Shown here: in pieces, positions 1 to 64,000 of the stretch
How the letters are laid out: each line of letters opens with the position of its first letter
Numbering within the stretch: the first letter of the stretch is position 1
Origin: an uncultured Verrucomicrobiae bacterium
GTDB taxonomy: Bacteria > Verrucomicrobiota > Verrucomicrobiia > Limisphaerales > UBA11358
Reading direction: 5' to 3'
Length of the DNA stretch: 64,000 nucleotides
Assembly (NCBI GenBank): GCA_963827205.1
Contig: CAWHAH010000002.1
Location: 263,711-327,710 of the forward strand
The notes under the pieces: generated by a model
Database searches by the model: none
Seen by the model: the letters and a program-made list of their open reading frames with translations, nothing else
Told to the model about the DNA's origin: nothing
Program-made: the position numbers and the translations under genes

Positions 1-78
1 GGCTTCGCCCTTTTCCGTGCAGCAGCCGGCCAGCAAAGCCGCAGCCACCGCCGAACAGATAATCCAGTTAATTTTCAT
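1..78 (-). CDS. N-terminus of a lipoprotein (partial; rest of gene lies left of the window)
   Basis: Minus-strand ATG at 78 reads MKINWIICSAVAAALLAGCCTEKGEA, a signal peptide with an LAGC lipobox. Only 26 codons are visible. Confidence 0.35.
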   Translation of the reverse strand, partial: MKINWIICSAVAAALLAGCCTEKGEA

Positions 79-266
79 GGTTTGGTTTTAAGTTGATGTT
101 GGTTATTTTGAAATTGCAGCCACGCCATTGAACAAAACGAAAATGAACGCCGGCTGAACGGCGGATGACGGTTCTGTCATTTGTGAACAACCGGCGTTTG
201 ACTATTCCACCCCGATTCACTAACGTCAGCGGGCTGATAATCAAGAACCAACCAACGCAAAATTTT

Positions 267-1304
267 ATGGCACCCAAAACTGCTGAAAAATCCGTTGCCG
301 AGACCAAAACCGCCACGTCGCACTCGCGGGAACTCGAAGCGGCCATTTCCACCATCACCAAAAGTTACGGCGAAGGCAGCATCATGCGCCTCGGCGATGC
401 CCGGGCGCTGGTCAAAATTGACGTCATCCCCACCGGCTCGCTGGCGATGGACCTGGCGCTCGGCGTCGGCGGCATCCCGCGTGGGCGGGTCGTGGAAATT
501 TTCGGGCCCGAATCGTCCGGCAAGACCACGCTCATGCTCCACGTCATCGCCAATGCGCAAAAGACCGGCGGGCTGGCGGCGTTCATTGACGCCGAGCACG
601 CGCTGGACCCGGGTTACGCAAAAAAACTCGGTGTGAACCTCGACGATCTGCTGGTGTCGCAGCCGGATTCCGGCGAGGAGGCGCTGACAATTTGCGAGAC
701 TCTCGCCCGCTCGAACGCACTGGATGTCGTCGTAATTGATTCCGTGGCCGCGCTGGTGCCCAAGGCCGAGCTGGAAGGCGAAATGGGCATGGCCACGATG
801 GGCATGCAGGCGCGGCTGATGAGCCAGGCGCTCCGCAAACTCACGGCGATTCTGGCCAAGTCGAAGACGACGTGCATTTTCACCAACCAGTTGCGCGAAA
901 AGGTCGGCGTGATGTTCGGCAATCCCGAAACGACGCCCGGCGGCAAGGCGCTGAAATTTTACGCCAGCGTGCGCATTGACATCCGCCGCAAGGACACGCT
1001 CAAGGACGCCGCGGGCAACGCCGTCGGCAATCACGTGCGGGTGAAAATTGTGAAGAACAAGGTTGCGCCGCCGTTTGCCGAGGCCGAGTTCGACATCCTT
1101 TACAATCACGGCATCAACCAGGAAGGCAGCATTCTTGACGTGGCCATCGAAAACGGCGTCGTGGACAAAAAAGGCGCGTGGCTGCAATTCGAGGGCGAGT
1201 TGATCGGCCAGGGAAAGGAAGCCGCGCAGAAGGCGCTCGTCGAAAAACCCGCACTGGCAAAAAAAATTGTGGATGCTATTCTTACCAAACGCGCGGCAGC
1301 CTGA
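267..1304 (+). CDS. recA: Recombinase RecA
   Basis: ATG at 267 inside ORF 165..1304. Walker [11 protein letters not shown], then [21 protein letters not shown], and the loop region [30 protein letters not shown]. Confidence 0.97.
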
Positions 1305-1325
1305 TGGCCGCCCGCCGTTCGAAGC

Positions 1326-3269
1326 ATGAGCAGTATTTCTGACGTCGAAATTGATCTGGAAAAGCTTTTCCTGCCCGCGTGGGCGCAGGAATCGCCGTCG
1401 GCGAATCGTTACGCGAAATTCGCAGGCGAACCCGCCGCGCGCGATGATCGCCAACGCGAAGGCCGCCGGGGCGGCCCGCCCCGCGAACCGTTTGGCGAGC
1501 GCCGCGGCCCGCGTCCGCCGCGTGCGGGTCCCAAATTCGGCGAGCGCAAACGTGGATTTTCCCAGCGCGATGACCGCCGCGAACGCGAGTTGCGCGAGCC
1601 GCCTCCGCCTTTGCCGGAAATCACCGTTACTTTCCTGCCTGACGAAAGAGGCGTCGAGTCACTGGCGCGCCAGATCAAGATGACCGGCCGGGCGTTTCCG
1701 CTTTTCCAGATTGCGCAAATTGTGTTGGCGAAGCCGGAGCGTTATTCCGTCCAGTTGAGCGGGAAGAAAAAAGTGGCACAGGCGTCCCCGCCTGTTCGAT
1801 CCGAAGAAACACACGGGCAGGATGCCCGTGCCACTACCGCGATTGTCCAGCCGCTGTTCGTTTGCGCGCTCGACGACACGCCGTGGTTGAGCGAGGACGA
1901 TGCGGTGGCACACGTGCTGAGAAATCATTTCGCCACGTTTTACCAGGCTGAACGCACGGCCATCGAGCCGCCCAAGGGCAAATACACGTTTGTCGCGCAA
2001 TGCGGCATGAGCGGCGTCATTCTCGGCCCGCCGAATCATCACGATTACCAGAACCAGCTCCGCAAGCTGCACACCGAGCGTTTTTCCCGGATGCCATTTG
2101 AGGTCTTCAAGGCGCGCATCAAAATTGTGCGCGACGAGGCCGTGGTCAAAAAGTGGGTCGAGGAGCAAAGTTTCCGCACCGAATACATCTGCCTCAATGT
2201 GCCGGAGCCGCTCAAACTTCCGAGCCGGGAGGAAGTGGAGAAGCATTTCCGCGCGGTGCACAAGGACGCGATCATCAAGCCGGCGGAATCACACACGATT
2301 GGCGGCGTGTTGAGCCGCAACCTGCGGTGCCGGGAATTGCAGCGGCTCGTGCGCAACGATTGGGAGCGGCAGAAATATTTTCCGCTGCAACTCGCCACCG
2401 GCCTCAGCCGGCGATTCACCACCCACGGCCTGCATTTCTTCAAAGTCAACCGGACCTTCACCCACGTTTCCGTCGCCCGCCCGCAATTTCTCGACCTCGA
2501 AACCACGCCGGTCTCGGAAAGCATCAGGCGCATCGTCGGCCACATCAACGCGCATCCGAAATGCACGCGGCGGCAGTTGATCGAAGCCCTCGCGCCGACG
2601 CCGATAGTGGCACAGGCGTCCCCGCCTGTTCAATCCGAAGAAACTCACGGGCAAGATGCCCGTGCCACCACCGAAGCCGCCGCGCCGGCAAAACCGGCTG
2701 AACCGCAGGCGCCCGAACCAACATCGGAGCAGACCGCGGTCATCGCCGATTTGCATTGGCTCGTGCATCAGGGGCACGTGATTGAATTTGCCGATGGCCG
2801 GATGGACACGGCGAAAAAGCCCGCGCCCAGACCACCGACCCAGGCTGCGCCGGAGGCTTCGCCGAGGCGAGAACCGGAAAAGAAAGCCACCGGGGAGAAA
2901 CCCGCCGCGGAAGGCGAAGCCGCTGCAACTATGATTGAGCCGTCGTCCGAGATTCCGGTTTTGACGGAAGCGGAAATCCCTGCTTCCGAACCTGAGCCGG
3001 CGGTTGAACCGGTCTCAGAAGTTCCACCGCCAGCCGACGCTCCGGTCCCCGCAACCGAACCTGCGGCTGAAGCCGCAGTTGAAACTCCGCCTTCAGTCGA
3101 ATCCGCCGCCGCAGCGCCGGTGGACGAGCTGGCCGCCGGGGCGCCCGCGAGTGAATCCGCGCCCGCGGTTGAAACCGCACCGGCTGAACCGGGCGCTACG
3201 CCTGCCATTGAACCGGCTCCTGCCCCTGCGACCGAACCGGCGGCGGAGGACAATCCGTCGCCTTCGTAG
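1326..3269 (+). CDS. Hypothetical protein with Arg-rich N-terminus, conserved-looking central domain and Pro/Ala/Glu-rich tail
   Basis: 647-aa ORF starting 22 nt after recA. RGG/RRE-rich first 100 aa and PAPE low-complexity last 170 aa. No family recognised. Contains two in-frame hairpin repeats. Confidence 0.7.
   Translation: MSSISDVEIDLEKLFLPAWAQESPSANRYAKFAGEPAARDDRQREGRRGGPPREPFGERRGPRPPRAGPKFGERKRGFSQRDDRRERELREPPPPLPEITVTFLPDERGVESLARQIKMTGRAFPLFQIAQIVLAKPERYSVQLSGKKKVAQASPPVRSEETHGQDARATTAIVQPLFVCALDDTPWLSEDDAVAHVLRNHFATFYQAERTAIEPPKGKYTFVAQCGMSGVILGPPNHHDYQNQLRKLHTERFSRMPFEVFKARIKIVRDEAVVKKWVEEQSFRTEYICLNVPEPLKLPSREEVEKHFRAVHKDAIIKPAESHTIGGVLSRNLRCRELQRLVRNDWERQKYFPLQLATGLSRRFTTHGLHFFKVNRTFTHVSVARPQFLDLETTPVSESIRRIVGHINAHPKCTRRQLIEALAPTPIVAQASPPVQSEETHGQDARATTEAAAPAKPAEPQAPEPTSEQTAVIADLHWLVHQGHVIEFADGRMDTAKKPAPRPPTQAAPEASPRREPEKKATGEKPAAEGEAAATMIEPSSEIPVLTEAEIPASEPEPAVEPVSEVPPPADAPVPATEPAAEAAVETPPSVESAAAAPVDELAAGAPASESAPAVETAPAEPGATPAIEPAPAPATEPAAEDNPSPS
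1773..1834. repeat. Imperfect-palindrome REP element inside a CDS (copy 1)
   Basis: GTGGCACAGGCGTCC...GGATGCCCGTGCCAC termini. Translated in frame as VAQASPPVRSEETHGQDARATT. Confidence 0.7.
2607..2668. repeat. Imperfect-palindrome REP element inside a CDS (copy 2)
   Basis: Near-identical to 1773..1834, offset by 834 nt (same frame). Translated as VAQASPPVQSEETHGQDARATT. Confidence 0.7.
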
Positions 3270-3410
3270 CCGCCGTCGTGACAATTTCATCGGAGGGTCG
3301 AGTTATACGAGACCCTGACTATTCAACTTCGGCAGATGGGGGCTCGTGTAACTCGCCCCTCCGAACAAAATCCCTGCTTTCTTTAATCCTCCACCCTGCT
3401 AAACTACGCT

Positions 3411-4649
3411 ATGCCTTTCACAAAGTTAGGTCTTTCCCCGGCAGTACTCGAAGGCGTGCGCGCGGCGGGTTACGTCACGCCCACCCCGATCCAGCTCCGC
3501 GGCATTCCACTCGTGCTGGCCGGACGCGATGTCATCGGCAGCGCCCAGACCGGCACCGGCAAGACTGCCGCGTTCGCGCTGCCCATTCTTTCGAAGCTCG
3601 GCCAGCACGCGCCCGGCCCGCGCGCGCTCATCCTCGAACCGACGCGCGAACTGGCCGCGCAGGTGGAAACCGCCATCCGCGATTTCGCGCGCTTCACCAA
3701 TTTGAATGTCGCCGTGGTTTATGGCGGCGTCGGTTACGGGCGGCAGATGGACGCGTTGCGGGCGGGCGCGGACGTGCTCGCCGCCACCCCGGGCCGTTTG
3801 CTCGACCATCTCGAACGCGGCACGGTGCGGTTGGACAAGGTCCAGTTTCTCGTGCTCGACGAGGCCGACCGGATGCTCGACATGGGATTTTTGCCGGACG
3901 TGCGCCGCATCCTCGACCGCTGTCCGCGCCAGCGCCACACCGCGCTGTTTTCCGCGACGATTCCGCCCCAAATCGAAACGCTCATTCAATGGGCGATGAA
4001 GAATCCGGAAACGATTGAAATCGGCGCGCGCCGGACGCCGGCCGAAACGGTGAAGCACGTCATCTATCCCGTGTCCGATTCGCAAAAATCCGACCTGCTG
4101 CTGGAACTGTTGAAGCGCGTGGATTACAACTCGGTGCTGGTCTTTTGCCGGACGAAGCACGGCGCCGACCGCATCGCGCAATTGCTCAAGCGCAACAATC
4201 ACGCCGTGGCGGTCCTGCACTCCAATCGCACCCAACGCGAACGTGAGCAGGCCCTCAAGGGTTTCCGCGACGGACGATTTGAAGCGCTGGTGGCCACCGA
4301 CATCGCCGCGCGCGGACTCGACATCGCGGACGTGAGCCACGTCGTCAACTACGATGTGCCGCAGCATCCGGAGGATTACATCCATCGCATCGGGCGAACC
4401 GGGCGCGCGGAGGCGAGCGGCGACGCCTTCACCATCATGACCGCCGAGGACGCCAGCCACGTTTTTGCCATCGAACGTTTCATCAGCCAGAAAATCCCGC
4501 GCGTGAAGCTGGAAAATTTCAATTACACCTACACCACGCTGTTCGAGGAAGGAAAACCCGGTCAGCCCAAAGGCGGTTTTCCCGGCAAAGCCCGCGGCTC
4601 ACGTGTCCACGGCGGCTACCACTTCGCCATGTCCAGGCGGAGAAGGTAA
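3411..4649 (+). CDS. DEAD-box ATP-dependent RNA helicase (RhlE-like)
   Basis: Q-motif region TPTPIQ, motif I AQTGTGKTAAF, motif II VLDEADRMLDMGF, SAT, HRIGRTGRA, and a basic C-terminal tail. Confidence 0.95.
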   Translation: MPFTKLGLSPAVLEGVRAAGYVTPTPIQLRGIPLVLAGRDVIGSAQTGTGKTAAFALPILSKLGQHAPGPRALILEPTRELAAQVETAIRDFARFTNLNVAVVYGGVGYGRQMDALRAGADVLAATPGRLLDHLERGTVRLDKVQFLVLDEADRMLDMGFLPDVRRILDRCPRQRHTALFSATIPPQIETLIQWAMKNPETIEIGARRTPAETVKHVIYPVSDSQKSDLLLELLKRVDYNSVLVFCRTKHGADRIAQLLKRNNHAVAVLHSNRTQREREQALKGFRDGRFEALVATDIAARGLDIADVSHVVNYDVPQHPEDYIHRIGRTGRAEASGDAFTIMTAEDASHVFAIERFISQKIPRVKLENFNYTYTTLFEEGKPGQPKGGFPGKARGSRVHGGYHFAMSRRRR

Positions 4650-4751
4650 TTGTTGGAGTTCAATCTTCAGGTTGCCTTCGACACGCTAAAGCGTGAACTC
4701 CAACGCAAACGCTCCCGAAACGGCACAATTTGTGCGGTGTTGGATTGGGTA

Positions 4752-5360
4752 ATGCGAACTTTCAAACTCATTTTGGGGATTGGTTGCCTGCTTGTGGCAA
4801 TTAATTTTGGCTTGTTCGTGTTGGGCGGATTCGATTGGCCGTTTGTGGTCTGCGCTCTAAGTTTGACGGGCGTCGGTTTATTTCTGATTTCAAAACGAAA
4901 CCTACCGTTGTTGTGGAAAGCCAGAATATTAATTGTCGTCAACTTTGTTTTTATTGGCGGATTGATCGTGCTTTTTGTTATCCCGAGTTTTGTCCGGGCC
5001 CGGTATCAAACTTCAGCGAATGCTTGCATCAACAACCTTCGCCAGATTGATGCTGCCAAACAGGAATGGGCCTTGGAGATGAACAAAACGAAAGGGGCGG
5101 TTGTCACCGAAGCTGATATCACCCCATATATCAAACTTGATGCTAACGGGAATCTTCCGAAATGTCCGGCAGGCGGCACATATATCATTGGCCGGATCGG
5201 CGAAAATCCGAAATGTTCCATCGGAACTTCCGCTTGGCCGAACGAACACGTTTTGCCCGGTGACGAAACCCATGACTGGTGGACTGATTTCAAAGCCGCT
5301 TACTCCATCGTGTTTGGCCTGCATCACACGTTGCCCAAAATCACACCTCAAGCGCCGTAG
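4752..5360 (+). CDS. Membrane protein with a Cys-containing extracytoplasmic domain
   Basis: ATG at 4752 within ORF 4650..5360. Three predicted TM segments, then CINNLRQIDAAKQEWALE...KCPAGGTYIIGRIGENPKCS. GC is lower than in the flanks. Confidence 0.55.
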   Translation: MRTFKLILGIGCLLVAINFGLFVLGGFDWPFVVCALSLTGVGLFLISKRNLPLLWKARILIVVNFVFIGGLIVLFVIPSFVRARYQTSANACINNLRQIDAAKQEWALEMNKTKGAVVTEADITPYIKLDANGNLPKCPAGGTYIIGRIGENPKCSIGTSAWPNEHVLPGDETHDWWTDFKAAYSIVFGLHHTLPKITPQAP

Positions 5361-5816
5361 GCGCGAAATCTTTGTAGCCTCCAAACCAAACAACGTTTCA
5401 AGCTCCGTGGGAGCGGCATATTCCCAGACTATTTTGCTCCTACGGAGCTTGGTTCATTTTTGATTCCGATTCTATAAATATGCCGCGCCTACGGCGCTCC
5501 GAATTGCCGCTGCGGAAAATGTTGAGGAGCGCACGTGCCGTGTGCGCCGTGTCCAACGCCGTGTCGAGCATATTCCATCCAAACCATGCAACGCCCATCG
5601 GCGGAGCGGCTGTGCTCTTCCTGTCCAAACTGATTGTTTGAGAAATACGCCAGCGATATTTGCCGGGGACATTCTCAAAACGTCGCGACCGAATGCCAAT
5701 TGTTTTTGACAGATCGGCTTCGACAGCCCACTCTCTGTTTCAAGTTACCGAGCCATACCCAGCAGCAGCAAAAATAGATTGCGGTTTGTGCGTGCTGCGA
5801 ATTCAACGAATCGGCC

Positions 5817-8366
5817 ATGTCCAATCGCCGTAAAAGGAGCACCGGTTCCGCCAACTTTCCGAAGGCGCCAACCCAGGACCAAGCGGCTTTCCCGGCAAGG
5901 TCACTTGCCAGTGGCTGGCGGCTTTGGGTCTTCCGGCTGCTGGCCTTGGTTGTGGTCCCGGCGCTGTTCCTGGGTCTGGTTGAACTGTCATTGCGACTGG
6001 CCGGTTTCGGTTATCCCACCGCGTTTCTGTTGCCGGCCACGCTGAACGGGCAGAAGGTTTTCGTGCAGAACAACCGATTCGGCTGGCGTTTCCTGGGGCC
6101 CAAACTCTCGCGGTTGCCATGGCCCATTTCCATTCCCCAAACCAAAGCTCCGGATACGGTGCGGATTTTTGTCTTCGGCGAATCCGCCGCCCAAGGCGAT
6201 CCACAATATGTGTGCGGTCTGCCGCGGATGTTGCAGGCGATGCTGGCCCTGCGGCATCCGGGGGTGCATTTTGAGGTGGTGAATGCCGCGATGACGGCGA
6301 TCAACTCCTACGCGATCCTGCCCATCGCGCGCGACTGTGCGAAGGCCGATGGCGATCTCTGGGTTATTTACATGGGCAACAATGAAGTCGTGGGGCCGTT
6401 TGGTCCCGGCACCGTTTTTGGGCCGCAGGTGCCGCCGCTGCCGCTCATCCGGGGCATCCTGGCCCTTAAAACCACGCGCACCGGGCAGTTGCTGGATTTC
6501 GCGCGCCAGTGGATCCGGAAGCCACCGGCGGGGAGTGATGAATGGGGCGGCATGAAAATGTTTCTCGACCAGCAAGTGCAGGCCGATGATCCGCGCATGA
6601 ACGCGGTCTATGACCACTTCGAGCGGAACTTGGCGGACATCCTGCGGGCCGGACAACGGCGCGGTGTGGGCATGGTCGTGAGCACGGTGGCGGTCAACTT
6701 GAAGGACTGCGCGCCGTTTGCTTCGGCGCATCGGCCCGGATTGTCCGGAGCGGACCAGGCGAAATGGGAGGCGCTTTACCAATCGGGCGTCCAGGCCCAG
6801 GCCGCCGGCAAAGAACAGGAAGCAGCGGACCGGTTCCAGGCCGCGGCCCAGATTGACGACCGTTTTGCCGCATTACGCTTTCGCCAGGGCGAATGCGCGC
6901 TGGCGCTGGGCCAAACGCAGCCAGCGCAGTGGCAGTTCCAGGCCGCGCGGGACCTGGACACCCTGCGCTTTCGTTGCGACAGCAAGCTCAATGACTTGAT
7001 ACGGCAAGTCGCGGCGCAGCTCAAGGGCGAGCGCATCTTGCTGGCGGACGCCGAGCGCGCTTTTGCGGAGCAAAGTCCGGACGGCCTGCCGGGTGAAAAC
7101 CTGTTTTACGAGCACGTGCATTTGAACTTCAACGGCAATTATCTTTTGGCCAGAACCATCGGGGCGGAGATCGAGAAATTATTGCCGGGTTGGGTCGCGG
7201 CGCGCGGCGTCACCAACCGGCCTTGGCCGTCGGCGGCGGATTGCGCGCGGCGGCTGGGCTGGTCCGATTTGGACGAATTGAGTAGTTTGAACATAATCCT
7301 CGCCCGCAGCAGCGCAGCCCCGTTCACGGGGCAACTGAATCATGATGCGCAAATGCTGCGTTTGCAGGCATCAATCGAAAGACTGGCCCCGGCGATGCAG
7401 CCGGCGGGGTTAAAGGAAACGGAGAGGATTCGCGAAGCGGCGGTGGCAGCAAATCCTGACGACCCGGCGCTCTACGGCCTGTTGGCTGCGGTGCAATCGC
7501 AGGTCGGCGACCTTACCGATGCGGCAGGTTCCTTGCGGCATGAATTGGCACTGCTCCCGGACGACTCGTTGCATTGGTTCCAGTTGGGCATAATTCTCAC
7601 ACAAGAGCACCAATTTGAGGAGGCCGCCGCCGACTTCCAGCGCGCCCTGCAACTGGATCCAACGGATGTGGAGTCGGTTAACAATCTTGCACAGTCATTG
7701 TGGATGCTTGGCCGGCGCGAAGAGGCAATCCGTGAATTCCGGCGCATGACGGCGATGAGCCCGGAATCCAGCCTGGCCTGGATCAATCTCGGGCAAATTC
7801 TCGAAGAGACGGGGCGCAAGGCGGCGGCGGAAGATTGTTATCACAAGGCGCTGGCCATCCACAGCAACCGCGAGCCGGACCTGCTCGCACTGGCGCGTTT
7901 CTGCCGGAGCCGTGGCTGGCTCGAAGCTGCGGTGACGAACTACAACGCGGCCATCGAGCTGAAGCCGGGGGACGCAAATCTGCGCGCCGAGGCGGGGCAA
8001 AGCCTTTTGATCTTGCGGCATTACGCCGAGGCCGCGCAGCAACTGGCGGAAGCAGTGCGGCTCAACCCGAAATCGGCGAAGGCGCATCTCCTCTACGGCC
8101 TGGCGGTCGGACAAGAGAACATGACAGTTGCGGCCGAGGCACAGTTCCGCGAAGCGCTGCGGCTGCAACCGGATCTGCTGGAAGCGCGGATCAACCTGGG
8201 CGTTGCGTTGATGAAGGAGAGATATCTCCGTTCGAAGCCCTCTCGCAATTCGAAGAAGTTCTCCAACAAAGTCCCACGAACAGTCTGGCGCTCGAATACG
8301 CCCAAGCCTTGCGCGCCCGGCTTGCCCGACAACCGGCCCGTTAACTTCAGAACCGGGTATAGATGA
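5817..8366 (+). CDS. SGNH/GDSL-like hydrolase domain fused to TPR repeats
   Basis: N-terminal TM segment, VRIFVFGESAAQGDP and IYMGNNEVVGPFG blocks, and a C-terminal half of 34-aa TPR units. The last ~45 codons may be frameshifted, because the alternative frame ending at 8344 reads like TPR. Confidence 0.8.
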   Translation: MSNRRKRSTGSANFPKAPTQDQAAFPARSLASGWRLWVFRLLALVVVPALFLGLVELSLRLAGFGYPTAFLLPATLNGQKVFVQNNRFGWRFLGPKLSRLPWPISIPQTKAPDTVRIFVFGESAAQGDPQYVCGLPRMLQAMLALRHPGVHFEVVNAAMTAINSYAILPIARDCAKADGDLWVIYMGNNEVVGPFGPGTVFGPQVPPLPLIRGILALKTTRTGQLLDFARQWIRKPPAGSDEWGGMKMFLDQQVQADDPRMNAVYDHFERNLADILRAGQRRGVGMVVSTVAVNLKDCAPFASAHRPGLSGADQAKWEALYQSGVQAQAAGKEQEAADRFQAAAQIDDRFAALRFRQGECALALGQTQPAQWQFQAARDLDTLRFRCDSKLNDLIRQVAAQLKGERILLADAERAFAEQSPDGLPGENLFYEHVHLNFNGNYLLARTIGAEIEKLLPGWVAARGVTNRPWPSAADCARRLGWSDLDELSSLNIILARSSAAPFTGQLNHDAQMLRLQASIERLAPAMQPAGLKETERIREAAVAANPDDPALYGLLAAVQSQVGDLTDAAGSLRHELALLPDDSLHWFQLGIILTQEHQFEEAAADFQRALQLDPTDVESVNNLAQSLWMLGRREEAIREFRRMTAMSPESSLAWINLGQILEETGRKAAAEDCYHKALAIHSNREPDLLALARFCRSRGWLEAAVTNYNAAIELKPGDANLRAEAGQSLLILRHYAEAAQQLAEAVRLNPKSAKAHLLYGLAVGQENMTVAAEAQFREALRLQPDLLEARINLGVALMKERYLRSKPSRNSKKFSNKVPRTVWRSNTPKPCAPGLPDNRPVNFRTGYR

Positions 8367-8616
8367 ACGGGTCACACCCCGGTGCTCGACAACGGATCCG
8401 CACCCGATAATCAGAAGCATTGCAGTGATGGACACGAGCCACTACTTCCTGTTCGTTTTGAGGAAGTCCCGGAGGCCGCGCTGGAAGCCGCCGTTCGGAT
8501 TGTTCCGCCGCGCTTTCCGAAAAATCGCTGGAGGTCGGAAACCCGGCAGGTTTCGCGGTGTCCGCTGGCAGGCTGGTTACCAGCATCCAGGCGCAGGCAA
8601 GCAGCGAGCCAATGGG

Positions 8617-9984
8617 CTACCGCGCCAGCGCCGCCAGCTTTTCGTTGGCTTGGGCGACGACGGCCAAGGTGCCCTTGTCCGTGTCGAACACCGAGTTCAG
8701 CCCCTGCGGTTCGCAGAACGGATCACCCGTCAGCGCGGTGGCTGAATCCGGTTTGCCGGTGCCGGCGCGGCCTTCGCCGCCCCAGGTCCAGAAGTTCGCG
8801 CCCTGCAATGCCCGGCCGGCTTTGCACGAATCCGCCACTTGATTGAACATGCGCCCAAAATAATCATCGCGGGCGGTCACCGGGCTTGCGGGGTCGTATT
8901 GCTCGTGGTCGCGCGGCAGGCCGAATTCTTCCAGCACCAGCGGCTTGTGCAATGTGTCGGTGGCAATGGCGGTGTGTTGTTCAACGTGTTCTCTGGCTCG
9001 GGCCGCGGCGTTCTCGTAATCCGGTCCGAGGTGGGGGTCTTTGAGCCACCCCCAATTCTTCAGCCACATGTGCACGGTCACATAATCAATCGCCGGTGTC
9101 TCATGCGCCTTGATGAAAACTTCGGGCTTTCGCAAACAACCCCAGATGCCTTCCGACCCGGTGCAAACGAGGTGGTTCGGGTCCTGGTCATGGATGAACC
9201 GCGCGGTTTCATCCACCCATTTGGCGTAAATGGCGACGGAATGATTGCTTTCATCGGCGCCCGGGCGCGGTTCGTTGGCCAGTTCCCACGTCATGATGGC
9301 AGGGTCATCGCGGTAAAGCCGGCCGTTGATGGTGTTGCGGCGTTGGATGAGGTGCGCAACGTAACCACGATAAAGTTCGACGGCTGCTGGCGTGGTGTAA
9401 AAGCGGGCGGAGAATTTGATGAAGCCGCCCCAATCGCCGCGTTCCATGATCGGGCGGTCGGGGTCCGGAATCTCCTCGCCGGTGATCCAGCGGACGTATT
9501 GCGCGAAGCCGCCGGACCACTGCCAATAGTTTGAGAGGAAAAGAACTCCGCGCATGTCGCGTTTGGCCATTTCATCGAGGCAGAAATCCAGTCCCCGGAG
9601 CAAATTCTCGTCCCAGTCGTGCGGCGCGCGGGTGATGCCGCGGGGAATGGCGCCGACCAGCGGCGATGTTTCCGAACCCGCCAGCAGGCGGAGGTTGTTG
9701 ACGCCGATGCCCTGCAATCGGTCGAGTTCGCGAACCAGGCGCTGGCGACCGCCAGGCAATGCCGGGTCCCCGAGGTAACAGCCATACCAAAGGTTGGTCC
9801 CGACATAAAAATAAGGACGCCCGCGCAGTTCGAAGCGTCCATGGCGCACGCGGGCAAACTCGCCGGCGGTTTTCCGGGTACGCCCGGAATGGGTTTGGGC
9901 GCTCACGCAGCCGGCGGCGACGATCGGCAATGCGAGGGCGGCGGTTTTGATGAAGTCTCTGCGCCGGATTTGATTATTGCTCAT
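8617..9984 (-). CDS. GH5 endo-beta-mannanase with Tat signal
   Basis: Tat motif NNQIRRRDFIKTAALALP. Acid/base motif WELANEPR. NYWQWSGG and VTVHMW blocks are typical of GH5 mannanases. Confidence 0.88.
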   Translation of the reverse strand: MSNNQIRRRDFIKTAALALPIVAAGCVSAQTHSGRTRKTAGEFARVRHGRFELRGRPYFYVGTNLWYGCYLGDPALPGGRQRLVRELDRLQGIGVNNLRLLAGSETSPLVGAIPRGITRAPHDWDENLLRGLDFCLDEMAKRDMRGVLFLSNYWQWSGGFAQYVRWITGEEIPDPDRPIMERGDWGGFIKFSARFYTTPAAVELYRGYVAHLIQRRNTINGRLYRDDPAIMTWELANEPRPGADESNHSVAIYAKWVDETARFIHDQDPNHLVCTGSEGIWGCLRKPEVFIKAHETPAIDYVTVHMWLKNWGWLKDPHLGPDYENAAARAREHVEQHTAIATDTLHKPLVLEEFGLPRDHEQYDPASPVTARDDYFGRMFNQVADSCKAGRALQGANFWTWGGEGRAGTGKPDSATALTGDPFCEPQGLNSVFDTDKGTLAVVAQANEKLAALAR

Positions 9985-10183
9985 GATCTGGTAATTCCCG
10001 GATTAATCTGCGCGAACACGTTACCCTCGCGGCGAGGGACGCCTCAACCGTTTTGCGTGAAACACGGGAACAAGGGTGCGAGATTACCCGAGGCCTGACA
10101 AGTTTGCTGTCGCAATTTCAGGTGACAAGACCCGCTTTTCTTGTCATCCTGACGCGCTCAAAGTGAAACACGACCGCCGCCAG

Positions 10184-11365
10184 ATGACCCCAAAATCCTT
10201 CCAACAAAAACTAAAACAGTTGCAGCGGGCGCACCAACAGCTTTTGAAACGACCCAACCGCAAACAGACACACGGCAACGGAATCTTCGACCGTTACGAA
10301 TTTCCGGTGCTGACCGCCGAACACACCCCGTTGTTCTGGCGATATGATTTCAACCCGGCCACCAATCCGCACCTGTTGACGCGGCTCGGCATCAACAGCG
10401 TTTTCAATGTCGGCGCGATGGAATGGAACGGGAACATCGTTCTGATGGCGCGCGTTGAGGGTTGGGACCGCAAATCCTTTTTCGCGGTCGCCGAAAGCAA
10501 GACCGGTGTGGACGGTTTCCAGTTTTGGGATTACCCGGTGCGGATGCCGGAACTGGAGGAGCAGGAAACGAATCTGTACGACATGCGCCTCGTGCGGCAC
10601 GAGGACGGCTGGATTTACGGGCTGTTTTGCGCCGAGCGGCATGACGATGCGAAGCCCGGCGATCTTTCCGCCGCCGTTGCCCGTTGCGGCATTGCGCGCA
10701 CCAAAGACCTGGTGCAATGGCAGCGGCTGGCCGATTTGAAAACAGCGGGTTCGCTGCACCAGCGCAACTGCGTGCTCCATCCCGAATTTGTAAAAGGCAA
10801 ATACGCGTTCTACACACGGCCCATGGCCGATTTTGCCGCCACCGGCAGCGGCGACGGCATTGGCTGGGGCTTGTGCGATGACATCGAAAACGCCGCGATT
10901 GACAAGGAACAAATCCTTGACCGGCGTTTTTATCACACGATTAAGGAAGGCAAAAACGGCCTCGGCCCGGCGCCCATCAAGACCCCAAAAGGCTGGTTGC
11001 ACCTTGCGCACGGCGTGCGCAACACCGCCGCCGGCATGCGCTACGTGCTCTACCTGTTCCTGTGTGATTTGAAGAATCCGGCCAAGGTCATCAAGGCGCC
11101 CGGCGGTTATTTCATGGCCCCGGAAGGTGAGGAGCGCGTGGGCGATGTTTCGAATGTTGTGTTTGCCAACGGCTGGGTGGCGCGGGCCGACGGCGACGTG
11201 TTCGTCTATTACGGCTCGTCGGATACGCGAACGCACGTCGCGACCAGCACGGTGGACCGGTTGCTGGATTACGTGTTGAACACGCCGGAAGACGGAATGC
11301 GCTCAAAGATTTGCGTTGAGCAACGGTGCCGGTTGATTGAGAAAAACCTGCGGCTGGCCCGGTAG
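10184..11365 (+). CDS. GH130 beta-mannoside phosphorylase (4-O-beta-D-mannosyl-D-glucose phosphorylase-like)
   Basis: ATG at 10184. Blocks [81 protein letters not shown] and [22 protein letters not shown] match my recollection of Bacteroides MGP. Confidence 0.92.
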
Positions 11366-11409
11366 AAAGCCGACGACGACAATCCATTTGGCAAAAGGGC
11401 TGTCGCGTC

Positions 11410-12523
11410 ATGAATAAACAACCAATCCTGTTCGTATTGCTGCTCGGTATGCTGTCCAACGGTTGCAGTTCCGTCAGACCGGTGACGCCCCACGCGTCGC
11501 CGGAAGCGGTGGCATTGCTGAAATACCTGCACCGCATTTCCGGCAGGCACACCCTCACCGGCCAGCACAATTATCCGAACACGCACGACACCTCCACCCG
11601 GCGGGCGGCCGCGGCCTGGGGCAAGACCCCGGCCATTTTCGGCCAGGACTTCGGTTTCGCCGCGCCGGGCGACAAGGATGCCGTAGCCGCCCGGCCCGAC
11701 ATTATCGCGGAGGTCAAGCGGCAGTACGCGCGAGGTTCAATTATCACGTTGTGCTGGCACGCCGTCCCGCCGACGGCGGATGAACCGGTCACCTTCCGGC
11801 CCAAGCGGGGCGCATCGTCGAACCAACTCGCCAGCGTTCAAGGTCGTTTGACCGACGAACAGTGGCAGGACCTCATCACGCCCGGGACGAAGCTTAACCA
11901 GCATTGGTGTGAGCAGGTAGATGTCATTGCGGGTTACCTGAAGCAACTTCGTGACGCGCATGTTCCCGTGCTCTGGCGGCCGTACCATGAAATGAACGGC
12001 GACTGGTTCTGGTGGGGCGGACGCCAGGGAAACCGCGGCACCTCCGCGCTCTACCGCCAGTTGTTCGACCGGCTGGCGAATTATCACCACTTGAACAATC
12101 TGGTCTGGATTTGGAGCGTGGACCGGCCCGGCACGAACGCCGGCCCCTTTGCCGATTATTTCCCCCGGCAAAAAATATTTTGATATTGCCGCTCTGGACG
12201 TGTACCGGAACGACTTCCAAAAATCCTATTACGACGACCTGGTCAAGCTGGCGGCCGGCAAGCCGGTTACCCTGGCCGAGGTGGGACCAGCGCCAACACC
12301 GGCAGTCCTGAAGCAGCAGCCGAAATGGACCTGGTGGATGCTCTGGCCCGGCATGGGCGGAAGAAACCCGGGTGCCAGCAAAGCCATGCAAACTCTGGTG
12401 AACGACCCTCGCTCGTTGAGTTTGAACGACCCGGCATACCTCAAGGGGATTGCCCCGATTCGCGCCGCTTCCGGCCTGGCGCCGTTGCCATTGCCACCCG
12501 CTTCCCGCCCCGCGCAAAATTGA
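11410..12523 (+). pseudogene. GH26 beta-mannanase lipoprotein with an apparent +1 frameshift in a C5 run
   Basis: Lipobox LLGMLSNGC and GH26 signature LWRPYHEMNGDWFWWG. ORF 11410..12183 and ORF 12149..12523 join as ADYFPGKKYFDIAALDVY if C5 at 12162..12166 is read as C4. Confidence 0.85.
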
Positions 12524-12570
12524 TTTGCGCGGTCACGGCTGCCAGACGGCGCGCCAGAAATTTAATAAAC

Positions 12571-12603
12571 AAAAAGGGCACCGACCTTGAATGCCGGTGC
12601 CCC
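12571..12603 (-). terminator. Intrinsic terminator for the minus-strand gene ending at 12627
   Basis: GGGCACCG (12576..12583) pairs with CGGTGCCC (12595..12602). On the minus strand the hairpin is followed by TTTTTGTTT. Confidence 0.65.
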
Positions 12604-12626
12604 TGATAAAACCACGGACTTGCTCG

Positions 12627-14744
12627 CTACGGATGCATCATCCGGAAGAAGGCTGCGTTGCCAGCTGGCAGGCTGGCGCTCGGAATCGCTCCGAGGGTGT
12701 TGGTCCCTGTAGTGTCAACATAGGTGTAGGTCACACCCGCGTCGGCCCAACTCGTCAGGTCTGGGGCGGATTGCACGCTCCAACCGAGCGCGGTCGCATC
12801 CCACTTGATCCACCAAGCGGTGCCGGCCGGTATCCAGATCGTTCTGTCGGCGGCGTACTGGTAGTATTCAGCGACCTGCCAGTTGTTGTTGGCGTCCAGC
12901 CCGGGGCCGCCGAAGCTATCATTATAGATTGTGCCAGTCGAATTGGCCACCGTGACATTGTTAATGGTGATGCTCTGGCCGTTGTTCAGGACGTTGCCAT
13001 TCTTGAACACGCCGAAGGAGATCGCCGAAGTGGCGGGGTTGAAGTTTGCCGTGTAATCCGGGTCGCTGGAGAAGTCCGGCACGGTGAAACTGTTCACGGA
13101 CTGGTCAGGCGCCGTTATGTTTCCGTGAGTGTTATCAGTGAAGTTTAACGCCCAGGTTCCATTCATACTAGCCATGGTGGGGAACGTAAAAGTAGTAATC
13201 CATTGGTTGGATTCAGCGCCATTGAACAGATTGGTCTTCCACCCGAATTGAGCAACCACCCCGCCATTGGTGCCATTTTGAACGTCCAAGCTGATCATGT
13301 CGCCGGCGTTCCAGTTGACGCCGCTATACGTTTGGTTATAACCAAAGTCGTTCTCGACCGCGGTAATCGAGTCTCCATTCCAAACGTAGATGTGGGCATC
13401 AAACGAGGGGGCCGCGGCCGGGGCCGGGCAGTTGGTGAGACTGAAAGAATAGGTCGCCGGGGTCTGCCCGATCCAGAAAAAGTCTGCCGCGGCATTGTTG
13501 GTAGTAGGAGTGCAAAAACCCTCTTGATCGTCGAGATTGAGTGTGCCATCCGCATCCACGGTCATTTGCACACCCGCCGGACTGCCCGGCGTGATCCCGG
13601 TAATTGTCGGAATCGTCTCGGGATTCCAAAGCACAATGTTGTCAATGTGAAAATTAAAGGGGGTCGTGCCGGGTTCTCCGCCCGGCGTATAGGCTTGAAT
13701 CGCGAAGCCAGCCCCGCTGGTCACGCCCGAGGCTGCACAAGGGAAGTTAAAGTGAGTCCACGTCCCAATCATGCTCGCATTAAAACTGACGTTTCCGATG
13801 TTAACCCAATTATAAGGTGAAGCAGCGTTGGCTATCGAAAACTGCATGGCGCCATAGTCGTTTGTGGTCGGCGACTGAGGGCCATCATAAAAGACATCAA
13901 CTCCAACCCATTCGTACAGGGCGGGACTTAACGAGAGATAAAGTTGCCCACCCGGGTAGGTGCCATAGGGTGGGGTGGCTTGAAGCTCCAATGAACCGGC
14001 CGGGGTGATGCTGGTCGGTCCAGCACCGGTAATCGGATTGTAATAGGGTGCATCCTCAGTGCCGTCCCATGAGCCGGCCAAACCATAGCTGGTATAAGTC
14101 ACACCGGCGCTGTTGGTGAAGGCGTCCAGCACATAGGGGTTGGCCAATGGAGAAATTACCACATTGGCAAATTCCACTGTGGTCGGGGCGGAATAGCTAG
14201 AGCTGGAGTCGGCCATAATTTGGAAAAACATTTCTCCCACCGGGTAACCCCCGGCGACATAGGGAACGGAATAGGTATAGTGTTGCCACCCAGAATCGTA
14301 AATTGTAGCAAACCCCGCAGTATGCCAATTGTAGCTGGTATCCTGAAAAACTATTTGCATGTAACCGTAGCCGCCGGATCCGCCGGGGCCCTCCGTGCCG
14401 CCCGAAAAATTCACGTCCACGTCCACGGTGGCGTAGGACAAGGAATTTATGCTCGGGGAAAAAGCCACGCCCGGTAGGGCCAAGGTGCCATACTGAGAAA
14501 CGGAACCCGTGCCATCAAAAGTGTACTCCGCACAACCACCGCCGGTCGGGCCACCGGTCGCGTTCCATGAAACCGTGTTGCCTGCAATGCCGGAAAAGTC
14601 TGTCCAGCCTTCGAGACCGGAGCTGAAGTCATAGGTGATCGGACTTACTTGCGCTTGGCACAAACTGGCGAAACCAGCCAGCGCCGCGGCGGTTATCAGC
14701 GCAGGAATCCAACGCTGCATTTTTATTTTTGTTGTCATTTTCAT
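12627..14744 (-). CDS. Large secreted protein with repeated CBM-like beta-sandwich modules
   Basis: Signal peptide MKMTTKIKMQRWIPALITAAALAGFASLCQA. Gly/Thr/Asn/Tyr/Trp-rich modules. C-terminus ends in the ...AAFFRMMHP module shared with two other secreted proteins here. Confidence 0.78.
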   Translation of the reverse strand: MKMTTKIKMQRWIPALITAAALAGFASLCQAQVSPITYDFSSGLEGWTDFSGIAGNTVSWNATGGPTGGGCAEYTFDGTGSVSQYGTLALPGVAFSPSINSLSYATVDVDVNFSGGTEGPGGSGGYGYMQIVFQDTSYNWHTAGFATIYDSGWQHYTYSVPYVAGGYPVGEMFFQIMADSSSSYSAPTTVEFANVVISPLANPYVLDAFTNSAGVTYTSYGLAGSWDGTEDAPYYNPITGAGPTSITPAGSLELQATPPYGTYPGGQLYLSLSPALYEWVGVDVFYDGPQSPTTNDYGAMQFSIANAASPYNWVNIGNVSFNASMIGTWTHFNFPCAASGVTSGAGFAIQAYTPGGEPGTTPFNFHIDNIVLWNPETIPTITGITPGSPAGVQMTVDADGTLNLDDQEGFCTPTTNNAAADFFWIGQTPATYSFSLTNCPAPAAAPSFDAHIYVWNGDSITAVENDFGYNQTYSGVNWNAGDMISLDVQNGTNGGVVAQFGWKTNLFNGAESNQWITTFTFPTMASMNGTWALNFTDNTHGNITAPDQSVNSFTVPDFSSDPDYTANFNPATSAISFGVFKNGNVLNNGQSITINNVTVANSTGTIYNDSFGGPGLDANNNWQVAEYYQYAADRTIWIPAGTAWWIKWDATALGWSVQSAPDLTSWADAGVTYTYVDTTGTNTLGAIPSASLPAGNAAFFRMMHP

Positions 14745-15331
14745 ATTGCTTGGGGGTTGGTTTTTATGGACTTGATTTGGACTTACGAAGATAAAAGGGC
14801 CATCACCTTGCCCGCAGCAGGGTGTTTTACCTGACTACGGCTGGAGATGAACGCTTTATCGCACATTTGTCTAAATGGGCTTACTAAGTTGAGTGTAACA
14901 CAAACAGACTGTTGTGCATGTCACCAGTATGGGGGACATGACACTGCGGGAGTATATCTTTCCCAATTGCAGAGATTGGCAAAAACCCAATAAATAGTGG
15001 TCAAAACGTCATTTTTTGCGTCGGGGCTTCCTGGCAGTTCTTTCTGAGGATTTGCACGAAATGTCGGGTGGTGCCCTGAGCTTAACCTTTAGCTTCATCC
15101 TCATCTTTTTCAGTTGATTAAGATTATGATAATGAATCCAGATCAGGAGAGGACCAAGTCCTGACGCGGCTCGCCGAAATGTCCGGGCCAAGGTAAGCCG
15201 GTCCATAATACCCTGCGCGAAAACAGGAAAAGGCTCAAGCCCGGGGAGGGAAGAATCAAAGCCCCGACGTGCGATGAACCGTTTTTTACTCGTCACCTTG
15301 CCCAGGTTTCCTTCATCCTGTGCGCTACCCC

Positions 15332-17920
15332 ATGAGCCGAAGATCGAAGGAAAAAGTCCCCGCCGTGCGTTCAGATGCGCCCGGTTCGTGGATCGGTGAA
15401 AGGCCGGGAGCAGCAGCCTCACACGGGCCGGAATCCGCACGCCGCCCGGCGGGTTTGTCTGACCGCTGGACGGTCTTTGGTGTTTGTCTTTTTCTGGCGG
15501 CGGCCATCTGGGTGGTCTTCGGCCAGACGCTGCATTACGCGTTTGTCAACTTCGACGACGATGATTATGTCTATGACAACCTGGAAGTGGCCCGGGGTCT
15601 GACGCTGCCGGGGATTGTCTGGGCCTTCACCCATGTCTATGCCGCCAACTGGCACCCGCTGACCTGGATTTCCCACATGCTGGACTGCCAGTTATACGGG
15701 TTGCATGCGGGTGGCCATCATCTGACCAACATCCTCTTGCACATGGCGACGGCGATTCTGCTTTTTCTGGTATTGCGCTGGATGACGGGGTTCCTGTGGC
15801 GCAGCGCGTTTGTGGCGGCGGTGTTCGCGCTGCATCCGTTGCGGGTGGAATCGGTGGCCTGGGTGGCGGAACGCAAGGACGTGCTCAGCGGCGTGTTCTT
15901 CATGTTGACCCTCTGGGCGTATGTGCGGTATGCGCGCCGTCCGTGGTCGGTTGCCCGTTATGGATGGGTGGTGCTCGCGTTTGGGTTGGGGTTGATGTGC
16001 AAGCCGATGCTGGTGACGTTGCCCTTTGTGCTGTGGCTGCTGGACTACTGGCCGCTGAATCGCGTGGCGGCGGGCGCAGGCCGCGGCCACCCTTTGCCGA
16101 TTTCACGGCGACTGATCCTCGAGAAATTGCCCTTGTTCGGGATGGCCGCCGCGGCGTGTGTGGCCACGCTTTTTGCCCAGACGGTCACCCTGGCGTCGGT
16201 CGCGCAGATTTCCCTTCCCATGCGCGTGGGGAATGCCTTGATATCCTATGTGACCTATTTGGGCCAGATGTTCTGGCCGTCGGGTCTGGCGGTTTTATAT
16301 CCGTTCACGGTAAGAAGTGTCGGGGGTTCAGCGGTGGTGCTGTCACTGGCGGTGTTGGCCGGCGTTTCCGCGGGCGTATTTGTCCTTGGTCGTGGTCGCC
16401 CGTATTTTCTGACCGGCTGGCTGTGGTATCTGGTCATGCTGGTGCCGGTGATTGGGATTGTTCAGGTGGGGGACCAGACGCGGGCGGATCGTTACACGTA
16501 TCTGCCGCAAATCGGGTTGTACATCCTGGTGACCTGGGCGGCAGCGGATTGGTGCGCGGGTTGGCGACATCGGCGCGTGGTGCTGGGCGGCCTCGCCACA
16601 GTCGTTCTGGTTGCTTTGACTTGGTGTGCGCACACGCAAACGTCTTACTGGCGGGACAGTGAAAGCTTGTGGACGCACACGCTCGCCTGCACGTCTGGCA
16701 ACTTTATTGGCCAAAACAACCTCGGCAACGCGCTGCTCCAAAATGGCGATGTGGACGATGCCATCACCCATTTCCAAGAGGCGCTGCAAATCAATCCGGG
16801 CTATGTGGAAGCCCATATCAACCTTGGCAATGCGCTGTTTCAAAGGGGCAAGGTGGACGAAGCAATCGCCCAGTACCAAAGGGCGTTGCAAATCAATCCC
16901 GACTACGCGGGAGCCCACTACGATCTCGGCAACGCGCTGCTCCGCCAGGGCAGCGTGGATGAAGCGATTGCCCAGTACCAAAGGGCGCTGCAAATCAGGC
17001 CTGATTACGCGCTCGCCCACGGCAACCTCGGCAACGCCCTGCTTCAGAAGGGCAATGTGGATGAAGCGGTCGCCCATATCCAAAGGGCATTGCAAATCAA
17101 GCCCGGCAACGCGACCGCCCACAACAACCTCGGCAACGCCCTGCTCCGAAAGGGCAGCGTAGGTGAAGCGATCGTCAATTTCCGAAAGGCTCTGCGAATC
17201 AATCCTGACTACGCGGAAGCCCACTACAACTTGGGCAACGCTTTGGTCAAAGAGGGCGATGCGGACGAAGCGATCACCCATTTCCAGAAGGCCCTGCAAA
17301 TCAATCCCGATTACGCGGAAGCCCACTATAACCTGGGCAACGCGCTGCTCCAAAAGGGCCGCGTGGACGAAGCGATTGCGCAATACCAAAAGGCGCTGCA
17401 AATCAAGCCTGACTACGCGGAAGTCCACAACAACCTCGGCAACGCGCTGCTCCAAAGGGGCGGCGTGGACGAAGCGATTGCGCAATACCAAAAGGCGCTG
17501 CAAATCAAGCCTGAATACCTGGAAGCCCACAACAACCTTGGTTTCGCGCTGCTCCAAAAAGGCAGCGTGGACGAAGCGATTACCCATTTCCAAAAGGCGC
17601 TGCAAATCAATCCGGACTACGCGGAAGCCCAGAAGAACCTGGCATGGGTGCTGGCAACCTGTCCGCAGGCTTCGCTGCGCAATGGCAACAAGGCGGTGGA
17701 ACTGGCCGAACGGGCGAATCAACTTACGAAGGGTGTAAATCCGGTCGTGCTGGTCACCTTGGCCGCCGCTTACGCCGAGGCCGGGCGATTTCCCGAAGCG
17801 GTGGCAACCGCGCAGCGCGCGTTGCAACTGGCCGAGACGCACTCCGCGCCCGCACTGGCCGAGGCCATTCACTCACAACTGAAACTCTACCAGGCCGGCA
17901 TCCCGTACCATTTACGCTGA
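15332..17920 (+). CDS. TMTC-like membrane protein (DUF1736-type domain) with a long TPR array
   Basis: About 10 TM segments. HPLRVESVAWVAERKDVLSG block. At least 12 consecutive 34-aa TPRs of the form AIAQYQKALQI.PDYAEAH.NLGNALLQKG.VDE. Confidence 0.88.
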   Translation: MSRRSKEKVPAVRSDAPGSWIGERPGAAASHGPESARRPAGLSDRWTVFGVCLFLAAAIWVVFGQTLHYAFVNFDDDDYVYDNLEVARGLTLPGIVWAFTHVYAANWHPLTWISHMLDCQLYGLHAGGHHLTNILLHMATAILLFLVLRWMTGFLWRSAFVAAVFALHPLRVESVAWVAERKDVLSGVFFMLTLWAYVRYARRPWSVARYGWVVLAFGLGLMCKPMLVTLPFVLWLLDYWPLNRVAAGAGRGHPLPISRRLILEKLPLFGMAAAACVATLFAQTVTLASVAQISLPMRVGNALISYVTYLGQMFWPSGLAVLYPFTVRSVGGSAVVLSLAVLAGVSAGVFVLGRGRPYFLTGWLWYLVMLVPVIGIVQVGDQTRADRYTYLPQIGLYILVTWAAADWCAGWRHRRVVLGGLATVVLVALTWCAHTQTSYWRDSESLWTHTLACTSGNFIGQNNLGNALLQNGDVDDAITHFQEALQINPGYVEAHINLGNALFQRGKVDEAIAQYQRALQINPDYAGAHYDLGNALLRQGSVDEAIAQYQRALQIRPDYALAHGNLGNALLQKGNVDEAVAHIQRALQIKPGNATAHNNLGNALLRKGSVGEAIVNFRKALRINPDYAEAHYNLGNALVKEGDADEAITHFQKALQINPDYAEAHYNLGNALLQKGRVDEAIAQYQKALQIKPDYAEVHNNLGNALLQRGGVDEAIAQYQKALQIKPEYLEAHNNLGFALLQKGSVDEAITHFQKALQINPDYAEAQKNLAWVLATCPQASLRNGNKAVELAERANQLTKGVNPVVLVTLAAAYAEAGRFPEAVATAQRALQLAETHSAPALAEAIHSQLKLYQAGIPYHLR

Positions 17921-18120
17921 ACCCACACCTTGAAGGTGCAAGTGAAGGGAGTCTGGCCGCTGGAAGGTTTCAATGCCATCCGTCGCTCCGCTTCGGAGGC
18001 CAAACTCTGCGTGCCGAGGGGAAAGCTTCACGTCCGCGCAGGTCACCCCCCCTTCCAATGTCGGGGTCTTCGATTCAAATAGTGAATCAGAAATTCAAAA
18101 AGCAGCCCGCGGCCGGAAAA

Positions 18121-19101
18121 TCAGTCTCCCACCCTGACGCTCCACATGCCTTCGGGAGCGGTGAGGGTTCCGCTTCCAACCGTATCCTGGATCCTGAGAG
18201 ATTCGACGTGGCCATCGTGGAACGCATAATTGAAACGGTTGTGGTGCGCCGCGTACAAAAGCTGGCCTTCATTTACGCTGTCTGTAGAAGTGGGATCTTG
18301 GGGCTTCGCGCTAGGATCTATCTGAAAGAGATCCCCGGATCCCTGCGGGCCGATGCAACAACAAGTCCAGACGTTGCCGGCAATCTGCTGGCCATGGGTG
18401 TTTTCCACCAGCATGAAGGTCCCCGACGGGTCGCGCACAACGTTGGCCGGATAGCCCAAGGGATTCCAGTTGGGAGTAGATGCACTTGCAGCTTGCCAGT
18501 ATATGCCGACGCCCAATTTCCCGACCTGATTCAAATTCTCCAGCCCAAGCGCCGTACTGCGTTGATAATCCGTACCCTGCGCCTGGCCGCACCCCACCAT
18601 GGAGTAAGAGCGCAGTGAAAACCAAGGCTGGGTGCCGCCCACCCAATTGACTTTGGGGAATTGATCTGCCGGACAAGCCAGAACCGCCGGGGCCGCGTCC
18701 GCGCCGGCGAAATCTCCTTCAAAAAAAGTGCCGTCGCCCTGCAAAATTTCAGCATCCGTCAGAGTACCGCCGAGGTATCGGTTGAGGTAGCTATCCCAAG
18801 TAAGTTGAATTGATGCAGCCGTGTCCGAACCAGCTGCCCAGGCCGCGGCCGGAAATGTATCGTTGTTGTCACCGACATAACTGGGAAAGCCCAAGGCGCA
18901 CTGGCGCATATTCGACGCACACTGCATCTTGAGCGCCCGGGCCTTGGCGGCGGCCAGCGCGGGCAGCAGAATCGCCGCCAGGATGGCGATGATGGCAATG
19001 ACGACCAGCAGCTCAATCAAGGTGAAGCCGGCCGGGGTCGCTGCGCGGGCGGCACGGCCTTTGAGAGCAGTCCGATTTGGGTTCAGGGGAATGGTTTTCA
19101 T
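18121..19101 (-). CDS. Prepilin-type N-terminal cleavage/methylation domain protein (DUF1559-like)
   Basis: [32 protein letters not shown] leader/helix and C-terminal [12 protein letters not shown] motif. Confidence 0.88.
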
Positions 19102-19118
19102 GGAAAAAAGCGGTTCGG

Positions 19119-19571
19119 TTAGCGGTCAACCAGTTGGATTTGCATGCGTTTGGTGATGATATATTTTTTGCCCGGGGGCGGCGGCGGAATGGTTATACCG
19201 GCTGTCGCGGCAAATTCTTCAAAATTGGCGGGCGTTCGGCGGTTGCTTACCAGCCATCGCCCCAAGGCGCGTTGCATCTGGCCCAAATCCGGCGCGGCGT
19301 TTGCCGCGGCATTCGTCGTGACGTTCGGCGGGGCGGGCATTTCCGGAGGCGCCGGTGGTGTATTGACTGCCGCCTGGCTGGCTTCGGCTTGATTGGTGTC
19401 GGCTTGTTGGGCGCTCGGGGCGGGAGCAGGAGGCGTTGGGGTGGCGGGCGCTTTGGACTTGCCACAGCCGGTGGCAAACAGCGCCGTCCCCAAAACGAGC
19501 GCGAGATAAATCACTCGCGCTTGCGTTGACTGACCATCGGTACCCCAAGCCAAGCCGGAAAACGGTTTCAT
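19119..19571 (-). CDS. Hypothetical lipoprotein
   Basis: LFATGCGK lipobox and a Pro/Ala-rich linker. Lies 18 nt upstream of the prepilin-like gene on the same strand. Confidence 0.6.
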
Positions 19572-19974
19572 ATCATTGGTAGTTGTTGAACGGCTGTCTT
19601 CATAAAGCTTAACCTATGCCTGCCACAAGAGAAAAGTAACCAGAATTGGGGACAAAAGCAAGCAATTTCCGCCAATTTCCGCCAATCCCTACTCACTTCC
19701 AACGAGACGCAGGGCGCAACTTGAGAGCATCTTGCCAAAGGCCCGGAGCGCGGGACCGCAGAGTTCGCACCATCCATTTTGCAGGATTGGGAGACCTTCA
19801 AACGCGTTCGCAATGCGCGGACATGGCTGTCCGCGCTCCTGTTTGATTTGGGCAACACGCCCTCGATACTACCGCTGTAGCGCAGGCTTCCAAACCTGCG
19901 GTGCCACCGCTGCCGTCCAGTCAGGCCGTTTTCCGGAATTCGACAAAATTCCCCGCCGGCGATAACATCTCAGC

Positions 19975-22287
19975 GTGACGAACCTGCAAGTCAACGGCAT
20001 GAATTGCCAGAACTGCGTGCGCCACGTGACGGAAGCCATTCAAGGCGTGCCCGGGGTCCGCAGCGCGTCGGTGATTTTGGAAACCGGACGTGCTGACGTG
20101 CGTTGGAATTCCGGTGCGCCACCAGATGTCTCCGCCGTCATCAAGGCGGTCCAACAGGCTGGTTACGGGGCGAAGGAAATCCAGGCCGAGACTTCCGCCG
20201 GCGGCGAAACCAAACACCGGAACTGGCAACTCAACTTGTGGCTGGGCGTCGTCGTCACCGCTTTTCTGATGATCGGCGAATGGGTTTTCAACCTCGGCCT
20301 GAAGCCGTGGTTTCAGTGGCTTGCCTTCGCGCTGGCCGGCGCCGTCCAGATTTTTGCCGGCGCGCCATTTTATCGCGGCGCGTGGCACCAGCTCAAAATC
20401 GGCAGCTCGAACATGGACACCCTCGTCGCGCTTGGCTCGACGACCGCGTTCGGTTACAGCGCGTGGGCGCTTTTGAGTGGCGTGGGCCTTCGCTTGGGAG
20501 CTTCGGCCCCACAAGCCGGCGGACACGTTTATTTCATGGAAGCCGCTGCCATCATCACGCTCATCAGCCTCGGTCATTGGCTGGAAGCCCGTGTGAGTGA
20601 CAAGGCGGGTGGCGCGCTGAAATCGCTGCTCAACCTCGCCCCGCAAACCGCGCGGCGGATTGATTCCGGTAGGGCCGACCTGCCGGTCGGCCAGGACGCG
20701 CAGGACACCCCGACATCCGATGTCGGGGCAGGTCGCGTCCGTACCGAATCAAGCGAAATCGACGTCAGCGTCGTTGAATTGCAAACCGGCGATCTCGTCG
20801 CGCTCAAACCCGGCGACCGCGTGCCGGTGGACGGCGTCGTGGTCGAAGGCGATTCGGCAATTGATGAATCCACGCTCACGGGCGAGTCTCTTCCCGCCGA
20901 CAAAAAGGCGGGCAGCGAACTATTTGCCGGCACGGTGAACCTGAACGGCTGGCTCGTCATGCGCGTGACCGCCACCGGCGAATCCACCGCGCTGGCGCAC
21001 ATCATCGCCGCCGTGCAACGCGCCCAGACCAGCCGCGCCGACATCCAGCGTCTCGGCGACCGCGTGAGCAACGTGTTTGTGCCGCTGGTCGTCGCCATCG
21101 CCATCGCCGCCGGACTTTGGTGGGGACTCGCGCCGGAATCAGCCGGCAGGATGCACGACGCACTCGCGCGATTTTTCTGGCACGCGCATCCGCCCGTCGG
21201 CGCGGCGGCGGGGTTCATCATCGCAGCGGCCATTTTGATTGTGGCGTGTCCGTGCGCGATGGGTCTGGCCACGCCCGCGGCCATCATGGCGAGCGCCAAT
21301 GCCGCCGCGCGGCGCGGTATTTTGATTCGCGATGGCGTGGCCTTGGAGAAAGCCGGCAAAATCACCGCCGTCGTTTTCGACAAAACCGGAACCATTACCA
21401 AGGGCAGGCCGGAAGCGGCGCAGGTCTGGGAAAACGCGCAATTGGCCATCTGCAATCCGCGATTTCTCGCCGCTTCACTCGCGCGCAACTCCACCCACCC
21501 CGTCAGCCGGGCGATTGCCAAAATTTCGGACGAGAAAATCGAATTGGCCGGCTGGCAGGAAATCCGCGGCTGCGGCGTTGAGGCAAAACTCCCACCCTCG
21601 ACTGTCCGCCTTGGTTCTTTGCGCTGGCTCAAGGAATCGGGCGTGGTTCTGGCGGCGGGCGAAAAATTCATCGCCGAATGGACGAAACAGGGCGCGACCG
21701 TCGTCGGGTTGGCCGCCGATAAAACCCTGCTCGGCCTGTTCGCCGTGCGCGACACGGTCAAACCGAACGCGGCCAGGGTGATTGAGCAGCTCCAGCGGCA
21801 AGGATTTAAAACCTTTCTGGTCACCGGCGACATTTCTTTGGCCGCCGCGAGCATCGCCAAACAGGTGGGCATCGCGACGGTAAATGTGTTTGCCGAAGCG
21901 CAACCGGAACAAAAGGCGGCGTTTGTGAAAGAACTTCAGGCGCAGGGCGAGCGCGTGGCGTTCGTGGGCGACGGCATCAACGACGCGCCGGCGCTCACGC
22001 AGGCCGATCTCGGCATCGCGGTGAGCCGCGCCAGCGACATCGCGCGCGAGGCGGCGGACATCATTTTGCTGAAATCGGAAATCGAAGCCGTGCCGGAGGC
22101 GCTGGGTCTGGCACGGGCGACGTTGCGCACCATCAAACAGAACCTGTTCTGGGCGTTCTTTTACAACGCGCTCGGCGTGCCGCTGGCCGCATTGGGCTTC
22201 ATCAGTCCGATTTTCTGCGCGGCGGCCATGGGCGCGTCGGACTTGATTGTGATTGGCAATGCGCTACGGTTGCTGCGGTGGCGTTGA
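19975..22287 (+). CDS. copA: Copper-translocating P1B-type ATPase
   Basis: GTG start. HMA domain GMNCQNCVRHV, CPC motif VACPCAMGLATP, DKTGTIT, GDGINDAP. Carries an in-frame 78-nt hairpin repeat. Confidence 0.95.
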   Translation: MTNLQVNGMNCQNCVRHVTEAIQGVPGVRSASVILETGRADVRWNSGAPPDVSAVIKAVQQAGYGAKEIQAETSAGGETKHRNWQLNLWLGVVVTAFLMIGEWVFNLGLKPWFQWLAFALAGAVQIFAGAPFYRGAWHQLKIGSSNMDTLVALGSTTAFGYSAWALLSGVGLRLGASAPQAGGHVYFMEAAAIITLISLGHWLEARVSDKAGGALKSLLNLAPQTARRIDSGRADLPVGQDAQDTPTSDVGAGRVRTESSEIDVSVVELQTGDLVALKPGDRVPVDGVVVEGDSAIDESTLTGESLPADKKAGSELFAGTVNLNGWLVMRVTATGESTALAHIIAAVQRAQTSRADIQRLGDRVSNVFVPLVVAIAIAAGLWWGLAPESAGRMHDALARFFWHAHPPVGAAAGFIIAAAILIVACPCAMGLATPAAIMASANAAARRGILIRDGVALEKAGKITAVVFDKTGTITKGRPEAAQVWENAQLAICNPRFLAASLARNSTHPVSRAIAKISDEKIELAGWQEIRGCGVEAKLPPSTVRLGSLRWLKESGVVLAAGEKFIAEWTKQGATVVGLAADKTLLGLFAVRDTVKPNAARVIEQLQRQGFKTFLVTGDISLAAASIAKQVGIATVNVFAEAQPEQKAAFVKELQAQGERVAFVGDGINDAPALTQADLGIAVSRASDIAREAADIILLKSEIEAVPEALGLARATLRTIKQNLFWAFFYNALGVPLAALGFISPIFCAAAMGASDLIVIGNALRLLRWR
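20668..20745. repeat. Hairpin REP element inserted in frame in copA
   Basis: GGCCGACCTGCCGGTCGGCC and CCCCGACATCCGATGTCGGGG hairpins between GGTAGGGCC and GTCCGTACC termini. Translated as GRADLPVGQDAQDTPTSDVGAGRVRT. Confidence 0.7.
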
Positions 22288-23038
22288 GAAATTTTAATTG
22301 CGCCATCACAATCGTAGCGGCATAAAACATCTCCATAGGCGAATTAACCTTTAAACCAAGCAGCAAATGAGTTTGGGAAGAAAAATCATTGCTATGTTTC
22401 GGACCGCTGTTGCATCCACCCGTTCTTCTGCTGGGTGGGAGCGAGATTTAGCAATGCTGCAATACCGCGAATCGGATTTGCCACGGGCTGCAGAAAAGGG
22501 GCATCGCCGAAAGGAACACTTGAGTATGCGCGAGGGATCATAGAAATGAAGATTCAGGGAAAATCCGTGGCAAAGACGCGCTGGGAATGGGCAAATTATC
22601 TTTTGCCATATCGGAGTTACGACAGCAAGAGGACGAAAGGAATCAATATTCACGCCACACTTTTAAAGTTAGAGTCACTAAAAGAAGTTAACCTCGATGT
22701 GTCACTTGAAGAATTGAAATTTTGGATTCATAAGAAACTTCATGTTTGGTAACGCATTAACTTACTTCTGATATCCGGTTTGCATGCGATTCGACACATT
22801 GAAACAATCTGTCTGCGAAATCAAGCGTCCAACACGGAAGCGGAAGTTTCCAGCCACCTTGAATTTTGTAATGAAAATCTTTGCTCTGATAAACAAGCGA
22901 AAGCTTTTCTAAACATTCACGTTCGTGTGGTCCTACCTTGAAGTATTTAGACAGGCTATGTTTTTCAGCCGTTTCAAGAGCTGGTTTTAAATCCAGATTT
23001 CCCGGATTGGCTTCACAAGACAATGTTATTGACTTACA

Positions 23039-23275
23039 ATGGAGCCGTATAAACAAACGCTGTCATCTATGTTAACACAACGAAAAACGAAGAATCCAAT
23101 GGATGCAGGCAAAAAGCAGGCTCTGCGGGTGACTTTTGATAGTCGTTTGAAGCTGGAGTTTCACGGCGCAAAGGTCACGTCAGACGCCGGGTTGTTGGCC
23201 TTTCGGGAACTGGATGAGGCGCTGGGTCTGACCGATCGGGGGGAGCATCTGCTGAACGATTGGCGCACGGGCCGC
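23039..23275 (+). mobile_element. IS1380-family transposase N-terminal fragment
   Basis: [52 protein letters not shown] resembles the conserved start of IS1380-type transposases. Similarity stops abruptly near 23275. Confidence 0.55.
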
Positions 23276-24208
23276 GTCAACCGCGCCGCAACGCCGACTG
23301 GCTTCACCTTGATTGAACTGCTGGTGGTCATTGCCATCATCGCCATCCTGGCGGCGATTCTGCTGCCGGCACTGCAGGCAGCCAAGGCCCGGGCGATTCA
23401 GACGCAGTGCGCGTCGAATATGCGCCAGTGCGGCCTGGGATTTCCCAATTTTGCCAATGACCATGGCGATATGTACCCGCCGGCGGGCTGGGCGGGCGGG
23501 TCTTTTCAATTGTCCTGGGATAGCTGGATTAACCGATACATCGGCGGCAATCTGTCGGATGATGAAATTGCGAACGGCGGAGGCGTTTTTTTCGACGGAG
23601 ATTTCCCCGGAGCGGACGCGGCCCCGCATATTCTGGTATGCCCGGGAGATCAATTCCCAAAAGTGAATTGGATGGGCGGCATCAGTCCCTGGTTTTCACT
23701 GCGGTCTTACGCCATGGTGGCGTGCGGCCCCAACTGGCAATCGCAGTGGCAGGTTCCCACGACGCAGCCGCTGCCGGACCTTACCAAGCCCGGATCGTTG
23801 GGCGTTGGCATTTATTGGCAGGACAGCGGTTCACCCAGCTCGCCAAACTGGGATGCCAAAGGTTATCTAACAACCGTGGTGCGTGATCCGGCGGGAACCC
23901 TCCTGCTGGTGGAAAACACCAGCGGACAGCAATGCGCGGGCAATATTTGGACTTGTGTTTGCTACGGGTGCCAGACTTCGGCCAATGGCACAGCCGAGAT
24001 GTATCAGGTTGACACCACCGCGCCGCCACAGAACCCGGAATCCGGCACCAGCGTGAATCAAGGCAATCTTTTGTATAAAGCGCATCAGAACCATTTCAGT
24101 TATGCGTACCACGACGGCCACGTCGAAACTCACAGGATGGAGGAAACGATTGGAACCGGAACCCTCCTCGCTCCCAAAGGAATGTGGACCGTCGCGGTGG
24201 GAGATTGA
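23039..24208 (+). CDS. Chimeric ORF: IS1380 transposase fragment fused in frame to a DUF1559 prepilin-like paralog lacking its own start
   Basis: From 23276 it reads [39 protein letters not shown]...[12 protein letters not shown], about 65% identical to the 18121..19101 product by eye. There is no ATG or GTG between the IS fragment and the G|F cleavage site. Confidence 0.7.
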
Positions 24209-24376
24209 TTTTCCGGCAGCGGGCTGCTTTTTGAATTTCCGATTCACAATTTGAATGGCAGGGCCGCGACCTGGCTCGACATCGGATGTCGGAGTGACCT
24301 GCGCGGTCGCGGACGACCATCCCGTCCGCAGCAGTGCTGCGGTGGACAGGTTGTCCCTGCCAGCCCCCCCAACAGC

Positions 24377-24607
24377 TCATAACTGGTTATTCCCCATTAA
24401 ATTGTGTCCAATGGATTTTACATCTTTGAGGCCTTCGCCTTGTGCCCGCAGGTATGCCTTGAGGTAGAGTTCTAATGCTTGCCCTACCAGCGCATAGCCG
24501 GGAAAGCTGCCCAAACCTTGTTTTTCAAAAACCACGCAGGCGGCATTCTGAAAATCTGAACCGAGTTTCAAGAAGTCACGTGCGGAATTAGACGGAACGC
24601 GAAACAT
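24377..24607 (-). CDS. Possible truncated HEPN-like domain protein
   Basis: ALELYLKAYLRAQGEGLKDVKSIGHNL resembles the helix plus Rx4-6H region of HEPN. Only 76 aa, low GC. Weak call. Confidence 0.3.
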   Translation of the reverse strand: MFRVPSNSARDFLKLGSDFQNAACVVFEKQGLGSFPGYALVGQALELYLKAYLRAQGEGLKDVKSIGHNLMGNNQL

Positions 24608-24723
24608 AATTTTTACAGCAATATTGGCGCAAATTTATTTCAACACTCGGATAAATTATATCTTTCCAAAACCATTCCGCAACGCCGCTCGACAAAACTT
24701 TTTGCCCGGGCCATGCTGCGGCC

Positions 24724-25332
24724 ATGGCATTTGAATCGGATTCGCCGCTCGACCGGCTCTGGCAGGAATATGGCCGGGCGTTTCAGGAATGGGACGACCT
24801 CACGCTCGCGCGCTGGCTGGCGCAAACGCTCGGTGAACTCGAAGGCAAGGCGTGGCGGCTGTCGCACCCGCTCGTCGGCGCCTACCGGCTGGCGGCGCAA
24901 CTGGCGCACGACCGGCAGATCTGGTTCAAGCGGCTGGCCACGCCGCCCGCCGCCTACGCGGAATCGCCGTGCTGCCGGGCGCCATTCCTGCCGTTGCTCA
25001 CGCGCGACGTGCGCGAGTCCGGCCTCATCTGCCAGCATTGCAACGAAACCCTCGTGCCGTTCGAGGAAATCCCCGCCGAACTGCGCGCCGAACTCGAAGT
25101 GTGGGCGCAACAATACGAACCCGTCCATTCCGTCGCGCACTGGGACGACCGCCAGCGCCGGCGCGTGGGGAATTACGATGCCGCCTACGAAAACGCCGCG
25201 CAACAGGCCGAGCAAATGCTCGCGCGCGCCGGACGCGACCTCGCGCCGAAGCTCTTGCATTCCTACGCCGCCGCCGTTTGGGAAGACCAGGACGAATGCC
25301 TCGAAGTCCGGCCGGAAGACGTGGCGGTGTGA
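24724..25332 (+). CDS. Hypothetical protein with a putative Cys4 zinc ribbon
   Basis: 202-aa ORF with coding-like composition. CC...CQHC cluster. Confidence 0.6.
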   Translation: MAFESDSPLDRLWQEYGRAFQEWDDLTLARWLAQTLGELEGKAWRLSHPLVGAYRLAAQLAHDRQIWFKRLATPPAAYAESPCCRAPFLPLLTRDVRESGLICQHCNETLVPFEEIPAELRAELEVWAQQYEPVHSVAHWDDRQRRRVGNYDAAYENAAQQAEQMLARAGRDLAPKLLHSYAAAVWEDQDECLEVRPEDVAV

Positions 25333-25395
25333 TTTATGATTTGTTCCGCGGTAGCACGCGCCGCACAATCGTAAATCGTAAATCATAAATCAAAA

Positions 25396-26073
25396 ATGTT
25401 TAAATGGCTTTTCAAATGGCTGTTCCGGCTGTTCCTGCTGGTGGTGGTGCTGGTCGTCATCCTGTTGCTGTCGCTCAACTCAATCCTGCGCGTCGCGGTG
25501 GAACATCGCATCCGCGCACAGACCGGCATGGAAGCCGAAATTGGCAAGTTTTCACTCAGCTTTGTCGAACCGACGGTGGAGATTCAAAACCTCAGGCTCT
25601 ACAATCCACCGAGTTTTGGCGGCACGCCATTCCTGAACATCCCGGAAATCCACGTTGAATACGACCGTGCCGCGCTGGCCCGCCACGAGATTCATGTCAC
25701 GCTCCTGCGCTTCAATCTCGGCGAACTCGACATCGTGAAGAACGAGGCCGGGCAGACAAATATCTTCGCGCTGGGCGTCACCCTGCCAACCCGGGCGTCG
25801 AAAGGGAGCGGCGCGGCTCTGCTCAAACAACAAACCGGTTACGACTTCAAGTCCATTGACGTATTGAACGTGTCCATCGGCACGGTCAGATTCATTGACC
25901 TGAAAAACCAGCGGAACAACCGTGAGCAGACCATCGGCCTTGAAAATCTGGTGCTCAAAAACGTGAAGTCGGAAGCCGACCTGGCGGGACTGGCTGTACT
26001 GGTGGCGCTGCGCGGCGGGAATTTTTTCGGCTCGCTGCTGGCGCCGCCAAAACCGGGAGCTGGTGGGAATTGA
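25396..26073 (+). CDS. Membrane-anchored hypothetical protein (AsmA/DUF748-like N-terminus?)
   Basis: N-terminal TM segment LFLLVVVLVVILLLSL followed by a beta-rich region. The family call is tentative. Confidence 0.55.
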   Translation: MFKWLFKWLFRLFLLVVVLVVILLLSLNSILRVAVEHRIRAQTGMEAEIGKFSLSFVEPTVEIQNLRLYNPPSFGGTPFLNIPEIHVEYDRAALARHEIHVTLLRFNLGELDIVKNEAGQTNIFALGVTLPTRASKGSGAALLKQQTGYDFKSIDVLNVSIGTVRFIDLKNQRNNREQTIGLENLVLKNVKSEADLAGLAVLVALRGGNFFGSLLAPPKPGAGGN

Positions 26074-26116
26074 TTTTTGCATTTTCCGCGCGCGGATTTT
26101 TTCCTAACCTCGGCGC

Positions 26117-27193
26117 GTGCATCGTGACCCGCTCAAGACCGCCGTCCGCCTCGTCGTGAAACTCGGCACGGGCGTGCTCACCGACAGCCACAAGCAGCCC
26201 GACCCGGCCCAACTCGAGCAGGTCGTCGCGCAAGTCGCCGCGCTCCGGAAATCCGGCAAGGAAGTCGTCCTCGTCACCAGCGGCGCGGTGGGCGCGGGCA
26301 TGGGCGCGCTCGGCCTGGACAAGCGCCCGACGGACCTTGCCGAATTGCAGGCGTGCGCCGCCGTCGGCCAGTCGCGGCTCATGGCCACGTATGCGGACCT
26401 GTTCGCCCGCCACGGCCTGAACGTCGCGCAGGTGCTGCTCACGCATGACGATCTCGAACATCACGAGCGCCATCTCAACGCCCGCAACACCCTGGTCACG
26501 CTGCTCGGCCGCGGCGTCGTGCCTATCATCAACGAAAACGACGCCGTCTCGTTCACCGAAATCAAGTTTGGTGACAACGACAAGCTGTCCGCCCTCGTCG
26601 CATCGCTGTTGCCCGCCGATTTGCTCGTCATCCTCACCACCGTGGACGGCGTCATCGAAAATTTCGGCAGCCCCAATTCCAAAACCATCTCTGTTGTCGA
26701 GAAGATTGATTCCGTCTTGGAAAAACTCGCGCGCGGCACGGACAGTGACACGGCCGTGGGCGGCATGAAATCAAAAATCGAGGCGGCCAAGATCGCCGTC
26801 CGCTCCGGCATCCCGCTCGTCATCGCGTCGGGCAAAAAAAAAGGCGTGCTGGCAAAGATTCTCGGCGGCGAGGACGAAGGCACGCTTTTTGTCGCGGAAC
26901 CCAGGAAATTGCAGGGGCGCAAACGCTGGATTGCGTTTTTCCATCATCCCCAGGGCGCGTTGTTCGTGGATGACGGCGCGAAACGCGCGCTGCGTGAAAA
27001 AGGCAAGAGCCTGCTGCCGCCGGGCGTGGCGCGGTGCGAGGGCGAATTTGTCACCGGCGACGTGGTACGGATTTGCGATCTGGACGGGACGGAATTCGCG
27101 CGCGGCATTGTGCGGTTCGATTCCGCCGCCGTGCGCGCCCGCAAACTGCCCAAGGAGGAACTCGTGCATCGGGATGATTTGGTGATCCTCTGA
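26117..27193 (+). CDS. proB: Glutamate 5-kinase with C-terminal PUA domain
   Basis: VVKLGTGVLT, VLVTSGAVGAG, IINENDAV, GGMKSKIEAA, and PUA region GDVVRICDLDGTEFARGIVRFDS. Confidence 0.95.
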   Translation: MHRDPLKTAVRLVVKLGTGVLTDSHKQPDPAQLEQVVAQVAALRKSGKEVVLVTSGAVGAGMGALGLDKRPTDLAELQACAAVGQSRLMATYADLFARHGLNVAQVLLTHDDLEHHERHLNARNTLVTLLGRGVVPIINENDAVSFTEIKFGDNDKLSALVASLLPADLLVILTTVDGVIENFGSPNSKTISVVEKIDSVLEKLARGTDSDTAVGGMKSKIEAAKIAVRSGIPLVIASGKKKGVLAKILGGEDEGTLFVAEPRKLQGRKRWIAFFHHPQGALFVDDGAKRALREKGKSLLPPGVARCEGEFVTGDVVRICDLDGTEFARGIVRFDSAAVRARKLPKEELVHRDDLVIL

Positions 27194-27197
27194 TTTT

Positions 27198-27296
27198 TGA
27201 ACATCGAACATCCAACATTGAACGCCGAACATCGAAATTTTTCCGTGCCGACGTTATTTTCAATTGGGAGTTCGATGTTGGATGTTGAATGTTCGA
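27198..27296. repeat. Inverted-repeat element (CATCGAACATCCAACAT type)
   Basis: ACATCGAACATCCAACATTGAACGCCGAACATCGAA faces TTCGATGTTGGATGTTGAATGTTCGATGT across a ~30-nt loop, between proB and mazG. Confidence 0.6.
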
Positions 27297-27306
27297 TGTT
27301 TCCCAA

Positions 27307-27987
27307 ATGAAAAAATCTCCTGCCATCAATGACCTGCTCCGTGTCATGGCGCGGTTGCGCTCGCCCACGGGCTGTCCGTGGGACCGCGCGCAAAGCCACC
27401 TGACGCTGCGCCGCCACGCCATCGAGGAGGTCTATGAATTAATTGACGCCATCGAGGCGGGCGACGACCGCGAGATGGCCGAGGAACTGGGCGATTTGCT
27501 GCTGCAAATCGTTTTCCATTGCCAGTTGGCGCGCGAACGCGGTGCGTTTGATTTTGAAGAGGTCTGCCGGCTGCTCGTGAACAAGCTCATCCGCCGCCAC
27601 CCGCATGTCTTCGGCAAAACGAAAGTCAAAAACGTGGACGAAGTCTGGGCGAACTGGGAAAAAATCAAGCGCGCCGAAAAACTTGGAACCAAACATGCGC
27701 GGCATTCCGCGTTCGACGGCATTCCGAAACATCTGCCCGCGCTGCTCCGGGCCGAGAAACTGGTAAAAAAAGCCCGCAAAGCCTTTGCCGACGGCCACGG
27801 GTTGGCCTGGCTGCGCCGCCGCGCAGCCGCGCGTCCCTACCGGAAAAAAACAACAAAAGCCGCCTTGGCCGGAGAACTTTTTGAACTCGCGGCCTCTGCC
27901 CAGGCTCGCGGCTGGTCGGCGGAGGAATTGCTGGGCGACGAAATCAAGAGGCGGGAGCGCCGGTTCCGCCGCCGCGAAAAGGTTTGA
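27307..27987 (+). CDS. mazG: MazG-family nucleoside triphosphate pyrophosphohydrolase
   Basis: LRSPTGCPWDRAQSH, EEVYELIDAIE, EELGDLLLQIVFH, RRHPHVFG. Confidence 0.9.
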   Translation: MKKSPAINDLLRVMARLRSPTGCPWDRAQSHLTLRRHAIEEVYELIDAIEAGDDREMAEELGDLLLQIVFHCQLARERGAFDFEEVCRLLVNKLIRRHPHVFGKTKVKNVDEVWANWEKIKRAEKLGTKHARHSAFDGIPKHLPALLRAEKLVKKARKAFADGHGLAWLRRRAAARPYRKKTTKAALAGELFELAASAQARGWSAEELLGDEIKRRERRFRRREKV

Positions 27988-27992
27988 AAATC

Positions 27993-28059
27993 GGAGCGCG
28001 GACGGCTCGTCCGCAAGTTCCACGGTTTTGCATCGCGCGGACGATGCCGTCCGCGCTCC
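27993..28059 (+). terminator. Long GCGCGGAC-type hairpin immediately after the mazG stop (REP family member, possible terminator)
   Basis: GGAGCGCGGACGGC...GCCGTCCGCGCTCC inverted repeat starting 6 nt after the stop codon. No clear U-tract. Confidence 0.45.
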
Positions 28060-28124
28060 CATTCCAGTTGACAGCCGGCGCAACCGGCGCGAGTTTGTGG
28101 TGTTGAATCTTTAGATACTGTTTT

Positions 28125-28820
28125 ATGAAAACGCGAAATCTTCAAAATTTGGCCCTGACCCTCACGGCCGTCGCGGCGGTGACTTTTTTGGCAGCGAAAG
28201 CTGCGGCCCAGGATTCCACCACGTCCACAACCACGGCGAACACCACTCCGGCGGCTCAACCGGCGGCCGCGAGTCCAGTCGCTCCGCAATTGTCGTATGG
28301 CGTGTCGCAGGTCATGCAACTCGCGCACGCGAACGTTGGCGAGGATGTCATCGTCAATTACATCCAGAATTCCGGCAACGGCTACGGGCTGGACGCGGAC
28401 CAAATCCTCTACTTGAAGCAGCAAGGGATTTCCGACCGCATCATCAACGCCATGTTGAACCAGCGCAGCCGGCTGACGGCTGCTCAAACCGCGCCGCCGC
28501 CGAATTATTCGGACGCCAACAACAGCCAAATTCCGACTCCGACCCCGGCACCGGCGGTTTCGTATGCCCAAACGGCTCCGCCTCAGACAGTCTATGTCAT
28601 TCCCGATACGCAAACGTATGATTACTACGCGTATTCCTACCCATATTACTATCCATACTATTATCCCTACTACGGTTACTATGGCTGGCCGGGGGTGTCG
28701 CTTTCGTTTGGTTGGGGCGGTTACTATGGTGGTTATCGCGGTGGTTGGCATGGCGGTGGCGGCTGGCATGGTGGTGGCGGGGGTGGGTGGCATGGTGGCG
28801 GCGGGGGCGGGCATCACTGA
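28125..28820 (+). CDS. Secreted protein with Tyr-rich and Gly/Trp/His-rich low-complexity tail
   Basis: Signal peptide ...FLAAKAAAQ. Globular block VSQVMQLAHANVGEDVIVNYIQNSG...ILYLKQQGISDRIINAML. Tail YYAYSYPYYYPYYYPYYGYYGW...GGWHGGGGWHGGGGGGWHGGGGGGHH. Confidence 0.7.
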   Translation: MKTRNLQNLALTLTAVAAVTFLAAKAAAQDSTTSTTTANTTPAAQPAAASPVAPQLSYGVSQVMQLAHANVGEDVIVNYIQNSGNGYGLDADQILYLKQQGISDRIINAMLNQRSRLTAAQTAPPPNYSDANNSQIPTPTPAPAVSYAQTAPPQTVYVIPDTQTYDYYAYSYPYYYPYYYPYYGYYGWPGVSLSFGWGGYYGGYRGGWHGGGGWHGGGGGGWHGGGGGGHH

Positions 28821-29007
28821 CACGGAACGCCAGGTGTAATTAACCGCCGATAACGCGGATTCGAGGCAGGTCGTCTTGTCGGGGTGTTCTCCTTGCGGCG
28901 GTCGGCGCAAAAAACTGCGAGGGTCATCCTCCTGTGCGTTCTGAATTTCAGGTGGGCGTTCCACGCTCGTCGCATTCCAAGGATTTTCGGCCACGCGCGG
29001 GGCCACA

Positions 29008-30000
29008 TCAAACGCCCGGTTGAAACGTGCTTGGACTTGCCGCGCTTGTCCTCCAGTTTTGAATCGTCCGGTTCAGGTAAAGAACCGAAATGGGAAGGAC
29101 ATCCAAAAATTGACGAAACTCAAAGTCAGTGCCCGCTAAAACACACGCCACAGTCAGTCCCGCGAAGAATACGACCAGCACCAGCTTGGTTCCCCTGTCA
29201 ATCAGAGTCCTCATGGGCAGGAACAGCGCCACGATGAATGTCCCGGCATTGACCCAGATGACATGATTCAGATGGGGAGTAAATAATCCTTTCAATACGT
29301 GAAAACTGAGATGCCCGCCCGAATCGGCCGTAAAAACCCGGGCCTGTCCCATGACCGCATAGGTGATCCATAACTTGAGCAACAGGCACGCAACAAAGGC
29401 CGCGCCGAAAAGTGCCCACCGCTGGCGCCAACTTATTGTCGTGAAGAAAAAGAGCAGGGCCATCACCGCGACCGTTTCCTTGAACATCGTCCCCAACACA
29501 ATCGTCGCCAGCATCCACCGATAATTCTTTCGCTGCCAGAGCAGGAACGAGAGCGTCCAGAAAAACATGCTCGGCAAATCCCACGGAAAAAACGTCACAT
29601 TATCGGGCGGCGTGAGCGAGTAACACAAGCCCGCAAACATCAGCGGGATGACGAACATCGGATTGTCCGCCAGGCAGATCAGCGTGGCAAAAATCAGCAA
29701 CAGCCACCCGGCGTGGTACGCCCCGAACACGTTCTGGTAGGCGGCTTTGGTCAAGCGCCCATCATCGGCAAAGGCATCCGCCAGCCTTCCCGCAATCCAA
29801 TTGCCGCCGATGCGCGGTTTCCAGACATCCGCCAGCTGGTCGTAATGACCGTGGATGTGGGAATCCGCCACAAAGACATACAGCGTGAGGCTGTTTTTGC
29901 TGTTGCCGTTCGCCGCGGCGCGCATCAACGAAAACCAGGTCGCACACAGCGAAAGCGCAATGAAGGCTGCGATCAACTTCGTCCTGGTTGTGGTCGTCAT
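29008..30000 (-). CDS. Polytopic membrane protein, unknown function
   Basis: ATG at 30000 (MTTTTRTKLIAAF...) within ORF 29008..30120. About 9 hydrophobic segments. Confidence 0.65.
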   Translation of the reverse strand: MTTTTRTKLIAAFIALSLCATWFSLMRAAANGNSKNSLTLYVFVADSHIHGHYDQLADVWKPRIGGNWIAGRLADAFADDGRLTKAAYQNVFGAYHAGWLLLIFATLICLADNPMFVIPLMFAGLCYSLTPPDNVTFFPWDLPSMFFWTLSFLLWQRKNYRWMLATIVLGTMFKETVAVMALLFFFTTISWRQRWALFGAAFVACLLLKLWITYAVMGQARVFTADSGGHLSFHVLKGLFTPHLNHVIWVNAGTFIVALFLPMRTLIDRGTKLVLVVFFAGLTVACVLAGTDFEFRQFLDVLPISVLYLNRTIQNWRTSAASPSTFQPGV

Positions 30001-30298
30001 CGTTTTTCGTCTCCAGGCTGAACCAGCTTGAGAATCATGAACCGCTACCAGCCTAGAAAATTTGAAGCACGATGTCAAAAGCGCCACCAGAGCGCGCGCC
30101 AGGATGTGTGACGAGAGCAATGTTAATCCCGCAAAAAAATGCTACAGCACGTAATCTTAACCGCGGTTTGTCGTGCCGAAATGAAATGAAGACGGGATGG
30201 ACGCCGATGCCGCGGATGAAATTCATGGCTGCCAAAAGGCACAAAAGGCCTTTCGTTGATTTGTGTCTTAGGCGCTTCTTTGCGGCCATTTGAGTTCG

Positions 30299-30360
30299 GA
30301 TTCGATGTTCGGCGTTCGATGTCTTGCCGGGGCGAAGCGTTGCGAAGACCGGTGGATGTT
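30299..30360. repeat. Dispersed repeat, copy A
   Basis: GATTCGATGTTCGGCGTTCGATGTCTTGCCGGGGCGAAGCGTTGCGAAGACCGGTGGATGTT is identical to 34059..34120. Flanks are also similar and are followed by GTCACC-type hairpins. Confidence 0.85.
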
Positions 30361-30470
30361 GGATGTTTTTCTTTCTGCCATGTCACCTGCCACTCGTCGC
30401 CTGTCACATTGGAATGTTCTTGAACGGCGGCAAATCCCCCGCCAACATCCCCGCGCTTTTCCATCACAAA

Positions 30471-31256
30471 ATGAACGCGAAACAATTCGTCCCTCTGGCC
30501 CTGGCGCTTGCCTGCCTCACCGCATTCGTCGGGTGTCGAACCAATTGTCCATCCACAGCCTCGCGGTCCGCCGCCACCGGCAAAAAATTCACCTATGTCA
30601 TCGTGCACGGCGCCTGGGGCGGCGGTTGGGATTGGAAACACGTGGACGCCTTGCTCACCGCCGACGGCAATAAAGTCTATCGCCCGACGCTCACCGGCCT
30701 CGGTGAACATTGCAACCTCGCCAACACGAACATTGACCTCGACACGCACATTCAGGACATCGTCAACGTCATCCTCTGGGAAAATCTGCGCGACATTGTG
30801 CTCGTTGGCCACAGCTACGGCGGCATGGTCATCACCGGCGTGGCCGACCGCGTGCCCGACCGCATCAAGCGCGTCGTTTACATTGACGCTTTGCTGCCTG
30901 AAAACGGCGAGTCCGTGGATACTGTCCTCCCGCCCAAAGTGCCAAGGAGCATCAAAGACGGCTTTGTGATTCCGATGTGGGTCACGAACAATACGCCGCC
31001 GCCGCACGACGTTCCGCAATCGGCCAAAACCTTCAGCGAAGCCATCACCCTGACCAATCAGGCCATCGCAGCAAAATTGCCCACCACCTACATCCTCCTG
31101 GTGGCGAAGGGCCAAACGCCGGAGCAGGCTAATTTTTATCGGTTTTACCAGCGGGCCAAGGCGCGCGGCTGGACCACGCACATCATCGAAAGCGACCACA
31201 CGGTTGAGCGCTCGCATCCAGTGGAACTGGTCAAGTTGCTTGAGCAAGCGCCGTAA
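30471..31256 (+). CDS. Alpha/beta hydrolase lipoprotein (methylesterase/SABP2-like)
   Basis: ATG at 30471. Lipobox LTAFVGC, YVIVHGAWGGGWDW, nucleophile elbow VGHSYGG. Confidence 0.85.
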   Translation: MNAKQFVPLALALACLTAFVGCRTNCPSTASRSAATGKKFTYVIVHGAWGGGWDWKHVDALLTADGNKVYRPTLTGLGEHCNLANTNIDLDTHIQDIVNVILWENLRDIVLVGHSYGGMVITGVADRVPDRIKRVVYIDALLPENGESVDTVLPPKVPRSIKDGFVIPMWVTNNTPPPHDVPQSAKTFSEAITLTNQAIAAKLPTTYILLVAKGQTPEQANFYRFYQRAKARGWTTHIIESDHTVERSHPVELVKLLEQAP

Positions 31257-31451
31257 ACCGTGAATGACGCAGATGAACGCGGTTAAAGATATCACGGCCA
31301 GCGGACGATAATTCTCCCTCTCCGCGCAATCCCTCGCTCGCGGGAGCGGGAGAGGGTGGTCGCAGACCGGGTGAGGGTCGTGGAGAAAACTATGGGGAGA
31401 GGGCCGGGGTGAGGTGATCGTCAAATTCTTGTCACCCGTCACTTGCCACCT

Positions 31452-32378
31452 TCAAAATGCTCCGCCTTGCCACCGGGCAATCGCTTCCGCCAGCGCATCC
31501 ATCGCCTTGCGCTTTTGTCCCATTGTCCATTGCCCTTCCGTGTGCAGCCGGATTTGCCGCACGCTGCCATCGGCCTGTTTGACATGCAAAATGACGTGGG
31601 CGATGCCGCCGAGCACCGACGTGCTCCGGTTGTCGGCCTTGCGTTCCATCTGCGCCAGTTGCTCCCGCGCGAGGTCGAACTGCTCATTGTCGCCCCGGTA
31701 CATCAACAGCTCCGGCTCGACCCACAAGGCGCCAACGTCCTCTTCAATCGCCCCGAACCGTTTGGCCAGGCCGCTCGCTGGATTCGACAACCCGACCAGT
31801 GCCGCCGACTGCCATTGCGCAGGCGTGATGCCCAGCGCCGCCAGCCGTTTTGTAATGATTCGCTTTTCGACCGGCGACCAGACCAGCACCCACAACTGCA
31901 CGATCTGCACCCCGACCACCATCACCAGCACCGGCAGCAGATTGGCCATCCCCGGATCCAAACCCAGCGCCGTCAACACCGGCGCCAAAAGCGCCGCCAG
32001 CACAAAGCCCGCGCCCAGCGCCAGCAGCACGGTGACGATAATGTTGGCGATAAATTTCCTGGTCTTCACCGCGCCCCAGACCGGCTGGCGGAAATTGAAG
32101 GTGAAACAATCGCTGAATATCACCGTCAGATAACTCCCCACGCCCAACACCAGGAAAAATCCCCCGACGAACAGGAAGAAGATTGAATGCACGATGGCCC
32201 CCGCCGGTTCCTCCGCCGTCTCCTGCGCCGGCATCGGGCGGTGATTCCACCAGAACGCCAACATTGCCAAAATCACGATGGCCACCACCATGAGCAGCCA
32301 CGTGAGGACGATTCGCAACTTCGAAGGCCGTTGATTTGTCGGTTCCATAAAATTATCCGGGTTTGAAGCTGAAGCCAT
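31452..32378 (-). CDS. Membrane protein with cytoplasmic C-terminal domain, unknown function
   Basis: 308-aa ORF with 4 TM segments, then a soluble ~120-aa domain. Confidence 0.62.
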   Translation of the reverse strand: MASASNPDNFMEPTNQRPSKLRIVLTWLLMVVAIVILAMLAFWWNHRPMPAQETAEEPAGAIVHSIFFLFVGGFFLVLGVGSYLTVIFSDCFTFNFRQPVWGAVKTRKFIANIIVTVLLALGAGFVLAALLAPVLTALGLDPGMANLLPVLVMVVGVQIVQLWVLVWSPVEKRIITKRLAALGITPAQWQSAALVGLSNPASGLAKRFGAIEEDVGALWVEPELLMYRGDNEQFDLAREQLAQMERKADNRSTSVLGGIAHVILHVKQADGSVRQIRLHTEGQWTMGQKRKAMDALAEAIARWQGGAF

Positions 32379-32489
32379 GCTTGCCCGGATGATTTCCTTC
32401 CCGGCGAAAAAGGCAAACCGAAATTAATCGCCCCGTGCCCGGCTTTTAACCGCGGATGATACGGATGACGCGGATAGGCACAAAATTGA

Positions 32490-32640
32490 TTCAACGCAGA
32501 GACACAGCGCGGCTCAAGCCGCAACCCAAGGAGCGCGGACAGCTTTGTCCCCACGTTTCTATCCCAATGCAGGCGTTTCGCGGACAAGGCGGTCCGCGCT
32601 CCTGGAAAGCCTTTGCCGGACGCGACGATGTCATGAGATA
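32490..32640. repeat. ~150-bp composite REP (GCGCGGACA...TGTCCGCGC hairpins), copy A
   Basis: CCAAGGAGCGCGGACAGCTTTGTCC.CACGTTTCTATCCCAATGCAGGCGTTTCGCGGACAAGGC.GTCCGCGCTCCTGGAAA.CCTTTGCCGGACGCGACGATGTCATGA is shared with 36505..36655. Confidence 0.8.
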
Positions 32641-32691
32641 GCGCTGCAGAGCCGCAAAGTGCGCAAAGAAGAATTGGAAATGACGGATTTT

Positions 32692-32769
32692 AACAGAAGC
32701 TAACCAAGGCAACAAAGACCCTGACGGATTTTGGAAAAAATTTCTTCGGTTCCCGCGTTTCCTTCTGTT
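32692..32769. repeat. MITE-like inverted-repeat element (AACAGAAG...CTTCTGTT family), copy 1
   Basis: AACAGAAGCTAACCAAGGCAACAAAGAC ... GTTTCCTTCTGTT. Related copies at 33925, 38662, 54219 and 58321. Confidence 0.8.
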
Positions 32770-32870
32770 CAGGTTGTTTGCTGTTCTGCGCGTTGTGTGC
32801 CGCTTTGCGCGCAAAATTCGGCGCTGGATGTTCAACGTTGGTGCATAAGTTCAACCGGTTTTATATTGAC

Positions 32871-33884
32871 ATGCAGTGGGCTGCACTGATAGAATTCACT
32901 GCCGTGAACCCCAAACGATTTTCCCCAAATTTCTTCAGATCGGTCTCCTGGTTGCGGTTTTTTCCGGGAGGAGCGTCGTTAGCCGTGTTGTTGGCGGCCG
33001 CTCCGGCGCCGGGACAGATCTACGTCGTAAATGCTGGCAGCGGCACCATTGGTGAATACTCCCTTTCCGGACAGACCATAAACTCCGGTTTCATCACGGG
33101 TTTGAGCAGTCCGACGGGCTTGGCTGTGTCTGGCGGCTATTTGTATGTGGCTCAGGAGAATGGGACCATTCGTAAATACACGACATCCGGGGCGCTCGTG
33201 AGTGCCTCATTGATTACCGGCTTGTACCTCCCGTGGGGAATCGCCATATCCGGCAACGATCTGTTTGTGGCCAATGCTGGCGGCGAATCGAGCACCATCA
33301 GCGAGTACACCACCAGCGGGGTCATGATCAACGCATCGTTAGTGACCGGTTTGGATAATCCCACAGGATTGGCGACGGACGGGAATTATTTATACGTGAC
33401 CTGCTGGAGTAGCGGCAATGTCGGCGTCTATACGACTTCCGGAGCCACGGTAAACTCGTTCGGCGCCCCGGGGGCTTATCCCGGTGGCATTGTGCTGGAT
33501 GGAAGCGGGCACGTTTACGTGTCCACAATCGGTGGCGTCGGTGAATACACCACCGCCGGGGTGCCCGTGAATCCTTCGCTCATTTCCGGCGGATACAACA
33601 GCGGCATCGGGATCGCGCTGGATGGAAACGGCCATTTGTTCTGGGCGGACAATTACGGCGGCGCGGGCGGAAACGTCATCGGCGAATACACCACCAGCGG
33701 ACAATTGATTAACGCCAACTTCATCACCGGCTTGAGTAATCCCGTTGCTATGGTCGTAGTGCCGGAACCGTCCTCGTCGGTTTTGGTTCTGGTCGGCCTG
33801 CTCGGCTTGAGGCTCAAATCATCGTCCCGGCCTTGGGCGCGCAACCGACAATTTTTCATGGCCGCCAAAAGCCACAAAACTTGA
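32871..33884 (+). CDS. PEP-CTERM protein with NHL/beta-propeller-like repeats
   Basis: Six repeats of the form G.I.EYTTSG..IN..FITGL..P.GLA..G..LYV. C-terminal VVVPEPSSSVLVLVGLLGL. The ORF tail runs on into a REP. Confidence 0.8.
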   Translation: MQWAALIEFTAVNPKRFSPNFFRSVSWLRFFPGGASLAVLLAAAPAPGQIYVVNAGSGTIGEYSLSGQTINSGFITGLSSPTGLAVSGGYLYVAQENGTIRKYTTSGALVSASLITGLYLPWGIAISGNDLFVANAGGESSTISEYTTSGVMINASLVTGLDNPTGLATDGNYLYVTCWSSGNVGVYTTSGATVNSFGAPGAYPGGIVLDGSGHVYVSTIGGVGEYTTAGVPVNPSLISGGYNSGIGIALDGNGHLFWADNYGGAGGNVIGEYTTSGQLINANFITGLSNPVAMVVVPEPSSSVLVLVGLLGLRLKSSSRPWARNRQFFMAAKSHKT

Positions 33885-33924
33885 ACCGCGGAGCCGCCGA
33901 GCCCGCCGAGTGGAGGAATTTTTC

Positions 33925-34001
33925 AACAGAAGCTAACCAAGGCAACAAAGACCCCGACGGACTTGGAATAGATTTCTTCGTTTTCTCCGTTTCCTTCTGT
34001 T
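33925..34001. repeat. MITE-like AACAGAAG family, copy 2
   Basis: AACAGAAGCTAACCAAGGCAACAAAGACCCCGACGG...CTCCGTTTCCTTCTGTT. Confidence 0.8.
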
Positions 34002-34058
34002 CAAGTTCGTTTTGGCAGTTCTGTGCCTTCTGCGTCTCTTGACGGCCATTCGTGTTTT

Positions 34059-34120
34059 GATTCGATGTTCGGCGTTCGATGTCTTGCCGGGGCGAAGCGT
34101 TGCGAAGACCGGTGGATGTT
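34059..34120. repeat. Dispersed repeat, copy B
   Basis: Identical core to 30299..30360. Confidence 0.85.
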
Positions 34121-34350
34121 CGGTGTTTCCTTTTGCTCATGTCACCCGTCACTTGCCTGCCGGGCCATAGCTTCAAAGCGAAGGCCGGTCACGTTGAAAT
34201 GGCTTGATCCGGATCGCCGATCTGTCAATTCACCCCGATGAAGTCGGGGTTGATCCCGGTGTGCCGGAGCGGGCCAGACCGGCCTGATACTTGCTTCCCT
34301 GACAGCGCATGGGAATTGGGCTGCATTTTTTGCATTAGAAAGGTTTGGAC

Positions 34351-36165
34351 ATGAATACACGTTTACACAAATTGCTTCTCGCGTCTGCCGCTTTGGCGGT
34401 GACGTGGCTCGGTGGCGGCGCAGCATCGGCGGCCACGCTCACGGTCACGCCGTCGGTCACCAGCAACACCTATCCCGGCGTCATCACCCTGAACATCGCC
34501 GGTCTGACCAACGGCGAGCAGGTCAACGTTCAAACCTGGCTCGATCTGAACGCCAATGGCGTGGTTGACCGCGGCGAGCCGATGATGGACGCCTTCAAAA
34601 TCACCGACGGCGGAGCCATGATCATCGGCGGCATCACCAACATCAACGTCCCGTTCGACAGCAATTCCGCCACCGGGGCCATCACCACCACGCTGAGTTT
34701 CGCGCCGCCGATGGTTCTGGAAAATATCGTGGGCCAAAAAATCTACCGCCTGGTCAGTCCTTCGGGAAATTTTTCGCCCGTGACCGCCACCCTGACGGTG
34801 ACGAATGCAGTAACCGCCCAGACCTTGAGCGGCACGGTTTACAGCAACGGCATCACGCCGCTCCCCAATGCGGTGGTCGTGGTCCTGCCGCCGGGCGGCA
34901 ACGGCTACGTCGGCGCCGTGGTGGCCGACAGCAACGGACATTACAGCATCAATGTCAATCCGGGCAGCTACGTGTTGCTGGCGGTCGTGCCCAATTATTT
35001 CATTGACCAATCCAGCGCGCCGCAGGTGACCCTGACCAATGGCATGTCCGCCACGAACGATTTCTCCCTGACCAACGGCACGGTCACGATTTCGGGCAAC
35101 CTTTATGACGCCGGAAACAGCAACGGCGTGGGCGGCCTGATGTTTCAAGCGCAATCCGGCACTCTGTTCGGCGTCGGTTTCACCGACACCAACGGCAACT
35201 ACTCCATCGCCGTCTCACCTGACTTCTGGACAATCAGCCCGAACAAGGAACGATTGCCCCGCCGCGCTTATGTTATTTCCCAAAATTCCCTCCAGGTGGA
35301 CACCACCGGCGGCGACGTGACCAACGCCAACATCGCCCTCTACAAAGGCGACGCCCTGTTCTACGGCCGCATCACCGACAATGCCAACACGCCGTTTGCG
35401 AACATCATATTTGACGGCGGCGACACGAACAACCAATACGGCGCCAAGGGCTACAGCGATGCCAACGGCAATTACGCCGTCGCCGTGCTGGGTGACACCA
35501 ATAACTTCTGGGACTCCAACCCCAACGACTCGGACAACACGGTGCTGGCCAGCTACATTATGAACAGCTTCAATCTCACGAACATCGCCGTTGGGCAGGC
35601 CGTCCAACAAAATTATGTGGCCCTGCCCGTCACCGCCTCCATTTCCGGCCAGGTCCTTGACAACTTCGGCAACCCGGTCGTGGGCATCTCGCTCAACGCC
35701 AACGCCGTTCTCGATGGCGCCAGCTACCAGGCATTGAGCGGGCAGACCGATGATTCCGGGAACTACACCCTCGGTGTGGCGCCCGGCGCGTGGCAGGTCG
35801 TTTTCGGCATCGGTAACAACGATTTGGCCAGCCTTGGCCTGGTGGATTATTTTGAACCTTACAACGTGTCCATCCCGCCCACCAACGCGATGCTGAACAT
35901 CACGGTCTATCAATACGGCACCCCGGTGCTCGGCCAGCCCCAGCGGTTTTCGCCGACACAATTCGGTTTCAACATCTATGGCGGCGTCGGCGTCAATTAC
36001 AACGTGCAGGTCGCCACCGACCTCGCCGCGCCTGACTGGTCCACGCTCTTCTCTCTCCAGTTGACCAACAGCCCGTTCTTCGTGGTGGACCCGAATGCGA
36101 CGAACAGCGCGGGCTTTTATCGCGTGCAGAAAGCTTTTGAAACCGATGTCCGCCTCCGGCCGTAG
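34351..36165 (+). CDS. Secreted protein with carboxypeptidase-regulatory-like (CarboxypepD_reg) repeats
   Basis: Signal peptide LLLASAALAVTWLGGGAASA. Repeated GxVxDxxGxPxxxAxV / SDANGNYAV / TDTNGNYSI motifs. C-terminal YNVQVATDLAAPDWSTL...AGFYRV module. Confidence 0.8.
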   Translation: MNTRLHKLLLASAALAVTWLGGGAASAATLTVTPSVTSNTYPGVITLNIAGLTNGEQVNVQTWLDLNANGVVDRGEPMMDAFKITDGGAMIIGGITNINVPFDSNSATGAITTTLSFAPPMVLENIVGQKIYRLVSPSGNFSPVTATLTVTNAVTAQTLSGTVYSNGITPLPNAVVVVLPPGGNGYVGAVVADSNGHYSINVNPGSYVLLAVVPNYFIDQSSAPQVTLTNGMSATNDFSLTNGTVTISGNLYDAGNSNGVGGLMFQAQSGTLFGVGFTDTNGNYSIAVSPDFWTISPNKERLPRRAYVISQNSLQVDTTGGDVTNANIALYKGDALFYGRITDNANTPFANIIFDGGDTNNQYGAKGYSDANGNYAVAVLGDTNNFWDSNPNDSDNTVLASYIMNSFNLTNIAVGQAVQQNYVALPVTASISGQVLDNFGNPVVGISLNANAVLDGASYQALSGQTDDSGNYTLGVAPGAWQVVFGIGNNDLASLGLVDYFEPYNVSIPPTNAMLNITVYQYGTPVLGQPQRFSPTQFGFNIYGGVGVNYNVQVATDLAAPDWSTLFSLQLTNSPFFVVDPNATNSAGFYRVQKAFETDVRLRP

Positions 36166-36504
36166 CCGCCTCCACGACGCGTGACAGGTGACAGGTGGCG
36201 CCTCAGCCGGCGAGGATAGAAGATTTTGAAAATGGAAGATGGAAGAACCGCGCCTCGCGTCCTGGAGGGTGGCGGCCATGACGCCGCTTTTCGAACCCGC
36301 AAAAACCGCGAAAGCTGGAGCGGCTACAACTTTGATGTAGCGCAGACATTCTGGTCTGCGGGTTTGCGGGACATTCTTGTCCCGTGTTTGATCAGCACGA
36401 AAGAGGCGACTGGAAAGTCGCCTGAACCCGCAGGCTGGAAAGCCTGCGCTACATGATAACTGGAAACGCTCGATCAGCCGCAAAAGAACACAAAGCGCGC
36501 AAAC

Positions 36505-36655
36505 TCATTTAACGCAAAGGCATAGCGCGGCCAAGCCCCAACCCAAGGAGCGCGGACAGCTTTGTCCGCACGTTTCTATCCCAATGCAGGCGTTTCGCGG
36601 ACAAGGCTGTCCGCGCTCCTGGAAAACCTTTGCCGGACGCGACGATGTCATGATA
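36505..36655. repeat. ~150-bp composite REP, copy B
   Basis: Same orientation as 32490..32640 and about 85-90% identical by eye. Confidence 0.8.
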
Positions 36656-36833
36656 CTGATTTGCCTTCAATCGGACACAAATGCCCCTCACCCGTCCTGC
36701 GGACACCCTCTCCCCGCCAGGCGGGGAGAGGGCCGGGGTGAGGGGCAGTACAGACGGCTCGTCCTTCGTTTCTCGACTGACCTGCGTCAATTTCCTCTGG
36801 ACACGAGGCCCGGCGGGGAGCAATGTCGAAACC

Positions 36834-37688
36834 ATGAAGACCAGATACTTCCTTGTCTTTGCGTTGTTCATAACCGTTACGGTTCTGGTGTCCGGTTGCG
36901 GAAAAACGGATAAGAATCTGGCGTCGGAGAATGCCGACCTCAAAGCGCGCGTGCAACAGTTGGAGCAGCAGCTTACAGAGTCCAGCAACCAGGTCGCGTC
37001 GGCAGGGGCGCCAGCGTCACAACCGGCTTCCACCCGGGACACGAAAAGCCTGTTGGATGAAGCGCAGAAAAGGGTCGAAGCGGCTGCCCATGAATTGAAG
37101 TCGCTCAACGACCAGCTCGAAGCCCAAAACAACCAGCTCGAAGCCCAAAAGCAGAAAATTGATGAGTTGACGCGTGAACTCTCGAGTGCTCAACAGGCCA
37201 GGGAAAAAGCCGAGCAGTCCTTGCATCCATACCAGCAGGCCGCCGCCGCGCTCATGCAACTCCAGGCGCTGCGCTGCACCTTGCCCGACAACACGCTGAA
37301 ATTCGACGGCTATCAGCAAAGTTATGCGGCCACGCAATCGGCCGTGAAAGAACTGGCTGACGCGCTTCCCGAGTCCGGAGTCAGGCAGGCGATTCTGGAT
37401 GTTCTGGCCACGTTCAAGCGCATCAACGACATCTGCGAAACGGCCGCCGCGCAAATGGAGGCACGGACCAAAACCGCCCGGGCCAATTATGATAAATTTG
37501 TGGACTTCGGCGGACTCGGCCCGAACGACTATGTGATCGAAATGGGGCAAGACAAAATTTTGGCGCCCGCGGAGAAGGACAATGCGGCCACGGCGGCCCT
37601 GCGCGACCAACAGGTTGCTTCCCTGAGAAAGGATCTGGACCTGGGACTAAAAGATCTTCAGGCCTTGGTGAGCGAACCCGGCACCTGA
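36834..37688 (+). CDS. Coiled-coil lipoprotein
   Basis: ATG at 36834. MKTRYFLVFALFITVTVLVSGCGK lipobox and a heptad-rich LEQQL/LEAQNNQLEAQKQKIDEL region. The upstream part of ORF 36681 is REP read-through. Confidence 0.7.
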   Translation: MKTRYFLVFALFITVTVLVSGCGKTDKNLASENADLKARVQQLEQQLTESSNQVASAGAPASQPASTRDTKSLLDEAQKRVEAAAHELKSLNDQLEAQNNQLEAQKQKIDELTRELSSAQQAREKAEQSLHPYQQAAAALMQLQALRCTLPDNTLKFDGYQQSYAATQSAVKELADALPESGVRQAILDVLATFKRINDICETAAAQMEARTKTARANYDKFVDFGGLGPNDYVIEMGQDKILAPAEKDNAATAALRDQQVASLRKDLDLGLKDLQALVSEPGT

Positions 37689-38005
37689 ACCACCTGAAAG
37701 GGTGTCGAGTGACGGGTGTCGGGTGACGGGAAAAGCAAAGCGGTGGGGCGAGTTGGTGGCCGTCCGCAAGGACCGCGAGCCGGGCCAGGAAGAAATCTGC
37801 GTTAATCGGCGCAATGTGGGGACCAACCTGTTTGTGCCGTGGCGCCTTGGCGTGAGGCCCGGTCTTCATCGGTGTTCCGTGCGATCTTTGCGGTTAAACC
37901 CTTTCGTGTCGTTCGTGTGTTTCGTGGTTAAAAACGCTTGATCCGCCCGGCTGCTCTGGCCATCCGCCCGAACGCTTTCAAGGTTGCTACCGGTGTGCCG
38001 CAGCC

Positions 38006-38602
38006 TCAGGCGGATTGAGGGGTGGATTCAAATGCCTGCTTGCAGGCCGGACAGACACTGTGGGTGATTCGCGGCAGGCGCACCTGTTCAAACAGCCCCA
38101 ACTGGCGCACCGCCTCCTCCACCTCCATCCACCCGGCCACCTTGACCCTCTTGCACCACGCGCACTGGGTAAGCCATTGTTCCGTTCGCGGGAAATCAGG
38201 GTCGAGCAAGTCCACCCGGGGACGCGCTTCCTCGCGCAACAACGCGCTGCGAAACTCCAAGGCCCCCGCGCCCAGACTTATAATGGCCATCTCCATGAAT
38301 CGCCGGCACTCCGGCCCGTCGCAGCGAAAGGGTACAACGATCGTCCGGCCCGTCGCGCGCACCTTCCGCATGAAAATCCGGTAGAATTCCTGCGTCACGC
38401 TTTCGGAAATATAATTCCACAGCGAAACCCCCCGCACGGATTCCGCGGTCAGGGCCGGTGTGCCATTTTCTTTTGCAAAAGCCACCCAGCTTGCGTCCAC
38501 AAACGCAATCCTGTCTTCCGCATCAACCCTGCAAATGAACTGGCGCATGCCGGGATTCCAAAGGCAGTGTCCTTTATTTGCCGGACAATGCAACCACTTC
38601 AT
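38006..38602 (-). CDS. Hypothetical PAS-like protein with C-terminal Cys cluster
   Basis: ATG at 38602 (MKWLHCPANKG...). CAWCKRV...CPACK pairs. The N-terminal 88 codons of ORF 38006..38866 are repeat read-through. Confidence 0.58.
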   Translation of the reverse strand: MKWLHCPANKGHCLWNPGMRQFICRVDAEDRIAFVDASWVAFAKENGTPALTAESVRGVSLWNYISESVTQEFYRIFMRKVRATGRTIVVPFRCDGPECRRFMEMAIISLGAGALEFRSALLREEARPRVDLLDPDFPRTEQWLTQCAWCKRVKVAGWMEVEEAVRQLGLFEQVRLPRITHSVCPACKQAFESTPQSA

Positions 38603-38661
38603 CGGCTTTGCCCCCGCCGCCCGGCGGATGGTTGAACTTGCTGACGGAAGGAAGGATTTTA

Positions 38662-38736
38662 AACAGAAGCTAACCAAGGCAACCAAGACCTTGCCGGGTT
38701 GGAAAAATATCTCTGTTTCCTCCGTTTCCTTCTGTT
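38662..38736. repeat. MITE-like AACAGAAG family, copy 3
   Basis: AACAGAAGCTAACCAAGGCAACCAAGACC...CCTCCGTTTCCTTCTGTT. Confidence 0.8.
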
Positions 38737-39056
38737 TAAATAAATCTGCGTCCATCTGCGTCCATCTGCGGTTAAACCCATTCGTGTCGTTTCCGCCGTC
38801 GCCGAGGCTATGGCGGACAGGCGTGTGTTTCGTGGTTGATGCTTTCCGCCTTTCCAATCTTGTCACCTGCCTGCCGGGCCGTAGCTTCGGAGCGAAGGCC
38901 GGTCACCCGTCACCTGTTGGCCGTTTTCCGCCCCCCATCTCCTAAATCCATTTCCGCCGCCGCCTCTGCCTCCGTTTCCCAATTTCAGCTTTCGCCGTTT
39001 CAGCTTTTTCTTTAATTGCTTGATCCCAATCCGTGATCTGATCAATTGATCTGGGC

Positions 39057-40250
39057 GTGTCGAAAAAAGCGCCAGCCAAGCCAAAACCCCTTTATCGCCG
39101 CCCTGCCCCGAAACCACCACGGAGCGCGGACAGTTTGTCCGCGAGAACCAAGGCCCTCAACTTGCGGGCTGGCAGCCCGCGCTCCAATGATTTGCCCCAC
39201 GCCCATCCGCTTCCACCGTCCCATTTCACCCTGCGCGAAGACGGCAGCGTCGTCCCGACGCCAGAAGTCAGAAGTCAGAAATCAGAAGTCAGCCCTCCGA
39301 CCTCCGACCTCCGACCTCTGACCTCTGTCCTGCCGCGCCTTGCTTTTTCCGACCCTGCACGCGGCATCTGGCTCTACCACGGCAACTGCCTCGAACTGCT
39401 CGACGCTATCGCCGCCAAATATCCCGATGGCCGCTTCGACGCCATCTTCGCCGACCCGCCTTATTTCCTGCCTGCCGGGCCGTAGCTCCTGAGCGAAGGC
39501 CGGTCCAACGGTGGCATCACCTGCCATGCCGGCAAAATGGTCAAGGTGGACAAGGGCGACTGGGACGTCTCGCGCGGACCGGAACTGAACCACGAATTCA
39601 ACACCGAATGGCTGCGTCGCTGTCAGCGCGTGCTCAAGCCGAACAGCACGATTTGGGTGACCGGCACGCACCACGTCATATTCAGCATCGGCTACGCCCT
39701 GCAACAACTCGGGTACAAGATTCTGAACGACATCGCCTGGGAAAAGCCCAATCCGCCCCCGAACCTGAGCTGCCGTTATTTCACCCACTCGACGGAGACC
39801 GTCCTCTGGGCCGCGAAGAACGAGAAAAGCAAACACGTCTTCAATTATCAGGAAATGCGGAAGGTCACCGGCAAACAGATGAAAACCGTCTGGCGGAAAA
39901 ACGAATTTGAACCGCAAAGAGCACAAAGAACACAAAGTGAAAATGAAATCTCTGCGCTCTCTGCGTTCTCTGCGGTTGATTCAAGCATCTGGACGTTGGG
40001 TGCGCCGGGGAGTGACGAGAAAACCCACGGCAAACATCCTACCCAAAAACCCGTGGCCCTCGTGGAACGCTGCCTGTTGGCCTCGACGAACGAAGGGGAC
40101 CTGGTGCTGGACCCGTTTCTGGGCAACGGCACCACGGCCGTTGCGGCCATCCGATTGAAACGCGGCTGCGTCGGCATCGAACTCGATTTGCGTCACGTCG
40201 AAATCGCGGCCCGCCGGGCCAACCGCGAAATCATTGAAATCTGGCTCCGC
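39057..40250 (+). pseudogene. Beta-class N6A/N4C DNA methyltransferase (DpnA / M.MboI-B-like), interrupted by an in-frame TAG on a REP insertion
   Basis: ORFs 39057..39485 and 39537..40670 share a frame. Motif IV FADPPYF is followed by the insert LPAGP*LLSEGR, then SNGGITCHAGKMVKVDKGDWD, NLSCRYFTHSTETVLWA, GKHPTQKP and motif I LDPFLGNGTT. Further in-frame repeats lie at 39121..39145, 39258..39325 and 39905..39975. The 3' end is approximate. Confidence 0.85.
39468..39506. repeat. CCGGGCCGTAGC...GAAGGCCGG hairpin REP carrying the TAG that splits the MTase
   Basis: Same family as 34155..34195 and 38866..38905 (LPGRSFGAKAGH-type translation). TAG at 39483..39485. Confidence 0.75.
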
Positions 40251-40433
40251 CACTTCCGCGTCCGAATCGAAGTCAGTGTTTGCGGTGGGGCGCCCGTCCT
40301 CCGCAGTAGCTCCGCTACGGAGGGTGGAAGCGTCCCCGCGAGCCGCCTTAGTTCTTGTCACCCGTCACCTGTCACGCGTCACCCTCAGAATGATCTTGAT
40401 CTGGATTCCGATTCGATCAATGGATCACGCGAC

Positions 40434-40670
40434 ATGGCCGACGTGCCCGAATTCCCGACCGAACGCATTTTTCATGAGACGAAATTCGTTTTTCTGTCCT
40501 GCGGCGCTGGCTTGCCGCGTCGGAGTGAAACGGAGACGGGTGCAGTCGTCCACACGACGGTGGACGTGAGCTTGCAGGAAGGGTGGGCAAAAACGCCGAA
40601 CGGCAAGAAACGTGAGACGACGCACGTTGTCCGCTGCGAGACGGAAATTCTACGGGTCAAACCAAGCTGA
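40434..40670 (+). CDS. Doubtful small ORF downstream of the MTase
   Basis: ATG at 40434 in the MTase frame, 78 aa. Partly overlaps repeat-like sequence (LPRRSETE). No family recognised. Confidence 0.2.
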   Translation: MADVPEFPTERIFHETKFVFLSCGAGLPRRSETETGAVVHTTVDVSLQEGWAKTPNGKKRETTHVVRCETEILRVKPS

Positions 40671-40716
40671 TCCTTAGCCGCCAGCGACGTAAAGTCGCTG
40701 GCGGTTGGCGATCCCT

Positions 40717-41901
40717 TTAAGCGACTGCGAGCTTGGAGAATTTCTTATACATCTCGGCGACTTGCTGGACCTGAGAGTAACACGCCTTGGTCTTACCCAT
40801 CACGTCCGGCTTCGACTTGGCGATCTCCATGTAGGCGGTCTTGGCAGCTGCGATCAACTCAGTCTCGATGGGCGGTGCTTTGATGCGCCACCCTTGCTTC
40901 GTCCTTACCGCGAATTCAGATAAGGCTGCAAGGACTGGGAAGACCAAGCCGTCGGGCACTTCAACAATACTTCTGCCTTCCCGTTCGATGCAGCGCAGTC
41001 CGCAGCCTTCGAACTCCGGATGCGCCTTCCAAGTTTCGTAAAGGTCGAATGCCTGCCCGACTACGTCCAAGTAGAACTGATACACAGCTTTGAATTTATC
41101 ATGGTCTTCGTCGGTTTTGGCTTTCGCTTTCCGGTAGATCGTGTCGAAGTCCTTAAGGCACGTTGCCTTTGAGTTGTACGTGTAGGCCCTGTTGATCTCG
41201 GTCGATTTGAACCAAAGCTCATCGGGCAGCAGAGCCGCGATCACTTGAAGGAGCTTCTCAGTTTGAACAATGTTTGTGTCCTCCGCAGGCCACTCAGATT
41301 CGGATTTCTGCAGGCGCAGCCGCGGATGCGTTACCATGAAGTTTTTTTCCAATTCATCGAGCTCGCCTCTTGTCCCGACAATTGACAAACTTCTTACGGC
41401 GTTTTGGAAGTTTCGCGCGATTGTGATTTCGGCAATCAGATCCTCGTCGTCCGTGATGATCAGTTCGAACTTCACGGATATGTCGTCACCGAGTTGGCCG
41501 GCGTCGAACATATCCTGTAACACGCCTTGAGTTTGCGAGCCATTGAGGATGCTCGCCTTTTTGAGCTTGAGGACCTTCTCCTTTTCATCCACCTCGGAGT
41601 CACGAGCCACGACCACGACCCCGCCGTTCAGAATGCAGAACAAGTCTGGCCTGTTTTCGAGTGTGTCCTTGATCGCCCGGTGAACTGATGTCGGTGTCTT
41701 GCGTTGCTTCCCCTCCGCATCGACAAGGTAGTCGCGAACATTCTCGTCGGTCGGGAGATTGAGGATGGCCTTTGCAGGCATGTGTCCCGCAAACACTTTG
41801 CGGCCCGCTACTACGTCTTCGGGGCTGCTGATGTTGCGGAGTGAGTGGAAGGGAACTACTAAGTTGCGGTTTTTGGCCGCGCTGTTATGAACGTTGCTCA
41901 T
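40717..41901 (-). CDS. AIPR-like (abortive infection phage resistance family) protein
   Basis: ATG at 41901 (GTG at 41955 is possible). FCILNGGVVVVA ... ASILNGSQTQGVL matches the NNGITI ... IVNGxQT pattern I recall for Pfam AIPR. GC is lower than in the flanks. Diverges from the dpnI-like gene. Confidence 0.65.
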   Translation of the reverse strand: MSNVHNSAAKNRNLVVPFHSLRNISSPEDVVAGRKVFAGHMPAKAILNLPTDENVRDYLVDAEGKQRKTPTSVHRAIKDTLENRPDLFCILNGGVVVVARDSEVDEKEKVLKLKKASILNGSQTQGVLQDMFDAGQLGDDISVKFELIITDDEDLIAEITIARNFQNAVRSLSIVGTRGELDELEKNFMVTHPRLRLQKSESEWPAEDTNIVQTEKLLQVIAALLPDELWFKSTEINRAYTYNSKATCLKDFDTIYRKAKAKTDEDHDKFKAVYQFYLDVVGQAFDLYETWKAHPEFEGCGLRCIEREGRSIVEVPDGLVFPVLAALSEFAVRTKQGWRIKAPPIETELIAAAKTAYMEIAKSKPDVMGKTKACYSQVQQVAEMYKKFSKLAVA

Positions 41902-42032
41902 ATGTTTTCTGTACGACCACCCGTTGGTTTTGCCTTCCGCCACTGGCAGAGGCACGGATGTAATCGACAGACGAATAGATACGTGATTTCAGCAACGCCG
42001 TCAAGCCCGTTTGGGGGTTGATTCAGATTGAA

Positions 42033-42062
42033 GCGGCAGATCGGTGGTGATCTAATCGCCGC
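42033..42062 (+). promoter_or_regulatory. Imperfect palindrome with two GATC sites just upstream of the dpnI-like start
   Basis: GCGGCAGATCGGTGGTGATCTAATCGCCGC. GATC at 42039..42042 and 42049..42052, 13-26 nt before the ATG at 42065. Confidence 0.3.
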
Positions 42063-42064
42063 CG

Positions 42065-42958
42065 ATGAACCTTTCCATGACCGGCGAATTGGCTACGGCT
42101 TACCACAGCGGTGCACAGCGCGCCCGCGTCGTCACGGAATCCTGGGGCGAATCCAATCTTTACTGCCCGAACTGTTCATCCCCAAAACTGACCTGGCTGG
42201 AGCCGGGGCATCCGGCCAGTGATTATTCATGTCCGTCGTGCAGTTTCTGGTATCAGCTCAAAAGCCAGAAATCGCGCCTCGGCGACAGCATCACGGACGG
42301 CGCGTATGCGGCGATGATGAACGCCATCCGCCACGACGAAATGCCGAGTTTTTATTTCATGCAGTATGACCTCGTGACCTGGAGCGTCCGCAATCTTCTG
42401 CTCGTGCCGCATTTTGCCTTCCCGCCCTCCGCCATCATCAAGCGCAAACCACTTTCACCCACCGCCCGCCGCCACGGCTGGATTGGCTGCAATTTCGATT
42501 TGAACCGCATCCCAGCGGATGCCCGGATTGCGGTCGTACGCACGGAACGAAGTATGGCCGTTCGCGTAGCGCAGACATTCTTGTCTGCGGGTTCAGGCGA
42601 CTTTCCAGTCGCCAGACCGAAACACCGGCCAGGAATGTCCGCTGAACCGGCAGGCTCGAAAGCCTGCCCTACCATCATCGTCCCGCCGGAAGAAGTCCGC
42701 GAGCGATTCAAGCGCGTGAAGCCGCTCGGTGAAATCAAAGCCAAAGAGCGCGGCTGGACGCTGGATGTGCTGAACGCCATTCGCCACCTCGGCAAAGTGG
42801 AGTTTACCACGGCTGACGCTTACGCCTTCACCCCCGAAATGGAACAATTGCACCCCGGCAATCGTCACGTTAAAGACAAGATTCGCCAGCAATTGCAGGT
42901 CCTGCGCGACCGTAATCTACTGTTGCATGTTGGGCGTAATTGCTGGCGTCTGCCGTGA
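42065..42958 (+). CDS. DpnI/DRP-family (m6A-dependent GATC endonuclease family) protein, uninterrupted
   Basis: TAYHSGAQRARVVTESW, YCPNC, SDYSCPSC..YQLKS, SITDGAYAAMMNAIRHDEMPSFYF, IIKRKPLSPTARRHGWIGCNFDL, ERGWTLDVLNAI and KIRQQLQVLRDRNLL are collinear with my recollection of DpnI. A 108-nt REP sits in frame in the interdomain linker. Confidence 0.9.
   Translation: MNLSMTGELATAYHSGAQRARVVTESWGESNLYCPNCSSPKLTWLEPGHPASDYSCPSCSFWYQLKSQKSRLGDSITDGAYAAMMNAIRHDEMPSFYFMQYDLVTWSVRNLLLVPHFAFPPSAIIKRKPLSPTARRHGWIGCNFDLNRIPADARIAVVRTERSMAVRVAQTFLSAGSGDFPVARPKHRPGMSAEPAGSKACPTIIVPPEEVRERFKRVKPLGEIKAKERGWTLDVLNAIRHLGKVEFTTADAYAFTPEMEQLHPGNRHVKDKIRQQLQVLRDRNLLLHVGRNCWRLP
42566..42673. repeat. Modular hairpin REP translated in the DpnI-like linker
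   Basis: GTAGCGCAGACATTCTTGTCTGCGGGTT, GGCGACTTTCCAGTCGCC and GCAGGCTCGAAAGCCTGCCCTAC modules. The same modules occur intergenically at 36340..36456. Translated as VAQTFLSAGSGDFPVARPKHRPGMSAEPAGSKACPT. Confidence 0.8.
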
Positions 42959-43031
42959 TTAAGCAAACAGAGTAATTTTCCTCGACGAGCAGCCACCACG
43001 CGGGTTTGATTTGGGTCGATTTTCCTGTTGC

Positions 43032-43886
43032 ATGAAACGCTGTTCATACTGCGGAAAGGAGTATTCCGACGAAGCCACGCTATGCTCCGTTGATCACGAA
43101 CCCCTTGTGGAAATTGGTCCGCATCCGCCGCTTCCCGAGGAGCAAATAGAAACAACAGTTAGAGACACACTTTATCTGACCTTTCCCGATTATCAATGGT
43201 CCGCGCGTGATGCCTGGAAATGTGTGGCCTTCCTCGTGTTCTTCGGACTCGTGCTCTGGTTTGGGGTTAATATTTTAATTTGGCTGCTGGTTCCTCCGTT
43301 TCGCGCGTGGTATGCCAGCGGGGCCGGCTTTTTTTCCCGGTCGCTATTGCGTTATGCCATCGAGTTGTTGATTGCGGCCTATTTTGCCCGCACCGAAACG
43401 CTCGCCGCTTTCTGGCAAGGGTTTAGTCTGAAGATCAAGCCTACCGAGTTGGTCTGGTCTGGTATTGTGTGCGCCCTGGCTATCCGATTTTTCGGCCACA
43501 TTATGAGCGTGCATGGCTGGTCACATGGTGTTCCATTTTACGATTTGAAAGCCTTCCAAGAGGCCGCCGGCCCGGAAAGATACTTCTACCTGGGTCCGTT
43601 GTTGTTGCTGGCGCCCCTGTTTGAAGAATCCATCTACCGGGGCTTTCTCTACAAGGCCTTTCGCGGGTCGTACTCGATGGCCACCAGCACGGCCCTGATC
43701 GTGGTTTGGACGACCTACACGCACTGGTTGTATTACTCCCATTCCTGGGCGGCGGCGGTAGATTTGAGCCTGCTCACCGTGGTCCAATGTTATCTGCGTG
43801 AAAAATCCGCCAGCTTGTGGGACTGCATTTTCTGCCATTTCGCCTTCAATTTCTCGTTGTTATTTGTTGGCGATCCGCTCCGTTGA
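43032..43886 (+). CDS. CPBP (CAAX/Abi) family intramembrane metalloprotease with N-terminal zinc ribbon
   Basis: ATG at 43032. CSYCGKEY..CSVDH, motif 1 EESIYRGFLY, motif FCHFAFN, multiple TM segments. Lower GC. Confidence 0.83.
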   Translation: MKRCSYCGKEYSDEATLCSVDHEPLVEIGPHPPLPEEQIETTVRDTLYLTFPDYQWSARDAWKCVAFLVFFGLVLWFGVNILIWLLVPPFRAWYASGAGFFSRSLLRYAIELLIAAYFARTETLAAFWQGFSLKIKPTELVWSGIVCALAIRFFGHIMSVHGWSHGVPFYDLKAFQEAAGPERYFYLGPLLLLAPLFEESIYRGFLYKAFRGSYSMATSTALIVVWTTYTHWLYYSHSWAAAVDLSLLTVVQCYLREKSASLWDCIFCHFAFNFSLLFVGDPLR

Positions 43887-43977
43887 TTTCCCCGGTCACC
43901 TTGCCGGCGACGGGCTGAGCGACATAATCCCGTTGGGATGTTTTCCCCATCGTGTCCATCCTGTGAATCCTGTCTGA

Positions 43978-44364
43978 TCACTTCGCCAGCGGCGGGGCAG
44001 TCAGCCGCATTTGCTGCAACATTTGCTTCTGTTGAGCCTTCGGCTTGCCATTCATGGCGGCCAGCACGTCCAGCAACAATTTTTGCTGTTCCTGATACGC
44101 CTTGGACAGTTCGGCCCGGCACTCACCCGGATTTGAGTTGGTGCCACAGGCGTCCCAATGCGCGCGATACCAGTCGGAAAGCATGGCAAGCTGACTGGCC
44201 ACTTCCTTTTCCATCGGCGTGCAGGCGGTAATCTCGACAGAACCGCCAACAATCCCGGTCGCCGCGTTTCCGTCGGCGGAGAGCATGGTTTTGGTCGTGC
44301 AGCAGCCGGCCAGAAGCAGGGACAACATCAAAACGGCGGTCGCGATTGGATGTGGTCTTTTCAT
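43978..44364 (-). CDS. Hypothetical lipoprotein
   Basis: MKRPHPIATAVLMLSLLLAGCC lipobox. 128 aa. Confidence 0.6.
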   Translation of the reverse strand: MKRPHPIATAVLMLSLLLAGCCTTKTMLSADGNAATGIVGGSVEITACTPMEKEVASQLAMLSDWYRAHWDACGTNSNPGECRAELSKAYQEQQKLLLDVLAAMNGKPKAQQKQMLQQMRLTAPPLAK

Positions 44365-44404
44365 AAATTCAGATGTTTAGCGTTGTGGGGTTTGGGTCTG
44401 TTCA

Positions 44405-44722
44405 ACGGCAGGGATGACCTGCTGGTCGTCCGAGGCCGCGCGGCAGCACGGCCCTACCAACAACAGATCGAACTGACCCACTATTTTCATTTTGGAGTTT
44501 GAATCAATTTGACGGTAGGGACGACCTGCTGGTTGTCCGAGGCCGCGCGGCAGCGCGGCCCTACCAACAACAGATCGAACTGACTCACTATTTTCATTTT
44601 GGAGTTTGAATCAGTTTGACGGTAGGGACGACCTGCTGGTTGTTCGCAGCCGCGCGGCAGCACGGCCCTACCAACAACAGATCGAACTGGCTCACCATTT
44701 TCATTTTGGATTTGAAATGAAG
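44405..44722. repeat. Three tandem copies of a 107-bp unit (hairpin REP plus constant 51-nt spacer)
   Basis: GACCTGCTGG recurs at 44416, 44523 and 44630 (period 107). Each unit holds GGTAGGGAC..GGACGACCTGCTGGT.GTCC..GCCGCGCGGCAGC.CGGCCCTACC followed by AACAACAGATCGAACTGA.TCAC.ATTTTCATTTTGGA. Confidence 0.9.
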
Positions 44723-44850
44723 ACCCGCGCGCCAGAAGAGCGGTTCGATGCTTGAATGGCGCGCGGGTGAGGTGCAGCTTGCTGCCTGCTCGCGATTCAT
44801 CGGAGTCGCAGCAAGCCTCGGCGCGGGAAAGGTACCGCGCCTCACCAAGT

Positions 44851-45567
44851 TCAGGCCGCTTGCTTGATTTCACCCGCCGACTGCGGCGCGGGTGTCGGCG
44901 CCGGCGTCACCTTGGCTTTACCCGCGGACTCCACAATCAGCCGCGCATTACGGTAATCGGTCACAAAGACGGGATTGGCGGATTTGAATTGCAGTACCAG
45001 GGTGTCCATCTGGTCGGTCAGGACGGCGTCGGCGGCAGCGAATTCGTCGGCCAGTTGGCTGGTGGCGGTGGCCCCGGAGGCGCGCGCGTCGCGCGGCCTG
45101 GCGATGCTGGCCACGTAGGCGTCAATCGCGGCCTTGAGCGAGTCGAGCTTGGCGGTCGTGACGCCATAAGGCCCCAGATTGGCGAGGTTGGCGGTGGCGG
45201 CAGCGTGAACACTGCGCGCCGTATCACCGGCGGCGGTGTCGCGTCCACCGAGGATGCTGGAACGGTTCACGTTCACCTTGGCCGCAAGGTCGTTGTTCCG
45301 GGCCTTCCGGGCGCAGGCATAGACCGCGTTGGCAACCTCGACGGTTAAATCCGCCATCTCTTCGCGGAGCTTTTGTTTGTCCGCAGAAAGGCCCGTGGAA
45401 TCGGCGGCCTGGCTCTGTGCGATGTTCTGGATGTTTTGGACATGCGTGCCGAAATCAGCGTACGCGTCCCCGAATGCCTGCAATGCTTGCCAGGTGGAAT
45501 TGTTGCGGTCGCAAACGGCCTTGACCGCAAGGTACATGGACAACTTGTTTTCTTGTTTCGCATTCAT
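44851..45567 (-). CDS. Conserved hypothetical protein (helical, unknown function)
   Basis: 238-aa ORF MNAKQENKLSMYLAVKAV.... It resembles an uncharacterised family I recall from Bacteroidota and PVC genomes. No function known to me. Confidence 0.68.
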   Translation of the reverse strand: MNAKQENKLSMYLAVKAVCDRNNSTWQALQAFGDAYADFGTHVQNIQNIAQSQAADSTGLSADKQKLREEMADLTVEVANAVYACARKARNNDLAAKVNVNRSSILGGRDTAAGDTARSVHAAATANLANLGPYGVTTAKLDSLKAAIDAYVASIARPRDARASGATATSQLADEFAAADAVLTDQMDTLVLQFKSANPVFVTDYRNARLIVESAGKAKVTPAPTPAPQSAGEIKQAA

Positions 45568-45984
45568 AGTGTGAAAAGTGCGGCTCGGCCATTAGCCAAA
45601 TGCGTGCCAATGTTGTTAAAGCGTTAGAAATGCTTTACCTTGGCGGCGCCCAAATCGGTTAAGTAATTGTCAGACAGGCAAAAATAATTGGCGGGTTGAG
45701 TGTGAAAGCCAGGAGCTACGCCAATGCCGGTGTCCAATAAGTCACGACGGCTGAAAGAAGCTGGACAACGAGCGTAAGATATTCCGTGACGCCTGACGGA
45801 TGCGCTTGGTTCGCCCATAGATGCGCCATGATGACTGGCAGTCCGTCCAAGTCCGCCGCCAGACACGCCACGGCGGGTGACAGTGACAATAAATCAAGAG
45901 GACGCGACGCCATGACGATTACCAGACGGGCCATGACACCCGACAGCCGCATCGAATCGGGTGGAAGACTGTCCAAACTGATCC

Positions 45985-46255
45985 CTCTCCGCTTCCGTCT
46001 TCATCTGACTCCCGCCGTCGCCGTGCTTCCGTCTTCACTGAGTTACGCCGCGGCAAGTCGCGTGACAAGTCGGCGCGGCAAGTTGGCGCGGCAAGTTCGG
46101 AACGCGGCAAGGCGGGTTCGGGGAGCGCGACCGTCGCGGTCGCCGTTTGCAACGTCCCGTTGCAAACATTCTCCGGAGCGTCCGGCGCGACGCCGAACGC
46201 AGCGCGCGGGACCGGACTTCGCTCGGAAGCTACGACCCGGCAGGCGCACGCGCTC
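45985..46255. repeat. ~250-bp composite REP cluster, copy 1
   Basis: Shares GCGACCGTCGCGGTCGC, GCAACGTCCCGTTGC, GCGTCCGGCGCGACGC and CCGGACTTCGCTCGGAAGCTACGACCCGGCAGGCGCACGCGCTCCCC modules with 49433..49715, 50615..50860 and 50965..51175. Confidence 0.75.
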
Positions 46256-46455
46256 CCCTTCCGCCATGACGAAATGCCGAGTTTATATTTCATGCACCCG
46301 CCTTCGTTGCACTACGGCGCGGCAAGCTACTTCATTGTCAAACCGCCTGTCGCGACGAAGCCTTGGCGTAGGCGGATGCCCCAGCTTCGCCTTCCCGCCC
46401 TCCGCCATCATCAGACGCAAGCCGCTTTCATCCACCGCGCGCCGTGCCGGTTGAA
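46255..46455 (+). pseudogene. dpnI-like fragment (about aa 88-98 and 115-137)
   Basis: RHDEMPSLYFM, then a REP, then in another frame FAFPPSAIIRRKPLSSTARRAG. The homology stops at the junction with the toxin gene. Confidence 0.7.
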
Positions 46456-46843
46456 TGAGTCTGGTTGCCGCCGACCAAAGGATGATGCCGATGGAGCCGT
46501 GGGTTTCGATGCCGAGAGATTCAGCCATCAGCCGTGCGCCCGCGTCGTCGGTGAGAAACCAATCAGGTTTTGTTTCCAGCGCAAGGGCGAGAGCCTGGGC
46601 TTCGCCACCTTGCAACAATCCGGCGTGCTGCCATTCGGTGGCGCGCTGCCCGGCGGCGGGCGACAGGGTTTGATTGTTGGCCCAGCGGGGAAGTTGTCCC
46701 GGCCAGAGCGCGGGTGCGTGGACGCGGAGTTCGGCCAGGACGAGTGGTGCGAGCAGGACTTCGCCGATGAACTGGAACAGATGAAGCGCGCCGGCTTCGT
46801 GCAAATGCAAAATCGGGCCGGTGTCGGCGACGAGGCGTTTCAT
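46455..46843 (-). pseudogene. DUF3368-type PIN-like toxin, C-terminally truncated
   Basis: MKRLVADTGPILHLHEAG...GEAQALALALE...FLTDDAGARLMAESLGIETHGSIGIIL. The expected last ~30 aa are replaced by antisense dpnI-fragment sequence (ORF runs on to 46283). Confidence 0.62.
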
Positions 46844-47043
46844 TTGCCGCCGGATTTTTCGCGCAACGCCCAGGCAACATCGTCCAACTGCTGCCGTTCC
46901 ATCAGTTCAAAGCGGCGGCGGGAGATGAATTCGCGCAGCGCCACGCGCACGACTTCGGCGGTGTTTTCGAACACGCCGGTTTTCACGGCTTGTTCGACTT
47001 CACGCGCCATCTGGTCGGGCAATTCGACTTGCAGCGTTTTCAT
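46840..47043 (-). CDS. UPF0175-family antitoxin-like protein
   Basis: ATG at 47043. MKTLQVELPDQMAREVEQAVKTGVFENTAEVVRVALREFI. Its stop overlaps the toxin ATG (ATGA at 46840..46843). Confidence 0.7.
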   Translation of the reverse strand: MKTLQVELPDQMAREVEQAVKTGVFENTAEVVRVALREFISRRRFELMERQQLDDVAWALREKSGGK

Positions 47044-47194
47044 GGTGATTGAATAACACATTTTCCGGCGGTTTGCACGGTAAATTCGATAGTCATCGCG
47101 AGCAGGCGGCATCGGAGCAGGCTGCCCCAAGTGCGGGTGTAGCGGCTTTCGGCAGAAAGCCGCATTTCTATCGGCGGCGCTCTGCCGAGACGCC

Positions 47195-47650
47195 GCTACG
47201 CCAGAAATCGCGCATCGGCGACAGCATCACGGACGGCGCGTATGCGGCCATGATGAACGCCATCCGCCATGACGAAATGCCAAGTTTCTATTTCCTGCAC
47301 CCGCCTTCGTACCTGTCACCCGTCACGCGTCACGTGTCACCCCGACTTGGCTGGGTCGGTTGCAACTCTCCGTAAAAAACAACACGGGGCAGGTTGCTTT
47401 GAATCGCGTCCCCGCGGATGCGCGGATTGAAGTGGTGCGGACGATTGGGCCGCAGGGTGGCGCAGCCGTCCCGGCTGCTTCTGTGAATTTATCGGCGGGC
47501 AGGCGAGACGCCTGCGCTACGGTAATTGCCCCGCCGGAAGAAGTCCGCGAGCGATTCAAGCGCGTGAAGCCGCTCGGCGAAATCAAAGCCAAAGAACGGG
47601 GCTGGACGCTGGATGTGCTGAACATCGTGCGGCGGCTGGTGGAGGAAAAG
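47195..47650 (+). pseudogene. dpnI-like pseudogene copy (about aa 66-215), frameshifted and repeat-invaded
   Basis: KSRIGDSITDGAYAAMMNAIRHDEMPSFYF, then a GTCACC hairpin, GWVGCN, LNRVPADARIEVVRT, a REP at 47446..47522, then VIAPPEEVRERFKRVKPLGEIKAKERGWTLDVLNIVRRL. Confidence 0.85.
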
Positions 47651-47938
47651 CGCGCCAGCGCCTTGGAGTGCAGTGGCACGACACCGCTTTCCCTCTGGAT
47701 CATCTGCCTGAAACAGCCCCGCCCTTGCGCGCAAGAGCGGGGCGGAATATGCCGCTCCTGACGGAGCTTGAAACATTTGTTGGCGGGTGATTCTACAAAT
47801 ATGCCGCGCCGACGGCGCTTCCAATTCCATCTCCGCGTCTTTGCGCCCTTGCGTTAATTTCCCGGCCGGCGTCTGGCGATTGCCGCGATTCCCCTTTCGC
47901 GTGGTTCGCGTCCTTCGCGGTTGCTCACCCGGCGGCGG

Positions 47939-48340
47939 TTAGTGGTGACGTTTCTCGGTGATGGTCAGCGCCGGGTTCGAAACATCAACGCTCTGGACAA
48001 TCCCGTGGGCGTGCAGGCCGGTGGCAACATGCTTTTTGGTGGTTGACGTGGGGTTGGTGTTTTTCGAGTGCTTGACGGGATTGGGACCGGCGTCCCGGAT
48101 GTGAGTGGCCGTCAACACGCCATTGGCCTGCGTGTAGGCGATGCTGACGTGGTCGCCGGCCTTGATGTCGGCCAGCGTGGCGGACTTGTTGCCTTCCGCG
48201 GTGATTTTTGCGCCGGCGGCGATGGTGAAGGTCTGGGTTTCCGTGGCGTGCTTGCCGCCTGCCTGGGCCGAGAGCGTGACCGCCAGCAGCAGCGCGCCGG
48301 CAAGGGAAGCGGTTCGGGTTCGAAATCGTGATGTTTTCAT
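47939..48340 (-). CDS. Small secreted protein (DUF5666-like?)
   Basis: Signal peptide ...LAVTLSAQAGG. IKAGDHVSIAY motif. 133 aa. Confidence 0.62.
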   Translation of the reverse strand: MKTSRFRTRTASLAGALLLAVTLSAQAGGKHATETQTFTIAAGAKITAEGNKSATLADIKAGDHVSIAYTQANGVLTATHIRDAGPNPVKHSKNTNPTSTTKKHVATGLHAHGIVQSVDVSNPALTITEKRHH

Positions 48341-48449
48341 AGTTAATTTTTGTCTTATGTGCCCAACCTCTGTGGGCTTGCTTTATCAGACGCCGGGCGA
48401 AACGGTCTGGTTACGCAAAGTCCTTGCGGACGACTCCGGCGGATGGCGG

Positions 48450-48670
48450 CTGCCGGAGTTGGAGCCGGGCCATCCGGCCAGTGATTATTCCTGCCCCCAT
48501 TGCAGATTCTGGTATCAACTCAAAAGCCGGAAATCGCGCATCGGCGACAGCATCACGGACGGCGCGTATGCGGCGATGATGAACGCCATCCGCCACGACG
48601 AGTTGCAGGTCTAGCGCGACGCGGGATTATTGATGCATCTCAGTCGTGGCGAATGGCGATTGCCATGAGA
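48450..48670 (+). pseudogene. Internally deleted dpnI-like copy (about aa 44-95 joined to aa 281-297)
   Basis: LPELEPGHPASDYSCPHCRFWYQLKSRKSRIGDSITDGAYAAMMNAIRHDE is joined directly to LQV*RDAGLLMHLSRGEWRLP. Confidence 0.8.
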
Positions 48671-48705
48671 AGTTCAGGTGCGTAAATTCCGCTGGTCAAA
48701 GCGGC

Positions 48706-49287
48706 ATGAATCCACCCCCTGAGATGATCGAGGCCTTGGGCCTTCTGTTTTATGGAAATAGCAAGCGGAACCCGGTTGAAGGTATTGCACTGTTCGTACT
48801 TTGTGTCATCGCTATTATCTGGCTGAACAAAGTTCTTGGTAAAGGCACACAAACGGAAGCGAACGTTTCTCCAAATCAAATTCCGAGAGAAAAACTCCCG
48901 TTGGCGAAAAGATTTTGGCGTTCTATTTTACAGATGATTGATTTTTTCTGTAGTATTTATTTTCGGTGGGGCTTTCGTCCGAATGATGAACCTTTTCGCA
49001 GGGCGACAAAATCAGAGAAACGTGTGGGCGGATGTTTTATGGCGTTGTTGCCCGCCTTTTTTGCTGTTGTCATGACCCACACCCAATCCTTTGATGCAAT
49101 GGTTGATTCAATGATGTATGGGCATGTTTGGATGGGGTGGTTCTATTTGGGGTTTATCGCAGTGGTTGGCGGTGGAGTTTGGTTTGCTATAAAAGTTGCG
49201 CCGAAAATTCCGTTGTACGTCTCGGTCCCGGTGGCAATGGTAACCTGGCCGATTCTAGCGTGGTTCTTGTGGAGGCATAATCCATGA
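48706..49287 (+). CDS. Membrane protein, unknown function
   Basis: ATG at 48706 within ORF 48646..49287. 4-5 TM segments. Low GC (~45%). Confidence 0.55.
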   Translation: MNPPPEMIEALGLLFYGNSKRNPVEGIALFVLCVIAIIWLNKVLGKGTQTEANVSPNQIPREKLPLAKRFWRSILQMIDFFCSIYFRWGFRPNDEPFRRATKSEKRVGGCFMALLPAFFAVVMTHTQSFDAMVDSMMYGHVWMGWFYLGFIAVVGGGVWFAIKVAPKIPLYVSVPVAMVTWPILAWFLWRHNP

Positions 49288-49334
49288 ATCTTACGCGCGG
49301 TGGCATTACGGCTGCACGCCGGACCAGGCATCCG

Positions 49335-49975
49335 ACGTCTGCCGTAGCTGGAACCGGGGCATCCGGCCAGTGATTATTCCTCCGATATACTCCGATGAAT
49401 CGCGAGCAGGCGGCATCGGAGCAGGCTGCCCCAACTTCCGCCTTCATTTGACTCCTGCCGTCGCCGTGCTTCCGCCTCCATCGGATTTCCGTCTTCGCCG
49501 TGCTCCCGTCTTCACTGAGTTACGCCGCGGCAAGTCGCCGAGACAAGTCGGCGCGGCAAGGCGGTTTCGGGGAGCGCGACCGTCGCGGTCGCTGTTTGGA
49601 ACGTCCCGTTACGAACATTCCCCGGAGCGTCCGGCGCGACGCCGTCCGCAGCGTGCGGGACCGGACTTCGCTCGGAAGCTACGACCCGGCAGGCGCACGC
49701 GCTCCCCATTTCACCCGCGAACTGGAAGAACTCCATCCTGATAACCCCGTAAATAACACGGGGCGTAAAACACGGGGCAGGCCCCGTAAATAACACGGGG
49801 CAGGCCCCGTAAAATAACACGGGGCAGGAATCCGCCAGCAACTCCCGCCGTCGCTCCCACCTTCGTTTCACTCCGCCGCGGCAAGTCGCTATGGCGCGGC
49901 ACGTCAGGTTTTCCGCGATGCCGGATTGCTGCTTCACGTCGAGCGCGGCGTCTGGCGCTTGACGCAGGCCTCAAT
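49335..49975 (+). pseudogene. dpnI-like remnants (aa ~45-55, then aa ~255-297) separated by a REP cluster
   Basis: LEPGHPASDYS at 49335..49372. Then FTRELEELHPDNP, a hairpin array at 49745..49828, IRQQL, a REP, and FRDAGLLLHVERGVWRL. Confidence 0.7.
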
Positions 49976-50004
49976 TTTCATCGCCGGACCTTCAACCATT
50001 TTGG

Positions 50005-50433
50005 CTAGTCCCGTTGCAGAACGAAGTGACGAGCGCCCGGCGCATCGAAACTGGAGGGCACATCGGAAGTGCCAGGCTCGTACCCGGCAATGGTCAACGT
50101 GTCTCCGTTCAACTGATAGATTCCGCAAGCGGCTTTCCCAATGTATTCGCGCTGGTGACATTGAGTAATGGTGCCAACTATCTGCCGCGGATTTGTATCT
50201 TCCCGGACGGTGAAGGTTCCTCGACACCAATCGTCATTGTTGGCTCCCTGGAACTCAACCGTATTCCCGGAGAAGATGAAGTAACGCGTTCCTCCGGCGT
50301 TGCTGCCAATTTCCTGGCCTTTCCACGTTCCTTGAAGCGACGCCGCCTCTGATTGATGCAGCGTGGCGCATCCCGAAGTCCAAAACAACGCCCCGAGAGA
50401 AACCACGCCCAGGATGACTCTGGTTATTTTCAT
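50005..50433 (-). CDS. Lipoprotein, lipocalin-like (TIGR03067-like?)
   Basis: ATG at 50433. MKITRVILGVVSLGALFWTSGCA lipobox. LQGTWKGQEI...GIYQLNGDTLTIA pattern. Confidence 0.68.
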   Translation of the reverse strand: MKITRVILGVVSLGALFWTSGCATLHQSEAASLQGTWKGQEIGSNAGGTRYFIFSGNTVEFQGANNDDWCRGTFTVREDTNPRQIVGTITQCHQREYIGKAACGIYQLNGDTLTIAGYEPGTSDVPSSFDAPGARHFVLQRD

Positions 50434-50899
50434 AGTTTTCCTTTCGTTTTTGATTCGACAGGGGCAACAACTGATTGTCACGTCTAAAAATGGGCCTGGC
50501 GGGCGGGGCATCCGGTACTCGAAGGCTGAGGGCTGCCCGTCCTCCGCAGTAGCCCTGCTACGGAGGGTGGAAAGGCTAAAGGCTAAAGTGAAAATCCGCC
50601 AGCAACTCCAAGCCCTTCCGCCTTAATCTGGTTTCCGTCTCCGCGTGGCTCCGACGCGACGAGTCGGCGCGACAAGGCAGGTTCGGGGAGCGCAACCGTC
50701 GCGGTCGCCGTCCCGCCGTGCTCGCGCCCGTCGCGGCAGGTCGGAACGTCCCGTTACGAACATCCTTCCGTAAAAGCGTCCGGCGCGACGCCGAACGCAG
50801 CGTGCGGGACCGGACTTCGCTCGGAAGCTACGACCCGGCAGGCGCACGCGCTCCCCATTTCACCCGCGAACTGGAAAAGCTCCATCCCGATAACCCCTT

Positions 50900-50923
50900 A
50901 AAAAAACACGGGGCAGGCCCCGT
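50900..50923 (-). terminator. Terminator-like hairpin (minus-strand reading)
   Basis: Minus strand reads ACGGGGCCTGCCCCGT followed by GTTTTTTT. Embedded in a dpnI fragment. Confidence 0.35.
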
Positions 50924-51214
50924 AAATAACACGGGGCAGGAATCCGCCAGCAACTTCAAGTCCTTTCGCCTTAATCTGGTTTCCGTCTCCGCGTGGCTCC
51001 GACGCGACGAGTCGGCGCGACAAGGCAGGTTCGGGGAGCGCGACCGTCGCGGTCGCCGTCCCGCCGTGCTCGCGCCCGTCGCGGCAGGTCGGAACGTCCC
51101 GTTACGAACATCCTTCCGTAAAAGCGTCCGGCGCGACGCCGAACGCAGCGCGCGGGACGCACGCGCTCCCCATTTCACCCGCGAACTGGAAAAGCTCCAT
51201 CCCGATAACCCCGT

Positions 51215-51238
51215 AAAAAAACACGGGGCAGGCCCCGT
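51215..51238 (-). terminator. Terminator-like hairpin (minus-strand reading), ~310 nt downstream of the gene ending at 51548
   Basis: Same ACGGGGCCTGCCCCGT plus T7 module as at 50900. Confidence 0.38.
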
Positions 51239-51547
51239 AAATAATAGAGTTCCACGGGGCTGGCCGGCCGTGGTGAATGGAGATTGCCGTGAGTTGTCTG
51301 GTGGTAGGGCGGTGCTGCTGCGCCGCCTTGTAGATGGGCTGCGGAGCACCGCAGCCCTACCGTTGATTGCACATCGAGCGCGGCGTCTGGCGCTTGCCGT
51401 CGGGGCGCGGGCTGCCGGCCCGCGAGTTAAAAGAAAAACGCGGACAAGCTGTCCGCGCTCCGAAATGAGTGATAATTGGCGTCATGCGCGGATAAAAAAG
51501 TCGCGGCTGCCGTGACCCTCAACTCTCAACCCTCAACCTTCAACCAA

Positions 51548-52177
51548 TCAGTTCGGGGCAATGACATGGACCGCGTTTGAGGTCACCTCCACATCCAAGC
51601 CCGCATAGATGCTCCCGGCGGAAACCTCGCCGCCCGGATAGGTCTTTAATCTCTCCATTTGCGCCTGGAGCGCCGCAAGATTGTAGAATTTTCGCTCCAC
51701 AACGAGCCGTTCAGCCACGTCCCGGCGCAGACGGTTTTCGAGGAGGGCATAGTCGTTATTGGCCTGCGCCAGATTGGTCTCGGTCGAGGCGATTTGACTC
51801 GTGAGGCCGGCCATCTGGTTGGTCAAAGCCATCACGCGCCGGCTTAAAGTTTGATTCTCCGATTCCGCCCCCGCGACCTGCCGGGTCAGGTGGGTGATTT
51901 GTTCCGTGTCGCGAGCAATGGTGGATTCGGTTTCGGTCAGCAGGTTTGAAAGCGTCAATGACGCAGATTGGTAAACGTCGAGGCGGTTGGACAGTGTGAG
52001 CATCGTTCGGTTGCAGAGGACGATTTGCAACTGCGCCACGTCCAACCGGTTCGAAAAATCGGCAATCACGCCGGCATCATTCTCATGCTGCGCACTGTCA
52101 CCCCGCTTCACCATGACCAGGGCGATGACCAACGCGGCGCAGGCCAACACGAGGGCTACAGGCAAATATTGTTTCAT
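51548..52177 (-). CDS. Membrane-anchored coiled-coil protein
   Basis: ATG at 52177. MKQYLPVALVLACAALVIALVMV anchor followed by a long heptad region. Confidence 0.65.
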   Translation of the reverse strand: MKQYLPVALVLACAALVIALVMVKRGDSAQHENDAGVIADFSNRLDVAQLQIVLCNRTMLTLSNRLDVYQSASLTLSNLLTETESTIARDTEQITHLTRQVAGAESENQTLSRRVMALTNQMAGLTSQIASTETNLAQANNDYALLENRLRRDVAERLVVERKFYNLAALQAQMERLKTYPGGEVSAGSIYAGLDVEVTSNAVHVIAPN

Positions 52178-52354
52178 ACGGCGAGCAGCGCGCTCAAATG
52201 AAATTCGCGTCCGCTCATCGTCGAAAACTTCGCAAAGGCGAAACCGGTTGGACAAGAATGGATTTGTTACGATTCCGTTACACCCGGATACAGCGTTCAT
52301 GGCGCCAGTGCACACGAATTGAATTGCAGGGTTGGCGGGATTGAATTCAAGGGA

Positions 52355-52400
52355 GAAAGCGCGGCTGGACGCAAAACGGGCTGAACATTGTGAGATGACT
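52355..52400 (+). pseudogene. Short dpnI-like fragment (about aa 204-217)
   Basis: RKRGWTQNGLNIVR* compares with KERGWTLDVLNIVRRL at 47591..47640. Confidence 0.45.
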
Positions 52401-52630
52401 TTGCGAGGCAGGGACGCCTCGCCGAGACTGTCTCAAAACTTGTAGCAGCGGACGTGAGTCCGCTCCAATCTTATGCGAATCCCAAGAAAAGTGAGCCGGC
52501 TTACGCCGGCTGCTACGACAAGGGAGGGTTTTGAGACAGCCTCCGCCAAGGCGTCCGTGGTCATCGTGTTGAAACAGCTCCACCGGAGCGGAATCTTTGC
52601 AGCGTCCGAACCCCAAAGGTTTCGGTCGGT

Positions 52631-54103
52631 TCACGCCTCCGCTTTTTCCTGAGTGGAGCGCTTGGGGCTGGTGATGACGAGGACCAGTCCGATCCAAAGC
52701 AGCAGGGCCAGCGTGAGCGCCGGAATGAGCCACATCGGAAACAACCGGGACATTTCGGCGGGGCCAATTCCCTGCAGGCAGGCCGCCCACGCCTCGAGAC
52801 GGCAATTCAATAGCAACAGGATTATTCCCCAAACCGCAGCCATATGCCCCGCGACGGTGTGCACCACGGTCACTCCGGTTTTGCGGCGAACCTGGAGGAA
52901 ATGCGAGCCGCCGAGTGCGACCATCGTGGCCGTGATGATGGCGGCGGACACGACGTCATGCGCGCGCCACGCGAGATCAATCAGCCACCCAAAACACGCC
53001 AGGTACAAGCCCACGATCACAACGAGACTACGACCGGCGGTCAGCGGTTTCCGGACCGGTGGCGGTGCGTCGGCGGCTGCCCCAGGCTGTCGGCGGATGG
53101 CGAGGATGCGCCGGAACATCACAATGCACAACGTGGCGACGACCACGGCATAAAACCACCAAAAACCCGCCAGCACGGCAAAAAGCGTGTGGTCGTTCCA
53201 CGCCCAATGCCGGCCCAACGCCCGCAGGCCCAGTTGCCCGCCAATGCACCAGGCCAGCACAAAAACCCACAGGCTGAGGAACGCAATCTTTTTGATCCGG
53301 CGTTCGGCGGCCGTAGGCGCGGCCCGGAAAATCATCCAATGGGCCAGCATGCCGCCCAGGATTCCGATAATCGGCGCCAGCCACGCCCCCCAAAAACCCC
53401 ATTTGGCCGCGGCGGCGCCCTTGCCGGCCAGGCCGACCCCAACCGCGGCGGCCGGGGCGGCGGGCAACGCCGCGAGGACCGCACCCGAAAACGCCGGGCT
53501 CGGCGCCGTCCGGCGCAAGGCGCTTTCCACGAATACCTGCACTTCCTCCTGCAACAGTTTGCGGCCGCGCGACAGCCGCTGTTTGACGGCGTCTTCGGAC
53601 AATTCCAACGCCGCCGCCACGTGTTCGATGGATTGGTGCTCGCGATAAAACAGGATGAGTGGTTCGCGATAAAGCTCGGGGATTCTTTCCAGCGAGCGCC
53701 ATAAAATCGCCGCCTCCTCCCGACTGATGGTTTGTTCGGACGGCAGCGCCTCCCGCGCCGGCGAGTCATGCACGACTTCGAGCGGCTCGGCGTCGTGCGC
53801 GGGTTCGCGGCCCTCCCGTTGCAGGCTTTTGTGAATCCGGTTGCGGACAATGCCGCACAACCAGGCGCGGAGTTTGTCCGGCTCGCGCAAAAGCCGGAGG
53901 TGTTTCCAAGCGGTAATGAACGTTTCCTGCGCCACATCCTCGCTCTGGCCGAGATGGCCGATGCGGCTGTAGGCCAGCGAACAAATCAATATTTGATAGC
54001 GCGAGACAATGCGGCTGAAGGCGTCCCGGTCGCCAGCCAGGGTGCGTGAGACCAGTTCCGCATCGCTGTATTCCGCTGCTGCCATGGTTTCGTTTGTCAT
54101 CAT
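52631..54103 (-). CDS. ECF-type sigma-70 factor fused to a polytopic membrane domain
   Basis: ATG at 54103. Region 2 EDVAQETFITAWKHL. Region 4 QSIEHVAAALELSEDAVKQRLSRGRKLL. Then about 7 TM segments over 290 aa. Confidence 0.88.
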   Translation of the reverse strand: MMTNETMAAAEYSDAELVSRTLAGDRDAFSRIVSRYQILICSLAYSRIGHLGQSEDVAQETFITAWKHLRLLREPDKLRAWLCGIVRNRIHKSLQREGREPAHDAEPLEVVHDSPAREALPSEQTISREEAAILWRSLERIPELYREPLILFYREHQSIEHVAAALELSEDAVKQRLSRGRKLLQEEVQVFVESALRRTAPSPAFSGAVLAALPAAPAAAVGVGLAGKGAAAAKWGFWGAWLAPIIGILGGMLAHWMIFRAAPTAAERRIKKIAFLSLWVFVLAWCIGGQLGLRALGRHWAWNDHTLFAVLAGFWWFYAVVVATLCIVMFRRILAIRRQPGAAADAPPPVRKPLTAGRSLVVIVGLYLACFGWLIDLAWRAHDVVSAAIITATMVALGGSHFLQVRRKTGVTVVHTVAGHMAAVWGIILLLLNCRLEAWAACLQGIGPAEMSRLFPMWLIPALTLALLLWIGLVLVITSPKRSTQEKAEA

Positions 54104-54218
54104 ACTGCTAAAGATGTCCCTGCAAAGGGCAAAGAGGTGACAACAAATTTCGTCTGGTTGCCGGGACTCCCAACGGTCAACTGCTTCGCGGCCTCCGGCG
54201 GCTGGCGTGAGTGGTTTT

Positions 54219-54288
54219 ACAGAAGGGAACCAAGGGAACCAAGGTGGTAAACGGCTTCGATTGCTACGTTTGCTCCGTTTGCTTCGGT
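54219..54288. repeat. MITE-like AACAGAAG family, diverged copy 4
   Basis: ACAGAAGGGAACCAAGGGAACCAAGG ... CGTTTGCTCCGTTTGCTTCGGT. Confidence 0.6.
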
Positions 54289-54419
54289 CAGGCTTCCTCC
54301 GGGCGGCGTCACCGCCGCCGCGGTCCCCAAACGGCCGCCGGGGCGACGGGTTGCGAAAGGGGAAAAGAAATTTGCGATTTGTCGTGGTGGTGCGCGGGAG
54401 TCTGTTAAGCTGTCCGCCC

Positions 54420-54707
54420 ATGAACATACTCATCGAAAATCACGACACCCTGGAATATCTGGCCCAAGCCGGGCAGTGGACGAAAAATCCGCTCGAAGGC
54501 AAACGTTTTCCGGCAACGGTAACTGCGTTCCGCGAGGCGAAGCTTGAAGCCATCGGCAAATTCAACATCGTCTGTCACATTCCCGGAACGAACCAGTTCG
54601 TCAACCTGGATCATGGACGCGGCAAGGGGCTGCCGGCGGTCAGCCCGCCGCAGGCTCCGTCCGGAACGGGAGCTTTGCAGCAACCGGATGGCAGCCGCTC
54701 ACCTTAA
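54420..54707 (+). CDS. Small hypothetical protein
   Basis: ATG at 54420 ([20 protein letters not shown]...), 95 aa. Its 3' end overlaps the infA 3' end by 9 nt. Confidence 0.4.
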
Positions 54708-54914
54708 ACGCCAGACGATGCGCGCCTTGTCCAAATCGTAGGGAGACATCTCCATTTTCACGCGGTCGCCAACCGTCAATCGCACGAAGCGTTTGCGCAT
54801 CTTGCCGCAGATGGTGGCCAGCACCAGATGTTTGTTGTCGAGTTCGACGCGGAACATGGTGCCGGGCAGAACAACCTTCACACGGCCTTCCACTTCGATG
54901 TGTTCTTCTTTCAT
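54699..54914 (-). CDS. infA: Translation initiation factor IF-1
   Basis: [71 protein letters not shown], an S1-like IF-1 consensus. Confidence 0.95.
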
Positions 54915-54986
54915 GGGATGACGGGCAATCAAACGGTGGCATCCGGTTCATCCGAACCTCGCCGTGAGGTTGCGGCGCGATGATGA

Positions 54987-55283
54987 CTAACGGCTGCGAT
55001 TGCCGCCGCGATCACCGCCGCCGCCGGCGCGTTCTTCGCGCGGCCGGGCGACGTTGACGGTGAGGGCGCGTCCCTTCAATTCCTTCCCGTTCAGGGCGGC
55101 GATGGCTTTCTGCCCTTCCTCGTCGGTGCTCATGGTCACAAAACCAAAGCCGCGCGGGCGATGGGTGGTGCGGTCCATCACCAGGCTGGCTTCGGTGACC
55201 GTGCCGTGCGCGGCGAACGCGTCGTGCAGGTCCTGTTCGGTGACATCGAAAGAAAGATTGCCGACGTATAATTTATTGCTCAT
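54987..55283 (-). CDS. RRM-type RNA-binding protein with Gly/Arg tail
   Basis: RNP2 LYVGNL, RNP1 RGFGFVTM, C-terminal [12 protein letters not shown]. Confidence 0.93.
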
Positions 55284-55565
55284 GTGATGTTGAATTGTCT
55301 GATTTAACCGCGCTTTCCCAGACTGTTCCCGGACATCGGGTTTAAAATCATCACTGAACCAAGTTCACCTGAGATTCCCAGGCTTTGAAAGAGACGAGCT
55401 ATTCTAGACACCGGCAGCATCGCCGGTTCCGGGACAATAGCAACCACCATCTGCAATTATTTTTTACCCGCCATCCATCTGGCGTTTTGCGGCGCCGACG
55501 GTCCGGCGTAAAGAATAGCCCCGCGCCGGCCCGGCGGAGATGAGTGAGGAACGGGAGCGACACCC

Positions 55566-55748
55566 TCAAGTGGGAGCGACTTTGAGAACGTGCGGCAGGA
55601 ATTCGTGGCTGAAGAGGTCCACCCACCTGCCTTCCCGGTCGCGAAAGGCCATGCCTTTGAAGCCATTGCATTGGACCAGCACCGGCACGCTCCCGACCGG
55701 CAAAGGCCCGAATTTGTCCAGTTTGAATTCCTGCGCTTTGTCCTGCAT
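55566..55748 (-). CDS. Doubtful small ORF
   Basis: 60 aa, no recognisable family. Confidence 0.25.
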   Translation of the reverse strand: MQDKAQEFKLDKFGPLPVGSVPVLVQCNGFKGMAFRDREGRWVDLFSHEFLPHVLKVAPT

Positions 55749-55871
55749 AGAGCATCCTGCACTCGAATCAGGAACCGCGCCCGCTTTATTCCAAGATATC
55801 TTCTCCGGGGAATGCCTGAACGATAAGGGGCATAACCGGTCTAATAAGCATCATGTCAACCAAAGGCGCTC

Positions 55872-56030
55872 ATGCTGGCAAATTATGTCGGTAAATTGCT
55901 GTTCCCGCGATTGCAGTCCTCACAATACGGACAGAAGTTCAAAGTCATCGCGGCCGCCATATTACTAGGCCTGGCGGTCGGCGGCATTGTGGCCTCGGTA
56001 ATGATCTGGCAAGGGGCCGTCGGCAAATAG
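55872..56030 (+). CDS. Possible 52-aa single-TM protein
   Basis: MLANYVGKLLFPRLQSSQYGQKFKVIAAAILLGLAVGGIVASVMIWQGAVGK. It is below the ORF-track length cutoff and was read by eye. Confidence 0.3.
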   Translation: MLANYVGKLLFPRLQSSQYGQKFKVIAAAILLGLAVGGIVASVMIWQGAVGK

Positions 56031-56049
56031 CGATTCCCAGGGAAAACCC

Positions 56050-56307
56050 ATGAACAACCCGAGACAAAAGTATTCCCTCTACCGGGATGACGATTTGGTC
56101 GCCTCGGATTTGCCATCCCTGCCCTCCATCATGGAATTCGTCCGGAACGATGCCCGGCGCGAACATGCCGGGGGGCGGCCGGCCCGCTATCTGATTACCG
56201 GCTCGCTCGGATTCAAGCGCGCGGGGAGTCATTCGAAGGGCCGGATGGTTTGGGACGGTCAAATGCCCGGTCTGCACGCGGCCCGCTCCGGCGCCTTCCG
56301 GCCTTGA
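56050..56307 (+). CDS. Doubtful small ORF
   Basis: 85 aa, no recognisable family. Confidence 0.25.
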   Translation: MNNPRQKYSLYRDDDLVASDLPSLPSIMEFVRNDARREHAGGRPARYLITGSLGFKRAGSHSKGRMVWDGQMPGLHAARSGAFRP

Positions 56308-56480
56308 GCGACCAACCCCAACCCGGCGGCGGGGTGCGTGCGGTTGAAATAAAACTTGCGCGAAACCGCATCCGGGCGGAAACTGCCTGCAACAAGCAAG
56401 ACCGATTAGAGTTCAACCATTGTCGGGAGCGGGTCGGAGGTTCTCCTTCAGTCTTCAAAAGAGAAAGTTAAAAGTTATCT

Positions 56481-57281
56481 ATGACTATGTTCCTGTTTTG
56501 GTGCGCGGTCGGGAGTGTCGCCGGTGTCGTTTTCGGCTCCTTCTTCGAATGGACGTTACACCGTTATCTGATGCACCGTTCCTTTCTGGTGAAATTTTTC
56601 CGTTATCCGTACGAACGGCACACGCTCGTGCACCATCACATTTTCAAGGCGGACCACACGTATCATCTGGTGCATGAGCCGGACAAGAAGACCATTCCCA
56701 TGGCGTGGTGGAACGGCCCGGTGCTGGTGGCGGTGGGTTTGTTGCCGTTCTTGCTCTGGGCGTTGTTTTCGGAAAAGTGGGGCATCCTGTGCGGGGCGAC
56801 GGTGGCGTGCACGCTGTATTTCACAGCCTACGAATACATGCATTGGTGCATGCATCTGCCAAAGAAACGGCACGTGGAGCGTTCCGGCATCTTCTTCCGG
56901 CTCAACGGCCACCACCTGTTGCACCACCGTTACATGGGCAAAAACTTCAACGTGGTTCTGCCGCTGGCGGATTTATGTCTTGGCACGTTGTTGTTGCGCG
57001 CGAAGGTCGCCTTTGCGCAGGCGAAGGGGCCGTCCGTGCCGGACGTTCCAGCCGAGAAATCTGTATCCGGTGACAGCGCCGAGGGGCATTTAAACGCGCC
57101 GGAACCTGATCCGTTTCAAGGAAATTTCCAGCGGCGGAGTTTGACGCAGGTTGTGTTGAAAATCATGCGGCGCATTTCCGGGGCAGGGACGGGCGGGGTC
57201 AGCCATCCCGGCCAGGCAAGAAATTGTTTTCATATCCTTTGTTGGCTTCTGTGGGTCTGCCCTTCGGCGCCTTTACGTTAA
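56481..57281 (+). CDS. Fatty acid hydroxylase / sterol desaturase superfamily membrane protein
   Basis: His boxes HRYLMH, HTLVHHHIF, HWCMH and GHHLLHH. Confidence 0.85.
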   Translation: MTMFLFWCAVGSVAGVVFGSFFEWTLHRYLMHRSFLVKFFRYPYERHTLVHHHIFKADHTYHLVHEPDKKTIPMAWWNGPVLVAVGLLPFLLWALFSEKWGILCGATVACTLYFTAYEYMHWCMHLPKKRHVERSGIFFRLNGHHLLHHRYMGKNFNVVLPLADLCLGTLLLRAKVAFAQAKGPSVPDVPAEKSVSGDSAEGHLNAPEPDPFQGNFQRRSLTQVVLKIMRRISGAGTGGVSHPGQARNCFHILCWLLWVCPSAPLR

Positions 57282-57294
57282 AACCTTTTCCGTC

Positions 57295-57990
57295 TTACCA
57301 GACAAACGGGACGAGCCGGAAGCGGGTGTGCCGGCAGTATTCAGAATAGCCGGGCAGGTCGTGGCGAAGGATTTTTTCCTCGTTAAGCAGCCGGAAAACG
57401 ACGACCGGGATGAGGAGGGCAAAGGCCGGCAACGCGATGAACGAGCCGAGCGCCAGGGGAGCGCAGAGATACAGCACGACGAGGCCCAGATACATGGGAT
57501 GGCGAACGAGCCGGTAAGGACCGGTGGAAGCGACGGTCTGGCCCGCCTCGACCTGAATCACGCGCGCGGCAAAGCGGTTGACGTTCAAGACCTGGAAGAA
57601 CAGGAATTGACAACCCACAATCAGCGCCAAGGCCAGCAGGGTGAGCCACAACGGCACCGGTCCCGGAAAGGTGCGCGACCACCCGAAACGGTAATCCAAT
57701 CCGGGCAGCAAGAAGGACGGAAAGAAAATCAGACCGCCCAGTTTCTGCACGAGCCGTTGCTCGCTGATTTTTTCCCTGTTCAGCAGGCGGCGTTCGAGCA
57801 ATTGCGGGTCGCGTTTGAAGAAATAAATCACCACCAGGGCCGAGGAAATGAGATTCGAGATCATGAAGGCCCAGCCCTGCCAGAATTTCAACGTGCCGGC
57901 GGGAATAAACAGCATCGCCGCCAGAAGAAGCACGGCCAGCAAACCACGGCGAACCAATCTTGATTTGAGGCTTTTCCCGTCCGGCATCAC
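57295..57990 (-). CDS. Isoprenylcysteine carboxyl methyltransferase (ICMT/PEMT) family protein
   Basis: Multi-TM. TGPYRLVRHPMYLG signature and EEKILRHDLPGYSEY tail. Confidence 0.85.
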   Translation of the reverse strand: MMPDGKSLKSRLVRRGLLAVLLLAAMLFIPAGTLKFWQGWAFMISNLISSALVVIYFFKRDPQLLERRLLNREKISEQRLVQKLGGLIFFPSFLLPGLDYRFGWSRTFPGPVPLWLTLLALALIVGCQFLFFQVLNVNRFAARVIQVEAGQTVASTGPYRLVRHPMYLGLVVLYLCAPLALGSFIALPAFALLIPVVVFRLLNEEKILRHDLPGYSEYCRHTRFRLVPFVW

Positions 57991-57993
57991 TGT

Positions 57994-58300
57994 TTGATAA
58001 AACCACTCAACGAAATCCTCGTCAAGCTACGCGGCCAGACGTTGGACGGGTTGAACGCTGGAGCGGCGGTCTATGACCGTCGCAAATCTTCCGGCGCTCA
58101 CCGGGCGCCGCTACAATCATGGAAAGAGTTCACCGCCGACGCATACACCTTCACCCGTGAACTGGAACAATTGCGTCCTGACAATCGGCTTGTCCGGCCT
58201 GAAATCCGTCAGCAGTTGCAAGTCCTTCCGTCTCCACTACGTTTCGACGCGACAAGGTGTGACGCGGGATTATTGCTTCACATCGGTGGCGGCATCCGGC
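57994..58300 (+). pseudogene. Stand-alone dpnI-like winged-helix-domain fragment (about aa 193-297), single frame, with two in-frame REPs
   Basis: IKPLNEILVKLRGQTLDGLNAG[REP]KEFTADAYTFTRELEQLRPDNRLVRPEIRQQLQVL[REP]CDAGLLLHIGGG. Only a TTG start is available. Confidence 0.7.
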
Positions 58301-58320
58301 CTTGGCCGGGATTCGGTTTT

Positions 58321-58383
58321 ACAGAAGGCAACCAACCAAAGGCTGAAAGCCACCTTCGCTATTCCGTTTCGTTTGCTTCTGTG
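58321..58383. repeat. MITE-like AACAGAAG family, diverged copy 5
   Basis: ACAGAAGGCAACCAACCAAAGG ... CCGTTTCGTTTGCTTCTGTGG. Confidence 0.6.
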
Positions 58384-58402
58384 GAACTTGCATGGTTTGT
58401 CA

Positions 58403-59449
58403 TCATTGCTGTTTGGGGAGCCTCACTTCGAATGTGCCGGCGACGCAGCTTTTGGAATCGTCGGGGAAACACAAATAGATCTTCCCGGCGACCTTCCGAT
58501 TGATGGCTTGATCGAATTGCAGCTTCATTCCATAGCCCCGGTTAAAGGTCGCGGTCTGAATCACTCCGCCTTCATTCCAGGTCATCTTGACGTGCGGATT
58601 GGCCTTGCCGCTGTCCACGGACTGGATTTCATAACTGTGGCCTTCAATGGAGGCGCCCAGACGATAAACGTCCAGTTGCATTCCGTTCGTGGACCTCATT
58701 TTAAGGTCGCCATTCCGGAACGACATTGTCTTGACGGCGAAATCAAGGCCATGAAGTTTCCCGCTGACCGGATGGTTGGGGAAGGAAACTGTGCTGAGGT
58801 CGGCTGTCCACCCGGATTGGTCGGGTTCGATTTGCGGGTTGGCGGGGGCGACGGTCGCGGGCGTGACCGGTTCAACCGGTTGGCTGTTTGTGACCACAAC
58901 CCCGCGTTTGAAAGGTTCCACCGGTTGAATGTCATTGGAAACAGTTGTGGATTGGGTCTGCGTCACAATCAGATTGTTCGTAGCCAGGTTTTGCCGGACG
59001 TTTTCGTATCCCTGTTTCATCGCGGCTGAAAAAGACCAGATGCGGTATGCGGCGGTGCTCACTTCGAGCGTCAAAATCAAATAGCCGATGATGAGACCCG
59101 ACGTGGCGAGACCATTACCCTTGAGCGACGGATTCCGGCGAAGGCGTGATTTGGCGAGATGCCCGCAAATGATTCCCGGGAGCCATCCAACGCACGTGAT
59201 CAACGATGACAGGGAGCAGACCAGTGAAGCAATGGCCAAGCCGGAAGTCCGCTGAACGGGGGTTGCCGTGTTGCCCGGCGACGCCGGCGGCGCGCCGGCC
59301 CGGGTGGAGACATTGACAGTTCCGGCCGTTTCTTCTGGCACAGCGATGGTGGCATTGCAGCCCGGACAGGCGATTTGCGTTCCCACCTGAGTCGTGTCAC
59401 ACAAAATGTCCTGGCCGCAAGCCGGGCATGAAAATTTGAATTCACTCAT
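58403..59449 (-). CDS. Zinc-ribbon plus DUF4190-like membrane protein
   Basis: ATG at 59449. MSEFKFSCPACGQ...CPGCN. TM pair LAIASLVCSL...GLIIGYLIL. C-terminal beta-rich domain. Confidence 0.7.
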   Translation of the reverse strand: MSEFKFSCPACGQDILCDTTQVGTQIACPGCNATIAVPEETAGTVNVSTRAGAPPASPGNTATPVQRTSGLAIASLVCSLSSLITCVGWLPGIICGHLAKSRLRRNPSLKGNGLATSGLIIGYLILTLEVSTAAYRIWSFSAAMKQGYENVRQNLATNNLIVTQTQSTTVSNDIQPVEPFKRGVVVTNSQPVEPVTPATVAPANPQIEPDQSGWTADLSTVSFPNHPVSGKLHGLDFAVKTMSFRNGDLKMRSTNGMQLDVYRLGASIEGHSYEIQSVDSGKANPHVKMTWNEGGVIQTATFNRGYGMKLQFDQAINRKVAGKIYLCFPDDSKSCVAGTFEVRLPKQQ

Positions 59450-59587
59450 AGAGTTTCCCGTTCGTTGGATATTGAAGCATATCGCGTAAAAATTCTGGTT
59501 CAAGCCTTTGCCACGCGTTGAATGTGGTTGTTGGTCGGCACGAACGCTTTCGGTGATGAGGAAGAACGCAGGCTGTCTGGAAGCTCT

Positions 59588-60868
59588 TCAAACGCCCCCA
59601 CCGGCGTCTCCCCCACCTCCAATCCCATCTCCAATGATACGGATGAGCGGCAGGAACATGGCAATCACGATGCTGCCCACGACGACCGCCAGGAGAATAA
59701 TCATGATCGGCTCAAGCAACGCCGTCGTTGCACTGACGGCGTTGTCCACCTCTTCGTCGCAGGTGTCGGCAATTCTCATGAGCAGGTCCGGCAGCGCGCC
59801 GGTTTGTTCGCCCACGTCCACCATGCCGGCAATCATCGCGGGGAAAATCCGGGATGCTTTCAGCGGCCCGGCGATGCTCCCGCCCTCTTTCACGTTGTCA
59901 TGAACTTTGGCAATGACATCCCCCACGATGACGTTGCCGGCTGTTTCCTTCACAATGGTCAACGCTTGAAGGATGGGCACGCCGCCGCCGAGCAGGGTCC
60001 CGAAGGTCCGGGCAAAACGCGCGAGCGCCACCTTGCGGAAAACTTTGCCGAGCACGGGCAGGGACAGTTTGAGACGGTCAAACCACCGCCGGCCGCACGG
60101 AGTGCGAACGAACAATCGGAACGCAACAACCAAGGCCAGCACCGTCATTCCGGCAGCCGGAAAGTGGCTTTTGAACCCATCGCTGATTTTCAGGACCAGG
60201 AGCGTGAAGGCCGGCATCTCCCTCCCGTTGAGCAGTCCCTCAAACACCGCTTGGAAACGTGGGATGACAAAACTCAGCAGGAGGGTAAGGATACCCGTCG
60301 CAGTCACCAGCACCGCCGCTGGATAAAACATGGCGGCCTTGATCTTGCCTTTGATTTTCAGCGCCTTCTCCATGAACTCGGCCTGGCGCCGGAGCACCAC
60401 GTCCAGAACACCGCCGATTTCGCCGGCCTTGACCAGATTCACGTAAAGTGGGCTGAATACCCTGGGATGCGCGGCCAGCGCTTCGGACAACGTTCCTCCG
60501 CTTTCAACATTTATGGCCACTTCCATGATGACACGCTTCAACGCCTGATTTTCCGCCTGTTCTTCCAGAATGCGCAATCCGCGCAGGAGCGGCATGCCCA
60601 CGTCAATCAGTGTCGCCAACTGGCGGGTGAACACGGTGAGAATGGCCGGTTTGATTCTGCCGCGCGGCATGCGAATCGGGGATTTGAATGTTCGGGGAAC
60701 GGCGGTTGCCCTTGACCGGCGCTGGAATGGCATGGTTGGCACAACCTTGGTCGGGAACAACCCCATTTCCTTGATGCGCTTCAGCGCCTCGCTTTGATCG
60801 GTGACATCCAGCGTCCCCTGGCTTTTCAGCCCGCCGGCATCCACAGCCTCATAACAATAGCTGGACAT
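59588..60868 (-). CDS. Type II secretion / type IV pilus platform protein (GspF/PilC family)
   Basis: Two T2SSF repeats: LATLIDVGMPLLRGLRIL and FARTFGTLLGGGVPILQALTIV. Three TM segments. Confidence 0.93.
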   Translation of the reverse strand: MSSYCYEAVDAGGLKSQGTLDVTDQSEALKRIKEMGLFPTKVVPTMPFQRRSRATAVPRTFKSPIRMPRGRIKPAILTVFTRQLATLIDVGMPLLRGLRILEEQAENQALKRVIMEVAINVESGGTLSEALAAHPRVFSPLYVNLVKAGEIGGVLDVVLRRQAEFMEKALKIKGKIKAAMFYPAAVLVTATGILTLLLSFVIPRFQAVFEGLLNGREMPAFTLLVLKISDGFKSHFPAAGMTVLALVVAFRLFVRTPCGRRWFDRLKLSLPVLGKVFRKVALARFARTFGTLLGGGVPILQALTIVKETAGNVIVGDVIAKVHDNVKEGGSIAGPLKASRIFPAMIAGMVDVGEQTGALPDLLMRIADTCDEEVDNAVSATTALLEPIMIILLAVVVGSIVIAMFLPLIRIIGDGIGGGGDAGGGV

Positions 60869-61079
60869 GGCAGCCTCATTTCCGGCCCTGCCGGGTTGGC
60901 AGGTGCCCTTGCCTGGTTGGACAGTGTCCGGCAGGGTTTGTCACGCCGGACGTTTCATCGGGTCGAGGGAATGAAATGGTTTCCACACGACGATCCAAAG
61001 GGGGAACAGGTTGGCCACCAGCAGGCGCCGCGTTTCGTCCCGTTCCCGGTGAAACCGGGAGCCGATGCCAGACGCGGTC

Positions 61080-61992
61080 TTACAATTTTTTGGGAGCCGT
61101 CATGGCGCGATAGGTCACCGGCAGCTGCCAGTCGGCATAATTCGCGTCGAAGGCTTTCATGGCGCTGATGATTTGCTGGCGGAACGTTGTTTCAATCAAA
61201 TTCCCCTGGCCCGGCCAGATTTTGAAGTGGACGCGCAGAAAATCCCAACCACCGCCCGCGACCGTTTCCACCGGGCCGATGACCGGCTCACTCAGAATAA
61301 TCGCGCCGAATTGCCGCCACATCCCCCGGGCGACCTTCGCGACCGTCGCCACGGCCTTTTCCCGGTCGGCACCCTGCGGAAGCTGGATGTCCGCATACGC
61401 AAACACCCCGCCGTGCGGGAAGCGGCTCACGTTGGCAATGGTGCGATTGGGAATGAACACAATCTGGTTGTAAAAATTGCGGAGTGTTGTGAAACGCAGG
61501 CCGATTTCCTCCACGCGTCCGACAACGACGACTGTACCGGCAATCTCCACCATGTCGCCCACGTCCATGACGTTCCGAAAAAATCAGCGTCAGGCCGATC
61601 ACCACGTCCTGCACCAGTCCCTGCGAGCCAAAGCTGATGGCCAGGCCGACGACGGACGCGCTCGCCAGATACGCCGTCAGGCTGACACCGAATTCCTGCA
61701 GCATAAATCCGATGGCAATAAAATAGACGGCAAAGGTGACGCCGCTGGCAATGAGCCGGGTGAGCGTGATGAATTTCGGCTGCTGGGTCATGAAGCCGAG
61801 CGGGTTTTTCTGCGCCTGGCCTTTGTTGATGAGCCATTCGGTGATGTGCCGGATGACTTTGACTGTGACATGCACAAGCGCGGCGAGGGCCACAATGAGC
61901 AGCAGGTGCGTTCCCAAGGATGACTCATGCCCGGAAAAGTAACTGTAAAGGCGGCCCATCACTGTTTCATCCATGTTGGTCGAGTTCATCAA
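61080..61992 (-). pseudogene. MscS-family mechanosensitive channel with a frameshift in an A6/T6 run
   Basis: ORF 61288..61992 gives the TM part ending GSQGLVQDVVIGLTLIF. ORF 61080..61568 gives MDVGDMVEIAGTVVVVGRVEEIGLRFTTLRNFYNQIVFIPN. The frames join as LIFRNVMDVGD if A6 at 61577..61582 is read as A5. Confidence 0.85.
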
Positions 61993-62141
61993 ATTCCTTT
62001 TGGCAAATCATGCAGGCACACAGGCTGCGTTGTACGTTGCCGGGCGCATGGTGCACCGGCCGGAAGATGATTAAACACCATTTGGGGAACTTCGCAAGAT
62101 TGGGTGCGCCGCGCCGGCCTGCGGTGGACGCCAACGGGTCA

Positions 62142-62507
62142 CTAAAGCGCAAGCAACTTGACCGCCTCAACCATGCTTTCACAAGTGACCGTCCGGGGAC
62201 GATGCGGGTAATGAAAAACCGTCAGGATATTCATCCCGATGTCCTGGCCCGGTTCGGGAATGACCCGCACCACCAAATCCACACCCGCCCGGCCAATCAA
62301 ATCCATCATCCGGCCCAGCTCCGGCGCGCAATCCAGCCCCATTGACTCCATCTGGCTGAAATCCGCGAGCAAACGAAACCCCGGCGACAACTCCCCCAGT
62401 TGCTTCGTCAGCTCCTCCCGGTTGCGCTGAAACTCCTTCAACCGCACCGGCCCGATGTAACTGATAAGCAGCAACTGCTTCGACTTGTTCGAGGTGACCA
62501 GCAACAT
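62142..62507 (-). CDS. Hypothetical protein (STAS-like fold?)
   Basis: 121-aa ORF. The family guess is weak. Confidence 0.45.
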   Translation of the reverse strand: MLLVTSNKSKQLLLISYIGPVRLKEFQRNREELTKQLGELSPGFRLLADFSQMESMGLDCAPELGRMMDLIGRAGVDLVVRVIPEPGQDIGMNILTVFHYPHRPRTVTCESMVEAVKLLAL

Positions 62508-62652
62508 TGAAATCAGTCTAACCGGCCATCAGTGAAAATTCGAGCCAAGAGTGGAGTGAAGAACGGCAGGAACGCGCATGAGTCCGCGTAAATCTGAGGT
62601 GTTTGCGCCAGTTGGCGTCGGTGGCGGCAAAGCCCAGGCAGGTGCCAGTGGT

Positions 62653-64000
62653 TCAGGGAACTGCCAAACGGTAAAATCGAAGCGGGCCAACGTTCGGATC
62701 GGTAAAGGTGAAGTTTGTCTGGCTGTAGGAAACATTTCCAAGCGTCGCCCAAGTCGCCGTCAAATTGGTCGCGGCTTGGACGTTGTAAACCACATTGGTC
62801 AGGCCAGCCCATTGGAGCGTGGGGGTTGCGTTCGTAAAGGTCATACTCATGACGGGCTGCGGCACACTGAAAACCGTCCATTCCAGCCGCACCACGGAAT
62901 ACTCCGGGATCGTGACTGGATTGTTGGTCAACTGCGATTGGATTTGGATGGCGCTATTGGGCGGCGGCGCGTTGGTCGTGCTGGGGTCGCTGCCGGTCAC
63001 AAAGGTTTCCAGAAATTGATTCGTTACCGCCACGCCATCTTGGATGATTTGCACCGGCGTGTTGGTTGCGCCCTTGTTCGTGAGCACTACATACCGTTTT
63101 CCGTTACCGCCCTGATAGGCCTGCGCGTAAATCGCCGGAATCGTCACGATGCCATTGGTGTCGGTGAAGACGGTCGGGCCATTGGTGCCGACGGTCGTGG
63201 CATAAACCGCCGTGGACCGCGTCAACGCCCAATCCGCCACCGCTTCGCCCGCCGCCTGCGCGCCCAGAAAGAAACCGAACGGCAAACCGGCGGTGTTGGT
63301 TGAACGGCCCGCATTGTAAGCGGTGAGGACAGCTTGATTATTGCTGTTGGTCTGGTCAATGCCATTGGGATTCAGCAATTGATATGGCCCGACAAAGCAC
63401 ATTTGCGGAAGGGTGGACATGCGCAGGACGTATTCCGCGGCATAGATGCCGCCATAGAGCGTCGTGCAGGGCGGATTCTGGAGGCCCGCGCCGTTACCCC
63501 GGGCGGGCGCGTATTCCGTAATGAGAAAAGTCACGTTGCTGTTGTTGTCGGGTATCAGGTAATTGAGCATGCGTGCGGTCGTGTTACTGGCCAGCTCCCA
63601 GTTGTCCAAGGCCATCAAGTCGGAAAAAGGCACGCCGTTCGTGGGCAACGCGGGATAATGATGATACACCACCGCATCCCAGTATTTGTTGGTGTAGTTC
63701 TTCAAATCATTGTCCCAGGTGTTGGGTTCCGAATAACCGGCGTCGTTGAAATAAATCGCCACCACGGCGTTGGAATCGGCGGCCTTGATGGCGTCCCGGT
63801 AGGGTTTCATCCGCGCAACATAATCCGTCGCGTCCAGGAAAAAATCATAAGCGCCATTGCCGGCGAAGACATAAGGCTCGTTGCACAATTCCCATGCGGC
63901 CACGGGAATGTGATTGGTCAGGGCGTACTCGGCGAAAGCGCCGGCGGAATTGGTAGTGTCCGTGAAGCCGTTGATGCAGACGACGATCTTCGCGCCGCCC
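62653..64000 (-). CDS. Secreted glycoside-hydrolase-like protein, N-terminus beyond the window
   Basis: The frame stays open to 64000 (...IPVAAWELCNEPY, an NEP acid/base-like motif). C-terminal beta-sandwich ends YNVQAATNLTATWATL...LRFYRLAVP. Confidence 0.7.
   Translation of the reverse strand, partial: GGAKIVVCINGFTDTTNSAGAFAEYALTNHIPVAAWELCNEPYVFAGNGAYDFFLDATDYVARMKPYRDAIKAADSNAVVAIYFNDAGYSEPNTWDNDLKNYTNKYWDAVVYHHYPALPTNGVPFSDLMALDNWELASNTTARMLNYLIPDNNSNVTFLITEYAPARGNGAGLQNPPCTTLYGGIYAAEYVLRMSTLPQMCFVGPYQLLNPNGIDQTNSNNQAVLTAYNAGRSTNTAGLPFGFFLGAQAAGEAVADWALTRSTAVYATTVGTNGPTVFTDTNGIVTIPAIYAQAYQGGNGKRYVVLTNKGATNTPVQIIQDGVAVTNQFLETFVTGSDPSTTNAPPPNSAIQIQSQLTNNPVTIPEYSVVRLEWTVFSVPQPVMSMTFTNATPTLQWAGLTNVVYNVQAATNLTATWATLGNVSYSQTNFTFTDPNVGPLRFYRLAVP

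Follow-up and report, generated by a model that had tools for sequence, protein, structure and literature searches.

Arrays of truncated gene copies behind one intact gene have been described for rhs toxin genes, where displacement through homologous recombination with a circular intermediate and without a dedicated recombinase was proposed (Jackson et al. 2009, PMC2935791). The 64-kb window of DNA from an uncultured Verrucomicrobiae bacterium analysed here in its whole length (locus W; L-numbers denote related loci) contains a comparable arrangement: as in the rhs, cdiA and mafB orphan arrays (PMC2935791), an intact gene heads a series of co-oriented copies that are truncated at the 5' end and differ in length, and, as in the rhs arrays, the copies keep their own 3' ends, other genes intervene and old, conserved alleles, not fast-diverging ones, supply the incoming parts (PMC2935791). 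However, the present array has a small cytoplasmic DpnI-family protein as its anchor instead of a secreted polymorphic toxin, the homology extends across the whole gene instead of being divided into conserved core and variable tip, the place of a cognate immunity gene is taken by heterogeneous cargo (toxin-antitoxin (TA) pairs, lipoproteins, glycoside hydrolases, infA), and many copies are split by cargo.

The intact DpnI-like gene (42065..42958, plus strand; 297 aa; PF06044 and PF17726) forms the 5' end of the array, and its conserved upstream neighbour is a beta-class N6-adenine DNA methyltransferase (PF01555; 39282..40670, plus strand), which in the window has an in-frame stop right behind the DPPY motif. 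In its interdomain linker the intact gene carries an in-frame palindromic small-repeat insertion (42566..42677, plus strand), which occurs a second time at 36333-36452. The window was searched with the intact gene (tblastn, blastn) and with a DNA profile from 11 intact homologues (nhmmer). The profile detected 15 significant pieces, all on the plus strand, all downstream of the intact gene and confined to 46.2-58.3 kb, while no significant DpnI match was obtained by the three programs elsewhere in the 64 kb or on the minus strand. All the co-oriented fragments listed in the preliminary description were thus recovered on the plus strand, and its cassettes, as well as infA (54699-54932), were found in place, although three fragment boundaries required correction. 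The array consists of 12-16 kb of same-direction gene remnants with unrelated genes in between.

Behind the intact gene lies cargo that, among the examined loci, was seen in this lineage alone and has no counterpart in the other fetched loci, namely a CPBP/Rce1-like protease (plus), a lipoprotein (minus) and a 238-aa protein (minus) at 43011..45567. The first copy, F1 (45934..46457), which like all copies is on the plus strand, begins with an additional piece, a diverged class-A leader joined to codons 36-41 (45934-45985; match score 58 versus 19 +/- 3.5 for shuffles), and continues with composite repeat CR1 (45985-46256) and codons 88-138 (46260-46457, E 2.7e-21). The toxin-antitoxin cassette (46283..47130, minus) encodes a DUF3368/PIN-like toxin and an RHH/VapB-like antitoxin. 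Copy F2 (47095..47638) starts with an "X" motif and codons 56-60; a double hairpin of 61 nt (47139-47199) then stands in place of codons 61-67, which hold the QxK catalytic motif, and is followed by codons 68-242 with internal deletions (47200-47299, E 1.6e-27; 47343-47638, E 9e-40), so that the piece at 47.2-47.65 kb extends to aa 242 and not, as first read, to aa 215. A 133-aa lipoprotein cassette (47939..48340, minus) separates it from F3 (48400..48665), a fusion of a 3'-end remnant, codons 41-93 and codons 275-297 with the stop (48458-48606, E 1e-40; 48601-48664, E 4e-8), in which the junction at 48447 is of the class-C head-to-tail type; additional "WRLP" remnants of the 3' end stand immediately ahead of 48447 and 49336.

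Further downstream a low-GC cassette for a 213-aa membrane protein (48646..49287, plus) is followed by F4 and F5 (49289..49964), which comprise a "WRLP*" remnant, codons 41-55, the X motif, CR2 (49468-49707) and codons 255-297 broken up by small repeats (49340-49381, E 1e-4; 49709-49746, E 2e-3; 49903-49962, E 5e-9). Behind the cassette of a TIGR03067-domain lipoprotein (50005..50511, minus) comes the group F6 (50563..51400) with codons 44-50 (50563-50585, an additional piece), a small repeat, codons 270-280, two tandem units (CR3 and CR4, each with codons 242-280) and two 3' ends (50586-50617, E 9e-3; 50858-50969, E 4e-9; 51173-51210, E 7e-5; 51366-51398, E 0.05). The coiled-coil protein cassette (51548..52315, minus) precedes F7 (52345-52404, E 2.5e-4), a weak match to codons about 224-243; the 52.35-kb piece, reported before as aa 204-217, is reassigned to aa 224-240. 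The large block between F7 and F8 (52631..57990) holds genes for an ECF sigma factor-membrane protein fusion, infA, an RRM protein, a 60-aa ORF, a fatty-acid hydroxylase and an ICMT-like methyltransferase, together with one additional DpnI piece (57109-57182, E 1.6e-3). Copy F8 (57997-58306, E 4e-33) covers codons 218-293 and not aa 193-297 as initially given; its allele has a private in-frame insertion in common with the intact protein P0092 of another genome, and next to the copy lies DUF4190, whose position as a neighbour is conserved in L024.

The phenomenon is wider than it first appeared, since about 20 MAGs of Verrucomicrobiota and 26 contigs from peat metagenomes also contain polar co-oriented arrays. 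The layout thus recurs among many Verrucomicrobiota of soil and peat, and most species of the clade have it. About 300 pieces in these MAGs and contigs point in the same direction and none in the opposite one: in the related loci 156 of 158 matches are co-oriented, both exceptions being a palindromic repeat and not DpnI, and in the 26 contigs the count is 147 of 147. Where a full-length gene is present (13 non-redundant loci), all 40 pieces are downstream of it and none was found in the ~133 kb of upstream DNA examined; confinement to the DpnI locus applies at the scale of 20-64 kb windows only. The natural 3' end and stop are kept by 57 of 100 copies, while the starts are spread across codons 19-60 and 221-280: the copies, truncated at the 5' side, form a nested set anchored at the 3' end. 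Because the truncation points fall mostly in codons 19-60, nearly whole genes were displaced, not 3' ends alone. The first 19 codons are never duplicated, and no age gradient in fragment length is visible. Among adjacent pairs 67 of 82 are of duplication type and 15 of split type, with cargo within one copy plus an internal deletion. Displacement can be followed in the BON block: L009 has the order MTase-DpnI-BON, and in L020 (93% identical) and L017 (90%) the block has stayed attached to a DpnI 3' end, yet lies at least 8 kb further downstream, behind other copies and cargo; a "last 12 nt plus spacer" block common to L015, L023 and L007 is likewise still joined and displaced downstream.

This topology bears out serial displacement at the DpnI gene, one of three origins proposed earlier, and resembles accretion at the 3' ends of tRNA, tmRNA and protein genes (e14 at icd; ICE/CIME at fda), where successive insertions can be read from displaced co-oriented ends and the targeted gene remains intact. 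The attached proposal of site-specific integration, in which elements targeting the DpnI gene supply its replacement part and their integrases have been lost or act in trans, gained no such support. It would give the same polar, co-oriented displaced copies, and it could draw on the clustering of left boundaries in codons 19-45, on 12 copies, belonging to 9 species, in which a conserved leader of ~50 nt is fused to codon 36, and on the TA modules that are frequently found beside 3' ends. But integrative elements of that kind come with an integrase and a fixed crossover core, whereas here the left boundaries vary, fall into several classes across the whole gene and indicate no single core site, and crossovers inside fragments occur at many positions (in a block shared by L017 and L020 identity falls from 94% to 81% within a fragment). 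No tyrosine or serine recombinase or other integrase was found in the 64-kb window, in ORFs of ~180 aa and longer of arrays L011, L016, L017 and L024, or among the precomputed Pfam matches of L001, L026 and L027. The leader is more like diverged codons 22-35 than an element arm, and the cargo represents ordinary chromosomal genes in either orientation, so site-specific accretion is judged unlikely.

The sequences of the copies indicate their source. As was first noticed, the fragments are mutually closer than to the intact copy: F2 and F3 are 96-97% identical to each other versus 92-94% to the intact gene, and the C-terminal pieces share the family consensus (FTRELE.LHPDN, RDAGLLLH), while the C-terminus of the intact gene is L005-like. 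The derivation from a single second paralog is nevertheless too simple, and the fragments stem instead from several diverged alleles of one family that were functional until recently. Between a fragment and its nearest intact allele the pooled dN/dS is 0.21-0.23 with dS of 0.8-1.1 (intact-intact median dN/dS 0.15), and only 49 stops occur in 7764 codons. C-terminal pieces inside one locus are 72-85% identical with mostly synonymous differences, and none of the fragments comes near identity with the intact gene of its own locus. The intact genes are mosaics of allele types, that of the window included, with 20-codon bins from 50% to 98% identity inside one pair.

Local tandem amplification of the gene with its neighbours and subsequent decay with random losses holds only for parts of the array. 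It is favoured by the tandem duplicate 50593-50929/50941-51244 (88% identical), by the ~93% identity of F1 and F2 to the intact gene, whose linker insertion they share in L001, by the repeat-to-repeat junction through which the TA cassette stands behind the lipoprotein cassette in L031, of the same species as W, and by a neighbour order that is permuted between species with orientation kept. However, it does not agree with fragments at dS ~1 and dN/dS ~0.2, with the C-terminal divergence described above, with the unduplicated first 19 codons, or with discordant cassette similarities between species; moreover, no remnants or paralogues of any cargo gene were found, DpnI alone leaving remnants. 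As the general origin of the arrays it is very unlikely.

Another reading treats the truncated copies as a maintained library of silent cassettes that diversifies the expressed gene by gene conversion, as in pilE/pilS, vlsE and MgPa, with which these loci share promoter-less partial copies near one expressed gene and mosaic expressed genes. The co-oriented, 5'-truncated copies downstream of one expressed gene, the strong mosaicism of the intact genes, the low dN/dS, the few stops, the presence of arrays in most species of the clade and one conversion-like replacement in F3 between L001 and W would suit it. In contrast to those systems, nothing suggests that the expressed gene varies rapidly, the DpnI-like protein being identical across all four conspecific contigs; the frame-breaking hairpins, small repeats and deletions in the fragments vary between strains, which indicates that the copies are decaying, and whole unrelated genes, infA among them, lie between them. 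Together with the lack of fragments nearly identical to their own intact gene, this makes a silent library quite unlikely.

The capture and spread of gene pieces by the adjoining composite repeats or MITEs was also proposed, since such repeats border several fragments with the right end at differing codons (codon 66 in L001; 88, 255 and 255 in the window). Yet transposing elements are expected to scatter in both orientations, and in 456 kb the repeat ends were met only beside DpnI pieces and on the plus strand (15:0 and 14:0), the hairpin is confined to the place between codons 60 and 68, and no composite-repeat or hairpin copies were found elsewhere in the window. Their confinement and single orientation largely refute this origin, which is hardly credible, and characterize the repeats as passengers inside copied pseudogenes.

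Cargo cassettes move between species, and within a species they are reshuffled. The distal ones (ICMT, the 60-aa ORF, coiled-coil, lipoC, DUF4190) are common to other species: the coiled-coil cassette is also downstream of DpnI in L006 and L018, and the TIGR03067 cassette has DpnI pieces on its flanks in four species with different codons in each. Cassette similarities are discordant, as W and L023 share lipoC at 88% and ICMT at 68%, while W and L017 share the antitoxin, which sits within the L017 array, at 94% and lipoC at 75%. Integrons and superintegrons likewise contain co-oriented repeats between exchangeable cassettes, TA modules included, but here integrase and attC-type sites are missing and the cargo genes, which have promoters of their own, point either way. 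In Neisseria minimal mobile elements exchange would similarly use flanking homology, although their flanks, unlike the DpnI arrays, are not duplicated. Long direct repeats also flank inserted genes at restriction-type loci without mobile-element genes in RM-linked insertion with long target duplication (Furuta, Abe and Kobayashi 2010, PMC2853133); there, however, the insert is the RM unit and the target duplication spans 30 to a few hundred bp of other sequence, while here the restriction-type gene is itself the target, repeated many times.

The loci combine polarity, co-orientation, 3'-anchored nesting, diverged functional alleles, mosaic intact genes and cassette exchange with reshuffling, and these features probably reflect an rhs-type "C-terminal displacement", i.e., additive homologous recombination at the DpnI gene followed by erosion. 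Incoming DNA with a whole or partial DpnI allele and adjoining genes would recombine repeatedly within the resident gene, either as a circle excised through recombination between two co-oriented copies or as a linear piece of another array that is taken up and recombines ends-in. Codons close to the promoter would stay single-copy, leaving one chimeric intact gene at the upstream end, whereas the prior copy, 5'-truncated, would be shunted downstream along with all genes behind it. Repeated rounds would yield co-oriented, 3'-anchored nested copies with cargo between and within them; junctions of cargo and truncated copies carried along in later transfers may account for the same junction types in different species, and the silent copies would erode by small-repeat insertion, internal deletions, unequal crossing-over and gene conversion. 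The adding step is presumed to be RecA-type recombination with a circular or ends-in intermediate, and the path of DNA between cells is likewise presumed; no such intermediate was observed among these loci, L031 not being a closed circle. Against displacement it can be considered that at allele dS ~1 recombination would need short stretches of 90-98% identity, that at least one illegitimate event is required per new left junction, that the split-type pairs need extra events, that fragment length shows no age gradient, that an infA-bearing block lies within the array, and that a recombinase encoded elsewhere in the genome might act in trans. Taken together, the locus is best explained as a displacement array with a DpnI-family gene as its anchor.

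The array is headed by an intact gene on the plus strand (42065-42958), whose 297-aa product of the DpnI family is matched by an N-terminal PD-(D/E)XK domain (PF06044, aa 1-164, E 2.4e-54) and a C-terminal winged-helix domain (PF17726, aa 228-291, E 3.3e-21), and by the R.DpnI structure (PDB 4ESJ) over both domains at E 2.4e-59. R.DpnI is characterized by the catalytic residues E25, D53, E64, and K66 and by four zinc-binding cysteines, and its activity is abolished by the E64A substitution (PMC3424567). The window protein keeps E25, D53, K66, and the zinc cysteines C34/C37/C56/C59, but where R.DpnI has the catalytic Glu64 its codon 64 (42254-42256) encodes Gln in a QLK motif, as in 22 of the 22 relatives inspected. 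Judged by sequence it belongs to the DpnI family, with the reservation of Gln at this catalytic position, and since the Q64 proteins are under purifying selection they may be either non-canonical nucleases or readers of m6A-DNA. According to the alignment, intact homologues tolerate in-frame small-repeat insertions at three hot spots, of which one follows aa 103, one lies in the linker (aa 165-205), and one follows aa 242; in the window gene a palindromic small repeat lies in-frame in the linker (42566-42677) and occurs a second time at 36333-36452.

The upstream neighbour of the DpnI-like gene in related loci is usually an N6-adenine methyltransferase. In the window this gene (39282-40670) carries an in-frame stop within a short insertion directly after the DPPY motif; in the conspecific metagenome contig L001 it is frameshifted and spread over three frames, and in the homologous loci L020 and L019 it is truncated. 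Because the DpnI-like gene stays intact while the methyltransferase is broken, a methylation-dependent or non-toxic partner would fit this arrangement, and not a classical restriction-modification pair. Between both genes the window has an AIPR gene of the abortive-infection type (40717-41955), present in this lineage only, and at the same spot the locus L026 has a protein kinase; therefore this gap appears to be an insertion site as well.

The window was searched with the intact gene by tblastn and blastn, and on both strands by nhmmer with a DNA profile from 11 intact homologues. The profile gave 15 significant matches, all on the plus strand between 46.2 and 58.3 kb, with E-values ranging from 1e-40 (48458-48606) to 2.5e-4 (a weak piece at 52345-52404); it found no significant DpnI match elsewhere in the 64-kb window and none on the minus strand, where the only matches are those of the palindromic small repeat. 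Every fragment listed in the preliminary description was recovered by the searches with the intact gene and by the profile, and additional pieces came to light: a diverged leader with codons 36-41 (45934-45985), 3'-end remnants just before 48447 and 49336, codons 44-50 (50563-50585), and a further profile match at 57109-57182. The copies are designated below as F1 to F8 in the 5' to 3' direction.

The annotation of the cassettes lying between the copies was likewise borne out, namely a PIN-like/RHH toxin-antitoxin pair, three lipoproteins, a membrane protein, and a block with infA; the other cargo includes a coiled-coil protein, and the block is made up of an ECF sigma factor, infA, an RRM protein, a fatty-acid hydroxylase, and an ICMT-like enzyme. 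As a rule infA is a single-copy essential gene; here (54699-54932) it is situated inside the array together with the RRM protein and the ECF sigma factor, which is fused to a membrane protein, and such an infA/RRM/ECF sigma block near DpnI was not found in any other fetched locus. About 30 C-terminal residues of the PIN-like toxin ORF are encoded by the antisense strand of F1 (within 46283-46460); this part resembles the intact gene's antisense strand at 42406-42483 (88%), and the ORF extends into the fragment. A tandem repeat of a ~107-bp unit (~3 copies, 86-91% identical) is located at 44383-44716 between a lipoprotein and a 238-aa gene, and two large paralogous TPR proteins are encoded at 5817-8366 and 15320-17920.

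With the window protein 22 loci from other Verrucomicrobiota MAGs were fetched, most of which hold several DpnI pieces, with a maximum of 21 in 20 kb (L017). In 156 of 158 cases the DpnI matches are co-oriented with the main gene, the two exceptions being the palindromic repeat, and in 26 peat contigs (L032-L057), obtained by scanning metagenomes with a 58-nt element found inside one window fragment, all 147 of 147 matches are co-oriented. As to polarity, in 13 non-redundant loci with a full-length gene 40 pieces lie downstream, none upstream, and none on the opposite strand, with ~133 kb of upstream sequence covered. This is the architecture of rhs-type arrays, where a single intact gene at the upstream end is followed by co-oriented 5'-truncated copies. 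No description of DpnI fragment arrays, or of such arrays at any restriction-type gene, was found in the literature.

With colinear pieces joined into copies, the natural stop codon is the end point of 57 of 100, while their start points vary and are most frequent at codons 21-60 and 221-280; the copies are a 3'-anchored nested set. Also as in rhs-type arrays, the truncated copies of variable length keep their own 3' end and downstream DNA, and the flanks found downstream of fragments in one species recur behind the intact gene of another. Because of the nested 3'-anchored set a diversity-generating retroelement or retro-copying was considered, and it was rejected: all copies lie locally and in one orientation, and the Pfam matches of the screened window and array ORFs and annotations include no reverse-transcriptase domain. 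Adjacent copies form either duplication-type pairs (67 of 82), in which the right copy begins upstream of the end point of the left one, or split-type pairs (15 of 82), in which cargo lies within one copy and an internal segment is deleted; duplication of the first 19 codons was never found in the loci analysed. Some C-terminal "fragments" covering the winged-helix half (codons 145-297) are complete ORFs (L017 4011-4421 and L020 6703-7221), which overlap the end of the upstream arylsulfotransferase gene, have a dN/dS of ~0.2, and might be expressed as stand-alone proteins.

The left junctions belong to a few recurrent classes, at least four, with starts over the whole gene. In class A a conserved ~50-nt leader resembling diverged codons 22-35 is fused to codon 36 (12 copies in 9 species); in class B a small element, which is the start of the "composite repeat" of the window, is always placed between codons 41 and 42; and in class C the stop codon is joined head-to-tail to codons 40-44. 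A 61-nt double hairpin replaces codons 61-67 (window 47139-47199) and is 97-99% identical across species (the window, L016, L017, L024, L004, and the peat contigs); DpnI copies have it exclusively between codons 60 and 68, with the result that the catalytic (E/Q)xK motif is replaced and the reading frame shifted. An Rfam scan of 41-59.5 kb gave nothing at threshold, and hence hairpin and leader do not belong to any known RNA; in viral contigs the hairpin unit had no match, so a link to phages is absent.

Composite-repeat ends and the hairpin occur only beside or inside DpnI pieces and only on the plus strand (15:0, 14:0, and all hairpins). A free MITE or transposable small repeat was rejected, as neither element is dispersed in both orientations and independently of one host sequence. 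The junction elements are insertions into pseudogene copies which were then co-propagated, and for this reason the proposal that pieces of the gene were captured and spread by composite repeats was abandoned as extremely improbable, the repeats being passengers of copied pseudogenes.

The fragments were further compared with their nearest intact alleles. The pooled dN/dS is 0.21-0.23 at dS 0.8-1.1, with 49 stops in 7764 aligned codons, both values being obtained from a protein-based alignment that favours conserved stretches, and the intact-to-intact median dN/dS is 0.15. Many fragments are uninterrupted over 100-240 codons, C-terminal pieces of one locus are only 72-85% identical to each other, and a private in-frame insertion of F8 is also found in P0092, an intact DpnI-like protein from another genome. 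From these data the fragments descend from several diverged alleles, which still functioned until a short time before they were truncated, and, as in rhs-type arrays, the displaced parts are old conserved alleles rather than rapidly diverged local copies. Descent from a single second paralog, as first supposed, was not sustained: the fragments derive from several alleles, and a distinct clade of this kind was rejected since the second "DpnI" of L026 is merely a 5'- and 3'-truncated copy which groups with ordinary alleles.

Tandem amplification followed by decay accounts for a part of the array. F1 and F2 are ~93% identical to the intact gene, the linker insertion of which is common to them in L001, and the F6 tandem pair is 88% identical; judged by these identities they look like local duplicates, the only ones in the window. 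As a general account purely local amplification is very unlikely, because no paralogue or remnant of any cargo gene was found in the window and the fragments come from diverged alleles. Duplication of whole segments with random loss was excluded on similar grounds, namely that cargo lacks paralogues and remnants and that DpnI stands out among all ORFs by having partial copies.

The direction of growth can be read from the BON gene block. In L009 the order is simply methyltransferase, DpnI, and BON, while in L020 (93% identical) and L017 (90% identical) the block has kept its junction with a DpnI 3' end, yet its distance from the methyltransferase is greater by at least 8 kb, with other copies and cargo in front of it; the block comprising the last 12 nt of DpnI plus spacer behaves in the same way in L015, L023, and L007. 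The window cargo adjoining the intact gene (a CPBP protease, a lipoprotein, and the 238-aa protein) has no counterpart in the other fetched loci, whereas the distal cargo (the TIGR03067-domain lipoprotein cassette lipoC at 50005-50511, the coiled-coil protein, a 60-aa ORF, ICMT, and DUF4190) is common to other species with orientation kept and order changed. Therefore new material enters at the gene and older material is pushed downstream.

Such displacement had been expected from serial site-specific integration at the DpnI gene, and with the BON block lying behind other copies this part of the proposal holds. Accretion by an integrase is itself improbable, since no recombinase was found in or beside the screened arrays and the several junction classes do not share a single core (att) break. 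The screen covered ORFs of at least 200 aa in the window and the large ones in L011, L016, L017, and L024, together with the annotations already computed for L001, L026, and L027, and neither a tyrosine nor a serine recombinase was detected among them. The sole traces of mobile elements are an rve IS at the contig end, beyond the array in both conspecific contigs, and a small DDE remnant at 23.0 kb; in the ORF at 23039-24208 this remnant, a short piece of a DDE_Tnp_1_4 transposase, is accompanied by a pilin-like N-terminal methylation motif. A conserved recombinase of an unknown kind was also rejected as a candidate, as the ORF families common to the loci are methyltransferase, cargo, or antisense ORFs, and the single large family of unknown kind (475-829 aa) is present in 4 loci, in 2 of them outside the arrays.

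Signatures of recombination are found in genes and cassettes alike. Intact genes are mosaic, with 20-codon bins ranging from ~50% to 98% nucleotide identity within a single pair; general nucleotide conservation of the 5' region was rejected, since synonymous sites are on average well diverged in all 11 intact genes and high identity occurs in patches. The block fragment-arylsulfotransferase-fragment is 94% identical between L017 and L020 and falls to 81% in the middle of the second fragment. Cassette similarities are discordant with those of their neighbours (lipoC 88% and ICMT 68% for the window versus L023; antitoxin 94% and lipoC 75% versus L017), and lipoC is bracketed by DpnI pieces in four species, with different codons in each. 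The conspecific contigs L001-L003 encode an identical protein and have the same array up to window position 50628; in L001 codons 56-69 of F3 are replaced, in a conversion-like manner, by the repeat that follows F4, and in the conspecific L031 the toxin-antitoxin cassette comes after a lipoprotein cassette via a repeat-to-repeat junction. L031 was not accepted as a circular molecule, its ends having no overlap and one of them being new sequence.

A library of silent cassettes maintained for variation of the expressed gene is quite unlikely. In silent-cassette conversion systems the expressed gene varies from resident silent copies, whereas here its product does not differ among 4 conspecific contigs, the changes that distinguish the copies of different strains are of the decay type, and resident fragments are at most 94% identical to their own expressed gene.

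Displacement of the rhs type by homologous recombination is probably the best explanation of the arrays, in which we infer the adding step and the route of DNA transfer. According to the "C-terminal displacement" model proposed for rhs genes by Jackson et al., homologous recombination between two co-oriented copies frees a circle with a gene fragment and the intervening genes, and the circle DNA is added by homologous recombination with the resident gene (PMC2935791). In the present case recombination between two co-oriented copies would release a circle carrying a DpnI fragment and the genes between them, such DNA would be added to a resident gene by homologous recombination, and the outcome would be a single intact gene of chimeric make-up, while the former copy would come to lie downstream, 5'-truncated at the inherited junction. 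This displacement model explains the co-orientation, the polarity, and the nested 3'-anchored set, as well as the few junction classes across species, the mosaic intact genes, the exchange and reshuffling of cassettes, and the missing recombinases.

The array works like an rhs-type displacement array, yet it is not one by membership. The rhs arrays are built on a polymorphic toxin whose C-terminal tip varies and which has a cognate immunity gene, whereas here the anchor is DpnI-like, the cargo is heterogeneous and of non-immunity type, and homology spans the whole gene. The cargo consists of ordinary genes on both strands, including toxin-antitoxin pairs (VapBC-like and HicA-type), lipoproteins, BON, GH30, GH99, TPR, PEP-CTERM, RCC1, and NHL proteins. 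Integrons possess intI, attI, and attC-bounded cassettes in one orientation, while here there is no integrase, the cargo occupies both strands, and fragments of a gene make up the repeats. Small two-gene modules, which recall the toxin-antitoxin cassettes of superintegrons, are often placed directly after DpnI stop codons in several species (L014 11073-11309, L011 10977-11464, and L015 10895-11360); among them are a HicA toxin and two pairs lacking annotation that are conserved across 4-5 species.

It can be speculated, with considerable doubt, that the arrays are a recombinase-free cassette platform, in which DpnI-derived repeats would serve as portable homology arms with an attC-like role, RecA alone would suffice to excise and reshuffle cassettes and to carry them from one species to another, toxin-antitoxin modules would stabilise the array, and now and then the expressed DpnI-like gene, for an m6A reader or a nuclease with Gln at the catalytic Glu, would be re-assorted by the copies. 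If this is true, genes between two DpnI pieces could land in any genome that holds the gene.

The displacement-array architecture, known so far from polymorphic toxin genes such as rhs, cdiA, and mafB, is hereby extended to a gene of the restriction type, in a phylum that has received little study. Plastic regions exceeding 17 kb, which gather and exchange unrelated genes without any mobile-element machinery, can be anchored by a single small gene, and this bears on the movement of accessory genes in uncultured soil and peat bacteria and on annotation, since many short "DpnI domain" ORFs in these MAGs are pseudogene pieces. It bears equally on the turnover of restriction-type genes, as the arrays are a fossil record of past alleles from which this turnover could be reconstructed.
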